52,711 nt of DNA, taken from Streptosporangiaceae bacterium. Its GTDB lineage: Bacteria > Actinomycetota > Actinomycetes > Streptosporangiales > Streptosporangiaceae. Location: the NCBI GenBank assembly GCA_035509195.1, contig DATJLT010000164.1, positions 1 through 52,711 of the forward strand, in the 5' to 3' direction. The notes below the pieces were generated by a model. It was not told the origin of the DNA. It was given only the letters and a program-made list of their open reading frames with translations, and made no database searches. The translations under genes were made by a program, and so were the position numbers. Shown here piece after piece: positions 1 to 52,711 of this stretch. How positions within the stretch are numbered: the stretch's first letter is position 1; each line of letters begins with the position of its first letter.

Positions 1-194
1 AGGATCGACGCCTGCGCCACAGTCTGCACCGACTTGGCCTGCTCAAGCTGCCGCAGGCAGTCGGCCCGCACTGACATTGGCACGTCGGACATGTCGGCGT
101 CAGCGAGCCGCCTGAGCCCGGTCAGCACCATGCTCATCGCCTCGCCCACGCTTCCGGCCGGGGCGGCGCCGAATCCCGAGTTGTCCTCGCACAT
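1..194 (-). CDS. DUF222 / HNH-endonuclease-family protein, N-terminal part only (CDS runs off the window start)
   Basis: Absent from the ORF track because it is truncated by the window edge. Minus-strand ATG at 192-194 opens MCEDNSGFGAAPAGSVGEAMSMVLTGLRRLADADMSDVPMSVRADCLRQLEQAKSVQTVAQASIL. This reads like the N-terminus of actinobacterial DUF222 (13E12-type) proteins. The plus-strand ORF 34..282 looks like its compositional shadow. Confidence 0.45.
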   Translation of the reverse strand, partial: MCEDNSGFGAAPAGSVGEAMSMVLTGLRRLADADMSDVPMSVRADCLRQLEQAKSVQTVAQASI

Positions 195-537
195 GAGACG
201 CCACCTCCCTCAAAAGGCGTGCGAAGGTTCAGTAACGAGCGAAGGAAGAATGCGCGCGCGAAGCGCGAGCCAAGGGGCCTGAAACGGAGGGCCGGTCAAC
301 CGGGAAATCTACTCAAGAAAGCGCGGACCAACATCTCATCCCGGCGACGCCATCTCTCTGCATCTACTCGCCACCCTACAACCCCCCACTGACAACCAGC
401 CGCGTCCAATTCGCGGTCGGGACTGTAAATTCAACGGCTCTGTCGCACTTTCGGGGTGGCGGCGTGTCAGGCGTGTGCACGGTGAGTCACGTGTGGCATG
501 GTAAGGCCTATGTAACATAAATGGACTTTCGGGAGTC

Positions 538-885
538 GTGTTCTCTGGGTTGTCGTCCTTGGTCATCGAGGATGTAACAGACCGCGACGAGGTGATCATG
601 GTGCGGGCGAGGACCCAGGGCGGCCTGGTGCCGTGCCCGCGGTGCGGCGGCCTGACCGGCCAGGTGCACGGGTACTGCGAGCGGACGGTGGCGGACGTGC
701 CGGCCAGCGGGCCTAAGAACGGACAAGAAAGGAAACCGGAAAGGCGCGTACCGCGAGCACCTGTGCGCCCGCCGCGCCGACGACCCCGCCGTACCGGTCC
801 GGCGGCTGTTCTCCGAAATCCGGGACCTGGGCTACACCGGCAGCATGAACCTGCTCTGCCGCTACATCACCTGCGGCAGCAGTTG
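538..885 (+). pseudogene. ISL3-family transposase remnant (internally deleted, frame changes, DDE core missing)
   Basis: ORF 538..984 begins FSGLSSLVIEDVTDRDEVIMVRARTQGGLVPCPRCGGLTGQVHGYCERTVADVP, the zinc-finger N-terminus typical of ISL3 transposases. The match is lost after about 710. A different frame (about 749-885) reads YREHLCARRADDPAVPVRRLFSEIRDLGYTGSMNLLCRYITCG, a transposase-type HTH segment. Nothing resembling the catalytic core lies between them. Confidence 0.6.
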
Positions 886-1236
886 CTGTACGGCCCACTG
901 GTTGCCGTCCGGGTCGGCGAAGAACAGGAACCGGCCCCAGTCGAGGTCCTGGATATCGCTTACCTTGGCGCCGCGCGCGGTTAGCTCGGCGTGGGCGGAC
1001 TCGATGTCCGCGACGACCATCTGCAGGCCACGCACGCTTCCCGGCTCGCCTTCGACCAGGCCCTTGCCGACCGCGATCGAGCAGGACGACCCTGGCGGGG
1101 TCAGCTGCACGAAGCGGATCTCGTCGCTGACTGTGTGGTCGTGGTCGGCGATGAAGCCGGCTGTCGCGGTGTAGAAGGCCTTTGCCCGGTCTACGTCTGA
1201 GACGGGGAGTACGACGAGTTCTAGCTTCCAGTCCAT
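862..1236 (-). CDS. VOC (glyoxalase/bleomycin-resistance/dioxygenase) family protein
   Basis: 124 aa. MDWKLELVVLPVSDVDRAKAFYT...FADPDGNQWAVQ is a typical single-domain VOC fold signature. It is divergent from a YafY regulator, a common pairing. Confidence 0.85.
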   Translation of the reverse strand: MDWKLELVVLPVSDVDRAKAFYTATAGFIADHDHTVSDEIRFVQLTPPGSSCSIAVGKGLVEGEPGSVRGLQMVVADIESAHAELTARGAKVSDIQDLDWGRFLFFADPDGNQWAVQQLLPQVM

Positions 1237-1328
1237 GTCTGGTCCTTTCCGCAGGTTGTTGAGGCGTAGCTTCAGGCTAGGCGGATATTAGGAAGACTTC
1301 GTTCCTGATCTTGAGGCAAGCTCAGGAC

Positions 1329-2285
1329 ATGCTGGAAACCTCCGCCCGGCTGCTGCGGCTGCTGTCGCTGCTGCAAACTCCGCGGGACTGGACAGGGACC
1401 GAGCTGGCCGGGCGGCTTGGGGTATCGGCCAGGACCGTCCGTAATGACGTGGGCAAGCTCCGCGACCTGGGATACCCGGTGGTGGCGACGCGCGGGCCGG
1501 CCGGCGGTTACCGGCTCGGCGCCGGGGCGGCGATGCCGCCGCTGCTGCTCGACGACGAGGAGGCGGTCGCGGTCGCGGTGGGGCTGCGGACCGCGGCCGG
1601 AGGCGCGATCGCCGGCATCGAGGAGACAGCGCTGCGCGCCCTGGCGAAGCTCGAGCAGGTGCTGCCCTCGCGGCTGCGGTCCCGTGTCGGGTCGCTGCAG
1701 TCGGTCATTACCCCCGTGCCGGCCGCGGCCGGGCCGCTCGTGGATCCGGACGTGCTCACCGCGATCGCCGCGGCGTGCCGGTCGCGGGAGCGGCTGCGGT
1801 TCTCCTACCTGGCTCATGACGGGACACCGAGCGATCGTGAGGCGGAGCCGTACCAGCTAGTGAACTGGGGGCGCCGCTGGTACCTGGTGGCGTTCGACGT
1901 GCGGCGCGGCGACTGGAGGACGTTCCGCGTCGACCGGGTCACGGTACGGACGCCGGGCGGCGGGCGGTTCACCCCGCGACCGCTGCCCGCCGAGGACCTG
2001 GCAATGTGGGTGTCGCGGCGGGCGGCGTACGCGGGGTGGCGGTACCAGGCGCGGGTGACCGTGTTCGCCCCGGCCGCCGCCGTGCTCGAGCGGATCGGGC
2101 CGTATGCCGGGACAGTGACCGAGGCCGGGGACGGGACGTGCGTGCTTGACACCGGCTCGGACAGCCTGCAGACGCTCGCCGCCTACCTCGGGATGCTCGG
2201 GCCTGAATTCCGCGTCGAGTCGCCGCCAGAACTGGCCGGCCACCTGCGCGAACTCGCGGACAGGTACCGGCGCGCTGTTTCCTAA
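1329..2285 (+). CDS. YafY-family transcriptional regulator (HTH + WYL domain)
   Basis: MLETSARLLRLLSLLQTPRDWTGTELAGRLGVSARTVRNDVGKLRDLGYPV is the canonical YafY N-terminus. The C-terminal half has the WYL-type RRWYLVAFDVRRGDWRTFRVDRV. Start moved to the in-frame ATG at 1329 (track ORF starts at 1311). Confidence 0.85.
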   Translation: MLETSARLLRLLSLLQTPRDWTGTELAGRLGVSARTVRNDVGKLRDLGYPVVATRGPAGGYRLGAGAAMPPLLLDDEEAVAVAVGLRTAAGGAIAGIEETALRALAKLEQVLPSRLRSRVGSLQSVITPVPAAAGPLVDPDVLTAIAAACRSRERLRFSYLAHDGTPSDREAEPYQLVNWGRRWYLVAFDVRRGDWRTFRVDRVTVRTPGGGRFTPRPLPAEDLAMWVSRRAAYAGWRYQARVTVFAPAAAVLERIGPYAGTVTEAGDGTCVLDTGSDSLQTLAAYLGMLGPEFRVESPPELAGHLRELADRYRRAVS

Positions 2286-3349
2286 GCGCCGAGCATTCCT
2301 GACAACGCCGCCACGACGAGGTCGCCGAGCGAGCCAAGGTCGTACCCGCCCTCCTGCACCGCCACTACTGGCAGCCCGAGCCCGGCAATCAGCGACCCGC
2401 CGCGCCGGTAACCGTCGGCGGTCACCCGCAGCGGGCTTTCCTGGTCGGCGTCGGCGGCGTCGACTCCCAAGGACACCACGACGGCATCGGCGCCGCGACT
2501 GCGGATGTCCTGGCACAGCGCGTCAACGCCAGCCAGCCAGCCCTCATCCCCGGTCCCTGGTGCTAGCGGCACGTTGAGGTTGGCGCCCAGGCCAACCCCT
2601 GACCCGCGCTCCGACCCGAACCCGACGTAGTGCGGGAACCACCCGGCGCCTGGGTCCACATGAACGCTCCCGTAGCGGACGTCGTCGCGTTCGTAGAAGA
2701 TCGCCTGGGTTCCGTTCCCGTGATGAGCATCGATGTCGATCACGGCGACCCTGTCGGCTCCGCCGCGCCGCAATGCCTCGGCCGCGAGAGCCGCGTTGTT
2801 CAGGTAACACGACCCGCCGTAACTAGCCGCGCCCGCGTGATGGCCTGGCGGCCGGCACAAGGCGTACACGAGCCTGACCTGCCCGGTCGCGACCAGGTCG
2901 GCCGCAGTCAGGGCGGCATCGGCCGCCGCGCGGATGGCCTCCCAGCTCCCCGGCCCGATCAGCGTCATCGTGTCGTAGCAGAACAGGCCCGTCTCGGCAT
3001 GCACGGCGGCCGGCTGACGCGCCGGCAAAGATCCGAGCAGCCCGGCCGAGGGAAACACGTAAGGCACCACCCGGTGGCGCCCGAACGAGGTGACGTATCC
3101 GCCAGCCTCCCACCGCCGCCAGATCGTCGACAGATGCTCGATCAGCGCCGCGTCGTGCACCGTGAGCAGCGCCTCATCGGGATGCCGCTCCGCGGGCACC
3201 CGAACGCAGCCCGCCGAGGTCAGAGCCGCCAGCAGCACAGACGCCCGCTCGGGCACCTCGGTCCCTTCCTCCCATACCCCCAGCCACACCTCCCCGCCAG
3301 GCTCATGCAGCAAGCACTCTTCCGACCAGACCACAGGCACCGCGATCAC
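2282..3349 (-). CDS. histone-deacetylase-family amidohydrolase (acetoin-utilisation / acetylpolyamine type)
   Basis: 355 aa with RPPGHHA and DIDAHHGNGTQAIFY, the HDAC-superfamily zinc/active-site motifs. Confidence 0.85.
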   Translation of the reverse strand: MIAVPVVWSEECLLHEPGGEVWLGVWEEGTEVPERASVLLAALTSAGCVRVPAERHPDEALLTVHDAALIEHLSTIWRRWEAGGYVTSFGRHRVVPYVFPSAGLLGSLPARQPAAVHAETGLFCYDTMTLIGPGSWEAIRAAADAALTAADLVATGQVRLVYALCRPPGHHAGAASYGGSCYLNNAALAAEALRRGGADRVAVIDIDAHHGNGTQAIFYERDDVRYGSVHVDPGAGWFPHYVGFGSERGSGVGLGANLNVPLAPGTGDEGWLAGVDALCQDIRSRGADAVVVSLGVDAADADQESPLRVTADGYRRGGSLIAGLGLPVVAVQEGGYDLGSLGDLVVAALSGMLGA

Positions 3350-3363
3350 CAGGCAACCCTCCC

Positions 3364-4449
3364 ATGAGTGATGATGGCGTGGTGACTCGCGCCGCGGACC
3401 TCGGTATCAGCATCGGAATCATGCGGAAGGGTCGGACGGGCTCGGTCACCGACGTCCAGGGCGTCGGGGTCGGGCACGCGACCGTCTGGCGTGACGAGCC
3501 GCCGCCGCCGCAAGGCCGCGGCATCGCCAGGACCGGTGTCACGGTCCTCGATCCAGGCGGCAACCTCTTCCGCGAGCCGGTCCCCGCAGGCGGCGCGGTG
3601 CTGAACGGCGCGGGGGAGTGCACCGGGTTCCTCGGGGCGGCCGAATGGGGCCTCGCCGAGACGCCTGTGTTCCTGACCAGCACGATGCAGGTCGGCCGGG
3701 TCTACGACGCCGCCTGCGAACTGCTGATGGCCGAAGATGACGGCATCGGCGCGGAAGACGTGCTCATCCCGATCGTGGCCGAGTGCGACGACAGCTACCT
3801 CAGCGAGTCCCGCCGGATGCAGGTGACCAAGGAAGACGTCAGGCAGGCGCTCGATGCGGCCAGGACGAGAACGGCCCCCGAGGAGGGCGCGGTCGGCGCG
3901 GGGACAGGCATGTCCTGCCTCGGCTTCAAGGGCGGCATCGGCACGTCGTCGAGGCTGACGCCGTCAGGGCACGCGGTTGGCGTTCTTGTCCTCACCAACT
4001 TCGGCAGCCAGGAGCGCCTGACCATCGACGGAGTCCCGGTCGGCCGCCTGCTTCCTGCCGCACCGGAGCGGGCGAGAACGGCAGGCTCGTGCATCGTCGT
4101 GACCGTGACCGACGCGCCGCTCGATTCCGCCGCCTGCGCGCGGCTGGCTCGCCGGGCCGGGCTCGGCCTGGCCAGGACCGGCTCGACCGCCAGCCACGGC
4201 AGCGGCGAGATCTTCCTCGCCCTCGCCACCGGCCTGCGCCGGCCAGGAGAAGGCGGGCCCAAGATCACCGGCTGGGACCTTGACCCGTTCTTCGCCGCCG
4301 CCGTCGAGGCGACCGAGGAAGCCGTCATCAACAGCCTGCTCGCTGCCCCGACCGTGACCGGCCGCGACGGCAACACCTCGCAGGGACTGCCAGCCGATCG
4401 GGTCAGGGACATCATGGCCGCCGCCTACCAGGCACGGGCACGCGCATGA
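3364..4449 (+). CDS. P1 (S58/DmpA-type) aminopeptidase family protein
   Basis: 361 aa. ITDVQGVGVGHATV...GVTVL and GTGMSCLGFKGGIGTSS are typical of DmpA/L-aminopeptidase-like self-processing peptidases. The stop overlaps the next start (ATGA at 4446-4449). Confidence 0.75.
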   Translation: MSDDGVVTRAADLGISIGIMRKGRTGSVTDVQGVGVGHATVWRDEPPPPQGRGIARTGVTVLDPGGNLFREPVPAGGAVLNGAGECTGFLGAAEWGLAETPVFLTSTMQVGRVYDAACELLMAEDDGIGAEDVLIPIVAECDDSYLSESRRMQVTKEDVRQALDAARTRTAPEEGAVGAGTGMSCLGFKGGIGTSSRLTPSGHAVGVLVLTNFGSQERLTIDGVPVGRLLPAAPERARTAGSCIVVTVTDAPLDSAACARLARRAGLGLARTGSTASHGSGEIFLALATGLRRPGEGGPKITGWDLDPFFAAAVEATEEAVINSLLAAPTVTGRDGNTSQGLPADRVRDIMAAAYQARARA

Positions 4450-6497
4450 ACCCGCCGGAAGCTCCAAGGATCCCGGTCACCACGACCAGGCACGGCCAAG
4501 AGGAAACCGACGACTACGCCTGGATGCGTGACCACGAGGACCAGAGGCTACGCGACTACCTCACCGCCGAGCGCGCCTGCTACGACGCGAGCGCCGCGAG
4601 GTGGGCGGACCTGACCGATCGTCTCTTCGTTGAGTCGACCGGCAGGCTTCCCGACGGGGACAGCAGCGTCGACTGGCCCCTCTCAGGTTTTGTCTATCGC
4701 ACCAGGACCCCGCCTGGGGCGGAAAACCTGCAGTTTCTCCGGTCAAGGGCAGGAGAATCTTCTGAACAGCTGCTCCTCGACGAGAACACCATTGGGGATC
4801 AAGGCTACGTGGAGGTCGCAGACCGGCTGCCGAGCCCCGACGGCAGGCTTCTCGCCTGGTCGGCCGACCTCACCGGCGCCGAGATTTACCAGGTCAGGAT
4901 CAGGGATCTGGGGACGGGCAAAGACCGGCCCGACCTGATCGAGCGCGCCTACCCCGGCCTTGCCTGGTCATCGGACTCCTGCCACCTCTTCTACCTGGTC
5001 CCTGACCACCTGAACCGCCCCTACCAGGTCTGGCGGCACGAACTCGGCCAGCCGGCGACGGCCGACACGCTCCTCTACACGGAGACCGACGCCAGGTACG
5101 AGCTCACCCTGCACGGCTCGCGAAGCGGCGAGTATGCCGTGATCACGTCGGCCTCCCGCGACACCACCGAGGTAAGGCTGATCCCGCTCGCGGACCCGCT
5201 GGCCAGCCCTCGCGTGCTCAGGCCCCGCAGGCGGGGCGTCGAGTACCACGTCGACCACGCCCGCACCGGCACGTTTTACGTGGTAACTGACGAGGAAAAC
5301 CAAGAATTCTCTCTGCAAAAAAGCACCATAGACGGCCAAGCCGGGACCTGGACAGGCATGGCCTGCCCCGCCGTGGCGCCCGCCCGCGATGACACCAGGC
5401 TGCATCGCTGCGACGTCGTCGGGGACAGGCTCGTCCTGACCTTGCGCCGGGCGGGCGCCCCGTTGCTCGCGATCTCCGACCTGGACGGCGGCCAGGTCAT
5501 CGAGGTACCAGCCAGCATCCCGGCCGCCTCGATCAGGATCGAGCACGCCGAGGACTACGAGGCGGGCTCGGTCATCATCGCCGAGGAGTCACTGGTACAG
5601 CCGCCCGCCTGGTACCGGCTTGACCTCGCGACCGGCGAGCGCGAGTTGCTGAAACGCCGCGAGGTCCCCGGCTACGACCCTGACAGGTACCTGACCGAAG
5701 TGATCTGCGCCGTGGCCAGGGACGGCACGAAGATCCCCGTGACGCTCGCGTACCTGACGGAGACCAGGCTCGACGGCACGGCGCCCTGCCTGCTTTACGG
5801 CTACGGCGCGTACGAAGAGTGCTCAGATCCCGAGTTCACCGCGGGTTTGCCTTCGCTGCTTGACCGTGGCGTCGTCTACGCGATCGCGCATGTGCGGGGC
5901 GGCGGCGAGGGCGGACGTAGCTGGTGGCAGCAGGGCAGGCTGCGGACCAAGCCGACGACGTTTACTGACTTCATCGACGTCGCCGACTGGCTGGACGAGT
6001 CAGGGGTGGTCGACGGCCGCAAGATCGCGGCCAACGGCCTGTCCGCTGGCGGCCTCCTCGTCGGCGCGGTCTACTCGATGCGTCCTGGCCGCTGGTGCGG
6101 CGTCGTCGCCGAAGTGCCGTTCGTCGACTGCGTGACGACCATGCTCGACCCTGACATCCCGCTGACCATCAACGAATGGGACGAGTGGGGCGACCCGCGT
6201 GACGCCGGGGACTACGCCTGCATCAGGTCGTACTCGCCGTACGACAACCCGCCTGCCGGGCCCCGGCCGCCGCTCCTTGTCACCGGCGCGATCGAGGATC
6301 CCAGGGTCGGCGTGCACGAGCCGGCCAAGTGGGTCGCCAGGCTCAGGGCGACCTCGCCAGACGGGCAGCCGTCACTGCTGTTCCGAGCCGAAGTCGGGGC
6401 CGGCGCCCACACGGGCCCGTCGGGCAGGTTCGCGCAGGCCAGCTACGACGCCGAGGTCAACGCGTTCGTACTCAGCTCGATGGGCATCAGCTCGTAA
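4446..6497 (+). CDS. ptrB: oligopeptidase B (S9A prolyl-oligopeptidase family serine protease)
   Basis: 683 aa. The N-terminus DDYAWMRDHEDQRLRDYLTAERAC matches protease II. The nucleophile elbow is GLSAGGLLVG. It has a C-terminal alpha/beta-hydrolase domain. Confidence 0.8.
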   Translation: MNPPEAPRIPVTTTRHGQEETDDYAWMRDHEDQRLRDYLTAERACYDASAARWADLTDRLFVESTGRLPDGDSSVDWPLSGFVYRTRTPPGAENLQFLRSRAGESSEQLLLDENTIGDQGYVEVADRLPSPDGRLLAWSADLTGAEIYQVRIRDLGTGKDRPDLIERAYPGLAWSSDSCHLFYLVPDHLNRPYQVWRHELGQPATADTLLYTETDARYELTLHGSRSGEYAVITSASRDTTEVRLIPLADPLASPRVLRPRRRGVEYHVDHARTGTFYVVTDEENQEFSLQKSTIDGQAGTWTGMACPAVAPARDDTRLHRCDVVGDRLVLTLRRAGAPLLAISDLDGGQVIEVPASIPAASIRIEHAEDYEAGSVIIAEESLVQPPAWYRLDLATGERELLKRREVPGYDPDRYLTEVICAVARDGTKIPVTLAYLTETRLDGTAPCLLYGYGAYEECSDPEFTAGLPSLLDRGVVYAIAHVRGGGEGGRSWWQQGRLRTKPTTFTDFIDVADWLDESGVVDGRKIAANGLSAGGLLVGAVYSMRPGRWCGVVAEVPFVDCVTTMLDPDIPLTINEWDEWGDPRDAGDYACIRSYSPYDNPPAGPRPPLLVTGAIEDPRVGVHEPAKWVARLRATSPDGQPSLLFRAEVGAGAHTGPSGRFAQASYDAEVNAFVLSSMGISS

Positions 6498-7497
6498 CCA
6501 GCTCAGACGGCTGCTTGCCAGGCTGCCCGGCACCGACGGCGGCGTAGAAGGTGCCGATCCTGGCCACGCTGTTGAGGTTCTCCGCCTGCTTCACCGGCAC
6601 GGCGCCGGTCACCTTGCCGCCCGCGACGCTTACGATCGTTCCCCATTGCAACTCGCCCGAGCCTTCTGGCGCGTTCTCAAGGCCTACGGCGGTGCACTTC
6701 GCGCCGCTGCACGCGATGCCGGCCAGGTCGCTTGGAGTCTTGCTCGCCGAGCCGATCGCGCCGTTCTTGACCGTAACGGCGATGCCGCCGCTGACGGTGT
6801 ATCCGGCGGCGTAACAGGTCGACTTGCTGACGCACGAGACGCCGTAGAGAGAGTCGCCGTTCGCGGTGTGCAGCTTGCCCGCCTTGGTGCCAGAGACGAC
6901 CAGGCTCAAGCCCGTGATCCTCGCTGACGAGTCCGTGTACCCGACGATGTCGCACTTTCCGCCCGCGCAGGACACGTCCTGAATCGAGGTCAGCGTCGTG
7001 TGCTTGAGAGACGAGATCGCGCGAAGGCTCAGTTTCTTGCCGTTCCATGAGCCAAAGACGATCTTCCACGGTGTCGAGACGATGTTGACCCCGGCGACCT
7101 CGCAGCTTGTCAGCTTCGTACAGGAGATGTCGGTGATGTCGTCTGTGCCGTCGGCGGCCGTCTTCGTCCCGTTCACGATGCCCGATTTACCGATGCTGAC
7201 GAATTCGGCGCCTACGCCGCTGCTCGGGTCGGCGAGCGCAACGCATCCAGACGAGTTCGGGCAGCTTACGCTCTCAACGCGCGACGTTTTGTGAACGACG
7301 GACACGTGACCAGGCTTCCCGTTGCGGACCGCGACAACGTCGCCGGTGCTGAAGCTGTTGTAGCCGGCCGCCACGCATAGCGTCTTGCTCAGGCAGGACA
7401 CCTCGTACTGAATGCCGTTGAGTCCCTTGGTGACCAGCCCGGCGGGGACGGCGGTCGCGGCGGCCGCGGCGATCGCAAGGAACATACGCAATGACAT
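6487..7497 (-). CDS. secreted repeat protein with six Cys-pair modules, unknown function
   Basis: 336 aa. Signal peptide MSLRMFLAIAAAAATAVPAG. Composition is K/S/T-rich and Arg-poor, unlike GC-artefact ORFs. It has six roughly 45-50 aa repeats, each containing [VI]SC-x(4-6)-C-x-A-x-G. Confidence 0.6.
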   Translation of the reverse strand: MSLRMFLAIAAAAATAVPAGLVTKGLNGIQYEVSCLSKTLCVAAGYNSFSTGDVVAVRNGKPGHVSVVHKTSRVESVSCPNSSGCVALADPSSGVGAEFVSIGKSGIVNGTKTAADGTDDITDISCTKLTSCEVAGVNIVSTPWKIVFGSWNGKKLSLRAISSLKHTTLTSIQDVSCAGGKCDIVGYTDSSARITGLSLVVSGTKAGKLHTANGDSLYGVSCVSKSTCYAAGYTVSGGIAVTVKNGAIGSASKTPSDLAGIACSGAKCTAVGLENAPEGSGELQWGTIVSVAGGKVTGAVPVKQAENLNSVARIGTFYAAVGAGQPGKQPSELVTS

Positions 7498-7510
7498 GGG
7501 GCAAATGTAA

Positions 7511-8623
7511 GTGCCACCATGCCTTATGCCAATACCCCCCAGCGAACAGCAAAGGTCCCAAACCGCTGAGCTTGAGGCGCTGCGTGACGCTTGCCCTCAG
7601 TGGCTGGCCGGACACGGACCGGTCACGGCCAGCCGGCTGCTTTCCTCGATCCCGCCTGACACGAAGGTGGACAGGTACGGTGACGGCGGGGTGGTGGCCG
7701 AGCTTGAGGCCGAGGTGGCCCGCCTGCTCGGCAAGCCGGCCGCTGTCTTCTGCCCGAGCGGGACGATGGCACAGCAGGCCGTGCTGCGAGTGCACGCCGA
7801 TCAGCGAGGCAGGCGCACGATCGTGTTCCATCCGATGTGCCACCTTGAACAGCATGAAGAACAGGCCTACCAGCGCCTGCACGGTCTCATCGGCCGTACG
7901 GCCGGCGATCCTCATCGCCTGATCACGCTGGCCGATCTCGACTCCATAGCCGAGCCCGTTGCTTCTTTGCTGATCGAACTGCCGCAGCGCGATATCGGCG
8001 GGCAGCAGCCAGACCTTGATGACCTGGCAGAACAGTGCCGCTGGGCGGCGCGGACCGGCGCGGCCGCGCACCTGGACGGCGCGCGGCTGTGGGAGTCAGC
8101 AGCGGGGTACGGGAGACCGCCGTCGGAGATCGCGGCGCTGTTCGACACCGTGTACGTGTCCTTCTACAAGGGCATCGGCGCGCTGCCCGGCTGCTGCGTG
8201 GCCGGCCCGCCGGAGGTGATCGCGCAGGTCAGGGACTGGCGCCGGCGGATGGGCGGCACGCTATTCGGCCTTTGGCCGAACGCCGCTTCCGCGCTGAGCC
8301 TGCTTGCCGTGCAGTTGCCGAAGATGCCGGCGTACCTGGAGCACGCACGGGCAATCGCGGCCGCGCTGCGTGAGGTGCCAGGGCTGCGGGTCGTACCTGA
8401 CCCGCCGCAGACGTCAATGATGCATCTCCTGCTCGTGACGACCGGGGAACGGTTCGCTCAGGTCGCGCGGCAACTCGCCGCCGAACGGGGAGTGTGGACC
8501 TGGGCAGAGCCGATGAGCACCCCGGACCCCGGCGTGCAGCGGGTAGAACTGTCTGTCGGCAACGCGACGCTCGAGCTAAGCCCCGCCGAAGCCGCCGGCG
8601 TCCTCGCGAGCTTCGTCGAGTAG
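7511..8623 (+). CDS. threonine aldolase / beta-eliminating lyase family PLP enzyme
   Basis: 370 aa. GKPAAVFCPSGTMAQQ and VYVSFYKGIGALPG (candidate PLP-lysine segment) resemble low-specificity threonine aldolases. The true start may be the ATG at 7526. Confidence 0.7.
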   Translation: MPPCLMPIPPSEQQRSQTAELEALRDACPQWLAGHGPVTASRLLSSIPPDTKVDRYGDGGVVAELEAEVARLLGKPAAVFCPSGTMAQQAVLRVHADQRGRRTIVFHPMCHLEQHEEQAYQRLHGLIGRTAGDPHRLITLADLDSIAEPVASLLIELPQRDIGGQQPDLDDLAEQCRWAARTGAAAHLDGARLWESAAGYGRPPSEIAALFDTVYVSFYKGIGALPGCCVAGPPEVIAQVRDWRRRMGGTLFGLWPNAASALSLLAVQLPKMPAYLEHARAIAAALREVPGLRVVPDPPQTSMMHLLLVTTGERFAQVARQLAAERGVWTWAEPMSTPDPGVQRVELSVGNATLELSPAEAAGVLASFVE

Positions 8624-8630
8624 CCGGGGT

Positions 8631-9575
8631 TCAGCGAAGGTTCAGCGCCGGTCTCGCTTCCCAGGTGGTCCACAGCGGCCGGTAGCCCTGCTGGCTCCAG
8701 AACGGCACGGACAGCGGGTTGGCCTGGGAGTAATGCAGCAAGGTGATCGCGATGCCCGCCGCGTCGAGTTCGGCGTGACAATGAGCCACCAGGTCCGCGC
8801 CGATCCCCGAGGCTCGCTCGGCCGTCCGCACGATGCCCTGCTGCAGGTACGCGACGGGCGACAACCCGGTGAGAGGCGCGATCCACTGGGCGGTCTCGGG
8901 GGGCTCGGTGACGACAAGGCCGACCGGCACGCCGTCACGCTCGGCCAGCCAGGCCCACGGCGCGGGGCCGGCGAGAAGTCCTTCGCAGTCCCTGCGCAGG
9001 CCCTCCTCCGTATGCGGCCGCTCCACGACCTCGCCGAAGTACGCGTCGTACCTGACCAGATCAAGGCCCAGGTCCGTGACGGCGTCGAGGTCGGCGGGAC
9101 CCGCGCGCCTGATCGTGATGCCGTCCGCACGCCCAAAAGGCGGCAGGGCGGACCTCGCGGTTCTCGCCGCGATCACGGCGAGCGGCGCGAGGCCGTGCGC
9201 CAGCAATGCCCTGATGCCTTCGACGTCGCGGCTCGGCCAGGTCACGACGGCCGCCGAGTCGGCGTCCTTGACTTCCTCGATACCGGCCAGGTGCTCCTGC
9301 CACTTCGTGATGAGCTGGTCCAGCGCGCCGCCGATGTCCTGGCCAGCGACGCTCGGCCGCAGGCTGAAACGGTGCGCCGCGCCCCAGGTCAGCGACATCG
9401 AACCTGGCTCGCCCGTCCAGTGGTCACAGGTGGCGACCCCGGTGAGCCGGCCGGAATCGTCGGCCGCCGTGAAGGTGGCGCCGCATCCGGCTGGCGGCTC
9501 GTGCCAGGCAGGCAACAGCGGGTCAAGTGCGAGCAGGCGCTGCCAGGCGGCAGCCCTCAGGTCATCAGGTGTCAT
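8631..9575 (-). CDS. GNAT-family N-acetyltransferase (two-lobed)
   Basis: 314 aa. The C-terminal GIVRTAERASGIGADLVAHCHAELDAAGIAITLLHYSQANPLSVPFWSQQGYRP is a GNAT motif A/B region. Confidence 0.75.
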   Translation of the reverse strand: MTPDDLRAAAWQRLLALDPLLPAWHEPPAGCGATFTAADDSGRLTGVATCDHWTGEPGSMSLTWGAAHRFSLRPSVAGQDIGGALDQLITKWQEHLAGIEEVKDADSAAVVTWPSRDVEGIRALLAHGLAPLAVIAARTARSALPPFGRADGITIRRAGPADLDAVTDLGLDLVRYDAYFGEVVERPHTEEGLRRDCEGLLAGPAPWAWLAERDGVPVGLVVTEPPETAQWIAPLTGLSPVAYLQQGIVRTAERASGIGADLVAHCHAELDAAGIAITLLHYSQANPLSVPFWSQQGYRPLWTTWEARPALNLR

Positions 9576-9727
9576 GAGCGTGAACCTTCGTTGCTAGCGC
9601 GGACCAGGTCCGCGGCGTGGCCGTCAGGCAGCGCCTTGCTGAAGGCCGCGCTTGCGGCGGCGTTCCTGATCATGCAGCCGGCCGTGCCCGCGCCGAGGAC
9701 GACGTAGTCGTAGTCCACCTGGCGCAC
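9572..9727 (-). pseudogene. possible remnant of an FAD/NAD(P)-binding oxidoreductase (Rossmann N-terminus only)
   Basis: Within track ORF 9572..9970, only the last ~50 codons look protein-like: VRQVDYDYVVLGAGTAGCMIRNAA (GxGxxG dinucleotide fold). It terminates 30 residues later. The upstream part of that ORF overlaps the permease start region. The TGA overlaps the GNAT ATG (ATGA). Confidence 0.3.
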
Positions 9728-9899
9728 CTCCCGTGGCAGCCTATCCAAACCGCCCAGGACACCCGGTACCGGCGTTAGTTGCAGAAGTAAATTCGTGCGG
9801 CCATTGCCACTAAATGTTGCTTGTTGCATGATGCGTACGTATCTAGCAGCAAAACGCCCACAGGGGCAGTTGCTTGTCGTGAGTGCAGGAGGGGGCCAT

Positions 9900-11345
9900 A
9901 TGACGGAAAACCTGGCGGCAATGGCGGGGGGAGTCCGGGCGCCGGAGGCCAGGCTCGAGCCAGACGCCATCGGCGTCGCTCAGGACACCGTCATCGGGAT
10001 GGCGAACGCCGCGCCCGGAGTGTCGGTCGGACTGACGCTGGCCGCGCTGGCCGCGGCCACGGCCTACGGCAGCGGCCCCATCATCTTGCTGACCGCGATC
10101 CCGATGCTGATCATCGCCAACGCTTACCGGCGCCTGAACCTGTGGAACGCCAACTGCGGTGCCTCTTTCGAGTGGGTCGGCCGGTCGATCAACCCGTATC
10201 TCGGCTTCATGACCGGCTGGCTGATGGTGACAGGCAGCTTGATCGGGACGGTCAGCGGCGTGATCGTGCTGGCGCCCTCCGTGCTGGCGATCTTCGGGTC
10301 CAACGCCACGAGCACCTTTGACAACGTAGTGATCTCCACGCTCGTCATCCTGGTCATGCTCACGATCGCGATCCTCGGCATCCGGCTGACCGCGCAGACC
10401 CAGGTCGGTTTCGCGGCGATCGAGTACGTCATCTTGATCGGGTTCGCGATCGTCGGCCTGGCCTTCGTGCTCGGGCACCACGCTCACACGGTGCCCGTTA
10501 CCAGCGGCTGGTTCAGCCCGACGGGAGTCGGCGGGCACGGCGACATGGCGGCAGGCTTCCTCGCGGCCGTCTTCATGTACACGGGCTGGGACGGCACCGT
10601 TTACGTGAACGAGGAGACCAAGCACCGCCGCGTGAACCCCGGCCGGGCCGCGATGCTCGCCGTGATCTTCCTCGCCATCATCTTCACGTTCGTGACCGTC
10701 GGCCTGCAGGGCGTCCTCGGCCGGAAGGCCCTGGCGGCCACCGGCAACGACGGCACCACGCTGGTCGCCGTCGCGCACGTACTCGGCGGCTCTGGCTGGG
10801 AAAAGGTGATGGCGCTCGCGCTCGCGCTGTCCGTGATCGGTTCGACAGGCACAGGCATCGTGCTGATCGCCCGCCTCACCTACGGCATGGCCAGTCACCG
10901 AACGCTGCCCGAGGTCCTGTCGAACGTGTCGCAGCGCTTCCATACGCCGGCCGTCGCCACCGCGATCATCGGCCTGATTCTCATCATCGCGACCTGGCTG
11001 TTCCTGCTCACCTCCTCGATCCAGAACGCGTTTTTCGAGGTCGTCGACGTCACCGGCATCTTGTACGCGGCGTTCTACGTGCTGACGGCGTTCGCCACGA
11101 TCGTTTACTTCAGGCGCCGGGTTATCGGCGACTTCTGGAGCGCGGTCGTGCTCGGCGTCCTGCCGCTCGCGGCCGCGGCCTTCCTGATCTGGCTGCTGGT
11201 GAAGTCGGTCATGTCGGCGTCTGGCATTGAGGACTGGACGATGATCATCGTGCTGGTCGTCGGCGTGATCCTGCTGTTCATCGCCAGGTTCGGCCTTCGC
11301 TCCTCGTTCTTCAGGCTGCCTAGGGAAAGCGACGCGGGCGCCTGA
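9900..11345 (+). CDS. APC-superfamily amino-acid permease
   Basis: About 12 predicted TM segments and typical APC composition. Start set at ATG 9900, preceded by GCAGGAGGGGG (RBS), rather than the track start at 9795. Confidence 0.85.
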   Translation: MTENLAAMAGGVRAPEARLEPDAIGVAQDTVIGMANAAPGVSVGLTLAALAAATAYGSGPIILLTAIPMLIIANAYRRLNLWNANCGASFEWVGRSINPYLGFMTGWLMVTGSLIGTVSGVIVLAPSVLAIFGSNATSTFDNVVISTLVILVMLTIAILGIRLTAQTQVGFAAIEYVILIGFAIVGLAFVLGHHAHTVPVTSGWFSPTGVGGHGDMAAGFLAAVFMYTGWDGTVYVNEETKHRRVNPGRAAMLAVIFLAIIFTFVTVGLQGVLGRKALAATGNDGTTLVAVAHVLGGSGWEKVMALALALSVIGSTGTGIVLIARLTYGMASHRTLPEVLSNVSQRFHTPAVATAIIGLILIIATWLFLLTSSIQNAFFEVVDVTGILYAAFYVLTAFATIVYFRRRVIGDFWSAVVLGVLPLAAAAFLIWLLVKSVMSASGIEDWTMIIVLVVGVILLFIARFGLRSSFFRLPRESDAGA

Positions 11346-11349
11346 CCCG

Positions 11350-13521
11350 TCAGCTCCCTGCGATGTTGGTGAGGCTTTCCCTGGCGGCGGCGGTAAGGGA
11401 GTCGCCAGGGGCGAGGATGCGCTCGCAGCGCTCGACGGTGTCGCGGAGCATGTTGGTGGCGTCGCCCAGGCGGCCGACGGCATAAAGCGCGTGGGCGAGG
11501 TGTACCTTCCTGGCCAGGGTGTCCGGGTGATCGACGCCCAGGATCCGCACTGAGTCCTCGCAGGACTCCTCGTATAGCCGCAGTGCGGTGGCCATCCGCC
11601 CGGCCGAGTGGTGCGCGGCGGCGAGCCGGTCCCTTGCCTCGATCGTCCCTGGGTGAACCGGGCCAAGCGCTTGCTCGCGACCGGAAACGACGCGTTTGTA
11701 CTGTGCGAGTGCTTCCTTGAACCTCTTCGATGCGAGGTAGACGTCGCCGAGTTTCTGTGCGCTTTCCAGGGTCTGCGGGTCGGACTGGCCCTGTACCCGC
11801 TCCCGCTCGCCGAGTACCCGCCGGTACAAGCGGATGCTGTCGTTGGTCTCGCCCGCGGCCTGGCAGGCGTCCGCGAGGGCACTGAGCGCCTCGAGCGTGT
11901 CCAGGCTGCTCGGACCGTGAACCTGATCGCTGATGCGGTACACGCGGTCGAGCACGGTCGCGGCGTCCCTCGGACGTCCCGCCGCGATCAGCGCGCGGCC
12001 AAGTCTTACCTGGAACGCGATCGTCGCCGGGTGGTCCTCCCCGAGTTGCGCGGTCCGGTCGGAAAGCACTCGCTGGAACCACGGCATCGCCTCGGCGGCC
12101 CGGCCCGCGGCGAGGAAGGCGGCCGCGAGGTGATCACTGGCAGCCAGCGAGTCTGGGTGACCAGGCCCGAGGAAGCGGTCGCTGGCGGCGGCGACCTGAT
12201 TCCAGTGCGGCGCCGCGAGCGCGCTCAGGTGCGCGTCTTCCATGCTCTGCCCGAGCTTGAACGCCAGCCGGTAGGCCGAACTGGCCCAGAGCCGGTCACC
12301 GGCCAGGCTGCTGAGCGCGATCGCCGATGACCTGAAGCTGTCGGTCAGCCAGGACCTCGGTTCGTCGTCGGGCCAGGCTTCGAGCAGCGCGCCGGCCGCC
12401 ACGGTCACGGCGGCGTCGACGATCTCGGCCGGCGTAGCAGAGCGGACGGCAGCGGCGATCGCCGAGTTCATCGTGACGACCGGCGGCTCGGGCGCCGGGT
12501 CGATGGTCAGCAGGCCCGCGCGCTCGAGCGTGACGACCGCGGCCCACGCCTGCTCGGGACTCGCCTGACCGCCGGTCAGGTAGCTCCGCGCGGCCGGCGA
12601 CGTGAACACGGTGCCTGGAATCCGGTTGAAGTCCAGCCACGACGCAAGGATCAGCATCGGCTGCACCGGTCCTACGCGCGAAATCCTGTCGGTGTGCTCG
12701 ACCGACAGGATCCAGCTGATCGCGGCCGTCGATGACTGGCCGCCCCGCGCTATCTGATCCAGCTTCCGCAGAAAAACGTCCTGGTAGTCACGGCAGGACA
12801 GGATGGAGGTACCGATCACGGCGCTGGCCTGCACCAGCGCAAGCGGTTCGCCGCCTAGGTGATCGACGAGGTCGATCGCGCCGGTGCGCTGACCGCGATC
12901 CTCGGTGAGGCGGTCCATCAGGTAGCTGAGTGCCTCACGGCGGCTGAAGCCGGGAACCCCGAGCACAGTGACCTCGCCTGGATCGAGGCCGACCGGGTCG
13001 GCGATCGTCAGCAGGGTCCTGCCGGTGTCGCCGGCTGGCCACAGGCCGTCAAGATCCCACGGGCTCGCCAGCCCGTCGAGCACAACCAGCCAGGAGCGGT
13101 CGGTCTCCGACAGCCAGCCGAGGAAGCGGGCTGCCGCGGAATCCGCGTCACCGGCCGGGTCGATGCCCATCGCGGCGACCGCCGCGGCAACATAGCCGGT
13201 CAGGATCGCGGCCCGGTTTGACGCCGTGATCCAGACAAGCAAGTCAAGCTCGCTCGCCTTCCACAGCGACTCGGCCACGTAAGAGGCGAGCTGGGTCTTG
13301 CCGCTCGGCGCGAACCAGTCGGGTCCGCCCTGGCCGCCTTTCCTGGCCGGTGCCAGCGCCAGCGTACGCCCCCGCGCCAGGGCCTGCCCAAGGCCCGGCG
13401 CGGACTCAAGCCGGCTGACGAAGCCGTCGGCCAGCGGTGGCACTAGCCCTGACCGGATCGGCCAGACTACCTGGCCGCCCGGCGAGCCGGCAGAATCCGG
13501 GGCCATGACTGGGTTGTTCAC
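11350..13521 (-). CDS. STAND-type (NB-ARC-like) NTPase with C-terminal TPR array
   Basis: 723 aa. P-loop-like FAPSGKTQLAS and Walker-B-like WLVVLDGL. The C-terminal half is repeated TPR_12-type units (HPDTLA..LA.AL...GR..EA..L...). Confidence 0.75.
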   Translation of the reverse strand: MNNPVMAPDSAGSPGGQVVWPIRSGLVPPLADGFVSRLESAPGLGQALARGRTLALAPARKGGQGGPDWFAPSGKTQLASYVAESLWKASELDLLVWITASNRAAILTGYVAAAVAAMGIDPAGDADSAAARFLGWLSETDRSWLVVLDGLASPWDLDGLWPAGDTGRTLLTIADPVGLDPGEVTVLGVPGFSRREALSYLMDRLTEDRGQRTGAIDLVDHLGGEPLALVQASAVIGTSILSCRDYQDVFLRKLDQIARGGQSSTAAISWILSVEHTDRISRVGPVQPMLILASWLDFNRIPGTVFTSPAARSYLTGGQASPEQAWAAVVTLERAGLLTIDPAPEPPVVTMNSAIAAAVRSATPAEIVDAAVTVAAGALLEAWPDDEPRSWLTDSFRSSAIALSSLAGDRLWASSAYRLAFKLGQSMEDAHLSALAAPHWNQVAAASDRFLGPGHPDSLAASDHLAAAFLAAGRAAEAMPWFQRVLSDRTAQLGEDHPATIAFQVRLGRALIAAGRPRDAATVLDRVYRISDQVHGPSSLDTLEALSALADACQAAGETNDSIRLYRRVLGERERVQGQSDPQTLESAQKLGDVYLASKRFKEALAQYKRVVSGREQALGPVHPGTIEARDRLAAAHHSAGRMATALRLYEESCEDSVRILGVDHPDTLARKVHLAHALYAVGRLGDATNMLRDTVERCERILAPGDSLTAAARESLTNIAGS

Positions 13522-13613
13522 TTATGCCCGCTTGGTAGGAATGAGTAATACTTCGGGGGACGCAAGCCCCAACGATACGGGTAATGAACTGCCCGCATGC
13601 CAGTTCGGGGATC

Positions 13614-16382
13614 TTATCCGTTACTAACGTTTGCGGCCGTCGCTATATCGTGCACTATGTCGCCGATACCGCGCACTGCACCGTACCTGCGCCTGATCAG
13701 GTCGGCGACAAGTCCCGTCCAGCCGGTCTGGTGACTGGCGCCGAGCCCGGCACCGTCATCGCCCTGGAAATACTCGCTGAACAGCAGGTTGTCGCGCCAG
13801 GCCGGATCGGATCTCAGCGGCTCTGTGCCGCCGAAACAGGGCCGGTGACCGTACTCGTTCGTGCGGAAGATGCCGACGAGCCGGTCGCAGAGATCCACGG
13901 CGATCTCGCCGAGTTCGACCTTGCGGCCTCCGCCTGTCGGGTACTCCACCATCAGCTTGTCACCGAAGAACCTGTGGTAACGCTCAAGCACGCTGATGAT
14001 CAGATAGTTGATCGGGAACCAGATCGGGCCGCGCCAATTCGAGTTGCCGCCGAAAAGCGGCGTGGTCGATTCTGCGGGCTCGTAGTCGATGGAAGCCTGA
14101 AAGCCTTCGACGTTGATCGTGTACGGGTGCTCGCGATGCCAGGCAGACAGTGCCCTGATCCCGTGCGGCGACAAGAACTCCGACTCATCGAATAGCCGGC
14201 TGAGCATCCTGGGCAGCTTGTCAGGACCCGCGAGGGACAGGAGCATCCGCTGGTGGCCAGCCTCCCCCTGGTACTGGCCGCCGTCGGCGACAGCCGGGAC
14301 CTCCCCTTGCGACTCTGTCACATCCTGGCCGGCGAGGAAGCTGGCGAAGCGCTTGCCGACCGCCATGGAGCTGTCGATCGAGCCCTGGTCGATCACGCCC
14401 ATCGCCAGGGCCGGGATCATGCTGGCCACCGAGTGCACCTTGAGCGATACTTCCTGGCCCGTCGGCGTGATGAGGCGGTCGTAGTACAAGCCGTCTTTGT
14501 CATCCCAAAGTCCGCGCCCGTCGAGCGCGTCCCTGATCGCGGCGAAGTGCTCAAGGAACTTCATGACCAGATCGGTGCCTGGACGCCGGCCGGACCAGTG
14601 CAAGGTCAGCGCCATCGTGGCCATGGCCATCGCGTAGAAGCCCATCCAGCCGGTGGCGTCAGACTGCTCGAGCAGGCCGCCGACCGGCAGGTGCGACCTG
14701 TCTATCGGGCCGATGTTGTCCAGGCCGAGGAAGCCGCCTTCGAACAGGTTGTTGCCCTCGGCGTCCTCGCGGTTAATCCACCAGGTGAAGTTGATCAGCA
14801 GCTTGTCGAAGACCCGGCCGAGGAAGTCAATGTCTGTGCCGCCGTCCACCGCGAATACCTCGAGCGCGGCCCAGGCCTGCACCGGCGGGTTCACGTCGCC
14901 GAAGTCCCACTCGTAGGCGGGCAGCGCGCCGTTCGGGTGCTGGAACCACTCGCGGCACAGCAAGATGAGCTGGTACTTGGCGAAGGCCGGATCGACGTGG
15001 GCCAGCGCCACGCAGTGGAAGGCCAGGTCCCAGGCGGCGAACCAGGGGTACTCCCACTTGTCGGGCATCGACATGATGTCGAAGGCGTCGAAGCTGCGCC
15101 AGTGGCTGTTGCGGCCGCTCTTGCGCTGCTCGGGAGGCGGGGGCTGAGCTGGATCGCCGTCCAGCCAGCGGGCGACGTCGTAGTAGAAGAGCTGCTTGGA
15201 CCAGAGCATGCCGGCGAACGCCTGGCGCATGATCATGGCCTCGTCCGCGTTGGCCGCAGGCGGGGTCAGCTCGGCGTAAAACTCGTCAGCCTCAGCCTTG
15301 CGCTTGGCGACTACCTGGTCGAACTCGGGGCCGAACGGGTCGGGGCCAGCCGCCTGACCTGGCTTGCGCAGGCGCAGCCTGACCTCGGCGGTCTTCCCTG
15401 GCATCACCGTCAGCCGGTACCAGGCCGAGCACTTCGTGCCCGTGCGGTCGGGGTTCACCGTGGCGGTGCCGCTGATCACGTGATCCCCGATCCCGTCCTT
15501 CGGATAAGCGGTGACGGGTTCGCTACCGTAAAGGAGAGCCGTGTTGGTCTGATTGTCGCAAAAAAGAAGTTCCGGAGACCTTCCGTCCGGGCTGCCGCTG
15601 GCTAGCAGCTCAAGATCACCGATGAACGGGTGGTCGATGCTGACGCTGGACGGGCCGCTCGCTTTCAGCGCCGGGCGCGGAGCGCCTTCCTCCCACGACC
15701 AGGTGTCGCGCAGCCAGGCGGTCGGCAGGACGTCGAGCGTGGCCTCGTCGGGGCCCGCATTGGTGACCTGGACCTGCATGAGGATGTCGTCGGGGCCTGC
15801 CTTGACGTAATGAACCTCGACGATCCAGAACCTGTTGTCGTCGAAGGCGCCGGTGTCGAGCAGTTCGTACTCGGGCTCCTCCCTGTTGCGTGAGCCGTTC
15901 TCGCTGATCAGGTCGGCGTAGGGGAACTCGCTTTGCGGGTAGTGGTAACGCCAGCGGTTCCAGGTGTGGCTGGGGGTGGCGTCGAGGTACCACCAGTACT
16001 CCTTGACGTCCTCGCCGTGGTTGCCCTGCGTGCTGGTCAGGCCGAACAAGCGCTCCTTGAGTATCGGGTCCTTGCCATTCCACAGGGCAAGGCCCAGGCA
16101 AAGGCGCTGCTCGATGTCGCAGAAGCCGGCGAGGCCGTCCTCGCCCCAGCGGTAGGCGTAGGACCTGGCGTTGTCGTGGGTGATGTAGTTCCAGGCGTCG
16201 CCGTCGGCGCTGTAGTCCTCGCGTACCGTGCCCCACTGGCGTTCGCTGACGTAAGGCCCCCAGCGATACCAGTCGCCCGCCTTCTTCAGGCCGTACTCGA
16301 GGCGGCCGAAGCTCTTGACCCGATCGCTTTCCGCGCCCACACTGACCCCCTCGTCATACTGCCCTGGCCGGTCGTGCCGCAT
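13614..16382 (-). CDS. GH63-like (MGH1 / mannosylglycerate-hydrolase-type) glucosidase
   Basis: 922 aa. The N-terminal [29 protein letters not shown]...[25 protein letters not shown] is characteristic of the large bacterial GH63-related glucosidases. Confidence 0.8.
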
Positions 16383-16423
16383 GCTATAGGACGGACCGGA
16401 ATTTCGGCAGGAAGGCGGACTTC

Positions 16424-17656
16424 ATGGGCGGACTGAGTCCTGAGGTGGACCCGGCGGCGGTCGGGCTTGATGCCACTCGGCTGTCGCGGCTAAAGTCACA
16501 TTTCGCTGCTTACGTGGATGACGGGCGGCTGCCAGGCTTCCTGATAACCGTGAGCCGCGGCGGCAAGCTGGCTTACGTCGCCGAGTACGGGTGCCGCGAC
16601 GCCGAAGCCGGCCTGCCGGTCACGACCGACACGATCTGGCGCATTTACTCGATGAGCAAGCCAGTGACCTCGGTCGCCGCGATGTGCCTGTACGAGGACG
16701 GCGCGTTCGAGCTGACCGACCCCGTGAGCAAGTTCATCCCTTCTTTCGCTGATGTCCGGGTGTTCGCGGGAGGATCGGACATCAGGTGCGTGACCGTTCC
16801 CGCCGTTGAACCGGTGCGGATCTGGCACTTGCTCACGCACACGTCAGGGCTTACGTACGGCTTCCACCGCTCTCATCCGGTCGACGCCATGTACCGGGCG
16901 GCCGGGTTTGAGTGGGGCACGCCAAGGAGGACCGACCTCGCCGCCAACTGCGACCGCTGGGCGTCGCTGCCGCTGCTGTTCCAGCCAGGGTCCGAGTGGA
17001 ACTACTCGGTCTCCACCGATGTGCTCGGGCGGGTCATCGAGGTCGCCTCTGGCATGGCGCTCGACTCGTTTTTCCAGCAGCGGATCTTCGGGCCGCTCGG
17101 GATGACCGAGACGGGGTTCTTCGTCGGTCCTGGTGAGCGGGAGCGGCTCGCCGCGCTTTACGGGGTCGGCCCCAGGCGGAAGGCGGTCAGGCTGGATGCG
17201 ATGGGGTACGTGGCCGATCACCGGCCCACGTTCCTCGGCGGGGGCGGCGGGCTGCTCTCGACCGCCTCCGACTACCTGCGGTTCACCTCGATGCTGCTCG
17301 GGGAAGGTTCGCTTGACGGTGTGCGGGTGCTGAGCCCGCGCACGGTGTCTTTCATGCTCTCCAATCAGCTTCCCGGCGGGGCTGACCTGGAGAGTTTCGG
17401 GCGGGCCTTGTTCGCGGAGTCGCCGTTCCGAGGCGTGGGGTTCGGGCTGGGGTTCGCCGTGGTGCTTAACCCCGCTTCAGGGAAGATCCTGACCGGTGCG
17501 GGTGAGGCGTCGTGGGGCGGGGCGGCCAGTACCGCGTTCTTCGTTGACCGTGCGGCAGGGCTGAACGTGTCGTTCTTCACCCAGTTGCTGCCGTCGAGCG
17601 CGCACCCGATCAGGTCGCAGTTGCGGCAACTCGTCTACCAGGCGCTGACGGATTAG
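16424..17656 (+). CDS. serine hydrolase (class C beta-lactamase / DD-peptidase fold)
   Basis: 410 aa with the S-x-x-K motif in IYSMSKPVTS and the typical LLTHTSGL segment. Confidence 0.85.
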   Translation: MGGLSPEVDPAAVGLDATRLSRLKSHFAAYVDDGRLPGFLITVSRGGKLAYVAEYGCRDAEAGLPVTTDTIWRIYSMSKPVTSVAAMCLYEDGAFELTDPVSKFIPSFADVRVFAGGSDIRCVTVPAVEPVRIWHLLTHTSGLTYGFHRSHPVDAMYRAAGFEWGTPRRTDLAANCDRWASLPLLFQPGSEWNYSVSTDVLGRVIEVASGMALDSFFQQRIFGPLGMTETGFFVGPGERERLAALYGVGPRRKAVRLDAMGYVADHRPTFLGGGGGLLSTASDYLRFTSMLLGEGSLDGVRVLSPRTVSFMLSNQLPGGADLESFGRALFAESPFRGVGFGLGFAVVLNPASGKILTGAGEASWGGAASTAFFVDRAAGLNVSFFTQLLPSSAHPIRSQLRQLVYQALTD

Positions 17657-17691
17657 GGGCGCAGTGGTCCGGGGTGGCAACCGCCCGAATC

Positions 17692-17727
17692 GCCGCACTA
17701 GCCGCACTAGCCGCACTAGCCGCAACG
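17692..17727. repeat. 9-bp tandem repeat GCCGCACTA x3 plus a degenerate fourth unit
   Basis: Read directly: gccgcacta gccgcacta gccgcacta gccgcaacg. It runs into hairpin element copy A. Confidence 0.9.
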
Positions 17728-17866
17728 ATGGCCCGCCGATGCTGTTGGCAGGTGGATGCGAGCAGCAACGATGCCTATTTGATGCGGTACGGGTGACATC
17801 GTTGGCCCGCTGATGCTGTAGGCCATGGGTTCCTCAGCAGCAACGTTGGCCCGCTGATGTTGTTTG
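17719..17866 (-). repeat. composite four-hairpin intergenic element, copy A
   Basis: Four units of the type CAGCA(A/T)CG-N8-11-(C/T)GATGCTG. Colinear with copy D in the same orientation, for example cctatttgatgcggtacgggtgacatcgttgg versus gctacttgatgcggttcccgcgacatcgctgg. Lies between convergent gene ends (17656 / 17874). Confidence 0.7.
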
Positions 17867-17873
17867 AGTAGCT

Positions 17874-18575
17874 TCAGGCGGTCGGGCCGCGGGTGGAGCG
17901 GTGGGCGCCGGCCGGGCGGCCTGAAGTGACCTTGGCCTCGGCGGGAGCCGGGATCTCCTCGGTGCCGGGCGCCTGTGCCAGTGCCTGCTGCCGGCGGGCG
18001 TCCCTCCTCCTGCCGAGCAGCCAGTGCCCGACGAGGGCCAGGACGAACAGCACGATCAGGGCGACGCCGATCAGCGAGAAGGAGTGGAACAGCTTCGTCA
18101 TCGTGCTGCCGACCGAGTAGCCGAGCATGCTGAGTGCCGTGGCCCAGATCGCCGTTCCGATCAGGCCGAAGATCGCGAACGGAGTGAACGGCACTTCGAC
18201 GATGCCCGCGCCGAGCGAGGCGAAGCACCTGACCAGGGGAAGCAGCCGGGCGACGGCAACCGTCCAGGTACCGCGGCCGGCGAAGAAGCGCTCTGCCCGG
18301 TCGAGGTCGGAGTGGCTCACCAGCACGAACCTGCCGTACTTGTCGATGAACTGGTGACCGCTGCGACGCCCGATCCAGTACGAGGTCAAGGAGCCGCCCA
18401 TCTCTGCCAGCGTCCCGATGACGATGACCAGGACCAGGCTGAACTGGTGATGAGTGGCTGCCAGCGCGCCCGCCGTGGCGAAGGTGATCTCCGAGGAGAT
18501 GGGAATGCTGCACGCCTCGACGAACCCGAAGATGATCAGCGCCAGGTAGCCGTAGCTGGTCAGAAAGTGCTCCAT
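17874..18575 (-). CDS. DedA-family membrane protein
   Basis: 233 aa. YGYLALIIFGFVEACSIPISSEITF and RFFAGRGTWTVAVARLLPLVRCF are DedA/SNARE-associated signatures. Confidence 0.85.
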   Translation of the reverse strand: MEHFLTSYGYLALIIFGFVEACSIPISSEITFATAGALAATHHQFSLVLVIVIGTLAEMGGSLTSYWIGRRSGHQFIDKYGRFVLVSHSDLDRAERFFAGRGTWTVAVARLLPLVRCFASLGAGIVEVPFTPFAIFGLIGTAIWATALSMLGYSVGSTMTKLFHSFSLIGVALIVLFVLALVGHWLLGRRRDARRQQALAQAPGTEEIPAPAEAKVTSGRPAGAHRSTRGPTA

Positions 18576-18667
18576 GCGGAAAGTTCTACAGCATCCCAGC
18601 CAGTGCCTTCGCCGCAGTACCGGAAAACTAGCGAGTACTTAACGTTTCGGTGGCGGCGAGATAAGCA

Positions 18668-18705
18668 TGTGCCCCGCCTCCCACGGGGGCAGGAGGCGGG
18701 GCACA
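18668..18705 (-). terminator. strong GC hairpin (14-bp stem, 10-nt loop), possible intrinsic terminator or attenuator
   Basis: tgtgccccgcctcc-cacgggggca-ggaggcggggcaca is a perfect 14-bp stem. It lies about 205 nt downstream of the 18911 stop and upstream of dedA. There is no U-tract, so function is uncertain. Confidence 0.35.
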
Positions 18706-18910
18706 GCATGCGCGGCGTGGCCCTGGGGGGTGGGGCCCCTTGCCGCGGGTCCGCAGTTGGCCGTTGGGGGGAACGACCGGTGCGGGGGGTTAGGCCGGCG
18801 GGGGGGGCCGGCCATCAGAGTCACTGTGTTTAACGTCCTGGTCACACGTTTGCATTCCGATAGGACAAGGTGATGCGGGTCACGACCTGTACATCACTGT
18901 CTGTCCGTAA

Positions 18911-19717
18911 TCAGTACATGTGCCGGGTGACCGCGCTCACAAGGCTCGCGGCCTGGGCTTCCCACCTGGCGTAGGCGGTGGGAAAGCCTGAGGCCTGCAC
19001 GCCCTGGGCCGTCTGCCAGAGCGGCTCGTGCGCCCAGGCGGGGTTGGCGGCCTGGTAGTGGTGCAGCGCGGCGAGGAACGCATCGGTGGCGTAGGCCGGG
19101 TGCAGGATCTGGCTCGCGGTGCCCCAGCCGCAGGATGGGCGCTGCTGGAACAGGCCAAGCGAGTCACGGTCGCCGTAGTTGATGTTCTGCAGAGTGGACT
19201 CCTGCATGGCTGTGGCGACTGCGATGACGGCCGAGCGTATGCCCATTTTCTTGTCGAGCGCCTGGCGCACTATGGTCGCCGCGTTCTCGTAACGCTCGGG
19301 CGTCATGGCCATCCAGGTCTGTGGTCCGGTGGTGCCGACAGGAGTGAGCCGGTCGGCGGCCGGCAGCGCGGTGTAGCCTGACGCGCGGCGGCCCGCGATC
19401 ACCCGCTCGATCGCCAGCCAGGTGTGAAGGCGGTCAGGCCTGGCCACCCGGCGGGCGGTCACGTGGCCGTGCGTGATCTTGATCGCGAACGTGGCGGTGA
19501 TGTGACGGCTGGCGGGCCTCGCCTGGTTGCTGCTCGGCTTGGCCTGGGCGCTGACCTGGACCTGGGTGGCCTGGGCAGCCGCAGGGCTGGCGCCGGCGCC
19601 GAGAGTGGCCGCCGTTCCTGCACCTATGCCGGCCAGGGCCAGCCCGGTACCCACGTAGGCGAGCTGCTTGCGGGCTTGATCGGGCAGCGTTCGCAGAACT
19701 CGGGGGGTGCGGGTCAA
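18911..19717 (-). CDS. secreted lytic-transglycosylase-like protein
   Basis: AVATAMQESTLQNINYGDRDSLGLFQQRPSCGWG resembles the SLT E-S...GLMQ catalytic segment. The N-terminal hydrophobic/Ala-rich region ends AAAQA. Start set at TTG 19717, preceded by GGAAGGA; the track ORF extends to GTG 19774. Confidence 0.6.
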   Translation of the reverse strand: MTRTPRVLRTLPDQARKQLAYVGTGLALAGIGAGTAATLGAGASPAAAQATQVQVSAQAKPSSNQARPASRHITATFAIKITHGHVTARRVARPDRLHTWLAIERVIAGRRASGYTALPAADRLTPVGTTGPQTWMAMTPERYENAATIVRQALDKKMGIRSAVIAVATAMQESTLQNINYGDRDSLGLFQQRPSCGWGTASQILHPAYATDAFLAALHHYQAANPAWAHEPLWQTAQGVQASGFPTAYARWEAQAASLVSAVTRHMY

Positions 19718-20157
19718 GGGGGTTCCTTCCGTGCTGACCCTCCGCCGCCCGGTCCAAGGCATGCGTCGGGGCACGCCAGTAACCCGGTGACCGGTGCTCT
19801 CGCAGTCGGACGTTCTCCGGCTGCCGGTTCGGCGCGTGTCTCTCGGATGTTGCGTGCTAACGCGGCACGCGCCTCGCTGGTTCAGCGCGGCGGCTGTGAC
19901 AAGTGCGCGGGGGTGCGCCCGGCCCAGCCAGCCTAAGCAAGCGGGAAGTACCTCGACCTGAATGGGGGTTCAGGTCAGCTCCCCGGCGGGGGTTACATCC
20001 AGTAACGCAGCAACCACTCGGTTGCATTCCAGCCCCGCCACCGTGATCCGGATCACGCGCTTGCCCGCAAAGGCGGATCAAGCAGGCCGGCCACGCGGGC
20101 ATACTGAGGAGTTGCCGGGGTAGCCGCGGCGTCGAGCAGAGTCAGGCTGGAGGCAAC

Positions 20158-21471
20158 GTGCTGCGCACAGGTAAGTCGTCAGGGCGAAGGCCGCTGCTGA
20201 CCTTGGCCGCGATCTGCGCGGTCGGTTTGGTCGCCGCGGGCTGCCAGTTGTCGAACTCGGCGACCGGCGGCTCAGGAGGCTCTGGCGGCGGAGGTACGGC
20301 GCCGAAGAGCACGGGCAAGCCGACCCCGTCAAAGACCCCGAGCACCGGCATCGCGATAACCCCCGCCGACGGCAGCACGAACGTGAACCCGGCGCAGGGA
20401 ATCACTGTCACCGGCACCCAGGGCAGCAAGATCAAGAGCGTCCTCGTCACCGGTGACCAGGTCACCGGTACCCTCAACTCGGCCGGCACCAACTGGCACA
20501 GTCAGTGGACCCTCCCGGTCGATTCCACCCTCACGGTCGCGGTCACAGGCACCACCTCTTCAGGTCAGACGGTTCACCAGACGAGCACGTTCAAGACGCT
20601 GAACCCCAAGAACACGTTCCAGACCGAGATCTTCGAGGGCTACCAGCGGCAGTACGGCGTCGGCATGCCGATCATCCTGACCTTCAATCATCCCATCACC
20701 AATAAGAAGGCCGTAGAGAGCGCGCTGGTCCTGTCCACCTCCAAGCCGGTTGTCGGCGCCTGGTACTGGGACAACAGCCAGACCCTGATCTTCAGGCCAC
20801 GTCAGTACTGGCAGCCGGACACCAGGATCAGCTTCACCGGGCACCTGAACGGTGTCGAAGGCGCGCCGGGAATGTATGGCTTCCACACCCTCACGCAGCA
20901 GTTCCACATCGGGCAGTCCCTGATCGTGGTGGCCAGCACCCGCACCCACCACATGAAGCTGTACAAGGACGGCAAGCTGTACAGGACCTGGCCGATCAGT
21001 TCTGGCCGCCCCGGCGACGCGACCCCGAACGGCACGTACCTGACCATCGACAAGGGCAACCCGGTCCTGATGAAGGGACCCGGCTACCGCATCGAGGTCC
21101 CCTGGTCGGTGCGTTTCACGTGGTCGGGCGACTACCTGCACGATGCCTACTGGTCGGTCGGTGAACAGGGCTTCACCAACGTCAGCCATGGCTGCGTCAA
21201 CATGCCTCCAGCCGACGCGGAGATCTACTACAAGATCGCCGTGCCTGGCGATCCGGTAACCGTCGTAGGCAGCCCGAAGCCAGGGGTGCCAGACAACGGC
21301 TGGACCTGGTGGTTCCTGAGCTGGCAGCAGCTTCTCGACGGCAGTTCGCTCCATGAGGCCGTCGTGGCCAAGCCTGGCGGCAGCACGTTCGTCAGCCCGG
21401 CGACGGTCACCTCGGCGACCGGGTCAGCTCCGGTTGACCGGCCCTGGCCGAATAACGCTTTCGCCGGCTGA
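20158..21471 (+). CDS. L,D-transpeptidase lipoprotein (YkuD domain)
   Basis: 437 aa. Lipobox LVAAGC, Ig-like N-terminal domains, and the catalytic motif SHGCVNM. GGAGG lies upstream of the GTG start. Confidence 0.85.
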   Translation: MLRTGKSSGRRPLLTLAAICAVGLVAAGCQLSNSATGGSGGSGGGGTAPKSTGKPTPSKTPSTGIAITPADGSTNVNPAQGITVTGTQGSKIKSVLVTGDQVTGTLNSAGTNWHSQWTLPVDSTLTVAVTGTTSSGQTVHQTSTFKTLNPKNTFQTEIFEGYQRQYGVGMPIILTFNHPITNKKAVESALVLSTSKPVVGAWYWDNSQTLIFRPRQYWQPDTRISFTGHLNGVEGAPGMYGFHTLTQQFHIGQSLIVVASTRTHHMKLYKDGKLYRTWPISSGRPGDATPNGTYLTIDKGNPVLMKGPGYRIEVPWSVRFTWSGDYLHDAYWSVGEQGFTNVSHGCVNMPPADAEIYYKIAVPGDPVTVVGSPKPGVPDNGWTWWFLSWQQLLDGSSLHEAVVAKPGGSTFVSPATVTSATGSAPVDRPWPNNAFAG

Positions 21472-22987
21472 TGTCAGAAATCTCTTTCGCTCTGCCAATA
21501 AGCACCAAAAGGACTGTCGCGATCGCGAACCACGGCACGTAGTCGCCGTAGCGTACGAACGGGGTGCGCACCGAAGCTGGCGGAAGCGCGACCGTGACCT
21601 TGAGCACGCCGTGCTCGCCCGATCCGAGCCAGCCAAGTTCCCGCCCCCGGCTGTCGAACGCGGCCGAGTCCCCGGTCAGCGCCGCCTGCACGGCCGGCCT
21701 GCCAGTTTCTGCCGCCCGGAGCGCGGACAGCGAAGCGTGCTGCTCGAGCGCCCAGCTTCCCTGGAAAGTGGAGTCGGATGTCTGGTAGATGATGACCTGG
21801 GCGCCGTGGCTGGTGTCGACCGATGACATGTCGGGGAACGAGGACTCAAAGCAGATAAGCACGCCGAACGTGAGCCGGCGCCCGTCGGGCAGCGTCGTGG
21901 TGAGGTCATGGGCGCCGCGCCCGGCGATCATGTTCTCTGGTGCGGCCTTGCTTATGCCGGTGAGCCAGCCGAGTACCGGCCTGAACGGAATGTACTCACC
22001 GAACGGGACCAGCCTGGTCTTGATGTAGGTGCCCTCGATGCCGTCACGGCCGATGAGGACCGCGACCTTGGACTTGGCCCCGGACGGGCTCAGCGCGTCC
22101 TGATCGACCAGCAGCGGGGTCTTTACCTGGTCAGAGAGCTTGATGAGCCGGTGCAGGATCGCGTGCTGCGTGTAGAGGTCATAGCCGACGCTGCTCTCGC
22201 CCCACACGATGAGCTCGGCGCCGTGCGTGCTCGACCTGGTGAGCCTGACCTCGGCGGCCAGCCTCCTGGTCGGCCCGTTTTGCAGGCCAGGCTGCACAAG
22301 CGCCAGCGTGAGGTGCCCCGTGGGCCGCACCGAGTACTCGCTGGCCGTGAGCGCGAACGCAGCCGGCCCGGCCGCGATCGCGATCACGGCAGCAGCCGCG
22401 CCGATCGCCCGGCCGGTAAGCCGGCCGGAGACCAGGACGATCGTGATCGCCGTGTTGGCGGCGACGAGCACGAAACTGATCAGCCAGATACCGCCCACAG
22501 CGGCAAGCGAGAGCACGACGGGATGCTGCCACTGGCTGGCGCCGAACACCGCCCAGGGTCCGCCGATGCCCTGCCATGACCTGATCCAGTCGGTCACGAC
22601 CCAGATGGCAGGCAGCACGACCAGCGCGGCGAGCGCCTGCCTGATCGTCGGGGTGCCCTTGAGCAGCCGCCAGGCGGCGTAGCCGAACCCCGCCCAGGGC
22701 AGTCCGAGCACGATGCACACGAGCAGCAGCCCAGGACCAAGGTTGGGCGTCAGCCAGTACAGCGCGGCGAGCAGGTAGCCGGTGCCGAACCACCAGCCGC
22801 GGAAGAACGCCTCACGGCCGGTCGGCGCGGCGCGCATCAGGAGCAGTCCTGGCACCAGCCCGAACCAGGCGACCCACTCCAGGTTCAGGTCGGGGAACGC
22901 GAGAACCGGGATCGCGCCCGCGACCAGAGCGGCGTACCTGAGAGGCTGCGCAAAGGTGTCTGCGATCCAGCCGCGCCAGAAGCCCAC
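21407..22987 (-). CDS. lnt: apolipoprotein N-acyltransferase (paralogue 1)
   Basis: 526 aa. Multi-TM N-terminus plus a CN-hydrolase domain (WGESS..., LVPFGEYIP, LICFESSFPD). Its 3' end overlaps the convergent ldt gene by 65 nt. Confidence 0.85.
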   Translation of the reverse strand: MGFWRGWIADTFAQPLRYAALVAGAIPVLAFPDLNLEWVAWFGLVPGLLLMRAAPTGREAFFRGWWFGTGYLLAALYWLTPNLGPGLLLVCIVLGLPWAGFGYAAWRLLKGTPTIRQALAALVVLPAIWVVTDWIRSWQGIGGPWAVFGASQWQHPVVLSLAAVGGIWLISFVLVAANTAITIVLVSGRLTGRAIGAAAAVIAIAAGPAAFALTASEYSVRPTGHLTLALVQPGLQNGPTRRLAAEVRLTRSSTHGAELIVWGESSVGYDLYTQHAILHRLIKLSDQVKTPLLVDQDALSPSGAKSKVAVLIGRDGIEGTYIKTRLVPFGEYIPFRPVLGWLTGISKAAPENMIAGRGAHDLTTTLPDGRRLTFGVLICFESSFPDMSSVDTSHGAQVIIYQTSDSTFQGSWALEQHASLSALRAAETGRPAVQAALTGDSAAFDSRGRELGWLGSGEHGVLKVTVALPPASVRTPFVRYGDYVPWFAIATVLLVLIGRAKEISDISRRKRYSARAGQPELTRSPR

Positions 22988-23007
22988 ACCTCTATTTTTA
23001 CTCGTAC

Positions 23008-23748
23008 TCAGCGCGGGCTCAGCACGCAGAACTCCTGCCCGTCAGCGTCGCTCAAGACAACCCAGGTCACGTCCGGTCCCTGCCCGATGTCTGCGAGCTT
23101 GGCCCCGGCGGCCTTGAGCCGTTCCACCTCGGCGGCGACGCTTCCGTCCGCGTAAGGCGCCACGTCGAGGTGCACCCGGTTCTTGACTCGCTTGGGGTCG
23201 GCGGAAGGCAGCATCTCGAGGAAAGGTCCCGCGTTGTCCGGCGACCTGAGCGGGATCAGGCCCTCGTCAGGCTCGCCCACGGTCCAGCCCGCAGCCGCCG
23301 TCCAGAAGCGTGCCATCGTCGACGGGCTTGCGCAGTCGACCACGACGGCCGCGACCGGCCCGGTGCCGGTGTACTCCGCTCGCGGCTCGAGCACGCAGAA
23401 CTCGTTGCCGAACGGGTCAGCCATCACTTCCCACGGGACGTTGCCCTGCCCGATGTCGATCTTCACCGCGCCAAGTCCGAGCAGCCGCCCGACGATCTCC
23501 GCCTGGTCCTCAGGCGAGGCCGAATTCAGGTCCAGGTGGATCCGGTTCTTAACGGTCTTCGGCTCGGCCACGCGCACGAACACCAGCGGCAGCGCCGAGC
23601 TGCCCGGATACACGAACCCAGCCGGCGCCACGGAAGCCTCGTCATCGTCCTCGATCTCGGCCTCCCAGCCGAGCGCCGCCGCCCAGAACTCCGCCGCCGC
23701 CCGAGGATCAGCCGCATCGATCACCATGTGCACTAGTCGCGTCGCCAC
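23008..23748 (-). CDS. two-domain VOC/glyoxalase family protein
   Basis: 246 aa with a duplicated module (RIHLDL...DPFGNEFCVLEPR and RVHLDV...DADGQEFCVLSPR). Only 20 nt upstream of lnt on the same strand. The start could alternatively be ATG 23727. Confidence 0.8.
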   Translation of the reverse strand: MATRLVHMVIDAADPRAAAEFWAAALGWEAEIEDDDEASVAPAGFVYPGSSALPLVFVRVAEPKTVKNRIHLDLNSASPEDQAEIVGRLLGLGAVKIDIGQGNVPWEVMADPFGNEFCVLEPRAEYTGTGPVAAVVVDCASPSTMARFWTAAAGWTVGEPDEGLIPLRSPDNAGPFLEMLPSADPKRVKNRVHLDVAPYADGSVAAEVERLKAAGAKLADIGQGPDVTWVVLSDADGQEFCVLSPR

Positions 23749-23751
23749 TCA

Positions 23752-23783
23752 GTAATTCTGACCCATCGTAATTCTGACCCATC
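23752..23783. repeat. perfect 16-bp tandem duplication GTAATTCTGACCCATC x2
   Basis: Read directly. It sits immediately 5' of the VOC gene start and at the left edge of the atypical-codon cassette. Confidence 0.9.
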
Positions 23784-23833
23784 GTCGCCCTCGACCGCGC
23801 GCAGCCCGCCGAGGCGCCCCAAGCAGTCTTTAC

Positions 23834-23865
23834 GAGACGTCGATTCGATGTCTCTATGTTATACT
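23834..23865 (+). promoter_or_regulatory. near-perfect palindrome (candidate operator) abutting a TATACT -10-like box
   Basis: gagacgtcga-t-tcgatgtctc (23834-23854; 9 of 10 arm positions pair) is followed by tatgttatact. The TATACT at 23860-23865 ends 6 nt before ATG 23872, which would give a leaderless or near-leaderless transcript. Confidence 0.35.
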
Positions 23866-23871
23866 GTGAAA

Positions 23872-24657
23872 ATGACCTTGATCGTGCCCTGGCCGGTGGT
23901 GACTCGGGACCGTATCGTGCGTGCCTTCAGGCCCGGCGTTTTGGCGACGTCCGAAGCGCCGTTCCGGACGTTGCGGCGTCACGGATGGGTCAGCACAGGT
24001 GTGCGAGTGGCTCGTCATGGCGATCGCGGGCTGGCAGGTCAGATGACGATTTTCAGTTCGCTCAACGTTGTGGCGGCGCGGCTCGCTCGGCGCGGGGATG
24101 CTTCGGCGGCCGAGCGAGTGGCTAGCGCGGCGGCGAGCCTGGAGTCAGGTGAAGAATTCGCTGGACTTCGCCGCTTGTTGTCGGCTCTGCCTAGCCACGA
24201 AGCGGAGCGAGTCGTTGCGGGAGATCTTCCGGCGGATCGCGCCCCGCTGGCAGAGATGATTCGCGCTCTAGCGAATCACACCGAGCAGGCGCGGCCGGGC
24301 GATATCATGCTGACGTCGCCAGCTGAAGTGATTTTCGCTGGCCAGATTGCCGAGCTAACCGATGCGCTCGTGGTGCTGGTGCAGGCGCCCGGTTCGACCA
24401 CGATCGTGCCTCGGTGGATGGCAAACGCCGCTCATCGAGACCAAGTGGGAGAGTTTCTCGCACTGGTCGCCGATCAGATCGACGGTGCGAGCGCGGTCGT
24501 AGAGGCGGTTCCCGCGATTGATGTGCCTGCTGCTAGGTTCAGCCCTTTCGGCCGCGGTGATAACCGGGCGACGGCGATTACCGCCGACGACGTGCGGCTT
24601 CTCTCCGGAGAGCCGGAGCCGCTACGGATTCTCATTCCAGTGACGATCGAAGAATGA
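23872..24657 (+). CDS. hypothetical protein, no recognisable family (first gene of a two-gene cassette)
   Basis: Track ORF 23848..24657. ATG 23872 is favoured because of the upstream -10-like box. Codon third positions are visibly less GC-biased than in neighbouring genes. The stop overlaps the next ATG (ATGA at 24654-24657). Confidence 0.55.
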   Translation: MTLIVPWPVVTRDRIVRAFRPGVLATSEAPFRTLRRHGWVSTGVRVARHGDRGLAGQMTIFSSLNVVAARLARRGDASAAERVASAAASLESGEEFAGLRRLLSALPSHEAERVVAGDLPADRAPLAEMIRALANHTEQARPGDIMLTSPAEVIFAGQIAELTDALVVLVQAPGSTTIVPRWMANAAHRDQVGEFLALVADQIDGASAVVEAVPAIDVPAARFSPFGRGDNRATAITADDVRLLSGEPEPLRILIPVTIEE

Positions 24658-25088
24658 CCGAACCCGAGTGGCACATTCGCCAGGGAAATCCAGGTGATCG
24701 TGAACTGCTCAGGTCATTTGCCTGTGCGAATTCATCAGCTACCTGGCAATGCGAGGTCGAACGGTATATCCAGGTGCAGCTAATTGACTGGGCGTTCGAT
24801 CCGCACGCCGCCGAGGCGGATCCGCGGTTGCTGCTGGGTTTCAGCACATCCGGAGAGCTCTTCGGCGTCGCTGCTCACGAGAAGGTCCGCCTGCGAGAAG
24901 GTAACGGGGCAGTCATCCATGCGACGAAGATCGAGGTTGTTGCACTGGCGCCGAAGTGGCAAGGACGTTCTTTCTCCGAAGGTTCGCGCATCAGTGATGT
25001 CCTGATGTCCGCTCTGCTGGCTGACATTAGCGCGCGTCCCGACGCCAGCTATCGCAGATTGGTCACCCCACGCGCGCAGTCGAGCTAG
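24654..25088 (+). CDS. small GNAT-like acetyltransferase (toxin-like architecture?)
   Basis: 144 aa. The N-terminal LRSFACA...EVERYIQVQLIDWA resembles the F-x-C-G...L..WL opening of GNAT toxins. LAPKWQGRSFSEGSRISDVLMSALL is a degenerate motif A (Q/R-x-x-G-x-G/A). Assignment made by eye only. Confidence 0.45.
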   Translation: MTEPEWHIRQGNPGDRELLRSFACANSSATWQCEVERYIQVQLIDWAFDPHAAEADPRLLLGFSTSGELFGVAAHEKVRLREGNGAVIHATKIEVVALAPKWQGRSFSEGSRISDVLMSALLADISARPDASYRRLVTPRAQSS

Positions 25089-26677
25089 CAGCGTAGGTGC
25101 CCACGGTGTCGCTCGGCTGCGCCATAGGGCAGCGCTAGCGCCCAGATCAGGGCGAAGGTTGTCAGGGCGATGATGATTAGCTCTGGCCAGTCGCCGGCGT
25201 AGTCGGCCGGGGTGTAGGCCGACACCAGAGGTACTCGGGCCTCGAGTTCGGCACGCTGCCAGGTGCCGCTCTTGGTGATGATCGCGCCGTCGGGCGCGAT
25301 GATCGCGCTGATCCCGATCGTGGAGGCGACCGCCATCGAGCGGCCGGTGCTGATCGCGTCGATCCGCGCCATCTGCAATTGCTGCAGCGTTTCGCCGCGC
25401 TGGCCGTCAAGTTCGAAGTCGGCGTCGTTGGTCTGCTCGGTCAGGAGGTTGGCTCCTGCGGTGACCTCGGAGCGCACGAGGTTGTCGAAGCCGACCTCGT
25501 AGCAGATCACGTCGCCGAGCCTGATCTTCCCGATGTGGAACACCACTGCCTTGTGCCCGGCCCTGAAGTTAACCGGCTGCAAGGTCGGCAGCGAAGTGAA
25601 GTGCGCAAGGAAGTGCCTGAAGGGTATGACCTCGCCGAACGGCACCAGCTTGCGCTTGATGTACTCCTGCACAGGGCCGCGGTTCGGCAGCCAGAGCTGG
25701 CCCGCGTTGCGTACATGGTGAGCGAGCACGGCACCGACAAGCACCGGGCGGTTGATCGCGTCGACGGCCAGGGCGATCGTGTCGTACGTCGGCGGCGAGT
25801 ACTTCGGGTCGACGTCTGTCGAGTTCTCCGGCCAGATCACGATGTCGGGCTCAGGCCTGCGGCCTGCCTTGATCGCGGCCGCCAGCGCGAGAGTCGCCGC
25901 GGCGTGATTCTGGGTAACTGTCGTCGCGCGTAGCTGATCGGGCAGGTTGCGAGAGTGGGGCACGTTGCCCTGGATGGTCGCGACCTCGGCGGTCGGCCCT
26001 GGGCCTGGCGACCAGTGCCAGGCCAGGTTGCCTCCGAGCACCGCGCCGAGCGCCAGCACCGCAAGCGCGGCCCTCAGCACCGTGCGCCGCACGTACAGGT
26101 ACGCCAGGCAGGCGCCGGCCAGCGCGAGCAGGAACGTGAGGAACGGCGGCCCGCCGATCGCCGACCAGCCGGCCGTCGGCGCCGAGGCTTGGCTCATCAC
26201 CAGCCGTCCCCATGGGAAGCCGCCGAACGGCCACCTGTCGTGCAGCCCCTCCTGCGCTACCCACCACCCGGCGACGGCCAGCGGCCAGCCAGGCAGCCTG
26301 AGCAGCGGCGGCAGCGCGAGCGTCAGCACGGCGAAGATCAGCGCTTCGATGACGGCCAGCGTGATCCAGGCGTACCAGGCGACATTCACCAGCCAGCAAA
26401 GAAGCCCGATGAAGAACACCGCGCCGCAGGCGAGCCCGAGACCGAAGGCGGCGAGCGGTCGCTTGCCGCGGACGGCGAGCACCAAAAGCGCGGGGCCGAC
26501 GATGGCCAGTGGCCAGACGCCGACCGGCGGGAACGCTCCCGCGAGCGCGAGACCGGCCGCGAGGGCGGCCGCCAGCGACCACCACGCGCTCAGGCCAGGC
26601 CGCTCAGCTTCGGGGACCAGCGGCCTGGTCAGGCCAATTCTCTGCCTGACCGGTGCGGTCGCGCCGGCGGTACGCAA
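25085..26677 (-). CDS. lnt: apolipoprotein N-acyltransferase (paralogue 2)
   Basis: Multi-TM N-terminus plus a CN-hydrolase domain (IVIWPENSTD, LVPFGEVIP, VICYEVGFD). Start set at TTG 26677, preceded by AGGAG. The 697-aa track ORF (to 27178) is an upstream read-through that overlaps the divergent EamA gene. Confidence 0.8.
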   Translation of the reverse strand: MRTAGATAPVRQRIGLTRPLVPEAERPGLSAWWSLAAALAAGLALAGAFPPVGVWPLAIVGPALLVLAVRGKRPLAAFGLGLACGAVFFIGLLCWLVNVAWYAWITLAVIEALIFAVLTLALPPLLRLPGWPLAVAGWWVAQEGLHDRWPFGGFPWGRLVMSQASAPTAGWSAIGGPPFLTFLLALAGACLAYLYVRRTVLRAALAVLALGAVLGGNLAWHWSPGPGPTAEVATIQGNVPHSRNLPDQLRATTVTQNHAAATLALAAAIKAGRRPEPDIVIWPENSTDVDPKYSPPTYDTIALAVDAINRPVLVGAVLAHHVRNAGQLWLPNRGPVQEYIKRKLVPFGEVIPFRHFLAHFTSLPTLQPVNFRAGHKAVVFHIGKIRLGDVICYEVGFDNLVRSEVTAGANLLTEQTNDADFELDGQRGETLQQLQMARIDAISTGRSMAVASTIGISAIIAPDGAIITKSGTWQRAELEARVPLVSAYTPADYAGDWPELIIIALTTFALIWALALPYGAAERHRGHLRC

Positions 26678-26806
26678 GAGCGCTCCTGGTGTTTGGTGGC
26701 GGATCGGTATTAGTTCTTGCGAGCGTATCCGCCCGCCGGAATAACGGCTGTACGCGGTGAGTATGAACTGGTAGGACTTGGGCGATACGGGGAGGTGCTG
26801 GTCAAA

Positions 26807-27751
26807 GTGAGCAGGCGGGGCCTGGCCTTGTTCGCGGCCATGAGCGTCATCTGGGGGATGCCTTACCTCCTGATCAAGATCGCCGTGGGCGGTGTCCCTG
26901 TGCCGGTCCTCGTGCTGGCTAGGGTCGCCGTCGGGGCAGCGCTGCTGCTGCCGCTCGCCTTGTTCAGGCGAACGGAAGGACGCAGCCAACTTGTCGCGCT
27001 CAAGCCGGTACTTGGCTGGGTCGCCCTGTTCGCCTGCGTGGAGATCATCATCCCCTGGTTCGTGCTTTCCGAGGCGGAACGGCACATCGCGTCCTCGCTG
27101 ACCGGGTTGCTCATCGCCTCGGTGCCGATCATCATCGCGCTGCTCAGCCTGCTGATCGGGTCTGGTGAGCGGCTGCACTGGGTGAGATGGGCGGGCTTGC
27201 TTGTCGGGCTCGCCGGGGTGGCGCTGCTGGCCGGGCCCGACCTGTTCGGGTCAGCAGCGGGCGGCGGCGTCGCCGCTGCGGTGGGCGAGGTACTGTTCGT
27301 CGCGCTGTGCTACGCGATCGGGCCGCTGATCGCCAACAACAAGCTTTCAGGCGTCCCGCCGGTCGCGATGACGGCCGCCAGCTTGTCGCTGGCCACGATC
27401 GTGTACTTGCCGCTCGGGATACTCGACTGGCCGTCGGCGGTGCCGAGCGCGAAGGTCCTGCTTTCGCTCGCCGGGCTGGCCGTGATCTGCACGGCGCTGG
27501 CCTTCTTGCTGTTCTTCGCGCTGATCGCCGACGTCGGCCCGGCACGTGCCAGCGTGATCACCTACATCAACCCTGCGATCGCCGTGTCGCTCGGAGTGGC
27601 CGTCCTCGGCGAGAAGGTCACGCCCCTGATGCTGATCGCGTTCGCCACGATCCTGGCCGGCTCCGTACTCGCGACCAGGCACGCCCGCGCCACCCGCCCT
27701 GCCCCCGCCGCAACCGCCGAAGCGCCCGTACCCGACGCCGTCAGCGGCTAG
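26807..27751 (+). CDS. EamA/DMT-family transporter
   Basis: About 10 TM segments and a duplicated EamA-type half. Start set at GTG 26807 (or 26795) after GGGGAGG; the track start is 26717. Confidence 0.8.
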   Translation: MSRRGLALFAAMSVIWGMPYLLIKIAVGGVPVPVLVLARVAVGAALLLPLALFRRTEGRSQLVALKPVLGWVALFACVEIIIPWFVLSEAERHIASSLTGLLIASVPIIIALLSLLIGSGERLHWVRWAGLLVGLAGVALLAGPDLFGSAAGGGVAAAVGEVLFVALCYAIGPLIANNKLSGVPPVAMTAASLSLATIVYLPLGILDWPSAVPSAKVLLSLAGLAVICTALAFLLFFALIADVGPARASVITYINPAIAVSLGVAVLGEKVTPLMLIAFATILAGSVLATRHARATRPAPAATAEAPVPDAVSG

Positions 27752-27760
27752 CGGTCGTAC

Positions 27761-27937
27761 GCGACAGCAACGTTGGCTCGTTGATGCTGTCCGGCGGCGA
27801 AGGGCTGCAGCAACAGTGGAACTTCGTTGTCGCGGGAACAGCGTCTCGGAGCCAGCGTTGTTGTCGCGCGTTGTTCTTGGAACGTCATCTGTGGCTCTGC
27901 GTTGCTGTTGTGCGGCAACGGGCTCTCGTCGCGATCG
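27761..27937 (+). repeat. composite hairpin intergenic element, copy B (more degenerate, extra unit)
   Basis: gacagcaacgttggctcgttgatgctgtc, ctgcagcaacagtggaacttcgttgtcgcggga, acagcgtctcggagccagcgttgttgtcgcgcg and so on. Units 2-3 are colinear with copy C units 2-3. Lies between convergent gene ends (27751 / 27938). Confidence 0.6.
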
Positions 27938-30337
27938 CTAGCCGGCGGGGCAGACGTATAGGGTGCCCTGCGCGGCCGTTGCTGAGCCTTCCGAGTAGTC
28001 CTTGGCGGGGACTGTCTTGCAGTGGCTTCTGACCCAGGTGGCTATGGCACTTGCCTGGGTGGACGTGCCGCCGCCCTGGCCGCCAAGACCGGTGCCACCT
28101 ATGCCGCCGGTGCCGCCCGTGCCGCCGGTGCCGTTGAGCAGGATGAACTTGAGCTGGCCGGTGCTGACCAGTTCCTTGAAACTAGCCAGGGTGGGCGAGG
28201 GCACCGAGCCGCTGAAGCCGCCGATCGGCAGTACTTCCTGGCCGGTGGCGACGATGAACGGCGAGGCCTCTGTCCAGGACTCAACCGCGAGGAGGTACTT
28301 GGCGCCATCCCTGTGTGCCTTGAGGTAGTTGTACAGCTTCAGCTCTCCGCCGGTCAGGGTGGTGGTCGCCGAGGACAGCGCGCCTCCGCCGCCGGCCCCG
28401 CCCGCGCCGGCCCCGCCCGCGCCGGCCCCTCCGGCCGTGCCTGGGAAGCCGCCGCGACCGGGAAGCCGCCCGGTGCCGGTCCCGCCGGGTGCCGCGCCGC
28501 CGGGTGCCGCGCCACCGGGGAAACCGCCGCCAGAGCCGCCGCCTGGCGGGGCACCACCGGAGCCGCTGCCGGGGAAGCCTCCGGCCGGCGCCGTTCCGCC
28601 GCCAGGGAGTTTCCCGCCGCCGGGGAGTTCGCCGCCACCGCGACCAGCTAGCCGGCCGGCCAAGGGACCGTAACGGCCCGCGCCGCGGAGCCCGGGCGCG
28701 CCGCCGCCCGCGCCGCTGTTGTACGCGCCTGCCGGCCCGGCGCTGGCGTCAAACGAGCTTCCCGCGTAGCGGGTGTCGAGCACAGAAGACGCCCAGGTCG
28801 CGGGGGCGGCGAGCATGACGGCAGCCCCCGCGGCGACCGCCGCGAACATCAGTTTCCTGCTCGTGCCGCGCGACAGCCTGCCAAGGATCAGCGCGACCAC
28901 GGCGGCCGCGCCAGCGACCGCGATCAGCCACTTCACCCACGGCAGGAACGCCGGGTATCCCGACCACAGGTACAGCGCCCAGCCGACCTCGATCGCGACC
29001 GCGGCCGGCAGCAGCCAGCCCCTGGAATCCCCTGACCGGTACCAGCGGGCGAACAAAACGATGCCGGTGCCTGAAAGCGCGGCGAGCGGCGCCGCGAGCG
29101 CGGCGACGTACGCGGTATGAGGAATCACGCTCATGACGCTGTAGATCACACCGAAAGTCAGCAGCCAGGTGCCCCACATGATCAGCCCTGCGCGCTGCTG
29201 GTCTGTCCGTCGGGCACGGCCGCAGGCGACCACTCCGACGGCGAGTGTCAGCAGCGCAAGCGGCAGCAGCCAGGCGATCTCTGGCCCGAAGCCACCGCTG
29301 ATCAGCTTGGTCAGGCCGCCGCCGACGTGAGGAGCACCGCCTCCGGCCGCCGCCGTCCCGGCCGGCGTCGCGGCTCCCAGGTCGTTCGCCGCCCGGCCGA
29401 GTGCCCGGCTGCCGCCGGTGATGCCCGGTCCTGACGACACCGCGCCTGGCACGTTGATGCCGAAACGCTCGAGGCCGTTGTAGCCGAAGACCATCGCGAA
29501 CGCGCTGTTGTCGGTAGAGCCGTCGACGTAGGGGCGGTCCTTCGCCGGGGTCAGCGTGTAGAGCATGATCCAGGACAGCGACACCGCGAGCATGACCACG
29601 CCGGCCGTGCCGAGTTGCCAGAGCCGGCGACGGAGGCTGGCCGGCGCGCAGATCAGGTACCCGATGGCCAGGGCCGGGAGCACCATCCAGGCCTGGAGCA
29701 TCTTGGCCTGGAAGCCGAGACCGACCCAGACCCCGGCACCGATCAGGGGGCGCAGCCTGGCTTCAAGTACAGCCGTCTGGTACGCGTTGGCGGCAAGTAT
29801 CAGGCACATGGTGAGCGCGCCGTCTTCCATGCTGTGCCCGAACATGGAGGCGGCGACCGGCGTGATCGCGAAGATCCCCGCCGCCAGCAGGCCTGGTACT
29901 GCGCCCGCCCAGCGGCGCACCACGCGGTACATGAACAGCACGGAGACGATGCCCTCGATGACCTGCGGGAGCGCGAGCGACCACGGGTGGAAGCCGAAGA
30001 TGCGAGCAGAGAGCGCCTGTGGCAGGAAGGAGCCTGCCAGCTTGTCGATCGTGATCGTCGCCGCCGGGTCGAAGGCGCCGTAGAAGAATGCCTTCCAGCT
30101 CACCGACATGCTCTTCACTGCGGTCGAGTAGAACGGTGCCAGGCCGGCGTCCTTGATATGCCAGGCGTACAGGAGCAATGCGAACGCGGCGATGCCAAGC
30201 AACGCGGGACGGGCCCAGGGCGGCTGCCCGTCAGGCGATCGCCAGAACTGAAGGCGGCTGTGCCTGTTCATCTTGGGCGCGGTGCCTGGTTGCGCGGGCA
30301 CGGTCCGCGCGGGCACGGCATCGACCGCGAACGACAC
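27938..30337 (-). CDS. glycosyltransferase family 39 (ArnT/PMT-like) membrane protein with Gly/Pro-rich linker
   Basis: 799 aa. The N-terminal multi-TM domain (DKLAGSFLPQALSARIFG...) is typical of GT39. It has a long low-complexity G/P/A segment and a conserved C-terminal globular part. GTG 30337 is preceded by AGGAGG. Confidence 0.8.
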   Translation of the reverse strand: MSFAVDAVPARTVPAQPGTAPKMNRHSRLQFWRSPDGQPPWARPALLGIAAFALLLYAWHIKDAGLAPFYSTAVKSMSVSWKAFFYGAFDPAATITIDKLAGSFLPQALSARIFGFHPWSLALPQVIEGIVSVLFMYRVVRRWAGAVPGLLAAGIFAITPVAASMFGHSMEDGALTMCLILAANAYQTAVLEARLRPLIGAGVWVGLGFQAKMLQAWMVLPALAIGYLICAPASLRRRLWQLGTAGVVMLAVSLSWIMLYTLTPAKDRPYVDGSTDNSAFAMVFGYNGLERFGINVPGAVSSGPGITGGSRALGRAANDLGAATPAGTAAAGGGAPHVGGGLTKLISGGFGPEIAWLLPLALLTLAVGVVACGRARRTDQQRAGLIMWGTWLLTFGVIYSVMSVIPHTAYVAALAAPLAALSGTGIVLFARWYRSGDSRGWLLPAAVAIEVGWALYLWSGYPAFLPWVKWLIAVAGAAAVVALILGRLSRGTSRKLMFAAVAAGAAVMLAAPATWASSVLDTRYAGSSFDASAGPAGAYNSGAGGGAPGLRGAGRYGPLAGRLAGRGGGELPGGGKLPGGGTAPAGGFPGSGSGGAPPGGGSGGGFPGGAAPGGAAPGGTGTGRLPGRGGFPGTAGGAGAGGAGAGGAGGGGALSSATTTLTGGELKLYNYLKAHRDGAKYLLAVESWTEASPFIVATGQEVLPIGGFSGSVPSPTLASFKELVSTGQLKFILLNGTGGTGGTGGIGGTGLGGQGGGTSTQASAIATWVRSHCKTVPAKDYSEGSATAAQGTLYVCPAG

Positions 30338-30458
30338 GGTTACCTCCTGTAGCTAGCGGCTCTGGTGCGATGACTGTGCCAGGCCAGCTTCTGCTGTTCC
30401 GTAGCGATCACTCAGCGAACCTTCTGAATGCGTGGCGCGTCAGAGCCGGCAGCGCCGC

Positions 30459-30464
30459 TAGAAT
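30459..30464 (+). promoter_or_regulatory. TAGAAT -10-like box placed for a leaderless serS transcript
   Basis: gccgcTAGAATcgcgaaaGTG: the hexamer ends 7 nt before the GTG start at 30472. No transcript data are available. Confidence 0.3.
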
Positions 30465-30471
30465 CGCGAAA

Positions 30472-31710
30472 GTGATCGACCTCAAGGCGGCAAGACAGGA
30501 CCCGGACGGCTACCGGGCCGCGCTGGCGCGGCGGGGTGCCGCCGCCGACTTCGACCGGCTGCTCGCCGCCGATGCCAGCTGGCGTGAGCACACGGAAAAG
30601 GCCGAGAGCTTGCGCGCCGAGCAGAAGCGCGCGTCCAAGGGCAAGCCGAGTCCCGAGGAACTCGAACAGCTCAAGGAACTGTCCGCCAGGATCGAGATCG
30701 CGCTCGCTGACCAGGCGCAGGCCGCGATGCTCCGCGACGAGATTCTCGCGGTCATACCTAACCTGCCTGACCCGACCGCCGCAGACGGCATGGACGAGGA
30801 AGACGCCCAGGTCGTCAGCACCTGGGGTGAGCCGCCGATGTTCGGCTTTACCCCGAGGGATCATCTCGAACTCGGCTCGTCGCGCGGCTGGATAGACATG
30901 GCAAGGGGAGCGCGGCTGTCAGGGTCGCGGTTCGCTTACCGGTTCGGCGACGTTGCCGTCACCGAATTCGCGTTGTACCAGTTCGTCATTCACAAGCTGC
31001 GCGGCAAGGGATTCATGCTCGTGCTGCCGCCGATCCTGGCCGGCGAGCAGGCGATGTACGGAACGGGATTCCTGCCGACCGAGGAGTCGAACCTTTACCG
31101 GCTCGAGAAGGACGACCTGTACCTGACCGGTACTTCCGAGGTGGCGCTAGCCGGGATTCATGCCGATGAGCGGCTTGAGGAAGCCGACCTGCCGGCCAGG
31201 TACGTCGGGTTCACGACGAACTTCAGGCGCGAAGCTGGCGCGGCTGGCAAGGACACCCGCGGCATGTTCCGCGTCCACCAGTTCGATAAGGCAGAGATGT
31301 TCGTTTATTGCGCGCCCGAGCAGTCAAGGGACCTGCACGAGCAACTGCTTTCCTACGAAGAGGAAATCGTGCGCGAGCTGGGCCTGCCTTACCGCGTGAT
31401 GAATATCGCGGTCGGCGATCTCGGTGCGCCGGCGGCGAAGAAATATGACATCGAAGCCTGGTTCCCCACCCAGGAAAGGTACCGCGAGATAACGTCCTGC
31501 TCGAACACGACCGATTACCAGGCCCGCCGGCTTAACATCAAATTCAGGCGGGAAGGCAAGCTTGAGTTCGTGCACACGCTTAACGGCACGGGCGCGACAG
31601 CGCGGGCGCTCCTTTCGATCATGGAAAACTTCCAGGACGAAGGCGGGAAGATCGCGGTACCAGAAGCGCTGCGGCCGTTTGGCGCACCGGTCTCGATTGG
31701 CAAGCTCTGA
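30472..31710 (+). CDS. serS: seryl-tRNA synthetase
   Basis: VIDLKAARQDPDGYRAALARRG... is the canonical SerRS coiled-coil N-terminus. Class II motifs are present (FRREAG, GTGATARALLSIMENFQ). Start moved from the track's 30178 to in-frame GTG 30472, giving 412 aa. Confidence 0.9.
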   Translation: MIDLKAARQDPDGYRAALARRGAAADFDRLLAADASWREHTEKAESLRAEQKRASKGKPSPEELEQLKELSARIEIALADQAQAAMLRDEILAVIPNLPDPTAADGMDEEDAQVVSTWGEPPMFGFTPRDHLELGSSRGWIDMARGARLSGSRFAYRFGDVAVTEFALYQFVIHKLRGKGFMLVLPPILAGEQAMYGTGFLPTEESNLYRLEKDDLYLTGTSEVALAGIHADERLEEADLPARYVGFTTNFRREAGAAGKDTRGMFRVHQFDKAEMFVYCAPEQSRDLHEQLLSYEEEIVRELGLPYRVMNIAVGDLGAPAAKKYDIEAWFPTQERYREITSCSNTTDYQARRLNIKFRREGKLEFVHTLNGTGATARALLSIMENFQDEGGKIAVPEALRPFGAPVSIGKL

Positions 31711-31736
31711 GGCTGCTTGCCTAATCGGCTGCTTGC

Positions 31737-32651
31737 CTAATCGGCCGCGCCTGGCTGCCTGGGTACCCGGTGACTGGTGCTGGTGTGCTTGGGCGCCGTC
31801 GCGGTGGGCGACGCCTGACCTCCGATCGGCCGGCGCCCGGTGACCAGGCCGGCCTCGTTGACAACCGAGGAGGCCGTGATTCCCTTGAAACCCGCGCGGG
31901 CAAGCATCGTCGCCCAGTTGCTGATCGAGACCGGCCGTTCCTGCGCCCTGACCAGGTAGCGGTAGCTGTTCTTGGCGATACGCCACCAGCCGCCGATCCC
32001 CTTCCTGGCCAGCGCACCCATCTTTGACCTGATGATCGCGCGGTCCTGGCTGGTCACGCCTCTGCCGAACATCATGTCGGCGATGATCAGCGTGCCTCCC
32101 GGCTTCAGCCAGTGATAGGCGGCCGCGACCAGCCTGCCCTTGTCGGCGTCACGCAGGTAATGCAGCGCGTAGCTGGTGACGATCACGTTGACGCTCTCGG
32201 CCGGCAGCGATAGCCGTTCGATCGGCGAGGCGAGGCACTCGAACCCGATCATCGCACGCTGCCCGGCTCGCTCCTCAAGCTTGGCGATCATGGTTTCACT
32301 CGCGTCGATCGCGAGTACCCGCGCCCCCCGCTCAGCCAGCGCCAGGCTGAGTTGCCCTGCTCCGCAGCCGATGTCAACGACTTGATCGCCTGGTTCTATG
32401 CTGACGGCGGCGAGAACCGCGGCGCTCACCTTCTCTAGCCCGGACGGTGAACGACGGTCCCAGGCCGTGGTGCGCCTGGCGAGCAGCCGCCGCAACGCCC
32501 GGCCAATCTTAGATCTCCCTAGAATTCCGAACGGCGAGGCGACATCGGCCGAAGTCGCTTGCGAACGCAACGAGGCGTAATAATTGACCGTCTTTGCGGT
32601 CGGCAATTCATTTTCGGCAGATTTCTGTCCGCTCACTGTAGAATCCGTCAT
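31737..32651 (-). CDS. class I SAM-dependent methyltransferase
   Basis: 304 aa with motif I VVDIGCGAGQLSLALA and LKPGGTLIIAD. Confidence 0.8.
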   Translation of the reverse strand: MTDSTVSGQKSAENELPTAKTVNYYASLRSQATSADVASPFGILGRSKIGRALRRLLARRTTAWDRRSPSGLEKVSAAVLAAVSIEPGDQVVDIGCGAGQLSLALAERGARVLAIDASETMIAKLEERAGQRAMIGFECLASPIERLSLPAESVNVIVTSYALHYLRDADKGRLVAAAYHWLKPGGTLIIADMMFGRGVTSQDRAIIRSKMGALARKGIGGWWRIAKNSYRYLVRAQERPVSISNWATMLARAGFKGITASSVVNEAGLVTGRRPIGGQASPTATAPKHTSTSHRVPRQPGAAD

Positions 32652-32799
32652 CGCTCCAGGTTAGCAATTCAGCCCGCCCGCAAAGTGGTATCGAAACCCT
32701 GCGCGGAAACTATTTCCCGTGCCGTCGGGACAATTAGGCCGCAATCCTATTTGACCACCTGTTGTCATTCCATGGACATACTGCCGCGCCCGCCCGGTC

Positions 32800-32948
32800 G
32801 AGCAACATCAGATGTCCACCGATGCTGCTGGTCCGGCTCCGGCTACAGCATCACTGTCCCGGCGATGTCGCGGGAGCAGCATCAACTAGCCACCGTTGTC
32901 GCCGGGTCCTCTTGGCCAGCAGCAACGCATGGCCATCGATGCTGCTCG
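32800..32948 (+). repeat. composite four-hairpin intergenic element, copy C
   Basis: Four units: gagcaacatcag..cgatgctgctgg, ctacagcatcac..ggcgatgtcgcggga, gcagcatcaac..accgttgtcgcc, ccagcagcaacgc..cgatgctgctcg. An ungapped hand alignment to the reverse complement of copy D gives about 115/149 identities. Confidence 0.75.
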
Positions 32949-33065
32949 CCCCGGTGCCAAGCCCAGGCCGCCCGAGCACTGTGGCCCGGCCGCCCTAAAT
33001 GTCCCGATTTTCGCGCTTGGCGCGAACCCAAGCCCCTCCTTGGCCGGGCTGGCCCGCACGCGCCA

Positions 33066-33147
33066 CGGGCGGGACCGGCTCGGGGCGGGGTGCGGGCGGG
33101 GTTCGGCGCCTGCGGGCGGGAGCGGCTCGGGGCGGGGTGCGGGCGGG
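33066..33147 (+). repeat. two 35-bp G-rich direct repeats (period 47 bp) upstream of the biosynthetic operon
   Basis: gggcgggaCcggctcggggcggggtgcgggcgggg (33066-33100) and gggcgggaGcggctcggggcggggtgcgggcgggg (33113-33147), 34/35 identical. Both are flanked by cgccacggg. Confidence 0.8.
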
Positions 33148-33305
33148 GCGCCACGGGTGGTGACGGCGGAGTGGGCACGGAGCGTTGGGGGCGTGATTTT
33201 GGCGTGATGCGGGCGTTTCGCGGCGCTTTCTGACTATTGACTCATGCGGAGCGTTCGGTGAGCATCGGCGGGAAAGCGGGCAGCCGAGCAGCAAGGGAGC
33301 CGCAG

Positions 33306-34574
33306 GTGACCGGACAAACCGAGGCGACCACGGCGTCGGCTCAGTTAGCGATCAACGGCGGCGCCCCGGTGAGGACCGAGCCCTGGCCCACGTATGACAA
33401 GGGCGCGGTGTTCGTCACCAGGCCGGACGAGGATGCGGCGCTTCGCGCCATACGCAGTCACCTGTATTTCAGGTACGACCGCAGGCCGCATGGTGAGACC
33501 GAGTGCGGGCAACTCGAGGCCGAGTTGTGCGCGTTCTTCGGCTGCCGGCATGCCCTGGCGGTGTCGAGCGGTACCGCGGCGCTGGCGCTCTCGATCATGG
33601 CGGCCAGGATTCCCGCGGGGTCACTGGTCGCCTGCCCTGGCTTCACGTTCGCCGCGACGCCGAGCGCGATCATCCTGGCCGGCTGCCAGCCGTTCCTCGT
33701 CGAAGTCGACGAGGACCTGCATCTTGACCTCGCGGACCTGCGCCGCCGCTGGAAGGCGGAGATCAAGGCGATCGTGGTGGTTCACATGCGCGGCTTCGCG
33801 GCCGACATGGCCGCGCTGGCCGAGTTCGCGGCCGAGCACGGCGTGCCCTTGCTCGAGGACGCGGTACCCGCGCTCGGAGCCGAGTTGCATGGTCGCAAGC
33901 TCGGCACGTTCGGCCTCGCCGGCGCGTTCTCGACCCAGTCGGACAAGTCGCTGAACTGCGGTGAAGGCGGATTCCTGCTGACCGACGACGCCGCGCTCTT
34001 CGCCAGGGCCGTCATACTTTCCGGTGCGTACGAAGGGCGGTACCTAAGGCACTTCCCCAACGGGCTTGCGCCCCTCGACACCGACCTTGACCTGCCGCTT
34101 TACAACTTCAGGATGGACGAGATCCGGGCCGCGCTGCTGCGCGGGGAGCTGACCAGGCTCGGGATCAGGCTCGACTGCTTCAGGCGCAACTATGACTATG
34201 TCGCGGCCACGCTGGCTGAGGTGCCCGGCATCATGATCAGGCGGCCAGTGGCCAGCGGCGCCTATCTTGGTGAAGCGTTCATCTTCCGTACGGAGGACAT
34301 CGACCCGAACTGGTTCGCCCGCGCCCTGTGCGCTGAAGGAGTCGACGCGCGCAACCTCGGCGCCGCCGACGACGCCAACATCAGGGTGTACTGGAACTGG
34401 CGCTTCATGTTCCCCGACATGGACGGCAAGGAAATCAGGGACCTGCTGCCAAGCACCACCCGCTACCTGACGCAGGCCGTCGACATCCCGTTGTCCTCGA
34501 CGTTGTCGCAGGCTGACTGTGATGACCTGATCGAAGCGGTGAGGAAGGTCGCCGCGTCGGCCGGATCAGATTAA
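33306..34574 (+). CDS. DegT/DnrJ/EryC1/StrS-family PLP aminotransferase
   Basis: LAINGGAPVR N-terminus. The PLP-lysine segment is FSTQSDKSLNCGEGGFL. Start set at GTG 33306 after AAGGGAG; the track ORF starts at 33237. Confidence 0.85.
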   Translation: MTGQTEATTASAQLAINGGAPVRTEPWPTYDKGAVFVTRPDEDAALRAIRSHLYFRYDRRPHGETECGQLEAELCAFFGCRHALAVSSGTAALALSIMAARIPAGSLVACPGFTFAATPSAIILAGCQPFLVEVDEDLHLDLADLRRRWKAEIKAIVVVHMRGFAADMAALAEFAAEHGVPLLEDAVPALGAELHGRKLGTFGLAGAFSTQSDKSLNCGEGGFLLTDDAALFARAVILSGAYEGRYLRHFPNGLAPLDTDLDLPLYNFRMDEIRAALLRGELTRLGIRLDCFRRNYDYVAATLAEVPGIMIRRPVASGAYLGEAFIFRTEDIDPNWFARALCAEGVDARNLGAADDANIRVYWNWRFMFPDMDGKEIRDLLPSTTRYLTQAVDIPLSSTLSQADCDDLIEAVRKVAASAGSD

Positions 34575-35758
34575 TGACGACCGCGACCGTGCCCGAGCGG
34601 ACGATCCCAAGGCTCGCGCTGGCCGGGGTGTTCGGCGGGCTGTTCGCCGGCTACCTCGGCTTAACCTCGGTGATTCCTGTCCTGCCCGGATTCGTCAGCA
34701 AGCACCTCGGAGCGCCCGACATCATCGTCGGGCTGGCGATCACCGCTACCTCGCTGACGGCCCTGCTGACCAGGCCGCTGGCTGGCCGGCTGGCAGACAC
34801 GAGGGGCCGCAAGAACGTCATGCGCCTTGGCGCGCTTATCGTCGGCGCAGGCGGGCTGCTGTATTTCGCGCCGCTCGGGGTGCCCGGCCTGATCTGCGTG
34901 CGACTGCTTCTCGGCGTGGGCGAGGCGTCGCTGTTCACGGCCGGCGCCGCCTGGACGGTGTCGCTCGCGCCTTACCAGCGGCGTGGTCAGCTCATCGGGC
35001 TTTACGGCGTCAGCATGTGGGGCGGCATCTCGCTGGGGACCCTCTGCGGTGCGGCCATCGGGCACTTCGGCTACGCCGCCGTCTGGGTATTCAGCGCCCT
35101 GGTGCCGTTGATCGGGTTCCTGCTGGTCAGCGCCGTACCAGCCCCGGAGCAGCCGACCGCGCCTGCCAGTCACAGGCACTCGTTCCTGCCACGCCCCGTG
35201 ATCTGGCCAGGGGTCGCGCTCACTTTCGGCGCGGCCGGCTATGCGGGTCTGGCGTCATTTGTCGTGCTGTTCATGAAGAGCCGCGGCATCGGCGACGGCG
35301 TGCTTGTGCTCAGCGAGTTCAGCGCCGTTTACGCCGGCACCAGGCTGGTCATCGGCCACTTTCCCGACAAGTACGGACCAAGGCTGGTCGCCGCCGCGTC
35401 CGGTGCTGGCGAGGCGGCCGGCCTGCTGATCATCGCCTGGAGCCCTGGCCTGCCCGCCGCGCTCATCGGCGGCCTCATCATGGGCGTCGGCTTCTCGCTG
35501 CTGCATCCTTCGCTCGCGCTCATGGTCATGAACCGCACCGACCCTTCTGCCCAGGGAGTCGCGCTCGGCGCCTACACCTCGTTCTGGGACCTTGGCCTCG
35601 GCGTCTGGGGTCCTGCGACCGGCCTGGTCGCGGCGGGCTTCGGCTACCCGGCGGTGTTCCTGACCGGCGCGGCGGGCGGCGCGGTGGCATCGCTGATGGC
35701 CCTGTGGATCGACCGCCCGGCGAGGAAGCCGGCGGCCGCAAGGCCGGCGGTGGCCTGA
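34574..35758 (+). CDS. MFS transporter (12-TM type)
   Basis: 394 aa. MFS motif A is RPLAGRLADTRGRK. The start overlaps the previous stop (TAATG). Confidence 0.85.
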   Translation: MTTATVPERTIPRLALAGVFGGLFAGYLGLTSVIPVLPGFVSKHLGAPDIIVGLAITATSLTALLTRPLAGRLADTRGRKNVMRLGALIVGAGGLLYFAPLGVPGLICVRLLLGVGEASLFTAGAAWTVSLAPYQRRGQLIGLYGVSMWGGISLGTLCGAAIGHFGYAAVWVFSALVPLIGFLLVSAVPAPEQPTAPASHRHSFLPRPVIWPGVALTFGAAGYAGLASFVVLFMKSRGIGDGVLVLSEFSAVYAGTRLVIGHFPDKYGPRLVAAASGAGEAAGLLIIAWSPGLPAALIGGLIMGVGFSLLHPSLALMVMNRTDPSAQGVALGAYTSFWDLGLGVWGPATGLVAAGFGYPAVFLTGAAGGAVASLMALWIDRPARKPAAARPAVA

Positions 35759-35759
35759 C

Positions 35760-36728
35760 GTGGAAGGGCCAGCGAAAGAAGTGGCCGTGCTGTGCATCAC
35801 CGGCTGGTGCCGTAACGGCAGCACGATCATCGGCAACGTGCTGAACGAGGTTCCCGGGATCATGCATGTGGGCGAACTGCATTTCCTCTGGAAGAACGCC
35901 GCGGGCAAAGGTGCCAACAGCAAGTGCGGCTGCGGTGAGTTACTCACCGAATGCCCGTTCTGGTCGGCGAGGATCAGGGAACTGATGCCTGGCACCAGCC
36001 TCAGCACTTACGCGGCCGAGGTCGTCAGGCGTCAGCGCGCGTGCGTGAGGACGAGGCATACCTGGCGGATCTTGCGGCGAGGGCCAGATCAGGCAGGCCG
36101 CAAGACCCACGCCGACCTGATGAGCCGCACTTACCAGGCCGTCGCCGCGGCCAGCGGTGCCCGCGTCATCGTCGACACGTCCAAGATTCCCGGCGAGGCG
36201 GCCCTGCTGCCGCACCTCGACGGGATCACGCCGTACTTCGTCCACCTGGTAAGAGATCCCCGTGCTGTCGCCGAGTCCTGGCGCGAGCCCAAGCAGTACG
36301 TCTACGCGATGTCGGCCGCGAAGAGCACCGCTTACTGGCGCGGCTTCAACCTCGCTGCCCGCGCGATCACGAGGCGTTACCCGAAGCGGTCGCTGACCGT
36401 GCGCTATGAGGACTTCCTCGCCGACCCTCGGGCGCTCATCACCAGGCTGCTCGCGCTCTGCGGGGAGCCAGAAGCGGCCAACCCCGTGCGGGGCCGGGTG
36501 ATCGACCTCGGCATCAACCACACCGTCACGGGCAACCCTGACCGCTTCCATCAGGGACCAACCGAACTGCGCGACACCGACAGCCGCTGGGTCACCGGCC
36601 TGCCGGCCAGGGCAAGGCTGGCCGCGACCGTGCTCGCCTGGCCGCAGTTCCGCCGCTATGGCTACCGCTGCCGCGCCCCTGAAGCGAAAAGATCGCGAAA
36701 GGAGCAGATCGTTGGACACCGGGCTTGA
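35760..36728 (+). CDS. PAPS-dependent sulfotransferase family protein
   Basis: 322 aa. 5'-PSB-like loop ITGWCRNGST and 3'-PB-like HLVRDPRAVAES. GTG start lies 1 nt after the MFS stop. Confidence 0.75.
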   Translation: MEGPAKEVAVLCITGWCRNGSTIIGNVLNEVPGIMHVGELHFLWKNAAGKGANSKCGCGELLTECPFWSARIRELMPGTSLSTYAAEVVRRQRACVRTRHTWRILRRGPDQAGRKTHADLMSRTYQAVAAASGARVIVDTSKIPGEAALLPHLDGITPYFVHLVRDPRAVAESWREPKQYVYAMSAAKSTAYWRGFNLAARAITRRYPKRSLTVRYEDFLADPRALITRLLALCGEPEAANPVRGRVIDLGINHTVTGNPDRFHQGPTELRDTDSRWVTGLPARARLAATVLAWPQFRRYGYRCRAPEAKRSRKEQIVGHRA

Positions 36729-37545
36729 CGGCAAGTGCGCTCTCGTCGCCGGGGGGACGAGCGGCCTCGGGCTGGCAGCGGCCAGGGAACTGGCCGCGGA
36801 AGGCGCGCACGTCGCGATCTGCGGGCGCGACGAGGAGAGACTGGCCGCCGCCGAGCGCGCGATCAAGGCAGCGGCGCGCGGCCGGGTACTAGCGGCAAGA
36901 ACCGACATCACCGACCGGGCTGCCGCCGCGCAGTGGACAGGCGAAGTCGCCGCGGACTTCGGCGCCCTGCACATCGTGCTGATCAGCGGCGGCAGCCCTC
37001 CCTTCGGCCCGGCGACCGCGTTCGGCCCGGATGCTTATGCCCACGCGATCGAGCAGGTGCTGATCCCGGCTGTCGCGCTGACCGAGGCGGCGCTACCGCA
37101 CCTGAAGAGGGCAGGCTGGGGGCGCCTGCTCTACATCGCGTCGGAAACGGCCTGCGCGCCGGTACCTGAACTCGCGCTTTCCGGCGTGACCAGGGCCGCG
37201 CTCGTGAGGTTCGCCCAGGCTGTCGCCGCGGAGACCGGGCGTGACGGCATCACCGCCAACGTCCTCGCCCCTGGCAACACCAGGACGCCGCCAATGGAAC
37301 GACTCGCCGCCCGTCTGGCTGAGCGAGAAGGCACCGGCATGGAAACTCAGCTCGACGCTATGGGCCGGCACAACGCGATCGGGCGGCTGGCGAGGCCAGA
37401 GGAGGTCGCCGCGATGGTCACGTTCCTGGCCAGCGAACGCGCCTCCTACCTCACCGGCGGCGTGCACCTGATCGATGGCGGCGCCAGCGTGATGGGACCA
37501 GAACTGCCGCACCTGGCCCTGATGAGGGCGGAGAAGAGCAAATGA
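36712..37545 (+). CDS. SDR-fold oxidoreductase with non-canonical active-site positions
   Basis: GGTSGLG cofactor motif and an IASE serine segment. The usual YxxxK position reads S-G-V-T-R. TTG 36712 is preceded by GAAAGGAG and overlaps the sulfotransferase 3' end by 17 nt. Confidence 0.75.
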   Translation: MDTGLDGKCALVAGGTSGLGLAAARELAAEGAHVAICGRDEERLAAAERAIKAAARGRVLAARTDITDRAAAAQWTGEVAADFGALHIVLISGGSPPFGPATAFGPDAYAHAIEQVLIPAVALTEAALPHLKRAGWGRLLYIASETACAPVPELALSGVTRAALVRFAQAVAAETGRDGITANVLAPGNTRTPPMERLAARLAEREGTGMETQLDAMGRHNAIGRLARPEEVAAMVTFLASERASYLTGGVHLIDGGASVMGPELPHLALMRAEKSK

Positions 37546-37558
37546 GAGCGGAGAAAAG

Positions 37559-38371
37559 ATGACCTTCACCGAGCAGGACGTCGCCGACTTCTTCGACCAG
37601 ACCACGCAGACCTATCTCAGCTTCTGGGACAGCGAAGGCGTGCTGCACACCGGCTACTTCGATGGTCCTGGCGACGAGGACTACCACGCGGCCGCGACGA
37701 GAACATCCGACCTGCTCGCAGCCGAAGCGGGCATCGACGCGACCGCGAAGGTGCTCGACGTCGGCTGCGGCTGCGGCAACTTCCTCTTCGACCTCGCCGC
37801 GAAGACAGGCGCCGAGGGCACGGGCCTTGATCTCTCGATCGAGCGCATCAGCTTCGCCAGGCAAAGGCAAGACGGCGCCAAGATCGAGTTCGTGCACGGC
37901 TCGGCCACGAACATGCCCTTCGACGACGCCACCTTCACCCACGTCGTCAGCCAGGACGCCCTCTTCCTCATCCCTGACAAGCCGCGCAGCCACGCCGAGA
38001 TCTACCGGGTGCTGCGCCCGGGAGGCCTGCTCGCGTTCTCAGATTTCCTTCAGCCAAGGAAAGAGATCGGCCAGCGAGCCCGCCAGCACGTCTACGACCG
38101 CGTCCGCTGGAACGACGGCTACTCGCTGATCGGATACCAGGAGGCACTCGCGGGCGCGGGCTTCGAGATCTTGCTGGCCCGCAGCCTCCGCGATCACATC
38201 GGCCAGACCTACCGCGTGCTCGGGCAGATGGCCAGTGACCGGGCGGGTACCACGGACGACACCGCCGCGCGTGACTGGATGCTCGCGTTCGCCGCGTCCT
38301 GCGGCGAGATCCAGCTCGCGATCGCCGAAGGCGAATTCGGCTGGGGAATCTTCATCGCACGCAAACCATGA
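37559..38371 (+). CDS. class I SAM-dependent methyltransferase
   Basis: 270 aa. Motif I VLDVGCGCGNFLFDLA and LRPGGLLAFSD. Confidence 0.85.
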   Translation: MTFTEQDVADFFDQTTQTYLSFWDSEGVLHTGYFDGPGDEDYHAAATRTSDLLAAEAGIDATAKVLDVGCGCGNFLFDLAAKTGAEGTGLDLSIERISFARQRQDGAKIEFVHGSATNMPFDDATFTHVVSQDALFLIPDKPRSHAEIYRVLRPGGLLAFSDFLQPRKEIGQRARQHVYDRVRWNDGYSLIGYQEALAGAGFEILLARSLRDHIGQTYRVLGQMASDRAGTTDDTAARDWMLAFAASCGEIQLAIAEGEFGWGIFIARKP

Positions 38372-39264
38372 GGAGCGGGGAAATGCAGCAAGCCGAAGGC
38401 ATCAAGGCCACCCTGGCCGACGTCGTCGCGGCGCGGAGCAGCGAACTGCTTCCCGGCCGCAGGTTCGTGAACGAGTGCCTGGAGCACGGCAAGGACGCGT
38501 GCGTTGACTACGACGTGACGATCACGGACTCGCTGAGCAGCTCACGCCGCAAGCCGCGCTACCCGGCACGCAACATGCTGAAGGTTGTGGACCTGTCCAG
38601 GGACCCGCGCAGTTACTACTGGCACGAGAGCCCCGCGCAGCCCGGCGATCCCGAGGTTGCCGGAGCCGGCCTGCGTCCAGAGGCGGCTAATACCTCGGGC
38701 ATGTCTCCCGTGCCTGACCTGCTCACCACGACCGCCTGGGTGCAGGTGCCTGACGGCCTGTGGGAAGACCCTCCGACGTTCGAGTCCTTCCTCAACTACC
38801 GCCTCATCGTCCGGCTGTGCACGGCGGAGAACGTCACGATCATCACCGGGGAAAGCGGGCTGCTCGGATTGCCTGGCATCGCACGGCTGTCCTCAGCCGG
38901 CGAACCCGGCTCGGCCATCCTCTCGGCCTGCAACGAGGTCGAACAGGTCGGCTGCACCGCCGACGGCCTGATCATCAACCCGGCCGACTACTACAAGCTG
39001 CTCGGCACCGGCCGCCTGATGCAGAACGTCGAGGAAAACGGCGTCTTCATCGTCAGGACCAGGCTCGTGGAGCAGGGCACGGCGATCGTGGGTGACTTCG
39101 GGCACGGCGCGCAGCTTTTCGACGCCGGGCGCTCGGTCATCAAGTTCGAAGAGCCGCCGCCAGGCACGTTCGCCCATCCGGGCGCAGGCCTCGCGCTCAA
39201 GGCCGAGATCTACGAACGGGTCGTCGTCAACCTGCCGGCTACGTTCTTCGTCGTGTCGGTCTAG
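38368..39264 (+). CDS. HK97-fold major-capsid-like protein; candidate Family-3 (natural-product) encapsulin shell protein
   Basis: 298 aa. The C-terminal half matches the pattern I recall for HK97-family capsid proteins (PF05065): LIINPADYYKL...GVFIVRTRLVEQGTAIVGDFGHGAQLFDAGRSVIKF...LALKAEIYERVVVNLPATFFVV. ATG 38368 overlaps the methyltransferase stop (ATGA). An alternative ATG at 38383 follows GAGGAG. The stop is 2 nt before the next gene. No portal, terminase, protease or tail genes occur in the window. Confidence 0.75.
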   Translation: MRSGEMQQAEGIKATLADVVAARSSELLPGRRFVNECLEHGKDACVDYDVTITDSLSSSRRKPRYPARNMLKVVDLSRDPRSYYWHESPAQPGDPEVAGAGLRPEAANTSGMSPVPDLLTTTAWVQVPDGLWEDPPTFESFLNYRLIVRLCTAENVTIITGESGLLGLPGIARLSSAGEPGSAILSACNEVEQVGCTADGLIINPADYYKLLGTGRLMQNVEENGVFIVRTRLVEQGTAIVGDFGHGAQLFDAGRSVIKFEEPPPGTFAHPGAGLALKAEIYERVVVNLPATFFVVSV

Positions 39265-39266
39265 CC

Positions 39267-40532
39267 GTGCCCGGTAAAGACCCTGAGGTGCTTGTCGTCG
39301 GCGCGGGCGCGGCCGGCCTGTTCGGCGCTTACTTCCTTCGCCAGCGCGGCCTCAACGTCACCGTGGTCGACGCCGGCCAGGTCGGCGGCCCGCAGTCCTG
39401 CTCGGCTGGCAACACCGGCTTCGTCGGCAGTCAGGGCGCCGCGCCTCTCGCCGAGCCTGGCGTGCTGCGCCAGGGGTTCCGCTGGCTGGCCAGCTACCGC
39501 AGCCCGTTCTCTATCACGCCAAGGCCATCGCCTGCCTTGATCTCCTGGCTGTTGCGGTTCAGCCGGCTGTGCAATGAGGCGGACGCCAAGCGCTGCTTCG
39601 CCGTGCTCGTCGAGCAGAAACGACGCAGCCTGCGGATACTTCGAGAGGTGTGCGCGTCTGGCGAGCTCGCCGACTGCCTCATCGAGCCCGGCATGGTCGT
39701 GGCCTACAAGACAAAGATCGCTTTCGACCAAGCGTGCACCGCCCTACCAGAAGCCGTGAGCCGCGGCGTGCCGCTCAGTGTCCTTGACGCCGCCGAACTT
39801 AAGGCCCTGGCGCCAGAGGTGACGTTCGACATCCACGGCGCCTTGTTCAACGCGGAGGGCGCGGCCCTCGCGGTCCCTGCCTTCCTGACCGGGTTCTCGC
39901 GCCTGCTCGAGTCCATGGGCGTACGCATCGTGCCAGGCGCACGGGTGACGGGTTTCCGCGTCGCCGGCCGGCGGGTCAGCCTGGTACGGACGACTCAGGG
40001 CGACTTCCGCCCTGGCGAGGTCGTGATAGCGGCGGGCGCCTGGTCGGCGCGATGCGCGGCGATGCTCGGCCTGCGTCTGCCCCTCCAGCCTGCCAGGGGC
40101 TATACCGTCACGGTCCCGAGCACCGGCGGCGCCCCCGTACTGCCAGTGCTGCTTTCCGAAGGGAAGGTCGCACTGATGCCGCTCGGTGACCGGCTGCGGT
40201 TCGGCGGCACGCTGCAGCTTGCCGGGCTCAGCACGAGTACCTCGCGGCGCCGGGTCGATGGAATCGTGTCGACCGTGCGGTCATACCTGCCAGACCTCAC
40301 GGTCGGCGCCGACCGCGAGGTCTGGACCGGGCTGCGGCCTTGCACGCCTGACAGCATCCCGCTCATCGGGAGGGCCGGGGCGTACGGGAACGTCTTCGTC
40401 GCCTGCGGGCACGGCTACATCGGCCTCGGACTCGCCCCGGCGGGCGGCCGGCTACTCGCTCAGCTCATGACCGGTGAGGAGCCCGAGGTCGATCCTTCTC
40501 CGTTCCAGCCGGGGCGGTTCAGCTATGGGTGA
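39267..40532 (+). CDS. FAD-dependent oxidoreductase (D-amino-acid dehydrogenase/oxidase family)
   Basis: 421 aa. VLVVGAGAAGLFGAYFL dinucleotide fold. The C-terminal GHGYIGLGLAPAGGRLLAQLMTGEEP is typical of DAO-family enzymes. Confidence 0.8.
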   Translation: MPGKDPEVLVVGAGAAGLFGAYFLRQRGLNVTVVDAGQVGGPQSCSAGNTGFVGSQGAAPLAEPGVLRQGFRWLASYRSPFSITPRPSPALISWLLRFSRLCNEADAKRCFAVLVEQKRRSLRILREVCASGELADCLIEPGMVVAYKTKIAFDQACTALPEAVSRGVPLSVLDAAELKALAPEVTFDIHGALFNAEGAALAVPAFLTGFSRLLESMGVRIVPGARVTGFRVAGRRVSLVRTTQGDFRPGEVVIAAGAWSARCAAMLGLRLPLQPARGYTVTVPSTGGAPVLPVLLSEGKVALMPLGDRLRFGGTLQLAGLSTSTSRRRVDGIVSTVRSYLPDLTVGADREVWTGLRPCTPDSIPLIGRAGAYGNVFVACGHGYIGLGLAPAGGRLLAQLMTGEEPEVDPSPFQPGRFSYG

Positions 40533-41226
40533 GGTCCCGATCGGGGTGCTCTGCCTGGAGACCGCGTTCACCAAGATCCCCGGCCATATCAGGAACCCGG
40601 TGACGTTCGGGTTCCCTGTCATCTACCAGGTGGTGAGCGGGGCGACACCTGAACGGGTGGTGACCCAGGGTGATCCGGCGCTGCTCGAGCCGTTCATCAA
40701 GGCGGCAAAGGACCTGACCGCGCAGGGGGCCGCGGCCATAACCACCGGCTGCGGGTTTCTCGTGCTTTTCCAGCGGGAACTCGCCGCCGCGGTCAACGTT
40801 CCGGTTTACACGTCGAGCCTGATCCAGCTTCCGATGGTCGCGGCGATGCTGAGGCCGGGCCAGCAGGTCGGGCTGCTGGTCGCGAAGAAGGAGGCGCTGA
40901 CCGGGGCGCACCTGGCCGCAGTCGGGGCGGCCGGGCTGCCCGTACGGGTCGCCGGGATGGCCGGGCAGCCAGAGTTCCGCGAGGTCATCCTCGAGGGGCG
41001 GCGGACATCACTTGACGTTGCCAGGCTGCGGGGCGAGGTGCTCGCCGAAGCCGGCCGGCTCGCGGGCCCCGACCTCGGGGCTGTGGTCATCGAGTGCACT
41101 GACCTGGTGCCGTTCGCACCGGACATTCAGGAACTGCTCCAAGTGCCCGTGTTCGACATCGTGACGCTGACGCGCATGGTGCATGAGAGCCTGACCAGAA
41201 AGGCGGTAAAGACCAATGTCTGCTGA
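40525..41226 (+). CDS. Asp/Glu/hydantoin-racemase-family protein
   Basis: MGEVPIGVLCLET..., with two Cys-containing segments ITTGCGFL and VVIECTDLVPF as in this racemase/isomerase family. ATG 40525 overlaps the preceding stop by 8 nt. Confidence 0.7.
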   Translation: MGEVPIGVLCLETAFTKIPGHIRNPVTFGFPVIYQVVSGATPERVVTQGDPALLEPFIKAAKDLTAQGAAAITTGCGFLVLFQRELAAAVNVPVYTSSLIQLPMVAAMLRPGQQVGLLVAKKEALTGAHLAAVGAAGLPVRVAGMAGQPEFREVILEGRRTSLDVARLRGEVLAEAGRLAGPDLGAVVIECTDLVPFAPDIQELLQVPVFDIVTLTRMVHESLTRKAVKTNVC

Positions 41227-42814
41227 GGTGCGCGACCCCTACCGTGAGCACGGCTGGTGGCGCGACGAGACCTTCCTTGATGACCTGCGGCGTTTTGCCA
41301 GGGAGACACCGGACCGGCCGGCGCTGATCAGCCACCGCGACGGCGAGGACCGGGTGGTCAGCTACGCCGAGCTGGCCAGCCTTACCGAGAACTGCGCGAT
41401 CCGGCTGGCCGAGCTTGGGGTGGGGCCAGGCGATGTCGTGGCCGTCCAGTTGCCTAACTGGTGGGAACTGCTGCCGCTCGGGCTCGCCTGCGCCAGGATC
41501 GGCGCGATCTTCTCGCCCTTGCTGATCATTTACCGCAGGCGGGAACTCGACTTCGTGCTACGGCTCACCGAAGCGAAGGTCGTGGTGACGATGGGGGAGT
41601 GGGAGGGGGTCAGGCTCGGCGACGTAGTCGCCGAGCTTGCCGCCGGGTTGCCAAGCCCGCCGCACGTCCTCGTGGCCGGCCAGCCGGGTGCCCGGTTCTT
41701 TGAGGACTTCTTCTTCGGCTCGCCTGCCGTGGCAGGCGAAGTGCCGCCAGGTGCCGAACTCGGTCCTGACGACCCGTTCCTCCTGCTGTTCACCTCCGGC
41801 ACGACCGGCGAGTCGAAAGGCGTGCTGCACAGCCAGAACACCCTGTTCGCCTCGGCCAGCGCCTACGCCGACGTCCTTGGCCAGGACGCGGACACGGTCG
41901 CGTTCATCAGCCACGTCGCGACCCACTACTCGGGATTCGTGACCGGGATGCTGACTTCCCTGCTGCGCGGCGGGTCGACGCTCATACTCGGGGTCTGGGA
42001 CGCGCCGACGTTCGTGGAGGTCGCGCCCCGCTACGGGGCCACGACGTTCTACGGCGCGCCCAACTTCCTCGTTGACCTGCTGGCGGCGCAGCAGGCCAGT
42101 CCGGGGGATCTCAGTTCCCTGCGGTACGTGATCAGCGGGTCGGCGCCGATCCCGCCGCTGGTGCTCGAGCGGATCAGGGCTGTTTTTGACGCGAAGGTGG
42201 TCGCGCTCTGGGGAATGACCGAGAACGGCGCTACGACGATCACCAGGCCGGACGACCCGCCCGACTGGGCCGAGCACAGCGACGGCAGCCCGCTGGGCGG
42301 CATGGAGATCCGCATCGATACCTCGGTCGTGCCTGCCAGCGAAGACGGCTCAGGCCTGTTCCTGGTGCGCGGGCCGAGCCAGTGTCTCGGCTACTTCAAG
42401 CGCGAGGCGCTGTACGCGTCCTGCCTGGACGCCGACGGCTGGTTCGACACCGGCGACCTGGCCCGCCCAGACGGGCGCGGCGGGATCAGGATCACCGGCC
42501 GTATCAAGGACGTCATCGTCGCCAAGGCCATCAACGTGCCGGTCACCGAGGTAGAAGACGCCCTGCTCAGGCATCCTCTGGTCAAAGACGCCGCGGTCGT
42601 CGGGGTGCCGACCGAATCTGACGAGCTCGTCTGCGCGGTCGTTGTGCCTCGCGGCGAGGCGCCCTCGCTCGACTCGCTGCGCGAGCACCTCACCGGCGAG
42701 GGCTTCAGCGATTTGTTCCTGCCAGGCCGTCTCGAATTGCTCGGCGAGCTGCCGAGAACCGTCACCGGCAAGGTGCGCAAGGTGGAACTGCGCGCGCAGT
42801 TCGCCGGAACGTGA
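41216..42814 (+). CDS. AMP-dependent synthetase/ligase (ANL superfamily, acyl/aryl-CoA-ligase type)
   Basis: 532 aa. The AMP-binding motif is LLFTSGTTGESKGV, with a C-terminal GKVRK. The start overlaps the racemase stop by 11 nt. Confidence 0.85.
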   Translation: MSAEVRDPYREHGWWRDETFLDDLRRFARETPDRPALISHRDGEDRVVSYAELASLTENCAIRLAELGVGPGDVVAVQLPNWWELLPLGLACARIGAIFSPLLIIYRRRELDFVLRLTEAKVVVTMGEWEGVRLGDVVAELAAGLPSPPHVLVAGQPGARFFEDFFFGSPAVAGEVPPGAELGPDDPFLLLFTSGTTGESKGVLHSQNTLFASASAYADVLGQDADTVAFISHVATHYSGFVTGMLTSLLRGGSTLILGVWDAPTFVEVAPRYGATTFYGAPNFLVDLLAAQQASPGDLSSLRYVISGSAPIPPLVLERIRAVFDAKVVALWGMTENGATTITRPDDPPDWAEHSDGSPLGGMEIRIDTSVVPASEDGSGLFLVRGPSQCLGYFKREALYASCLDADGWFDTGDLARPDGRGGIRITGRIKDVIVAKAINVPVTEVEDALLRHPLVKDAAVVGVPTESDELVCAVVVPRGEAPSLDSLREHLTGEGFSDLFLPGRLELLGELPRTVTGKVRKVELRAQFAGT

Positions 42815-44226
42815 GGCCAGGGCAGCGGATCGTGCTCGCGTTCCTGTGCGCGGGCGTGTTCCTCGCTGCCCTCGACTTCTACATCGTGAGCATCGCGATC
42901 CCCGGCATGCTGCGCAGCTTCCCCGGCACGGGGATTACCGGCATTTCCTGGGTCATTGATGGCTATACGGTGACCTACACCGCGGCATTGTTGCCTGCGG
43001 GCGGGCTCGCCGACCGGTACGGCCGCCGCCGGGTGTTTCTTGGCGGCTTAATGATCTTTACCTTGGCCGCACTCGGGTGCGCGATTGCTCCCTCGGCCGG
43101 GGTGCTTGTGTGGGCCAGGTTCTTGCAGGGCGTCGGCGGCGGCACGATCACGCCGATCGCGCTCACGCTGATCGTGCCGAGGTTCCCTGCCGAGCGGCGC
43201 GGCTCGGCGGTCGGGCTCTGGGCGGCGACCCAGTCCGCCGCCGTCGCGGCCGGGCCGTCCGTTGGCGGGTTCCTTGTGTCGGCGGCTGGCTGGAGGGCGG
43301 TGTTCTTGCTGCAGGTGCCGGTCGGGCTGGTCGCGATCCTCGGCGCGGTGTTCGCGCTGCGCGGGGAGGCGCCGTCCGCACCCCGCGGCGCGCCTGGCGG
43401 GCATACGCTGCCTGACCTGCTCGGCGTGGGCCTGCTTGGCGGCGCGGTCGGGCTGTTCGCCCTGGCAGTTGTCGAGGCTAAGGCCTGGGGCGTGCTGAGC
43501 CTGCGCACTGACGTCGCTTTCTGCTGCGGCCTGGGACTCGGGGTGCTGTTCGTGCTGCGCACCGGCAGGGTCAAGGTGCCGGTCGTTGACCTCGGGCTGC
43601 TTCGGATCCGCGCCGTGCGGCTGGTCAATGTCGCGATGGTTCTGGCCGGCCTGGTGATGTTCGCGCTGCCGTTCGGGCTGGTGCTCTTTCTCATCGGGGT
43701 CTGGAGCTACTCGCCAGCTCGCGCGGGCCTGGCGATCACGCCAGGCCCGGTCGTCCAGGCGGCGGCCGCGTTGCTCGCGGCCAGAATCACGAACCGGTTT
43801 GGTGCCCGCGCCGCCGCCGTTCCGGGAGCCGTCCTGCTAGCGGCCGGCCTCTCGATGCTCGCACTCGGCGCGAGCGCCTTGCCGCGATACCCGGAGGTCG
43901 TGCTGCCGGCGATCGTGGCGACCAGTACCGGGCTCGGGTTCCTGATCACCTCGCTGAGTTCGGTCATCGTCGGCGCGGTCCCCGCCGCGGCGCTCGCGTC
44001 TGGTACTGCCCTGTCGGTCACCGCCCGTGCCATCGGCGCGATCATCAGCCTCTCCGCGTTCGCGCTGCTGCTCGCCGCCGTGCCCGGCGGCACCCGTGCC
44101 GCCAGCGCTTACCATCTCGCCTGGATCGTCATGTCGGCGATCGCGCTCGTACTAGTCGGCGTCACCTGGTCCGCCCGCAGCGGAATCGGTCCGCACCTGA
44201 TTGTGACCGCCTTACGGCAGGAATGA
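42811..44226 (+). CDS. MFS transporter (14-TM, drug:H+ antiporter-2 type)
   Basis: 471 aa. Motif A is GGLADRYGRRRVFLGGL. The GTGA overlap with the ligase stop suggests translational coupling. Confidence 0.85.
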   Translation: MRPGQRIVLAFLCAGVFLAALDFYIVSIAIPGMLRSFPGTGITGISWVIDGYTVTYTAALLPAGGLADRYGRRRVFLGGLMIFTLAALGCAIAPSAGVLVWARFLQGVGGGTITPIALTLIVPRFPAERRGSAVGLWAATQSAAVAAGPSVGGFLVSAAGWRAVFLLQVPVGLVAILGAVFALRGEAPSAPRGAPGGHTLPDLLGVGLLGGAVGLFALAVVEAKAWGVLSLRTDVAFCCGLGLGVLFVLRTGRVKVPVVDLGLLRIRAVRLVNVAMVLAGLVMFALPFGLVLFLIGVWSYSPARAGLAITPGPVVQAAAALLAARITNRFGARAAAVPGAVLLAAGLSMLALGASALPRYPEVVLPAIVATSTGLGFLITSLSSVIVGAVPAAALASGTALSVTARAIGAIISLSAFALLLAAVPGGTRAASAYHLAWIVMSAIALVLVGVTWSARSGIGPHLIVTALRQE

Positions 44227-44269
44227 TGAAGGCGGGAAGCCGGCGCTGGCGAGCGGAGCGGGGCGTGGC

Positions 44270-45676
44270 ATGGAACGAATGAGTACCCTTGATGCGGGGT
44301 TTTACTTCGTCGAGCATCGCAACGTGCCGATGCATATCGGTTCGCTGGCGGTATTCGAGGGCCCCGCGCCTTCCTACGAAGACCTGCTCACGCTGTTCGC
44401 GGCCAGGCTGCCTGCCGTGCCGAGGTACCGGCAGGTGGTGCGGACGGCGCCGCTGCAGATCTTCCGGCCTTACTGGTCGGATGACACCGAGTTCGAGCTC
44501 AGCTATCACCTGCGCCACGCCGCCGTGCCGCCGCCAGGCGGCCCGGCCGAACTGCGCGCGCTCGCGAGCCGGGTGTTCGCGCAGCGGCTCGACCGTGAGC
44601 GGCCGCTGTGGGAAGCTTGGTTCCTCGAAGGGCTGGCAGGCGGTCGCTGGGCGATCTTGTCGAAGGTGCATCACAGCATGGTGGACGGGGTCGGCGGCTC
44701 CGACTTGATGGCGGAGCTTTTCGACCTCACCCCTGAACCACGCCCGCAGCAGCCCGAGCCCTGGCAGCCGCGACCGGGCCCCTCGCCAGCCGAACTGGTC
44801 ATCGGCGGTGCGGTAGACACGATCACGTGGCCGGTCAGGCAGGTCGCCGAGCTGCCAGGGCTTCTCGGGGCGCGGCTGCCGACGTCGGCGGATCTCGCCG
44901 GCTTCGGACGTGGCCTCACCGGCAGCGCGCGCAGGCTGGCCGAGCCCTCGGCATCCTCGCTGAACGGGCCGATCAGCCCGCACCGCAGGTGGACGTGGAC
45001 GACGGCGAAGCTAACGCACATCAGGCGGGTCAGGCAGGCGTTCGGCGTGACCGTGAACGATGTCGTTCTTGCCATGACCACGGCCGGGTTCCGCGATTTG
45101 CTGAAGACCAGGGGCGAACTGAGCAGTGACCTGGTCGTCCGTTCGCTCGTGCCGGTGTCGCTGCGCGGCCCTGACGACCGGCAGCCGGTCAGCAACCGCA
45201 TCTCGGCGATCCTGGTCAACCTCCCCGTGGGGGTGGCCGATCCGGTGGCCAGGCTCAAGTCGCTGCACAGCCAGATGAGCGACCTGAAGCGGACCAGGCA
45301 GGCCGTCGGCGCCGAGTTCCTCACCGGCCTGCTCGGCTTCGCCGCTCCTTCGCTGCTGGCCCTCGGCTCGCGGGCCGCGTTCAGGATCCCGCAGCCGCTG
45401 GTGCAGACCGTGACCACGAACGTTCCGGGACCCCAGTTCCCCCTCTACCTGCTCGGCCGCAAGCTGACCGAGCTATACCCGTATGTGCCGATCGGCGACA
45501 ACCTCCGCATCGGCGTGGCCATCTTCTCCTACCTGGAAACCTTCGCGTTCGGCGTGACTGCCGACTACCGCGCCATGACAGAAGCCGACCTTGAGGTGCT
45601 GACGGCCGGTTTCGACCGTGGCCTGGCCGAGCTGAAGAAGCGCTCAGGCCCCGCGTCGTCCCGCCGCGAAGCCTGA
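44270..45676 (+). CDS. wax-ester synthase / diacylglycerol acyltransferase (WS/DGAT)
   Basis: 468 aa with the HHSMVDGVGG active-site motif (HHxxxDG) and a typical N-terminus MSTLDAGFYFVE. Confidence 0.85.
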   Translation: MERMSTLDAGFYFVEHRNVPMHIGSLAVFEGPAPSYEDLLTLFAARLPAVPRYRQVVRTAPLQIFRPYWSDDTEFELSYHLRHAAVPPPGGPAELRALASRVFAQRLDRERPLWEAWFLEGLAGGRWAILSKVHHSMVDGVGGSDLMAELFDLTPEPRPQQPEPWQPRPGPSPAELVIGGAVDTITWPVRQVAELPGLLGARLPTSADLAGFGRGLTGSARRLAEPSASSLNGPISPHRRWTWTTAKLTHIRRVRQAFGVTVNDVVLAMTTAGFRDLLKTRGELSSDLVVRSLVPVSLRGPDDRQPVSNRISAILVNLPVGVADPVARLKSLHSQMSDLKRTRQAVGAEFLTGLLGFAAPSLLALGSRAAFRIPQPLVQTVTTNVPGPQFPLYLLGRKLTELYPYVPIGDNLRIGVAIFSYLETFAFGVTADYRAMTEADLEVLTAGFDRGLAELKKRSGPASSRREA

Positions 45677-45725
45677 GCGCGGCACGCCGACTCCCCGATG
45701 CCGGCGCAACGCGGGGGAGCCAGGA

Positions 45726-45875
45726 CGAGCAGCATCGTTGGTTCTGCGTTGCTGCTGGCGGGGCGGATCCAGTGACTACGGTGGCTACTTGATGCGGTTC
45801 CCGCGACATCGCTGGGGCTTTGTTGTTGCATCCGGGGCCGGGCGTACAGCATCGCTGGCTAGCTGATGCTGCTGG
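45726..45875 (-). repeat. composite four-hairpin intergenic element, copy D (inverted relative to copy C)
   Basis: cgagcagcatcgttggttctgcgttgctgctgg ... cgtacagcatcgctggctagctgatgctgctgg. Its reverse complement is colinear with copy C over the full length (about 77% by hand count). Confidence 0.75.
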
Positions 45876-45994
45876 CCGGGCCGCGCGGCCCGGCGGCCGG
45901 GGATCGGCCAGGATAAGAAGGCGACAAATTGACCGGGCGCGCATAAAGTGAACGGGGCCATTGCGCGGGTTCCGTTAGCTGGAAGGATTTCGCG

Positions 45995-46522
45995 GTGCTC
46001 ATCGACGTTGCCATCGGCGTAGCCGTACTTGCCCTGCTGATCGTCAGGCAGGTACGTCCCAGGCGAGTCAGCAGTTCCGGGTGGCGCATCGTCGTGATCC
46101 TCGCTGTCATCGGCGTGTTTGAGGTAGCGACCTACCTCAAGACCAACCATGACACGACAAAGACGCTCGCCGCCCTCGGCGGCAGCCTCGTGCTCGCCGC
46201 CGCGTTCGGCGCGGCGCGGGCCAGCACCGTGCGGCTGTGGACGCAGGATGGCCAGGCCTGGTCGCAGGGCAACTGGATTACGGCCGTACTTTGGGTGCTC
46301 GCGCTGGCGGCGCATCTTGGTTACGACTACCTGATCGCTCCCGGCCACGGCAAGGCCGACATCGGCACCTCGACCGCCGTTCTCTATCTCGCGGTCAGCC
46401 TCGGCATCCAGCGGCTCATTATCCAGGCGCGGGCGCAGCGCCTCGAGCCGACGTTGCCCGCCCCTGGCGGCGTGCCCCCGCCGGGCAGCGGCAGTTTCGG
46501 TCAGTTCAACGGCCTCGGCTAG
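45995..46522 (+). CDS. small integral membrane protein (DUF1453-like?)
   Basis: 175 aa with four hydrophobic segments and a GTG start. The family assignment is a weak recollection only. Confidence 0.55.
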   Translation: MLIDVAIGVAVLALLIVRQVRPRRVSSSGWRIVVILAVIGVFEVATYLKTNHDTTKTLAALGGSLVLAAAFGAARASTVRLWTQDGQAWSQGNWITAVLWVLALAAHLGYDYLIAPGHGKADIGTSTAVLYLAVSLGIQRLIIQARAQRLEPTLPAPGGVPPPGSGSFGQFNGLG

Positions 46523-46573
46523 TCAGGGAAACGCGGCCAGCGGCAAGCCGGGGTCGCGTGATTTACTCCGGGA

Positions 46574-47170
46574 ATGGCGCGGCCTCGGGTTATCGACGAC
46601 GAGCGGCTGCTCGCCGCCGCCCAGCAGGTGCTCTTCGACGTCGGCCCTGCCGTCTTCACCCTCCAGCGCGTCGCGGAGCGAGCCGGCGTCTCCGCGGCGA
46701 CGCTGATCAAGCGGTTCGGGTCCAAGCAGCAGATCTTCGTCGAGCTTGACCGGCGCTGGGTCGCCTCGATCGAACCCGGTCTCGCGGCGGCGGAAGCGGG
46801 CTGCCGCTCACCGCTTGAAAGGCTGCGCGCCGCCGCCTTGTGGGGCTTCGACGACCTTGACTCCCCGGCCAATACCGCCAACGAACTCGCCGCCCTCGCC
46901 CTGGATCTGGAGGACGACACGATGAGAGGGCTGCTGGCCAGTGGCTGGCAGGTCATCGAGGACCACCTGACCGCCTGCGCCGCCGAGGCGATTGCCGCGG
47001 GCGAGCTTGGCCAGGGAATGCCGGCCGCCCAGATCGCCAGGATCCTGCTCGCCACCGCGGAGGGCACCCGCATCACCTGGTGCGTCCGTCCGGTCGGGTC
47101 GCTGGTTGAGCGGGCAGAGGCCGACCTGGAAGTCGTGCTCGCCGCGCTTGTCACGGCGAGTTACCTGTAA
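46574..47170 (+). CDS. TetR/AcrR-family transcriptional regulator
   Basis: 198 aa. The N-terminal HTH is FTLQRVAERAGVSAATLIKRFGSKQQIF. Confidence 0.85.
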   Translation: MARPRVIDDERLLAAAQQVLFDVGPAVFTLQRVAERAGVSAATLIKRFGSKQQIFVELDRRWVASIEPGLAAAEAGCRSPLERLRAAALWGFDDLDSPANTANELAALALDLEDDTMRGLLASGWQVIEDHLTACAAEAIAAGELGQGMPAAQIARILLATAEGTRITWCVRPVGSLVERAEADLEVVLAALVTASYL

Positions 47171-48102
47171 CCGGATTCGTCCGCAGGGAGTCCGGCATCT
47201 TGCACTTCTACGACGTACCGCCAGCAATCGGGCCGCGACCCGTCCGCGTCGGTGACGCCGTAGGCGACGGCGAGGTCATAGCTGGTAAGCGAGCGGCCGG
47301 CGTACCGGCTGAACTCTGGGTCGGCGGCCAGCGCGGCGACGCCGCGGCCGACGAAGGCGGGCGACTCGGAGATCACGAAGTGCGGCTCCTTCGCTGTGCC
47401 GTCACGCCAGTTTGTTTCGGTGACCCCGAACTCGTCGAGCATCGCCTCTGACCGCAGCCAGCCAGGCGTCACGGCGACCGCGGTGAGAGCTGTCCCGTCA
47501 AGTTCCGCCGTGAGGCCAACGGTGATCCGGCCTACCGCCGCCTTGACGAGGTCGTAGTAGAAGCCGACACCTTCGCGGAACTTGCTGTTGTATTCGAAGG
47601 TTCCGTCGGTCATCTCGACGATGAGCCCGGCCCGGCCGGATGCCAGCATCAGCGGGAGAGCGTAGTGGGCGGTGATCAGGTGCGTGTCGATTCCCATGCG
47701 CAGCATGCGCAGACCGCCGCCGAGATCGTGCTCCCATAGTTTCTTGTCGAATTCGGCATAACGGTCGCCGCCGAAGATGTCGTTGACCAGGATGTCCAGT
47801 CGTCCCTGCTCGGCTGAGATGTCCGCGACAATGGCGCTGACCTCTGGGGGTTCGAGATGATCGACGCGCCGCGCAATGCCGGAGCCGCCCGCCGCGAGCA
47901 TAAGCTCGCCGGTCTCCTCGATCGTCTCAGGCCGGCCGATCTCCGACCGGCCTCCGGTACGGCTACTGCGGCCCGTGGCGTAGACGCAGGCACCTGCCCG
48001 CGCCAGTTCGACCGCAATCGCCCGGCCCGCGCCCCTCGTCGCGCCCGCCACGAGCGCGACCTTCCCGGCCAACGGGCCACCGCTTTGGTTCAGCTCCGAC
48101 AT
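47161..48102 (-). CDS. SDR-family oxidoreductase
   Basis: 313 aa. GKVALVAGATRGAGRAIAVELA cofactor motif. YDLVK (YxxxK) is present. Confidence 0.85.
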   Translation of the reverse strand: MSELNQSGGPLAGKVALVAGATRGAGRAIAVELARAGACVYATGRSSRTGGRSEIGRPETIEETGELMLAAGGSGIARRVDHLEPPEVSAIVADISAEQGRLDILVNDIFGGDRYAEFDKKLWEHDLGGGLRMLRMGIDTHLITAHYALPLMLASGRAGLIVEMTDGTFEYNSKFREGVGFYYDLVKAAVGRITVGLTAELDGTALTAVAVTPGWLRSEAMLDEFGVTETNWRDGTAKEPHFVISESPAFVGRGVAALAADPEFSRYAGRSLTSYDLAVAYGVTDADGSRPDCWRYVVEVQDAGLPADESGYR

Positions 48103-48224
48103 GATGTCTCCTTGAGAAGAAGGACGGTCATGATTAGTAAATCACCATTCACTAACTACCGCAGCACCGGGGACCGGGCCAGCGGGGACCGGGGCAGCGC
48201 CCGTGGCCGGTTCAGGTTGCGGCG

Positions 48225-48378
48225 CCAGCAGCATCGCTGGCCCCTTGATGTTGTGGGCTGCCTCCGTCCAATGACAACGATGGAACTCTGATGCTGCTCC
48301 CGCAGCAGCGGAGTTCCACTGATGCTGTTAGCAGCGTGCATCCAGCAGCATCGAGGGGCCAGCGATGCTCCTGCTCGA
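48225..48378 (+). repeat. composite four-hairpin intergenic element, copy E
   Basis: ccagcagcatcgctggccccttgatgttgtggg / caatgacaacgatggaactctgatgctgctccc / gcagcagcggagttccactgatgctgttagc / ccagcagcatcgaggggccagcgatgctcctgctcg. It has the same end motifs and orientation as copy C. Lies in a divergent intergenic region (48102 / 48429). Confidence 0.7.
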
Positions 48379-48428
48379 TGGTCCGCGATCGGCGGGCCGC
48401 CCCGGCCGCGCGGAATTGAGGTAAGCGA

Positions 48429-49406
48429 ATGCCAAGCGAGCTGATCAGCAACCCTGACAAGGTGCTCTTCCCCGAAGCCGGGCTGACCAAGGGCGACCTC
48501 GCCGCGCACTACGAGCTGGTCGCCGAGCCGCTGATGCGGACCATGGGCGGTCGTCCGGTGCTGCTCCAGAGGTTCCCTGAAGGACCTGGCGGGCCCTCGT
48601 TCTTCCAGAAGCGGGTACCAAAGAACGCCCCTTCCTGGCTTACCACGACGGTCGTATCGACGCCCAACGGCACCACATCGCAGGCCCTGGTCGCAGCCGA
48701 CCTCGACCACGTTCTCTGGGCCGTCAATCTCGGCTGCCTCGGCTTCCACGTCTGGCCTTACCTGGCGGCCGAGCCCGAGCACACCGATGAGCTGCGGATC
48801 GACCTCGATCCGACGCCTGGCGTGGACTTCGACATGATCAGGCAGGCCGCGCGCGAACTCCGTGCGCTGCTCGCCGAGGCCGGCATCACCGGGTACGCGA
48901 AGACGACAGGCAACCGCGGCCTGCACGTGTACGTGCGCCTCGAACCCCGCTGGGATTCCTACCAGGTGCGTTCTGGCGCGGTCGCGATCGCCCGCGAGCT
49001 GGAAAGGCGCAGGCCCGAGCTGATCACGGCCGCCTGGTGGAAAGAGGAGCGCGGCACCCGTGTCTTCATCGACTACAACCAGAACGCGCCTCACAAAACC
49101 GTGTTCGGCGCCTGGTCGGTCAGGGCGCGCCCAGGCGCCCAGGTCTCGACCCCCATCGCCTGGGAAGAGCTCGACGAGATCCATCCCGACCAGTTCACGA
49201 TCAAGACCATGCCCGCCAGGCTCGAGTCGGCTGGTGACCCCTGGCGGAAAATGAACGAGGCTCCGCAGTCGCTCGAGCCGCTGCTTGAGATGAACGCACG
49301 CGACCGGGCCAGCGGGCTCATGGACGCTCCGTGGCCTCCCGTCTACCCTAAGCAACCAGACGAGCCGCCGAGGGTCGCTCCGAGCCGCGCGAAAAAGCAG
49401 GCCTAG
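48429..49406 (+). CDS. stand-alone LigD-type NHEJ polymerase/primase domain protein
   Basis: 325 aa. NPDKVLFPEAGLTKGDLAAHY, ELRIDLDP, TTGNRGLHVYV and VFIDYNQN are the archaeo-eukaryotic primase motifs of LigD PolDom. Confidence 0.85.
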   Translation: MPSELISNPDKVLFPEAGLTKGDLAAHYELVAEPLMRTMGGRPVLLQRFPEGPGGPSFFQKRVPKNAPSWLTTTVVSTPNGTTSQALVAADLDHVLWAVNLGCLGFHVWPYLAAEPEHTDELRIDLDPTPGVDFDMIRQAARELRALLAEAGITGYAKTTGNRGLHVYVRLEPRWDSYQVRSGAVAIARELERRRPELITAAWWKEERGTRVFIDYNQNAPHKTVFGAWSVRARPGAQVSTPIAWEELDEIHPDQFTIKTMPARLESAGDPWRKMNEAPQSLEPLLEMNARDRASGLMDAPWPPVYPKQPDEPPRVAPSRAKKQA

Positions 49407-50578
49407 TCCGCGCCTGCGACCAGCGCCAGCAAGATTTCCTGATGCCGCGACGCCCGTGCTAGCTCGCCGAGAACATCAAGACCAGAATCTGCCAGCAAGC
49501 ACCGGTGAGCGGCCGTGCTGGCGGAAGGGTTCCTGGCGACGCCGGCCCGTACGGCCTGGTCAGCGTCGCGGGCGAGCTGGTCGAGCAGCAGGGGGAGCGC
49601 GTGATCGTTGCGGGCGACGCGCCGGCGTACCTGAGCGCTGGAGTCGGCGGCGAGTGCGGCCAGTACCCGTGCTGGGGCTGACCGGTTGCCGCCGAGCGCG
49701 GCCCGCACCAGGCAGTCGGGATCGGCCGCCATCGCGACCGCCGCCGCCGGCGGCAGGGACCTGCTCGCCGCGGCCGAGATGCGGACCTGGACGGCCGGGT
49801 CGGCGGCCAGTGCGAGTAGCTGGGCCGGCGGGCATACCGGGTTAGCCGCTACGGCTCTCCTCGCGGGCTCCTCGTGCCCGGCCGCGGCAATGACCAGGTA
49901 GTGCGGCGTACTCGGGTGACGCAGCGCGGTGCACCTGACCTCGTCGACGGGGTCGGCGGCTAGCTGGTCGAGCGTGATTGGCGGGGCCTGCCTGTTCCTC
50001 GCGACGGCCAGCCTGATCGCCGGCGCCTGGTCGGCGGCCAGGGTCTCGAAGGAGGCTGGTGAGGTGGCCGTGTTGCCGGCGAGGAACAACCTGGACAGGA
50101 AGTCGCGCGGCCAGTAGGCGGCAGCCAGCGACTCCGCCTGGGCGCCAGGGTTCTGCAGCACGCAGTGCCTGACCCGACGCGCGTCGTCCCTGGCCAGCTT
50201 GAGCAGCCGTTGGGGCGGGCAGAGCGGATTCCCCGCGGCGGCCGCCCGCACCAGGACCAGGTCGTCGCCGGCTAGCTGGTCGATGACCTCGGGGTCGGCA
50301 GCCTGGCTGGCCGCGACGGCGACCCTTACCCGCTCATCATGATCGGACGCCAGTCCGGCCAGCGTTGCGGCCTGGCAGGACGGGTTTGCCGCGACCGACC
50401 TCCTGACGGCCGCGTTACTGTCGCCCGCGAGGTCGGCCAGCAACTCGCGAGCCGCCGCCTGGCTTGCCGCGGCCGCCTCCCGGCAGTCAGGTGAAGGTTG
50501 CCTGCCGAGCGCGGCGATCAGGTGGGCGGGTGCGTGGGGATTGGCCGCGAGCAGCAGCATCAGGCTTGGGGAGTTCAT
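49403..50578 (-). CDS. leucine-rich-repeat-variant (LRV) / HEAT-like repeat protein
   Basis: 391 aa of roughly 23-24-residue repeats of the form VR..VA.NP.CP...L..LA.D. The start overlaps the upstream gene's stop (ATGA). Confidence 0.65.
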   Translation of the reverse strand: MNSPSLMLLLAANPHAPAHLIAALGRQPSPDCREAAAASQAAARELLADLAGDSNAAVRRSVAANPSCQAATLAGLASDHDERVRVAVAASQAADPEVIDQLAGDDLVLVRAAAAGNPLCPPQRLLKLARDDARRVRHCVLQNPGAQAESLAAAYWPRDFLSRLFLAGNTATSPASFETLAADQAPAIRLAVARNRQAPPITLDQLAADPVDEVRCTALRHPSTPHYLVIAAAGHEEPARRAVAANPVCPPAQLLALAADPAVQVRISAAASRSLPPAAAVAMAADPDCLVRAALGGNRSAPARVLAALAADSSAQVRRRVARNDHALPLLLDQLARDADQAVRAGVARNPSASTAAHRCLLADSGLDVLGELARASRHQEILLALVAGAD

Positions 50579-51546
50579 GAGCTAGCCGGGCGGGTGTCGG
50601 CCGGGCGGGTGTCGGTCGGCAGGGCATAGCTGAGATCGTGGCCGGCCTCGCCGCCTAGTGCCCGAAGCTCGCCCGCGAGGCGCCCGGCGGCGGCGTGCTG
50701 GCCATAGCCGTTCATGATCAGCCAGTCACGCGGGTATACGTCACCGTCAAGCAGCCCGAAGAACGCCTCGACGACGTCGCCTTCGTCGTCGAAGAAACGG
50801 CCGGTCTCCGGTGCGATGTACTTCCATCCGCCGATGATCCGGCGGTTGACCAGCACGGGAACGTCGACGGCGAGCGCCTCGGTGATGACGCGCGGAGAGG
50901 CGTCGAGTTGGCTGGGCACGAACGCCGCCCGCGCCGACGCGGTCACCCGCACGAAGGCCGGCCAGTTAAGCTGCGGCAGGTACTCGATGTTCGGATGCAG
51001 GGGCAGCCCAGGCGCGCCGGCCCGTCCGACCATGGCGATGCGGGCGCCGGCGTCCGCGAGCCGCAGTGCGCAAGATCTGGCCAGGTCCCAGTTCTTCTGC
51101 AGTTCGTTGAGCCAGGTGGGCAGGCAACTGTAGACCAGGTCCCATCGTTTTGGCGGCCGGCCCTCACCGTAGGCGGCTTGCCAGGCGGCCTGGTCGTTGA
51201 CGAAGTCAGAGCCGCTCACCAGCATGCGTGGCTGGCCTGGCGGAAGGTAGCTGTCCGGGTCGCGGAAGCAATGCGCCCAGGCCTCGCAGGCCCTGACCTC
51301 CAGGCGTTCCCAGCCCTGTCGCGGGGTGGCGCCAAGTGCCTGCCCGTCGTAAGCGGCGTGATAAAGCGGAAAAGGGCCGTAATGAGTGAAGCCGATCATC
51401 CGGTGCCCGGCGGCCATGGTCTCGAAAAGCGGGCGCTGGCTGTTCTCGATGCCACGCCGCAGCATCGCGAAGCCCGTGTCCCTGCCCTTTCTGTCGACGA
51501 TCCAGCGCAATGGCCAGGGAACATCCTCGCCGGAATTGGCTTTCAT
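50575..51546 (-). CDS. GT-B-fold glycosyltransferase-like protein
   Basis: 323 aa. The C-terminal FVPSQLDASPRVITEALAVDVPVLVN....GGWKYIAPETGRFFDD resembles the GT4/GT1 donor-binding half. The 3' end carries a perfect in-frame 15-bp duplication (50586-50615, DTRPA x2). Confidence 0.5.
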   Translation of the reverse strand: MKANSGEDVPWPLRWIVDRKGRDTGFAMLRRGIENSQRPLFETMAAGHRMIGFTHYGPFPLYHAAYDGQALGATPRQGWERLEVRACEAWAHCFRDPDSYLPPGQPRMLVSGSDFVNDQAAWQAAYGEGRPPKRWDLVYSCLPTWLNELQKNWDLARSCALRLADAGARIAMVGRAGAPGLPLHPNIEYLPQLNWPAFVRVTASARAAFVPSQLDASPRVITEALAVDVPVLVNRRIIGGWKYIAPETGRFFDDEGDVVEAFFGLLDGDVYPRDWLIMNGYGQHAAAGRLAGELRALGGEAGHDLSYALPTDTRPADTRPASS

Positions 51547-52711
51547 GAATCTGCCTGGGTACTGAAGTGCCTGAGGGCCGAGCGTCCGACCTCGAACAGG
51601 GTCCTTTCCGGCGGCAGCGGGTGGGTAATGCCCGCCCTGAGGTCACGCAGTGCCTGCTCGAAAGGCAGCGCTCGCAGGTAAGAACGGCTGCCGAGCAGTT
51701 CCATCGCGAGTTCGGCGACCCGGACGCTTGAGAGGACGACCTGGCGCTTGGCAAGCATCGCGGTGATGAAGAGGCGCTCGGAGCCGACCGACTTGTCGGT
51801 GACTTCCGCGAGGTAAGCGTCGAGCGCCCAGCGGGCCGACCTGAACTCCTGTGTCATCAGCCCGGCCAGGCGCTCCTGCGTGGCATCGGGCTGGCCGCGT
51901 GCCGCGAGACGAAGCGCACGGTCGCGCGTCGCGCCTGCAGCGCCAAGGTAGACAGAAGCGATCACGGCGAGCGCGATCTGGAGGCCGGGCAGGCGGTGAC
52001 CAGCGGTCCTTTCCGGCGCGCTGTCTGGATGGCGGGCGCTGTCTTGACGGGGCGCGCGGCCTGGCAGCGACCTGAGCGGTGCGAACTCGATGATGCCGGA
52101 TTCCGGCACGAACACCTTCGAGAAAGAGACCGGGTTGCTGCCAGAACCGCGCATGCCGAGCGCGTCCCAGTCAGGGATGATCTCAGCTCCCGGCGCTGGC
52201 ATGGGGACAAGGACGGTCGCCGTCCACGGCTCTGTGCCGTCATCGACCCGCGCCATCGTTACGACGGCATCCGCGCCCGGTACGCCGCTGCAAAATCGCT
52301 TCCGGCCGCTGACCAGCAGGCCGCCGTCCGCAGGCACGGCCGTGACGCCAGGATTGGCCGGATCGGCCGCGCCGCTTGAAGACAGGATCAGCCCTTCGGT
52401 CACGATCCGCCGCAGCGCTGGCTCGACCGCGCGATCACCGAGCCGCCAGCGCCAGGCCAGCGTCAGCACGTTGTGCTGGTGCATGGAGATCGCGAGCGAC
52501 GTGTTCGCGCAGTAGCCCGCGAGCGCGGCCTGGGCAGCGCAGACCGACGCCAGGTCGCAACCGCCGCCGCCAAGCTCGGCGGGCACTGCGATCGTGCCGA
52601 AGCCGGCTGCCCTGATCGCCGCGTAGCCTTCGGTCACGAACGAGGCTTCCCTGTCGTGGCGTGCGGCGTGCGGAGCCGCCGCGGCTCCGATCTCGCGCGC
52701 TATCGACAGGA
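51543..52711 (-). CDS. acyl-CoA dehydrogenase family protein (5' end beyond the window)
   Basis: The track ORF 51543..52637 starts at an internal GTG. The frame stays open to the window end (…SIAREIGAAAAPHAARHDREASFVTEGYAAIRAAGFG), the usual ACAD N-terminal helix region. DALGMRGSGSN is ACAD-like. The stop overlaps the next start (ATGA). Confidence 0.75.
   Translation of the reverse strand, partial: LSIAREIGAAAAPHAARHDREASFVTEGYAAIRAAGFGTIAVPAELGGGGCDLASVCAAQAALAGYCANTSLAISMHQHNVLTLAWRWRLGDRAVEPALRRIVTEGLILSSSGAADPANPGVTAVPADGGLLVSGRKRFCSGVPGADAVVTMARVDDGTEPWTATVLVPMPAPGAEIIPDWDALGMRGSGSNPVSFSKVFVPESGIIEFAPLRSLPGRAPRQDSARHPDSAPERTAGHRLPGLQIALAVIASVYLGAAGATRDRALRLAARGQPDATQERLAGLMTQEFRSARWALDAYLAEVTDKSVGSERLFITAMLAKRQVVLSSVRVAELAMELLGSRSYLRALPFEQALRDLRAGITHPLPPERTLFEVGRSALRHFSTQADS

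Follow-up and report, generated by a model that had tools for sequence, protein, structure and literature searches.

ERIC/IRU, RIME and Correia-type repeats are intergenic foldbacks that form imperfect palindromes of about 100–155 nt, and the palindrome-associated elements (PATEs) are derived from IS200/IS605. The REPINs and REP clusters (BIMEs) of Proteobacteria consist of inverted REP doublets that depend on Y1 transposases, the RAYTs, for their mobility (Bertels & Rainey 2011, PMC3116915; Nunvar 2010, PMC2817692), and one end of the classical REP palindrome carries, as described in PMC3733652, an unpaired tag, either GTAG or CGTC. In Proteobacteria, much is known about REP/REPIN repeats and about the domesticated transposases that go with them, but they are not described for Actinomycetota in the literature searched: the papers found that name RAYTs more than once make no mention of Actinobacteria, and a search for actinobacterial REP, REPIN or MITE families yielded nothing relevant. 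The repeat family presented here, from a lineage of uncultured soil actinobacteria, is a clean and abundant example for which a ready profile is available.

The window, i.e., the whole stretch of DNA that was analysed, comprises 52,711 bases with a G+C content of 68%. Its gene content is ordinary chromosomal, and includes genes for SerRS, two Lnt proteins, an L,D-transpeptidase, WS/DGAT, a Prim-PolC-like LigD polymerase and MFS transporters. When the window was searched by nhmmer with a profile built from the five copies of the original prediction, exactly five colinear copies were found (E-values from 1e-35 to 1e-40), all of them within a few bases of their predicted positions, and no further match was obtained. 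Matches to a loose regular expression for the unit are almost confined to the five copy sites, and the expected number of matches to the two-unit pattern is 0.00 (100 shuffles). Placed in their predicted orientations, the five copies form one colinear alignment of ~180 columns with a mean column identity of 65%, and are 52–75% identical to each other. The predicted colinearity over the whole length, counted by hand as 115/149 identities between copy C and the reverse complement of copy D, agrees with the 76% complementarity found for this pair over 168 nt. The features of the window are as follows:

17718–17863, minus strand: copy A, core of 146 nt; nhmmer match 17713–17871, E-value 9e-39; units at 17838–17862, 17794–17818, 17763–17787 and 17720–17744; between the convergent 3′ ends of genes for a beta-lactamase (+) and a VTT-domain protein (−), as assigned by Pfam.
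27764–27909, plus strand: copy B, core of 146 nt; nhmmer match 27759–27915 (envelope 27755–27918), E-value 1e-35; units at 27765–27789, 27808–27832, 27839–27863 and 27883–27907; between convergent genes for an EamA transporter (+) and a mannosyltransferase (−), as assigned by Pfam.
32774–32785, plus strand: weak outer motif GGACATACTGCC to the left of copy C, read in the sequence.
32802–32946, plus strand: copy C, core of 145 nt; nhmmer match 32796–32952, E-value 1e-40; units at 32803–32827, 32846–32870, 32877–32901 and 32920–32944; in a 585-nt divergent region between genes for a methyltransferase (−) and a DegT-type aminotransferase (+).
45728–45872, minus strand: copy D, core of 145 nt; nhmmer match 45721–45878, E-value 1e-38; units at 45847–45871, 45804–45828, 45772–45796 and 45730–45754; between tandem genes for WS/DGAT and a 175-aa protein.
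48227–48371, strand ambiguous: copy E, core of 145 nt; nhmmer match 48220–48379 (+), 121 bits on the plus and 96 bits on the minus strand; units at 48229–48253, 48272–48296, 48303–48327 and 48346–48370; between divergent genes for an SDR (−) and a LigD Prim-Pol (+); the copy lies downstream of an operator-like palindrome that is conserved (48134–48156).

All five copies are indeed intergenic, with A and B between convergent genes, C and E in divergent regions and D between tandem genes, as had been predicted, and the flanking genes are supported by Pfam. The orientations assigned to copies A, B, C and D were likewise recovered, whereas that of copy E, given as plus, is ambiguous, because the core of this copy is almost perfectly symmetric (its 72-nt arms are 72% complementary); the five-copy profile favours the plus strand, but a later profile prefers the minus strand. 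The fifth unit that had been ascribed to copy B (up to 27937) receives no support from the family model, the envelope of which ends at 27918. Copy A is the most decayed of the window copies. The weak motif to the left of copy C has an inverted partner, AAATGTCCCGATT, at 32997–33009 and resembles the 23-nt inward-pointing motif that flanks copies in a MAG described below; it is uncertain whether it is part of the element.

Analysis of the copies revealed a rigid architecture. The core measures 145–146 nt in all five window copies, each with four 25-nt quasi-palindromes, and among 37 copies from the window and the MAG it is exactly 145 nt long in 26 and 144–146 nt long in 33. The palindromic unit of the original prediction was found again as the fixed 25-mer CAGCAWCG-N9-YGWTGCTG, the inner part of which is always 9 nt rather than 8–11 nt. 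In the window copies, the predicted 7–8-bp stems are formed by the outer units (1 and 4) only; units 2 and 3, the inner ones, are poorly palindromic, with 8–16 of 25 positions self-complementary. The consensus unit of the MAG, CMGCAWCGATGGSCCATCGWTGCKG, is palindromic up to its centre and is extended by AA...TT to a size of 29–31 nt, i.e., a short imperfect palindrome such as those of REPs and BIMEs. Across 26 copies, about 76% of the stem cells are paired. The invariant positions of the unit are symmetric (C1, C4, A5, C7, G11 and C15, A16, G19, T21, G22, G25), and positions 6/20 carry A or T, unpaired in 16–22 of the 26 copies. The unit centres lie at columns 14, 57, 88 and 131, with spacings of 43, 31 and 43 bp, and the spacers between them vary in sequence, but not in length. 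Judged by the asymmetric positions 2/6/20/24, the units are mirrored, units 1–2 against units 3–4, rather than strictly alternating, although the orientation of unit 4 varies. The ends of the module are themselves inverted repeats (CAGCAGCATCG ... CGATGCTGCTG), and the two halves of the element are mirror complements of each other, each arm holding two of the quasi-palindromes. One element is, in other words, a 145-nt imperfect long inverted repeat (foldback).

Soil and peat metagenome contigs (ENA, JGI, Logan) were found to carry proteins identical to those of the window. The strain variants among them (L001–L005) are 99.5–99.9% identical to the window, which is too close for testing selection. 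One variant, L001, extends 6.7 kb beyond the end of the window and contains a truncated three-unit sixth copy at 12823–12950, followed by an Lsr2 gene; the density in the window lineage is 6 copies in 59 kb. In species-representative genomes, the one-unit pattern was found in at least 74 stretches; about 25 among the matches listed come from one long-read MAG, 'uncultured Actinomycetota MFD04463.bin.2.107' (CAWAPP01), and the remaining matches listed are scattered single chance matches. Profile searches of 25 loci of 8 kb from CAWAPP01 (200 kb) revealed 32 full four-unit copies and several partial ones. Single units, doublets and a five-unit form are also present in this MAG, and triple forms exist as well, much like the singlets and clusters of REPs. 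Ten of the 32 full copies lack the scan pattern and are thus unselected bystanders. The density in CAWAPP01 is about one copy per 10–20 kb, from which a total of ~500 copies per genome may be extrapolated; such abundance, together with the extragenic location of the copies, is characteristic of REPs and BIMEs. No orthologous genes are shared by CAWAPP01 and the window organism in the sampled 200 kb.

A further 80 related metagenome loci (668 kb in total) were gathered via the neighbouring Prim-Pol protein, to which their own are 77–87% identical. A relative of the element was detected in just one of them, L083, which is the closest and syntenic; it is colinear and diverged, has units resembling CAACGRCACCGCTGGACCGCYGGTGCTG, and lies at a different site. 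The element is absent from the remaining 79 contigs. A blastn search of the PLSDB plasmids with the consensus gave no match, and the unit pattern gave only four chance single-unit matches in viral contigs, all of low G+C content. The family is restricted to a narrow lineage of soil Actinomycetota, and its consensus is lineage-specific.

Many of the CAWAPP01 copies lie inside a composite of ~330 nt, which has a left module of ~110 nt and in which AACCGGGCAWTTC occurs three times, twice in direct orientation and once, at the right end, as an inverted copy. Other copies are flanked by a 23-nt motif, GCGGACAAAACGCCCATAGTGCC, which is almost always found beside a module and points inward. The outer motif of the MAG copies, 21–23 nt in length, is also given as GGACAAAAC.... 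In L006 7610–7860, a motif of the GCGGACAAAACGCCCATAGTGCC type brackets five units as 21-nt inverted repeats that match at 19 of 21 positions. The window copies are free of the outer motifs of the MAG, save for the weak trace around copy C, and AAYCGGRCAWWTC of the MAG composites, the sole outer motif scanned for in the window, is not enriched there. For the MAG, these outer motifs leave room for a MITE-type reading; the window does not call for one.

The original prediction of a dispersed, non-coding palindromic family of the REP/BIME or MITE kind was borne out by the copy number in the MAG, by the location of the copies and by their presence or absence at orthologous sites. With 15% of the DNA non-coding, the location of 36 of the 37 full copies outside called genes has a binomial probability of ~7e-29. 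No reading frame through the element is consistently open (each is open in 13–17 of 26 copies), in agreement with the earlier view that the copies are not explained by coding sequences. As for the orthologous sites, the spacer between the SDR and Prim-Pol genes contains copy E in the window and no element in the syntenic L083, where the operator-like palindrome of the window, TTAGTAAATCACNATTNACTAAC, is kept, but ~240 nt of extra DNA containing copy E is missing. The spacer between the WS/DGAT gene and the gene for the 175-aa protein measures 318 nt with copy D in the window, compared to about 35–60 nt in L090, where it is empty. Conversely, L083 has its element at the junction of a TetR gene and the SDR gene, a site that is empty in the window, where the two genes overlap. 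At three orthologous sites, then, one lineage has an element that another lacks, and this points to insertion. The exact junctions at these sites are not definable, as the intergenic DNA is too diverged. When the flanks of 37 copies were examined for direct repeats of 3–8 nt at all offsets up to 45 nt, target-site duplications were not found above the level of permuted flanks. The flanking duplication that marks MITEs of the DDE type is thus absent, and this fits hairpin-type rather than DDE-type insertion.

For analysis of covariation, pairs were counted on an ungapped alignment of 26 sequences (A4), and the number of shuffles, out of 500, that reach the observed value was recorded. The mirror of the whole element is the strongest antidiagonal of the pairing matrix, with 41 positions showing at least 60% pairing. 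Mirror pairing including the spacers was reached by 0/500 shuffles in four measures and by 3/500 in the fifth, with several pair types at many spacer pairs; for the units only (1:4, 2:3), the values were 0–2/500 in four measures and 26/500 in one. The effect is modest in size (77.8% paired versus 76.1% in shuffles), and tests of this kind can give inflated results where subfamilies exist. The element had been described as a string of four hairpins, but the four local hairpins show no covariation, the observed values being at or below those of the shuffles (398–462 of 500 as high). Covariation is equally absent from adjacent pairing (1:2, 3:4) and from crossed pairing (1:3, 2:4; 213–396/500), and independent hairpins, adjacent pairing and crossed pairing were rejected as the selected structure. 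Since only mirror pairing covaries, the evolving unit is the 145-nt foldback, which supports the foldback, rather than the single palindrome, as the unit under constraint. A long hairpin that is built from two inverted halves and kept by compensatory changes is likewise typical of a REPIN. In folding of single-stranded DNA, copies E (z −7.3) and C (z −4.4) form nested foldbacks, copies D (z −2.6) and B (z −2.5) fold more weakly, and copy A (z −0.5) folds no better than shuffles.

In agreement with the original prediction, the Pfam search revealed no transposase or RAYT in the window. No Y1/RAYT or IS200-like protein was found in 1.34 Mb by the crude tests applied, i.e., the regular expression YxxxNPxRAG and tblastn with two approximate probe sequences, and no IS200/IS605 TnpA or TnpB was seen by these tests in the same 1.34 Mb. 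A weak match in L070 proved to be an HD-GYP/LuxR protein. Near the copies, a single transposase was seen, that of an IS5-family element (DDE_Tnp_4), also in L070; this element was rejected as the parent of the family, as it is AT-rich and its ends (GAGGCTTATTCAG) are unrelated. Neither of the tags of classical REPs is present: GTAG, CTAC, CGTC or GACG each adjoins at most 2 of 104 units, the flanks being RAA and TTY.

Taken as a whole, the family is probably one of non-autonomous, REPIN/BIME-like foldback repeats that has expanded between the genes of a narrow soil lineage of Actinomycetota, new intergenic copies being made in trans by an enzyme whose gene would lie elsewhere in the genome. 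This enzyme may recognise the palindromic units either as single-stranded hairpins, in the style of REPIN/RAYT or IS200/IS605 and without target duplication, or as phased double-stranded sites. A single-strand, HUH-type route seems favoured because target-site duplications are absent and the ends are rich in hairpins. After insertion, resident copies would decay, and any effect on the neighbours, be it in the Prim-Pol 5′ region (copy E) or at 3′ ends (copies A and B), would be a by-product. At the same time, some constraint seems to act on the resident copies, as dead transposon relics should gather indels, yet the lengths are fixed.

Gyrase and IHF bind BIMEs, and it is conceivable, albeit rather unlikely, that the host uses the present element as a nucleoprotein array, in which the four palindromes would be duplex sites, in helical phase, for a dimeric DNA-binding protein (a nucleoid-associated or topoisomerase-type factor), and resident copies, whatever their origin, would be retained by selection acting on chromosome organisation or on local regulation. 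The spacings of 43, 31 and 43 bp correspond to about 4.1, 3.0 and 4.1 helical turns, although this helical-phase argument is a rough one, the chance of such an agreement being about a few per cent. The array would further account for a core that stays at 145–146 nt in all window copies despite 52–75% identity, for spacers that vary in sequence and not in length, and for local stems that show no compensatory change; symmetric invariant positions combined with an unpaired A/T at 6/20 are also explained more easily by a duplex reading than by a hairpin stem. However, independent duplex sites do not predict a mirror covariation that includes the spacers, the foldback potential has been lost in copy A, and no candidate protein was found. 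The absence of the element from close relatives with the same genes implies, moreover, that no conserved local function is needed there. The array and the mobile foldback are compatible readings that do not exclude each other. In a further, rather doubtful reading, the copies would be maintained and not decaying selfish relics, with four phase-locked, BIME-like protein-binding sites, and a domesticated enzyme, present in single copy and of a kind new to such repeats in Actinomycetota, would service them. The reasons for considering this are the length retained at 52–75% identity, the symmetric contact positions, the free A/T at positions 6/20 and the mirror-covarying spacers.

A role as a cis-acting or small structured RNA, be it in factor-independent termination, in the stabilisation of mRNA 3′ ends, as a target of RNases or as an sRNA family, appears improbable. 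For copy C, a strong RNA fold is predicted on either strand (z −4.9 and −5.7), the whole element forming a nested foldback, and copies A and B directly follow convergent stop codons. In addition, classical REPs are, according to PMC3733652, mostly found downstream of genes and act as RNA elements. On the other hand, no hairpin followed by a T-run, the hallmark of an intrinsic terminator, was found at copies A and B, and among the copies with gene context (19 tandem, 8–9 divergent, 5 convergent) there is no enrichment at convergent ends or gene 3′ ends, the proportions being close to those of the intergenic space on offer. In tandem contexts, the element has the same orientation as the genes in 12 cases and the opposite one in 7. 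The terminator or mRNA-stabiliser role put forward originally therefore found no backing, and the terminator role was rejected on the lack of canonical sites at A and B and of any context bias. The local hairpins lack covariation, as shown above. A comparison with Rfam 15, recommended with the original prediction, gave no match at gathering score across the whole window, and around copy C the matches at E ≤ 10 were chance-level miRNA/sRNA ones (15–17 bits, E-values 0.9–4.6). The 23-nt inward motif of the MAG could in principle be a promoter element, but this flank motif keeps no TANNNT −10 box, and the related outer motif is not enriched in the window. It is very unlikely that the module is the internal part of a classical DDE-type MITE, i.e., of a miniature element with terminal inverted repeats that is cut and pasted by the transposase of a parent IS. 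This would accommodate the inverted ends of the module, the 21–23 nt inverted motif GCGGACAAAACGCCCATAGTGCC that borders some MAG copies on a single side or on both (on both in L006 7610–7860) and the inverted AACCGGGCAWTTC of the ~330-nt composites. Against it, target-site duplications occur at no offset, no parent IS whose ends match those of the family was found, the ends of the lone IS being unrelated, and the window copies miss the outer motifs, bar the weak trace at copy C. The dispersed single units, too, are typical of REPs rather than of MITEs.

Among the closest described systems are the REPINs and BIMEs. The family shares with them short imperfect palindromes of 25–31 nt, a dense and strictly extragenic distribution, a lineage-specific consensus and the lack of target-site duplication. 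It also shares composites of fixed spacing, the inverted halves of which are able to form a long hairpin, with the foldback as the conserved unit, and the additional occurrence of singlets and larger clusters. It differs from them in having four units per element (a doublet of doublets) instead of two, in lacking the GTAG/CGTC tag and, in the window and by crude tests in 1.34 Mb, a RAYT, as well as in its host phylum, Actinomycetota. Given the missing tag and the lack of a RAYT in these searches, strict membership in the REP class is not claimed. Typical REPIN populations are, furthermore, far less diverged than the copies of this family, which are 52–75% identical and yet keep their exact length. 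This strict length in spite of heavy divergence is the one feature that could indicate a function beyond selfish spread.

With ERIC/IRU, RIME and Correia-type repeats, the family has in common the size class of 100–160 nt, the imperfect palindrome formed by the whole element, and a non-coding, intergenic location in either orientation, patchy at orthologous sites. No sequence similarity to these repeats exists, and four reiterated 25-nt sub-palindromes in phased spacing set the family apart from them; nor was an IHF-type site recognised in it, and, unlike Correia elements, it has no TA or other duplication. DDE-derived MITEs are also small, non-coding and numerous, with inverted ends, and some MAG copies are similarly bracketed by 21–23 nt inverted motifs, but the family differs from MITEs in the absence of target-site duplications and of a parent IS among the elements found, in being as GC-rich as its host, and in its reiterated internal palindromes. 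PATEs are non-autonomous elements as well, with subterminal hairpins as recognition elements, duplication-free insertion and no signature of inverted repeats plus duplication. In contrast to PATEs, no IS200/IS605 TnpA/TnpB was seen here in 1.34 Mb, and no conserved target of 4–5 nt is definable beside the left end.

In practical terms, the repeat is flagged as a breaker of short-read assemblies, and is usable as a marker of strain-level insertion polymorphism. The element may also alter the 5′ or 3′ untranslated regions of its neighbours, for example that of the Prim-Pol gene at copy E. Compared with the systems described to date, it represents a new family of a well-known kind, whose fixed-length, four-unit foldback architecture is unusual.

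In the nearest related lineage, represented by the syntenic metagenome contig L083, whose Prim-Pol is 87% identical, positions 576-750 hold a four-unit variant of the element that has diverged, with units of the form CAACGRCACCGCTGGACCGCYGGTGCTG. Consensus sequences in this family are thus specific to lineages. The variant lies between the TetR and SDR genes, unlike the copies of the window. The divergent SDR/Prim-Pol region of the window contains an operator-like palindrome, TTAGTAAATCACCATTCACTAAC (48134-48156), which is followed by element copy E and then by the Prim-Pol start. The palindrome is kept in L083, the remainder of the spacer is not conserved, and TTAGTAAATCACCATTCACTAAC is probably the site of the neighbouring TetR-family regulator.

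Past the 3' end of the window, the near-identical contig L001 harbors a truncated sixth copy of three units. It is flanked by genes for an alcohol dehydrogenase and for Lsr2, and a C5 cytosine DNA methylase gene follows 2 kb further along. The L001 features are, in order:
12823-12950, truncated sixth copy
13026-13385, Lsr2 gene
14943-15914, C5 cytosine DNA methylase gene

Simple repeats were also observed next to the copies. The end of copy A is abutted by a perfect 9-nt tandem repeat, GCCGCACTA x3.7 (window 17692-17724), which looks like a slipped reiteration of the terminal AGCCGCA of the element. G/C-rich simple arrays, which may form G-quadruplexes, adjoin copies both in the window and in the MAG (the CAWAPP01 genome of an uncultured actinomycetote), for example:
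Window 33066-33148, downstream of copy C, direct repeat of 36 nt x2 with 97% identity and GGGCGGGG periodicity
Window 48168-48199, left of copy E, CGGGGACCGGGCCAG x2.1
MAG locus L070 from 2619 onward, and the left flank in locus L059, CCCGGCCCCGC arrays beside the MAG copies

Elsewhere in the window, short intergenic spacers hold two perfect 16-nt tandem duplications, GTAATTCTGACCCATC x2.1 (23752-23785) and GGCTGCTTGCCTAATC x2.2 (31711-31745), both unusually AT-rich against this genome. A run of GC-rich tandem repeats of 9-24 nt occupies 28089-28640, within the 3' part of a mannosyltransferase gene (27938-30337, minus strand), and probably codes for a low-complexity Gly/Pro/Ala-rich C-terminal region.

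The intergenic DNA of the MAG appears to be pieced together, mosaic-like, from several repeat modules. At loci L019, L013, L024, L034, L044, L046, L053, L060, L067 and L073, a larger composite of ~330 nt, bearing three AACCGGGCAWTTC copies and an internal GC-rich inverted repeat, reaches ~110 nt to the left and ~45 nt to the right of the module. Further repeats are CATTACTGTTGCC palindromes (L016 5380-5450) and ATGATCAC palindromes (L070 5180-5310). L070 also holds an AT-rich insertion sequence of ~892 bp (4031-4922), which codes for a DDE_Tnp_4/HTH_Tnp_4 transposase, has GAGRCTTATTCAG as its ends and shows a likely ATT duplication. It bears no relation to the foldback repeat family.

A 23-nt motif, GCGGACAAAACGCCCATAGTGCC, was found beside MAG modules, pointing inward in every case:
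L006 7610-7860, on either side as inverted repeats (19/21 positions matching)
L024 6014-6038
L041 3420-3442
L070 2437-2458 and 5344-5366

The core of this motif, TTGTCCGCA, may resemble the actinobacterial DnaA box, being one position off its consensus.

Follow-up and report, generated by a model that had tools for sequence, protein, structure and literature searches.

A described class of predicted shell operons

The encapsulins that make up Families 1 and 2 (such as those of T. maritima and EncA of M. xanthus; in Family 2, the cysteine desulfurase and terpene cyclase systems) are HK97-fold proteins whose genes adjoin those of presumed cargo enzymes, and for which shells have been proven and targeting peptides or domains defined. 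Family 3 proteins are predicted shells. A 2024 review (PMC11664910) notes that it 'lacks experimental validation' and is without known targeting peptides; in the literature we searched there was no demonstration of Family 3 shell formation or cargo loading, and nothing newer than that review. The class that concerns us here was catalogued by Andreas & Giessen in 2021 (PMC8346489) as the 'Micromonospora/Nocardia' cluster type, with an operon in Fig. S9 carrying an SDR, a methyltransferase and 'AA' enzymes. Their supplement places PF01041 and PF01266 in a neighbour-Pfam list beside the N. brasiliensis node, though the list may be another node's. No Family 3 cluster has a known product except that for chloromyxamide in Myxococcus sp. 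MCy10608 (Gorges et al. 2018, as cited in the same paper). So far as the citing paper describes it, an AMP-dependent ligase and a SAM methyltransferase accompany the encapsulin gene there, and the cluster depends on NRPS/PKS and LysW/AmCP components and makes chlorinated peptides.

Our locus lies in a 52,711-nucleotide stretch of DNA (the window) from a member of the Streptosporangiaceae (contig DATJLT010000164.1), an uncultured actinobacterium from a wetland. We put at roughly 0.8 the probability that positions 33306-44226 are a Family 3 encapsulin operon of the Micromonospora/Nocardia class, whose shell confines part of a small-molecule pathway. Like the catalogued examples, the operon carries an HK97-fold shell gene of about 291 codons in a non-NRPS/PKS setting, and it shares with them the sulfotransferase-SDR pair, the methyltransferase, the aminotransferase, the amino-acid oxidase, the racemase and the gene order. 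It departs from them in its host and in an adenylating ligase and a DHA2 exporter, joined by overlapping codons, which the window's lineage alone appends. The AMP-dependent ligase and SAM methyltransferase recall the chloromyxamide cluster, but profile searches found no PKS/NRPS domains in the operon or its flanks, and no LysW/AmCP components of the chloromyxamide type were found there either.

An operon of ten genes

Profile searches with Pfam and NCBIfam place ten ORFs in the region, all open and all on one strand. The original prediction spoke of eleven genes, but its own list has ten, each in a family that the searches matched. The predicted features are as follows.

33237..33265, +, promoter-like element TTGACT-17 nt-GAGCAT, marked by conservation in relatives
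33293-33299, +, Shine-Dalgarno AAGGGAG, 3' of the promoter-like element
33306..34574, +, DegT/DnrJ/EryC1-family PLP aminotransferase, 422 aa, GTG start (PF01041, 192 bits)
34574..35758, +, MFS transporter 1, 394 aa, PRK05122/YdeA-like, 12-TM-type (PF07690, 152 bits)
35760..36728, +, PAPS-type sulfotransferase, 322 aa, core shell-gene partner (PF13469, Sulfotransfer_3)
36712..37545, +, atypical SDR-fold protein, 277 aa, TTG start, core partner (PF13561/PF00106)
37559..38371, +, class I SAM methyltransferase, 270 aa, optional member (PF08241/PF13649)
38368..39264, +, Family 3 encapsulin shell protein, 298 aa from ATG 38368 (NF041188, HK97-fold model)
39267..40532, +, DAO-family FAD oxidoreductase, DadA-like, 421 aa (PF01266, 203 bits)
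40525..41226, +, Asp/Glu-racemase-superfamily protein, PRK07475 subfamily, 233 aa (NF005679)
41216..42814, +, stand-alone ANL adenylating enzyme / CoA ligase, 532 aa (PF00501 + PF13193)
42811..44226, +, DHA2-type MFS efflux transporter, 471 aa (PF07690; TIGR00711)

The nine junctions run, 5' to 3', TAATG (a 1-nt overlap), a 1-nt gap, a 17-nt overlap, a 13-nt gap, ATGA, a 2-nt gap, an 8-nt overlap, an 11-nt overlap and GTGA; re-derived, all were identical to those first proposed, the methyltransferase-encapsulin junction hinging on which encapsulin start is chosen. Nine successive same-strand junctions of -17 to +13 nt are much tighter than chance. Such spacing is a classical signature of a single operon, as these genes would appear to be, and together with the domain content it supports the tightly coupled, non-PKS/NRPS small-molecule operon originally envisaged. 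Upstream, a consensus scan found no canonical sigma-70 site. The TTGACT-17-GAGCAT element is the sole block of the 650-nt spacer conserved in two relatives (L002, L017), and we infer that it may be the promoter.

The shell gene

Calling the sixth gene 'capsid-like' missed that it is, judged by profile and predicted structure, a Family 3 ('natural product') encapsulin, the feature around which the operon is organized. It scores 309 bits against NF041188 (cut-off 180). An AF2 model (pLDDT 83.8) finds the HK97 prohead as its top Foldseek match (E 7e-17, TM 0.63-0.72), followed by encapsulins. Its likeness to Families 1 and 2 lies in the fold (TM about 0.5-0.6); sequence similarity to them is negligible, at 10-16% identity in structural alignments, and no solved encapsulin is as close to the protein as gp5 of phage HK97 is. 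There are 518 homologues, which NCBI names 'family 3 encapsulin nanocompartment shell protein'. This identification puts the operon in the class catalogued in 2021; it is a further example of a Family 3 class known from genes alone, not a new cryptic pathway.

Translation more probably begins at ATG 38383 (293 aa) than at ATG 38368, as AGGAG lies 7 nt upstream and the start agrees with the 293-aa gene call (P0001) and with orthologue N-termini. The junction with the methyltransferase gene would then be an 11-nt gap, not ATGA. As for cargo, a weak candidate tag is the C-terminal tail of about 20 residues, ending in KDTYT, on type A SDRs; it has diverged within the window's clade.

Conservation and limits of the cluster

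Had the homologues been scattered among related genomes, the idea of one pathway would have suffered. They are syntenic. Among cultured bacteria, Streptosporangium amethystogenes has aminotransferase, MFS transporter, sulfotransferase, SDR, methyltransferase, encapsulin, flavoprotein and racemase in the same order, Nocardia sp. NPDC052566 has the same series without the transporter and methyltransferase, and about 12 further loci match in gene order, which is also met in many MAGs. The window's encapsulin is 70-72% identical to those of Nocardia and Streptosporangium members, and its gene keeps its place between the same enzymes in more than 30 loci from many genera. Within the same family the cluster occurs in 20 of 151 genomes and 19 of 90 genera, a patchy spread typical of accessory gene clusters.

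From the loci examined in the window's bacterial family we defined operon types A, A', B and C. The usual partners of the shell gene in the first three are a PAPS-type sulfotransferase and an atypical SDR, which invariably adjoin, and mostly a DegT aminotransferase as well; type C has neither sulfotransferase nor atypical SDR. To this set the window's operon class adds the DadA-like flavoprotein and the two-thiol racemase-family enzyme. Other members come and go. MFS transporter 1 is missing from L002, L026 and L043, while a similar gene adjoins type B and type C encapsulin loci as well; the methyltransferase is missing from the Nocardia operons L026 and L042. The ANL ligase directly 3' of the racemase, and the DHA2 transporter 3' of the ligase, are found only in the window, L002, L017 and L018, with ligase homologues (45-50% identity) at other positions in type A' and type B loci. 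By this distribution, the ligase in that position and the exporter are an add-on specific to the window's lineage, not part of the core.

Two flanking genes had been left as possible members: a divergent methyltransferase (31737..32651) and a WS/DGAT (44270..45676) that begins 43 nt after the last operon gene. Conservation of the two is confined to close relatives with general synteny (the SerRS side). In Nocardia, Streptosporangium and other genera the cluster lacks both, so the two genes probably lie outside it. A PMT_2 glycosyltransferase and Lnt paralogues are also neighbours in the window.

The enzymes

The enzyme set first listed (aminotransferase, PAPS-type sulfotransferase, methyltransferase, DAO/racemase, adenylating ligase and two MFS transporters) holds up, with substrate assignments that all rest on sub-threshold family matches. 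The sulfotransferase, the aminotransferase and the racemase look active from their catalytic motifs. In the sulfotransferase, the 5'-PSB TGWxRxGST and 3'-PB VRDPRA motifs are invariant (27/27), and the same genome encodes an APS kinase. The aminotransferase keeps its PLP lysine motif, STQSDKS, in all 18 orthologues, and its best solved relatives are the Kdo8N transaminase 5k8b and 2-deoxy-scyllo-inosose aminotransferases. The racemase-family protein (267 bits against NF005679, cut-off 231) has two thiols, Cys76 (GCGF) and Cys191 (ECTD), invariant in 14/14; it has no PDB sequence match, and the fold of its AF2 model (pLDDT 90.7) is no nearer to any one of the Asp, Glu, hydantoin and allantoin racemases and arylmalonate decarboxylase than to the others.

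Below the cut-offs, the flavoprotein reaches 245 bits against D-amino-acid dehydrogenase NF001933, with glycine, sarcosine and amino-acid oxidases or deaminases as its solved relatives; the ligase is cyclohexanecarboxylate-CoA-ligase-like (398 bits), nearest among solved structures to the aryl-acid adenylases DhbE and salicylate-AMP ligase; and the methyltransferase has full-length matches to DVU_1556-type and sarcosine/dimethylglycine N-methyltransferases. MFS transporter 1 scores 237 bits against NF003477, below cut-off, and the DHA2 transporter 196 bits against the EmrB family TIGR00711 (cut-off 230), with 12 strong peaks in a crude hydropathy count where 14 transmembrane segments had been proposed.

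The SDR is the odd one out. Aligned with the canonical sorbose reductase 3ai3, it has S157 and R161 where the catalytic Tyr and Lys are expected (S-x-x-x-R), a substitution kept in 27/27 encapsulin-linked copies and in 141 of the 150 best representatives, the query excluded. Its best PDB match, 2z1n (APE0912, 136 bits), has Ser...Arg too; this archaeal structural-genomics protein has no known encapsulin context and lacks the extra C-terminal tail of the type A SDRs. We take 2z1n, of PRK08339-type, to belong to CDD cd05344, 'BKR-like SDR-like', said to have an imperfect catalytic tetrad. The SDR-fold protein probably still binds NAD(P), with classical Tyr/Lys chemistry out of its reach. The reduction step of the original prediction is weakened by this loss in all orthologues examined, and the published scheme, in which the SDR reduces and the sulfotransferase sulfates, is left without canonical support.

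What the shell might confine

We picture a single mRNA whose transcription starts at the conserved TTGACT-17-GAGCAT element. A reactive imino or 2-oxo intermediate would arise from an amino acid, or from a related alpha-substituted acid, through the action of the racemase-family enzyme and the flavoprotein, DegT would move an amino group onto or off a carbonyl, and the sulfotransferase would pass sulfate from PAPS to a hydroxyl as an ester. Tailoring or activation of the product would fall to methyltransferase and ligase, and its export to the MFS pumps. The shell would assemble into a small icosahedral compartment enclosing some of the enzymes together with a reactive carbonyl, imine or sulfate-ester intermediate. 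The product is probably small, amino-acid-derived and sulfated. Sulfation, as first proposed, finds its enzyme in the PAPS-type sulfotransferase; the end product need not keep its sulfate, which could instead serve as a leaving group.

That second use of sulfate is unlikely. A hydroxyl would be activated and the sulfate expelled to give an alkene, an aziridine/azetidine-type ring or another electrophile, which the shell would confine; the Tyr-less, Arg-bearing SDR would handle the sulfate ester, and the product would carry no sulfate. The aziridine of azinomycin and vazabitide is made by sulfation and then elimination, and the CMPA unit of chloromyxamide, from another Family 3 cluster, resembles a chloride-opened aziridine. 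Constant adjacency of sulfotransferase and SDR fits, as does Ser/Arg for Tyr/Lys, a pair better suited to an anionic substrate than to a carbonyl; a DegT that installs an amine is mostly present too. The sulfotransferase's single PDB sequence match, and sole solved relative, is 4gox, the activating sulfotransferase of an olefin synthase (CurM-type). Both have the PAPS-dependent fold, but the CurM domain sits in a PKS module and acts on an ACP-bound beta-hydroxyacyl chain, whereas ours is free-standing, with no PKS, ACP or thioesterase. At E 4e-5 and 26 bits the likeness is too weak for function to be transferred from sequence, and it may mirror sparse PDB coverage of PF13469. Most members of the large S...R SDR subfamily, moreover, have no tie to encapsulins, so sulfate need not figure in the chemistry of this subfamily. 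Nor are proteins of the AziU2/U3 type, the known aziridine formers, among the families matched in the operon.

Flavoprotein, racemase and aminotransferase could equally serve catabolism or stereo-inversion. As an account of the whole operon, a catabolic or detoxifying compartment is improbable. An MFS transporter would import a D- or unusual amino acid, to be degraded or stereo-inverted by racemase, DadA-like dehydrogenase, transaminase and CoA ligase, while the shell protected the cell from imine or 2-oxo acid and, should the flavoprotein be an oxidase, from peroxide as well. These enzymes do make a typical catabolic set, the DadA-like match reaches 245 bits, MFS transporter 1 resembles sugar/metabolite transporters of no assigned direction, and encapsulins of Families 1 and 2 mostly serve stress/detoxification or storage (PMC8346489, PMC11664910). 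Yet two of the enzymes, the sulfotransferase with its demand for PAPS and the SAM methyltransferase, are of the anabolic tailoring kind and unusual in catabolism; the operon has no catabolic-type regulator; sister types keep sulfotransferase, SDR and shell without the flavoprotein-racemase pair; and the second transporter falls in the drug-efflux DHA2 family.

Could the operon be an amino-sugar or envelope-glycan cassette, in which DegT, SDR, sulfotransferase and methyltransferase modify an envelope sugar or inositol-like polyol, and the capsid-like gene is unrelated or structural? DegT's nearest solved relatives act on Kdo, inosose and NDP-sugars, and the PMT_2 and Lnt genes are close by. We consider it very improbable: the conserved unit has no nucleotidyltransferase, 4,6-dehydratase, glycosyltransferase or flippase, the SDR is of classical length (about 260 aa) and not of the extended NDP-sugar type, and neither Nocardia nor Streptosporangium shows synteny between envelope genes and operon. 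A decaying phage major capsid gene stranded in a metabolic operon would account for HK97 gp5 capsids being the nearest solved proteins by sequence and for the PF05065 Phage_capsid match in some homologues, but such a prophage remnant is effectively refuted by synteny and conservation, the gene having an intact frame (60-88% conserved, 64 invariant columns across 30 aligned sequences), a fixed position among the same enzymes, a score above the curated encapsulin cut-off, and no phage genes (no terminase, portal, protease or integrase) near it in the flanks examined within the 52.7-kb window.

An operon assembled around a shell gene

The heart of the window is a run of ten open frames, named here by Pfam and NCBIfam assignment. 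The original prediction spoke of eleven genes; its family names agree with ours for all ten, and a script recovered every junction it had described (a 1-nt overlap in TAATG, a 1-nt gap, a 17-nt overlap, a 13-nt gap, ATGA, a 2-nt gap, overlaps of 8 and 11 nt, and GTGA). From this spacing alone we infer that the ten genes are co-transcribed. A further 43 nt separate the last of them from a WS/DGAT gene. The contig, taken whole at 52.7 kb and about 68% G+C, comes from a 5.0-Mb genome in 404 contigs, and the only sequencing runs that contain the stretch are four wetland metagenome DNA runs, with no RNA run among them.

Features of the locus
33237-33265: TTGACT-17-GAGCAT block upstream of the operon
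33306-44226 (+): ten-gene operon, in order DegT-type aminotransferase (DegT), MFS transporter (MFS1, 34574-35758), Sulfotransfer_3 sulfotransferase (ST), SDR-fold protein (SDR), class I methyltransferase (MT), shell protein (Enc), DAO-family flavoprotein (DAO), racemase-family protein (Race), ANL ligase (ANL) and DHA2-type MFS transporter (MFS2)
38383 (+): probable ATG start of the shell gene
31737-32651: divergent methyltransferase, 5' of the operon
44270-45676: WS/DGAT, 3' of the operon

The start at ATG 38383 is favored because AGGAG lies 7 nt upstream of it and because it agrees with the 293-aa gene call and the N termini of orthologues. Condensation, KS, AT and carrier-protein domains are absent from 33306-44226 and from the flanking genes, and the ANL enzyme stands free of a PP-binding domain, so the claim that this is an operon without PKS or NRPS holds.

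The sixth gene encodes a capsid-like protein that drew no hit in the Pfam search of the operon. It matches NF041188, the model for the family 3 encapsulin nanocompartment shell protein, over positions 1-266 of 266 with 309.1 bits, where the curated cut-off is 180; the same search had no match in the 14 genomes used as controls. A model computed with AlphaFold2 from 30 homologues (pLDDT 83.8, pTM 0.80) has the HK97 fold, and its N-terminal elements (helices 16-25 and 29-43, strand 45-48) form the helix-helix-strand extension given for Family 3 predictions in a 2024 review (PMC11664910). Foldseek placed HK97 prohead I/II at the head of the PDB matches (E 7e-17, TM 0.63-0.72) with Family 1 encapsulins next, and the only solved relatives found by sequence in the PDB were entries for HK97 gp5. 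Neither the sequence nor the fold search found a solved Family 3 structure in the PDB copy used. At E<=1e-10 the protein collection yields 518 homologues; every named one, whether from Nocardia, Streptosporangium, Planomonospora or a Streptosporangiaceae MAG, is called family 3 encapsulin nanocompartment shell protein. The gene overlaps the methyltransferase gene before it, lies 2 nt from DAO after it, and sits in the same biosynthetic context in more than 30 loci.

A class already on the books

Family 3, the 'Natural Product Encapsulins', was defined by Andreas and Giessen (Nat Commun 2021, PMC8346489), who described 132 systems in six operon classes, sulfotransferase-SDR pairs being common among them. 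The legend of their Fig. S9 gives the class 'Micromonospora and Nocardia' an SDR, a methyltransferase, amino-acid ('AA') enzymes and no NRPS. Their sequence similarity network, drawn at a threshold of 55% identity, has a 42-node cluster labeled Micromonospora/Nocardia type; Nocardia brasiliensis O3I_019165 (291 aa) is a node, tied to that label by file order alone, and the list of neighboring Pfam families that follows it, likewise linked to the node by file order alone, includes DegT and DAO (PMC8346489). The window's shell is 70-72% identical to those of a Nocardia sp., Streptosporangium and Planomonospora, above the network threshold. The content of the operon (a sulfotransferase and SDR pair, a methyltransferase, amino-acid-acting enzymes, and no NRPS, PKS or AmCP) fits the class as far as the legend describes it. 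We put the probability that this is a Family 3 encapsulin operon of the Micromonospora/Nocardia class at about 0.9.

The reading of the locus as a small-molecule operon outside the PKS and NRPS world thus survives. Its novelty does not: the class was catalogued in 2021, with the encapsulin as its defining element, and our locus adds another example. What it contributes is the set of comparative points it opens and the cultured carriers identified (non-pathogenic Streptosporangium and Planomonospora with the identical operon type); the locus itself leaves the picture of Family 3 unchanged. That picture is of one large encapsulin family without experimental validation, and no targeting signal is known for it (PMC11664910). 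Our literature search on Family 3 found nothing later than that review. If Family 3 proteins do enclose biosynthetic enzymes in shells, natural-product chemistry would have its first dedicated protein compartments.

What travels with the shell

The original prediction had proposed a comparison with clusters that contain homologues of the capsid-like gene. Across some 40 loci gene order proved to be conserved in relatives, Nocardia and Streptosporangium included. Close MAG relatives, with shells 74-86% identical, have the type A order in common, and in three of their loci (L002, L017 and L018) ANL-MFS2 directly follows the racemase gene, as in the window. Cultured strains have shorter versions: Nocardia sp. 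NPDC052566 has DegT-ST-SDR-Enc-DAO-Race and Streptosporangium amethystogenes DegT-MFS-ST-SDR-MT-Enc-DAO-Race; in both, ANL, MFS2, the divergent methyltransferase and WS/DGAT are all absent nearby. Among the loci compared, WS/DGAT is found in the window and L002 only. The original prediction had left the membership of the last two genes undecided; their distribution indicates that they track genome synteny and not the cluster. ANL-MFS2 joined to the racemase gene looks specific to the window's lineage, and DAO-Race is the mark of the published Micromonospora/Nocardia class. As judged from these loci, the recurrent core, and the part of interest, is not the whole cluster; it is the sulfotransferase, the atypical SDR-fold protein and the shell, usually with DegT.

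Of the 151 genomes in the window's GTDB family, 20 have the shell gene above cut-off, which amounts to 19 of 90 genera, and the gene occurs there in at least four operon architectures.

Operon architectures around the shell gene
Type A: DegT-(MFS1)-ST-SDR-MT-Enc-DAO-Race, after SerRS-divergent MT in the close MAG relatives
Type A': DegT-ST-SDR-MT-Enc, no DAO/Race; ANL ligases and, for example, a BBE-type oxidase or LanB-N-like protein
Type B: shell about 30% identical, then ST-SDR-MFS1-like; divergent ANL upstream
Type C: carboxylic-acid-reductase-like A-T-R enzyme, aldo-keto reductase, shell about 45% identical, MFS1-like transporter, ThDP enzyme

At least four architectures in one family, often two to a genome, suggest that the shell gene serves as a portable module, combined anew with various sets of enzymes. 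Four genomes carry two Family 3 loci of different architecture (L019/L018 in G002, L020/L021 in G003, L022/L023 in G004 and L031/L043 in G045), combining, for example, type A with type A', B or C. One of these loci, L021 (contig G003:C702, 2151-12343), is itself rearranged: a 93-aa encapsulin fragment is followed by Race-DAO-MT-ST-DegT on the opposite strand, and then come DegT fragments, ST, SDR and an intact encapsulin gene. This layout suggests either that part of the operon was duplicated in inverted orientation or that the MAG assembly is chimeric here. In long-read-derived MAGs, DegT and MFS2 are each split into two frames (L018 4696-5926 and 14433-15801; L022 5719-6937), probably through sequencing frameshifts and not as pseudogenes.

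An SDR without its tyrosine

The SDR-fold protein is where the published chemistry runs into difficulty. The classical SDR tetrad Asn-Ser-Tyr-Lys (Y-x-x-x-K) is absent from it: in a HMMER alignment with the canonical NADPH-sorbose reductase 3ai3, Ser157 stands at the catalytic Tyr and Arg161 at the Lys, and the NNAG motif reads SGGS. The dinucleotide motif TGxxxGxG is kept (GGTSGLG, residues 14-20) and PF00106/PF13561 match at full length. APE0912 (2z1n), the best solved relative, has the same Ser...Arg, as do 27 of 27 encapsulin-linked copies, including those of type B, where the shell is only about 30% identical, and 141 of the 150 best 50%-cluster representatives. This retention argues that the S...R proteins are a large, distinct SDR subfamily and not a decayed gene. 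The loss of Tyr and Lys goes unmentioned in the main text of the 2021 paper, whose step 'SDR reduces, sulfotransferase sulfates' thus has no support from canonical residues. A canonical ketoreductase this 'SDR' is not, and the pathways sketched in print should be reconsidered accordingly.

The remaining enzymes look competent from their motifs. The 5'-PSB (TGW(C/L)RxGST) and 3'-PB (VRDPRA) motifs of the sulfotransferase are invariant in 27 of 27 copies, and the genome encodes an APS kinase, a source of PAPS; the sulfotransferase's sole solved relative is the activating sulfotransferase of an olefin synthase (4gox, E 4e-5). DegT (PF01041, 192 bits) keeps its Schiff-base lysine motif STQSDKSLN in 18 of 18. 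The racemase-family protein has Cys76 and Cys191, one per half-domain, invariant in 14 of 14; it belongs, above cut-off, to PRK07475, which is annotated as hypothetical. A PDB sequence search with it gave no match. Its confident model confirms the fold and lies at equal distance from arylmalonate decarboxylase and the racemases for Asp, Glu, hydantoin and allantoin, so its substrate cannot be inferred from the fold. The flavoprotein is DadA-like, below cut-off, with glycine, sarcosine and amino-acid oxidases as solved relatives, and ANL, which lacks a carrier domain, is similar to cyclohexanecarboxylate-CoA ligase and to aryl-acid adenylases. Of the enzyme set first proposed, then, transamination, racemase chemistry and sulfation keep their motifs, and the reduction step loses its canonical residues.

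A proposed pathway and its rivals

Starting from what was observed (the family to which the shell belongs, the class of the operon, a core that is conserved and catalytic motifs that are intact), we consider the following general scheme likely. A single mRNA would start from the TTGACT-17-GAGCAT block at 33237-33265. The racemase-family enzyme and the flavoprotein would convert an amino acid to an imino or 2-oxo acid, DegT would transaminate a carbonyl, and the sulfotransferase would use PAPS to sulfate a hydroxyl. Next could come methylation and activation of a carboxylate, both optional, and then export by an MFS transporter, the shell enclosing some of the enzymes and a reactive intermediate. 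Any one specific chemistry is doubtful at best.

The main rival for the chemistry, an unlikely one, takes the sulfate as a leaving group rather than a decoration. Aziridine chemistry by sulfate elimination is the analogy; our literature search for it found no paper. A more daring variant, which we regard as a long shot, makes the sulfotransferase and the Tyr-less, Arg-bearing SDR the encapsulated pair of most Family 3 systems, installing and then expelling sulfate to yield a strongly electrophilic intermediate. If so, the electrophile would be an alkene, aziridine or similar, formed inside the shell in place of the sulfated alcohol put forward in 2021. On this view Family 3 encapsulins would act as vessels dedicated to 'warhead-forming' reactions, and the product would pass straight to the MFS1-like protein that recurs beside the shell gene and in Mesorhizobium is fused to it. 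That the operon is catabolic is improbable, and that it tailors glycans is highly improbable. A prophage remnant is exceedingly so: terminase, portal, protease, tail and integrase genes are absent around the shell gene, a family search found no phage families in the operon or flanks, and the flanking genes are SerRS, methyltransferase, WS/DGAT, SDR, Lnt paralogues and a PMT_2 glycosyltransferase.

Cargo tails, exporters and the edges of the locus

A search of the operon enzymes for cargo signals returned only weak, clade-limited tails: the C terminus of type A SDR-fold proteins and variable basic tails on ST and DAO. In types A and A' the SDR-fold proteins continue for about 20 residues beyond the usual DGG end; the added stretch contains PH(L/F) and closes with (K/R)DT(Y/F)(T/A), as in L019, L023, L025, L027, L040, L044 and L047. 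This extension (...PHL...KDTYT), a candidate shell-targeting tail, is missing in type B, and the window's clade has a diverged version of it (...MRAEKSK).

Transporters 43-47% identical to MFS1 adjoin the shell gene or its partners in type C (L020, L029, L030, L034 and L041) and type B (L031 and L032), so that, with the window, three operon types that otherwise differ share this neighbor. In the literature, shells from Mesorhizobium are reported as fusions with MFS-like helices. Adjacency and fusion together hint that shell and exporter are functionally connected.

Upstream of the operon, the TTGACT-17-GAGCAT block is the only conserved part of the 650-nt spacer in comparison with L002 and L017; a sigma-70 consensus scan found no promoter, and terminators occur at chance level only. 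Two 36-nt G-rich direct repeats (33066-33101 and 33113-33148, 35 of 36 positions identical) precede the operon by 160-240 nt. None of the 12 related loci checked has them, so they are not a conserved regulatory site.

The seryl-tRNA synthetase gene adjoining the cluster (30178/30475-31710) was considered as a cluster-linked resistance copy; it is the sole serS in the genome (426 bits, other matches about 20 bits) and so housekeeping. Two inverted 168-nt arms (32787-32954 and 45720-45887, 76% complementary) enclose everything from DegT through WS/DGAT, each made of hairpin units of about 40 nt that are also directly repeated (families D1 and D2). We do not take them as evidence of a mobile unit: relatives with the same operon have no WS/DGAT inside the bracket, and the arms look like copies of an intergenic foldback repeat that is dispersed, rather than ends peculiar to the cluster. 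Farther out, a 211-aa, Ser/Ala/Arg-rich frame at 46519-47154 (-) has no family match and is found in relatives by tblastn; it is probably the shadow of the forward-strand ORF at 46574-47170.

Follow-up and report, generated by a model that had tools for sequence, protein, structure and literature searches.

A probable Family 3 encapsulin shell gene in a sulfotransferase-containing operon of an actinomycete

In this study, we analysed a stretch of actinomycete DNA of 52,711 nucleotides (the window, 52.7 kb), and found that one of its genes almost certainly encodes a member of Family 3, the natural-product encapsulins. The best overall explanation, to which we assign a probability of about 0.6, is that this Family 3 shell protein assembles, works with the sulfotransferase/reductase pair of its operon, and sequesters intermediates. 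Taken by itself, the claim that the protein forms a shell working with the operon enzymes has even or slightly better odds. Family 3 'Natural Product' encapsulins were defined by Andreas & Giessen in 2021, who also proposed the sequestration hypothesis (PMC8346489), and a 2024 review describes the family as putative, with neither a structure nor a targeting peptide (PMC11664910). An earlier note on this DNA had described Family 3 as capsid-like genes of metabolite clusters and essentially a prediction, and both papers bear this out. Our literature search found no experimental paper on the assembly, cargo or product effect of Family 3, and sequence and Foldseek searches of the PDB to April 2026 returned no Family 3 structure.

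The shell gene and the genes around it are listed below, each with its coordinates in the window and the matches on which the assignment rests.

31737..32651, reverse strand: divergent SAM methyltransferase (Pfam Methyltransf_25, E 1e-20)
33306..34574, forward strand: DegT/DnrJ/EryC1-family (sugar-type) PLP aminotransferase, first operon gene (PF01041, E 2e-56)
34574..35758, forward strand: MFS transporter, probable exporter (Pfam MFS_1, E 3e-44)
35760..36728, forward strand: PAPS-type sulfotransferase (Pfam Sulfotransfer_3, E 1e-12)
36712..37545, forward strand: short-chain dehydrogenase/reductase, SDR (Pfam adh_short_C2, E 1e-38)
37559..38371, forward strand: SAM-dependent methyltransferase, between the SDR and shell genes (Pfam Methyltransf_11/25, E 3e-22)
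38383..39264, forward strand: Family 3 encapsulin-type HK97-fold shell protein, 293 aa (NF041188, HK97 gp5 matches, AlphaFold, Foldseek)
39267..40532, forward strand: DAO-family FAD oxidoreductase, D-amino-acid dehydrogenase/glycine oxidase-like (Pfam DAO, E 9e-60)
40525..41226, forward strand: Asp/Glu/hydantoin-racemase-like protein (Pfam Asp_Glu_race, E 4e-14)
41216..42814, forward strand: AMP-dependent ligase, a lineage-specific addition (Pfam AMP-binding, E 7e-68)
42811..44226, forward strand: second MFS transporter, last operon-coupled gene (Pfam MFS_1, E 6e-40)

The family assignment of the shell protein was based on a profile match to NF041188 (encap_f3), the NCBIfam model for "family 3 encapsulin nanocompartment shell protein". 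The match scored 309.1 bits (E 1.9e-92) and covered 266/266 model positions, and the model is a curated equivalog with a cut-off of 180 bits. Proteins listed by NCBI as Family 3 encapsulin nanocompartment shell proteins share 69-88% identity with this protein. Searches of Pfam at E 0.01 and at E 1 matched no family to it, PF05065 and PF04454 included, and PHROGs gave no match. Among 37 relatives of the shell protein, 24 reached PF05065 (Phage_capsid; best 4e-14) and five reached PF04454 (Linocin_M18) weakly (best 0.005). Its identification rests on NCBIfam, on sequence searches of the PDB and on structure search.

The sequence searches of the PDB found the HK97 capsid protein gp5, both with phmmer of the shell protein (E 1.6e-7) and with the profile of its family (E 2.9e-9). 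The AlphaFold monomer model (pTM 0.83) shows N-arm helices, an E-loop hairpin, a spine helix, a P-domain and an A-domain; its pLDDT of 87.1 was obtained when 17 distant representatives were added to 40 close homologues (69-88% identity), which alone gave a pLDDT of 50. The top Foldseek match of the model was HK97 prohead I/II (E 6e-18, TM 0.64-0.74), followed at lower rank by Family 1 encapsulins (E 1e-11 to 1e-10), and the matches in BFVD were HK97-family capsids (E 2e-16). These results recover the HK97 fold that the earlier note had read from the C-terminal half of the product, and the capsid resemblance is well above chance. The profile match, the fold, the non-phage context and the conserved operon all agree with the Family 3 identity proposed there.

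The open reading frame of 298 aa originally described at 38368-39264 on the forward strand exists, and its translation holds all three motifs that had been quoted. The upstream in-frame ATG at 38368 gives this 298-aa product as an alternative. We placed the start of the shell gene at ATG 38383 (Met6), 15 nt downstream, because a Shine-Dalgarno motif GAGGAG at 38371-38376 lies ahead of it, because homologues are ~291 aa long and their alignment begins at residue 5-6, and because public metagenomes hold an identical 293-aa gene call (P0001). Judged from the sequence, this is probably the true start. In the DNA, the ATG at 38368 does overlap the stop of the methyltransferase gene as ATGA, but the likely start lies 15 nt further on. 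In orthologous loci, the gap between the methyltransferase and shell genes is ~25-40 nt and the two genes do not overlap. At the other end, the distance of 2 nt to the next gene was confirmed: the stop TAG occupies 39262-39264, and the DAO-family flavoenzyme starts at GTG 39267.

All junctions in the operon are gaps or overlaps of at most 17 nt. The aminotransferase gene likely starts at GTG 33306, after GGGAG, and its product is related, among PDB entries, to aminotransferases of keto-sugars and inososes (E 1e-38 to 1e-33). The start of the SDR gene was inferred from the DNA together with the N-termini of orthologs (MDLGLE), and is likely TTG 36712 after AGGAG, with a 17-nt overlap with the 3' end of the sulfotransferase gene. 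The DAO flavoenzyme scored 245 bits against NF001933, under the cut-off of 383. The racemase-like gene starts at ATG 40525, overlapping the DAO stop (ATGGGTGA); its product passed NF005679 (267 bits, cut-off 231), showed a weak match to the cysteate racemase CuyB, and had no PDB relative by sequence. The long N-terminal 'extensions' of the aminotransferase, SDR and racemase in the mechanical list of open reading frames were rejected as artefacts of upstream in-frame start codons. We also rejected orf224 (32559-33233) as a gene; it has no homologue and failed the GC3 test.

To place the shell protein among capsid proteins, we compared it with phage sequences. Its nearest relatives outside Family 3 are actinophage major capsid proteins, of which tblastn matched 250 (best E 2e-9). 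The capsid protein gp12 of Gordonia phage TZGordon is 25% identical to the shell protein and aligned over its residues 113-423, after its N-terminal domain; in this real phage locus, the capsid gene is flanked by protease, portal and terminase genes. At the E-loop cross-link position, gp5 reads 'ALKPES' and TZGordon 'GLKPQ', whereas the shell protein reads 'GLRPEA', an arginine in place of HK97 K169, and none of the aligned Family 3 representatives has a lysine there. Chain-mail cross-linking is consequently not expected. Within the best explanation given above, the shell protein would be an HK97-type major capsid protein that became fixed in a cellular operon and whose scaffolding (delta) domain, maturation protease and cross-linking lysine in the E-loop have been lost.

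The kinship with actinophage capsids, together with the Phage_capsid hits of some family members, could also mean that the gene is left over from a prophage, gene-transfer agent or phage satellite, came to lie in the operon by accident and plays no part in the pathway. The earlier note had reported no portal, terminase, maturation protease, tail or integrase gene, and searches with Pfam and PHROGs likewise found none among ~45 open reading frames scanned across the 52.7 kb; tRNA and Rfam scans of the window found nothing. The one exception, a further point in favour of a remnant, lies 19 kb off, in the open reading frame 18911-19774 on the reverse strand. The C-terminal half of its product resembles the lytic domain of tape-measure proteins and endolysins, and the gene is surrounded by cell-envelope genes, with no phage neighbours. 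Against a chance remnant, the base composition of the shell gene fits its surroundings, and the gene holds the same operon position in ten related loci from different actinobacterial lineages. Its linkage to sulfotransferase and reductase genes persists down to 25% identity, and its dN/dS is like that of the neighbouring enzymes. A remnant is effectively refuted by these observations.

The ten loci (L001-L010), which include Nocardia and Streptosporangium, showed that an operon with sulfotransferase, SDR, methyltransferase and aminotransferase genes is conserved across relatives, and that some of its genes are variable. The aminotransferase is kept in all ten and in the P0127 subfamily. The DAO flavoenzyme lies 3' of the shell gene in L001-L003, L005 and L008-L010, and is present in a rearranged L004. 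The operon methyltransferase is missing in L005 and in the Nocardia locus L008, and the first MFS gene is present in L002, L003, L005, L009 and L010 and absent from L001 and L006-L008. The AMP-ligase is present in L001-L003 and does not directly follow the racemase gene in L005 and L008-L010; the second MFS gene is conserved in L001-L003. The divergent methyltransferase is present only in L001-L003 and L005, and its membership in the cluster is uncertain because it is linked in the closest relatives only. The host of the window itself is an uncultured actinomycete known from metagenomes only.

Wherever a locus offered sufficient sequence, distant subfamilies included, the sulfotransferase gene lay beside the shell gene. 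In each of the five sampled distant subfamilies whose context was usable (25-46% identity), the shell gene adjoins a sulfotransferase and a reductase gene, and the reductase is either an SDR or an aldo-keto reductase. Genes for MFS exporters often directly adjoin the shell gene. In one subfamily locus (L014), the shell gene lies near LysW/LysX, transketolase and LysZ-type genes.

The dN/dS of the shell gene was 0.15-0.23, compared with 0.13-0.32 for the operon enzymes and 0.04-0.08 for the seryl-tRNA synthetase (SerRS) gene at 30178-31710. Purifying selection on the shell gene equals that on the neighbouring enzymes. We considered SerRS as a cluster or resistance gene and rejected it: its identity in L001-L003 and L005 is 79-94%, and more distant loci lack it. 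The first ~99 codons of its open reading frame are not conserved, and SerRS looks like a housekeeping neighbour.

A different reading of the same fold is that there is no closed compartment. The HK97-fold protein might instead be soluble or form oligomers (pentamers, hexamers) and support the sulfotransferase/reductase chemistry as scaffold, chaperone or catalyst; it could, for instance, keep an amino-sulfate intermediate in place for the sulfate to be displaced. Comparison of invariant residues bears on this reading in both directions. The charged residues R63, R144, E187, R225 and D238 are invariant in Family 3 and absent from the phage capsid protein, which favours this reading, but R59, R140, E149, G159, R227 and G237 are common to Family 3 and a real phage capsid protein. 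A sulfate or PAPS site formed by the invariant arginines could not be supported, as R59, R140 and R227 also occur in that phage capsid protein.

Assembly of the nearest phage relatives depends on a delta domain and a protease. The shell protein is without both, which counts against the shell model and in favour of a scaffold. Family 1 and Family 2 encapsulins, however, assemble in the absence of both. The complete capsid fold, down to the E-loop and N-arm through which subunits contact each other, is modelled confidently and is under purifying selection, and neither a catalytic motif nor a known enzyme fold was detected in the protein by Pfam, phmmer of the PDB or Foldseek. A scaffold would also agree with the fact that no Family 3 particle has been published five years after the prediction, and with the view that Family 4 'encapsulins' are dimers rather than shells (PMC11664910). 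Weighing these points, we consider a scaffold, chaperone or catalyst unlikely and prefer the assembling shell.

For cargo-loading signals, we compared the termini of the aminotransferase, sulfotransferase, SDR, methyltransferase, DAO enzyme, racemase and ligase across 8-15 loci. In line with the earlier note, we found no shared terminal peptide: in this comparison, no N- or C-terminal motif was common to the operon enzymes or kept across subfamilies, a further point that a scaffold would explain. Nor did we find a long disordered loading domain or terminal extension on any of the compared enzymes. A ~20-aa C-terminal tail of the SDR is confined to the close subfamily, and the conserved C-terminal 'GHRA' of the sulfotransferase coincides with the ribosome-binding site and start of the SDR gene. 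No loading mechanism can be named, because no terminal peptide or disordered domain is shared or conserved. The cross-subfamily comparison of gene neighbourhoods narrows the field of cargo candidates to the sulfotransferase and the reductase.

In line with the lack of recognisable loading signals on the enzymes, the shell might be real and house no enzymes. It could store or buffer the finished product, possibly sulfated and toxic, or protect the producer together with the MFS exporters that so often adjoin the shell gene. Iron storage is an established role of Family 1 encapsulin systems, which lends such a function some precedent, but no encapsulin is known to store small molecules, and an open-pored protein shell cannot retain them without binding sites. 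The conserved linkage is moreover specific to the sulfotransferase and reductase genes and not to transporters. We therefore regard storage as very improbable, and return to a shell that works with the sulfotransferase/reductase pair.

In this preferred model, the shell protein would self-assemble into a closed icosahedral shell and would work with the pair. The reductase may convert a carbonyl to an alcohol (or carry out an oxidation for the aminotransferase), and the alcohol would then be sulfated with PAPS. The shell may hold the reactive carbonyl and sulfate-ester intermediates apart from the cytoplasm. The other operon enzymes (DegT aminotransferase, methyltransferase, DAO flavoenzyme, racemase-like protein and AMP-ligase) would act in tailoring a small molecule of amino-acid or polyol-like type, for which the MFS pumps would be the exporters. 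Counting against the shell model, PAPS and NAD(P)H would need to pass through the shell.

As the leaving group of an elimination or a substitution, the sulfate may be lost and not appear in the product. We propose this because the sulfotransferases resemble the 'activating' enzymes of CurM and OLS: searching the PDB, the profile of the sulfotransferase family found 4gox (OLS; E 4e-10) and 4gbm (the CurM sulfotransferase; E 1.6e-8), at 38-43 bits a remote likeness, and the next best match (2.7e-3) was five to six orders of magnitude weaker. A leaving group would offer a concrete chemical reason for encapsulation, as suggested by the cross-subfamily comparison. A bolder and rather unlikely extension is that the conserved unit of Family 3 consists of the shell, the reductase and an 'activating'-type sulfotransferase, and forms a nanoreactor in which an alcohol becomes a sulfate-ester leaving group and then an electrophile (aziridine, alkyl halide or alkene) confined by the shell. 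If true, Family 3 would provide the first protein compartment for warhead chemistry in natural-product biosynthesis, and this would account for the halomethyl- and aziridine-type products linked to AmCP-type Family 3 clusters.

More generally, with Family 3 encapsulins, secondary-metabolite chemistry would have its first dedicated protein organelles. The locus described here is compact and well delimited (8-10 genes) with tight translational coupling, and so it is a practical candidate for heterologous expression.

Compared with HK97-type major capsid proteins, the shell protein shares fold and sequence homology over almost its full length and keeps the N-arm, E-loop, P-domain and A-domain. 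Unlike them, it has no delta or scaffolding domain, and its gene is flanked by methyltransferase and flavoenzyme genes rather than by protease, portal or terminase genes. The protein itself also stays below PF05065 even at E 1 and has no PHROG.

Like Family 1 (PF04454) and Family 2 encapsulins, the protein combines an HK97 fold with a cellular, non-viral operon of enzymes. It differs in having no sequence match to any solved Family 1 or Family 2 shell and in being structurally nearer to phage proheads, and no Family 2 entry was recognised among its PDB sequence matches or its top 50 Foldseek matches. In contrast to Family 1, the protein does not match PF04454, and our comparison found no C-terminal targeting peptide on the neighbouring enzymes. 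Family 2 cargo includes cysteine desulfurase, terpene cyclase, polyprenyl transferase and xylulose kinase, with long disordered loading domains. These classes, as well as DyP and ferritin-like cargo, are absent among the neighbours here.

The CurM and OLS 'activating' sulfotransferases are the sole clear solved relatives of the shell-linked sulfotransferases, which differ from them in being free-standing proteins rather than PKS domains; a thioesterase was not seen. Azinomycin and vazabitide biosynthesis offers a precedent for the leaving-group idea: there, sulfation followed by sulfate elimination comes after a DegT-like aminotransferase step (PMC9570651; PMC11726168). The present operon resembles this DADH/aziridine route in having a DegT-like aminotransferase, which acts before sulfation in that route, and the LysW/LysX, transketolase and LysZ-type genes of L014 are like those of the route. 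It departs from it in that no AziU2/U3-type cyclase was seen here and the shell protein is unrelated to AziU3/U2. We had considered the shell protein as a homologue of these aziridine-forming enzymes and rejected this, as sequence and fold searches of the PDB gave capsids and encapsulins only.

The closest known system is Family 3 itself. The family is auto-annotated by the NCBI pipeline and the operon type is published, and the locus adds no principle beyond the 2021 prediction. The operon fits the Micromonospora/Nocardia type of Andreas & Giessen (Fig. S9), with SDR, methyltransferase and amino-acid chemistry, and the shell protein of ~290 aa has the HK97 fold, the N-terminal extension described for the family and an actinobacterial host. 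The Nocardia and Streptosporangium versions are without the AMP-ligase, second MFS and divergent methyltransferase genes found here, and nothing essential sets this locus apart from the published system.

Comparison with curated family models revealed that the candidate shell protein matches the NCBIfam equivalog NF041188, 'family 3 encapsulin nanocompartment shell protein', from end to end (309 bits against a cut-off of 180 bits, E 1.9e-92), and Pfam and PHROGs scans of it returned no match. The NCBI pipeline already gives close homologues the same label. Among all PDB sequences, the sole meaningful matches were bacteriophage HK97 gp5 entries (E 1.6e-7 with a single-sequence query, 2.9e-9 with a family-profile query). 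When 1.84 billion representative proteins were searched with a profile, 368 relatives were found at E <=1e-3 (22 at <=1e-30), including full-length Family-3-like proteins at just 21-46% identity.

An AlphaFold model built from a shallow alignment reached a pLDDT of 50. After the distant relatives were added to the alignment, we obtained a confident model (pLDDT 87, pTM 0.83). It shows a pair of helices at the N-terminus, an E-loop hairpin formed by strands 78-83 and 104-109, a long spine helix (130-154) and an A-domain. The HK97 fold, proposed earlier from the sequence pattern, was recovered by Foldseek, where the nearest structures were HK97 prohead I/II (E 6e-18, TM 0.64-0.74) and phage D3, followed by Family 1 encapsulins (E 1e-11 to 1e-10). 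HK97-family capsids were also matched among predicted viral structures. The PDB entries to April 2026 hold no Family 3 structure, and no experimental work on a Family 3 protein turned up in searches of the literature. Taken together, sequence, fold, context and operon type place the window gene in Family 3, as the earlier note had suggested.

We then corrected the gene starts of the operon using ortholog alignments and ribosome-binding sites, which gave the following layout.

33306-34574 (+), DegT-family aminotransferase
34574-35758 (+), MFS transporter
35760-36728 (+), sulfotransferase
36712-37545 (+), SDR
37559-38371 (+), methyltransferase
38383-39264 (+), shell protein
39267-40532 (+), DAO-family flavoenzyme
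40525-41226 (+), Asp/Glu-racemase-like protein
41216-42814 (+), AMP-ligase
42811-44226 (+), second MFS transporter

Every junction is an overlap or a gap of <=17 nt. The ORF 38368-39264 (+) translates to 298 aa with the reported motifs INPADYYKL, GTAIVGDFGHGAQLFDAGRSVIKF and LKAEIYERVVVNLPATFFVV. Its ATG had been described as overlapping the methyltransferase stop; the upstream ATG does so (ccATGAgg), but we take the shell start to be a second in-frame ATG at 38383, 15 bases downstream, because GAGGAG lies in front of it at the correct distance, homologues are ~291 aa long and align from residue 5-6, an identical protein from public metagenomes (P0001) is called at 293 aa, and the methyltransferase-shell gap is ~25-40 nt in orthologous loci. 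The stop (TAG 39262-39264) lies, as stated, 2 bases before the flavoenzyme start (GTG 39267). The third-position GC of the shell gene (0.87) and its overall composition are like those of the surrounding genes.

The arrangement recurs in seven genome-derived loci, Nocardia and Streptosporangium. The Nocardia locus has the aminotransferase, sulfotransferase, SDR, shell, DAO enzyme and racemase, to which the Streptosporangium locus adds an MFS pump and the methyltransferase; the AMP-ligase, second MFS pump and a divergent methyltransferase are confined to the closest lineage. The dN/dS of the shell gene against four orthologues was 0.15-0.23, within the range of the operon enzymes (0.13-0.32); selection thus maintains it as a component of the pathway. 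The upstream SerRS gene (dN/dS 0.04-0.08) is a housekeeping neighbour and was rejected as a cluster member.

We searched 50,697 phage genomes by tblastn. The shell protein matched 250 records, nearly all actinophages, at <60% identity. The best match was the capsid protein of Gordonia phage TZGordon (25% identity, query 5-288), aligned at residues 113-423 and therefore after the phage N-terminal (delta-like) domain. The TZGordon gene is flanked by a head-maturation protease on one side and head-tail adaptors on the other, and adjoins portal and terminase genes; the window protein lacks both the delta-like domain and such neighbours. TZGordon ('GLKPQ') retains the E-loop cross-linking lysine of HK97, and the window protein ('GLRPE') has arginine there. 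Pfam and PHROGs scans of ~45 window ORFs found no portal, terminase, protease, tail or integrase, in line with the earlier reading, and no tRNA occurs across the 52.7 kb; the scanned ORFs are ordinary cellular genes, among them regulators, peptidases, two Lnt paralogues, an L,D-transpeptidase and glycosyltransferases. In function the window gene is not a phage capsid gene, as its context and the lack of the delta domain, protease and cross-linking lysine all speak against this. Family 1 and Family 2 encapsulins are likewise ruled out, since no sequence match, known cargo class or targeting signal was found.

Several other features of the window were recorded.

17718-17862 (-), hairpin-repeat copy
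18911-19774 (-), ORF of 287 aa
21407-22987 (-), apolipoprotein N-acyltransferase (Lnt)
25085-27178 (-), paralogous Lnt with an N-terminal extension of ~200 aa
27765-27789, hairpin-repeat copy
27938-30337 (-), PMT_2/YkcB-like glycosyltransferase, after the second Lnt gene
30178-31710 (+), SerRS ORF as called mechanically
32783-32954 (+), hairpin-repeat copy upstream of the shell operon
45720-45889 (-), hairpin-repeat copy
48156-49355 (-) and 48429-49406 (+), long ORFs overlapping on opposite strands
48229-48370, hairpin-repeat copies

The 287-aa ORF has no Pfam match, and its C-terminal half (residues 155-282) matches PHROG tape-measure/endolysin lytic-domain families (E 3e-37). Its neighbours are cell-envelope genes (DedA/VTT, L,D-transpeptidase, the two Lnt genes <4 kb apart, the PMT-type glycosyltransferase). 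The ORF probably encodes a host cell-wall hydrolase, of a type borrowed by actinophage tape-measure proteins, and is not a prophage remnant in this reading. The SerRS call carries ~99 extra N-terminal codons unconserved in orthologues, and the true start is probably near 30475.

The dispersed intergenic repeat consists of one to four hairpin units in tandem (approximate consensus AGCAGCATCA-N9-CGATGCTGCT; 31 pattern matches against 0.6 expected by chance) and resembles a palindromic element of the REP or MITE kind. For the copy that lies upstream of the shell operon, the folding z is -4.2; the orthologous intergenic regions of two related loci (L001, L002), ~300 bp shorter, lack the repeat. 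The product of 48156-49355 (-) has homologues in two related loci (L002, L005); since its 3' end runs across the repeat copies at 48229-48370, the end of this gene may have received a repeat insertion or been lengthened by the repeat.

Gene context was looked up for six representatives of distant shell subfamilies and was usable for five.

P0125 (46% identity): carboxylic-acid-reductase-like enzyme, aldo-keto reductase, sulfotransferase, shell, MFS
P0127 (43%): DegT aminotransferase, shell, sulfotransferase, SDR
P0129 (40%): sulfotransferase (unannotated, assigned by alignment), SDR, shell, MFS, SDR
P0136 (33%): L013 444-1790 (+), a 448-aa protein (at the N-terminus a truncated sulfotransferase, fused to a complete SDR), then shell
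P0150 (25%): shell, sulfotransferase, SDR, adjoining a LysW/LysX/transketolase amino-carrier-protein cluster
P0155 (24%, 2.7-kb contig): shell, sulfotransferase, then an unannotated gene cut by the contig end

Either the two conserved partners are naturally fused in the 448-aa protein, or the short metagenomic contig has a frameshift. All five usable contexts hold a sulfotransferase and a reductase, and these two are therefore the invariant companions of the shell. Both were reported as frequent in Family 3 (Andreas & Giessen 2021, PMC8346489), and they are the best available pointer to the shell's working partners. Terminal sequences of all the operon enzymes were compared between loci, and no motif was common to the enzymes or conserved across subfamilies, consistent with the lack of a shared terminal peptide noted before. 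Apparent long extensions were artefacts of mechanical ORF calling. The conserved tail of the sulfotransferase falls on the SDR start that overlaps it, and an SDR tail of ~20 aa is restricted to the close subfamily. Functionally, an encapsulin is defined by assembly and by cargo loading, both of which are putative for the window protein.

A profile of shell-linked sulfotransferases gave two convincing matches among solved structures, the olefin-synthase ST domain 4gox (E 4e-10) and CurM ST 4gbm (1.6e-8), with the next at 2.7e-3. Both enzymes sulfate a hydroxyl and so turn it into a leaving group. The closest relatives of the window aminotransferase are keto-sugar and inosose aminotransferases. 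It is reasonable to infer that the reductase and aminotransferase would equip a small polar substrate with an alcohol or amino alcohol, that the sulfotransferase would form the sulfate ester, either retained or expelled to give an electrophile, and that the carbonyl and sulfate-ester intermediates would be kept inside the shell. Andreas & Giessen (PMC8346489) proposed that aldehyde or ketone intermediates and sulfated products are sequestered; the leaving-group variant is our own addition, which we infer.

The window operon fits the type 'Micromonospora and Nocardia' (SDR, methyltransferase, amino acid) in Fig. S9 of that paper (PMC8346489). It is a further case of a recognised, putative kind and not a discovery in itself; what it offers is a compact test case for a sharper hypothesis, the triad of shell, sulfotransferase and reductase. 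A second precedent for the leaving-group chemistry, besides the CurM and olefin-synthase enzymes, is azinomycin and vazabitide aziridine formation, in which a DegT-like aminotransferase gives a vicinal amino alcohol that is sulfated before the sulfate is displaced (PMC9570651; PMC11726168). At the distant-subfamily locus L014 (3069-16009), a Family 3 shell gene (25% identity to the query) has as neighbours LysW, LysX, a semialdehyde dehydrogenase, a split transketolase and a LysZ-LysK fusion. The combination is similar to the amino-carrier-protein route to DADH in those aziridine pathways (PMC9570651, PMC11726168), a hint that some Family 3 clusters make aziridine- or halomethyl-type building blocks.
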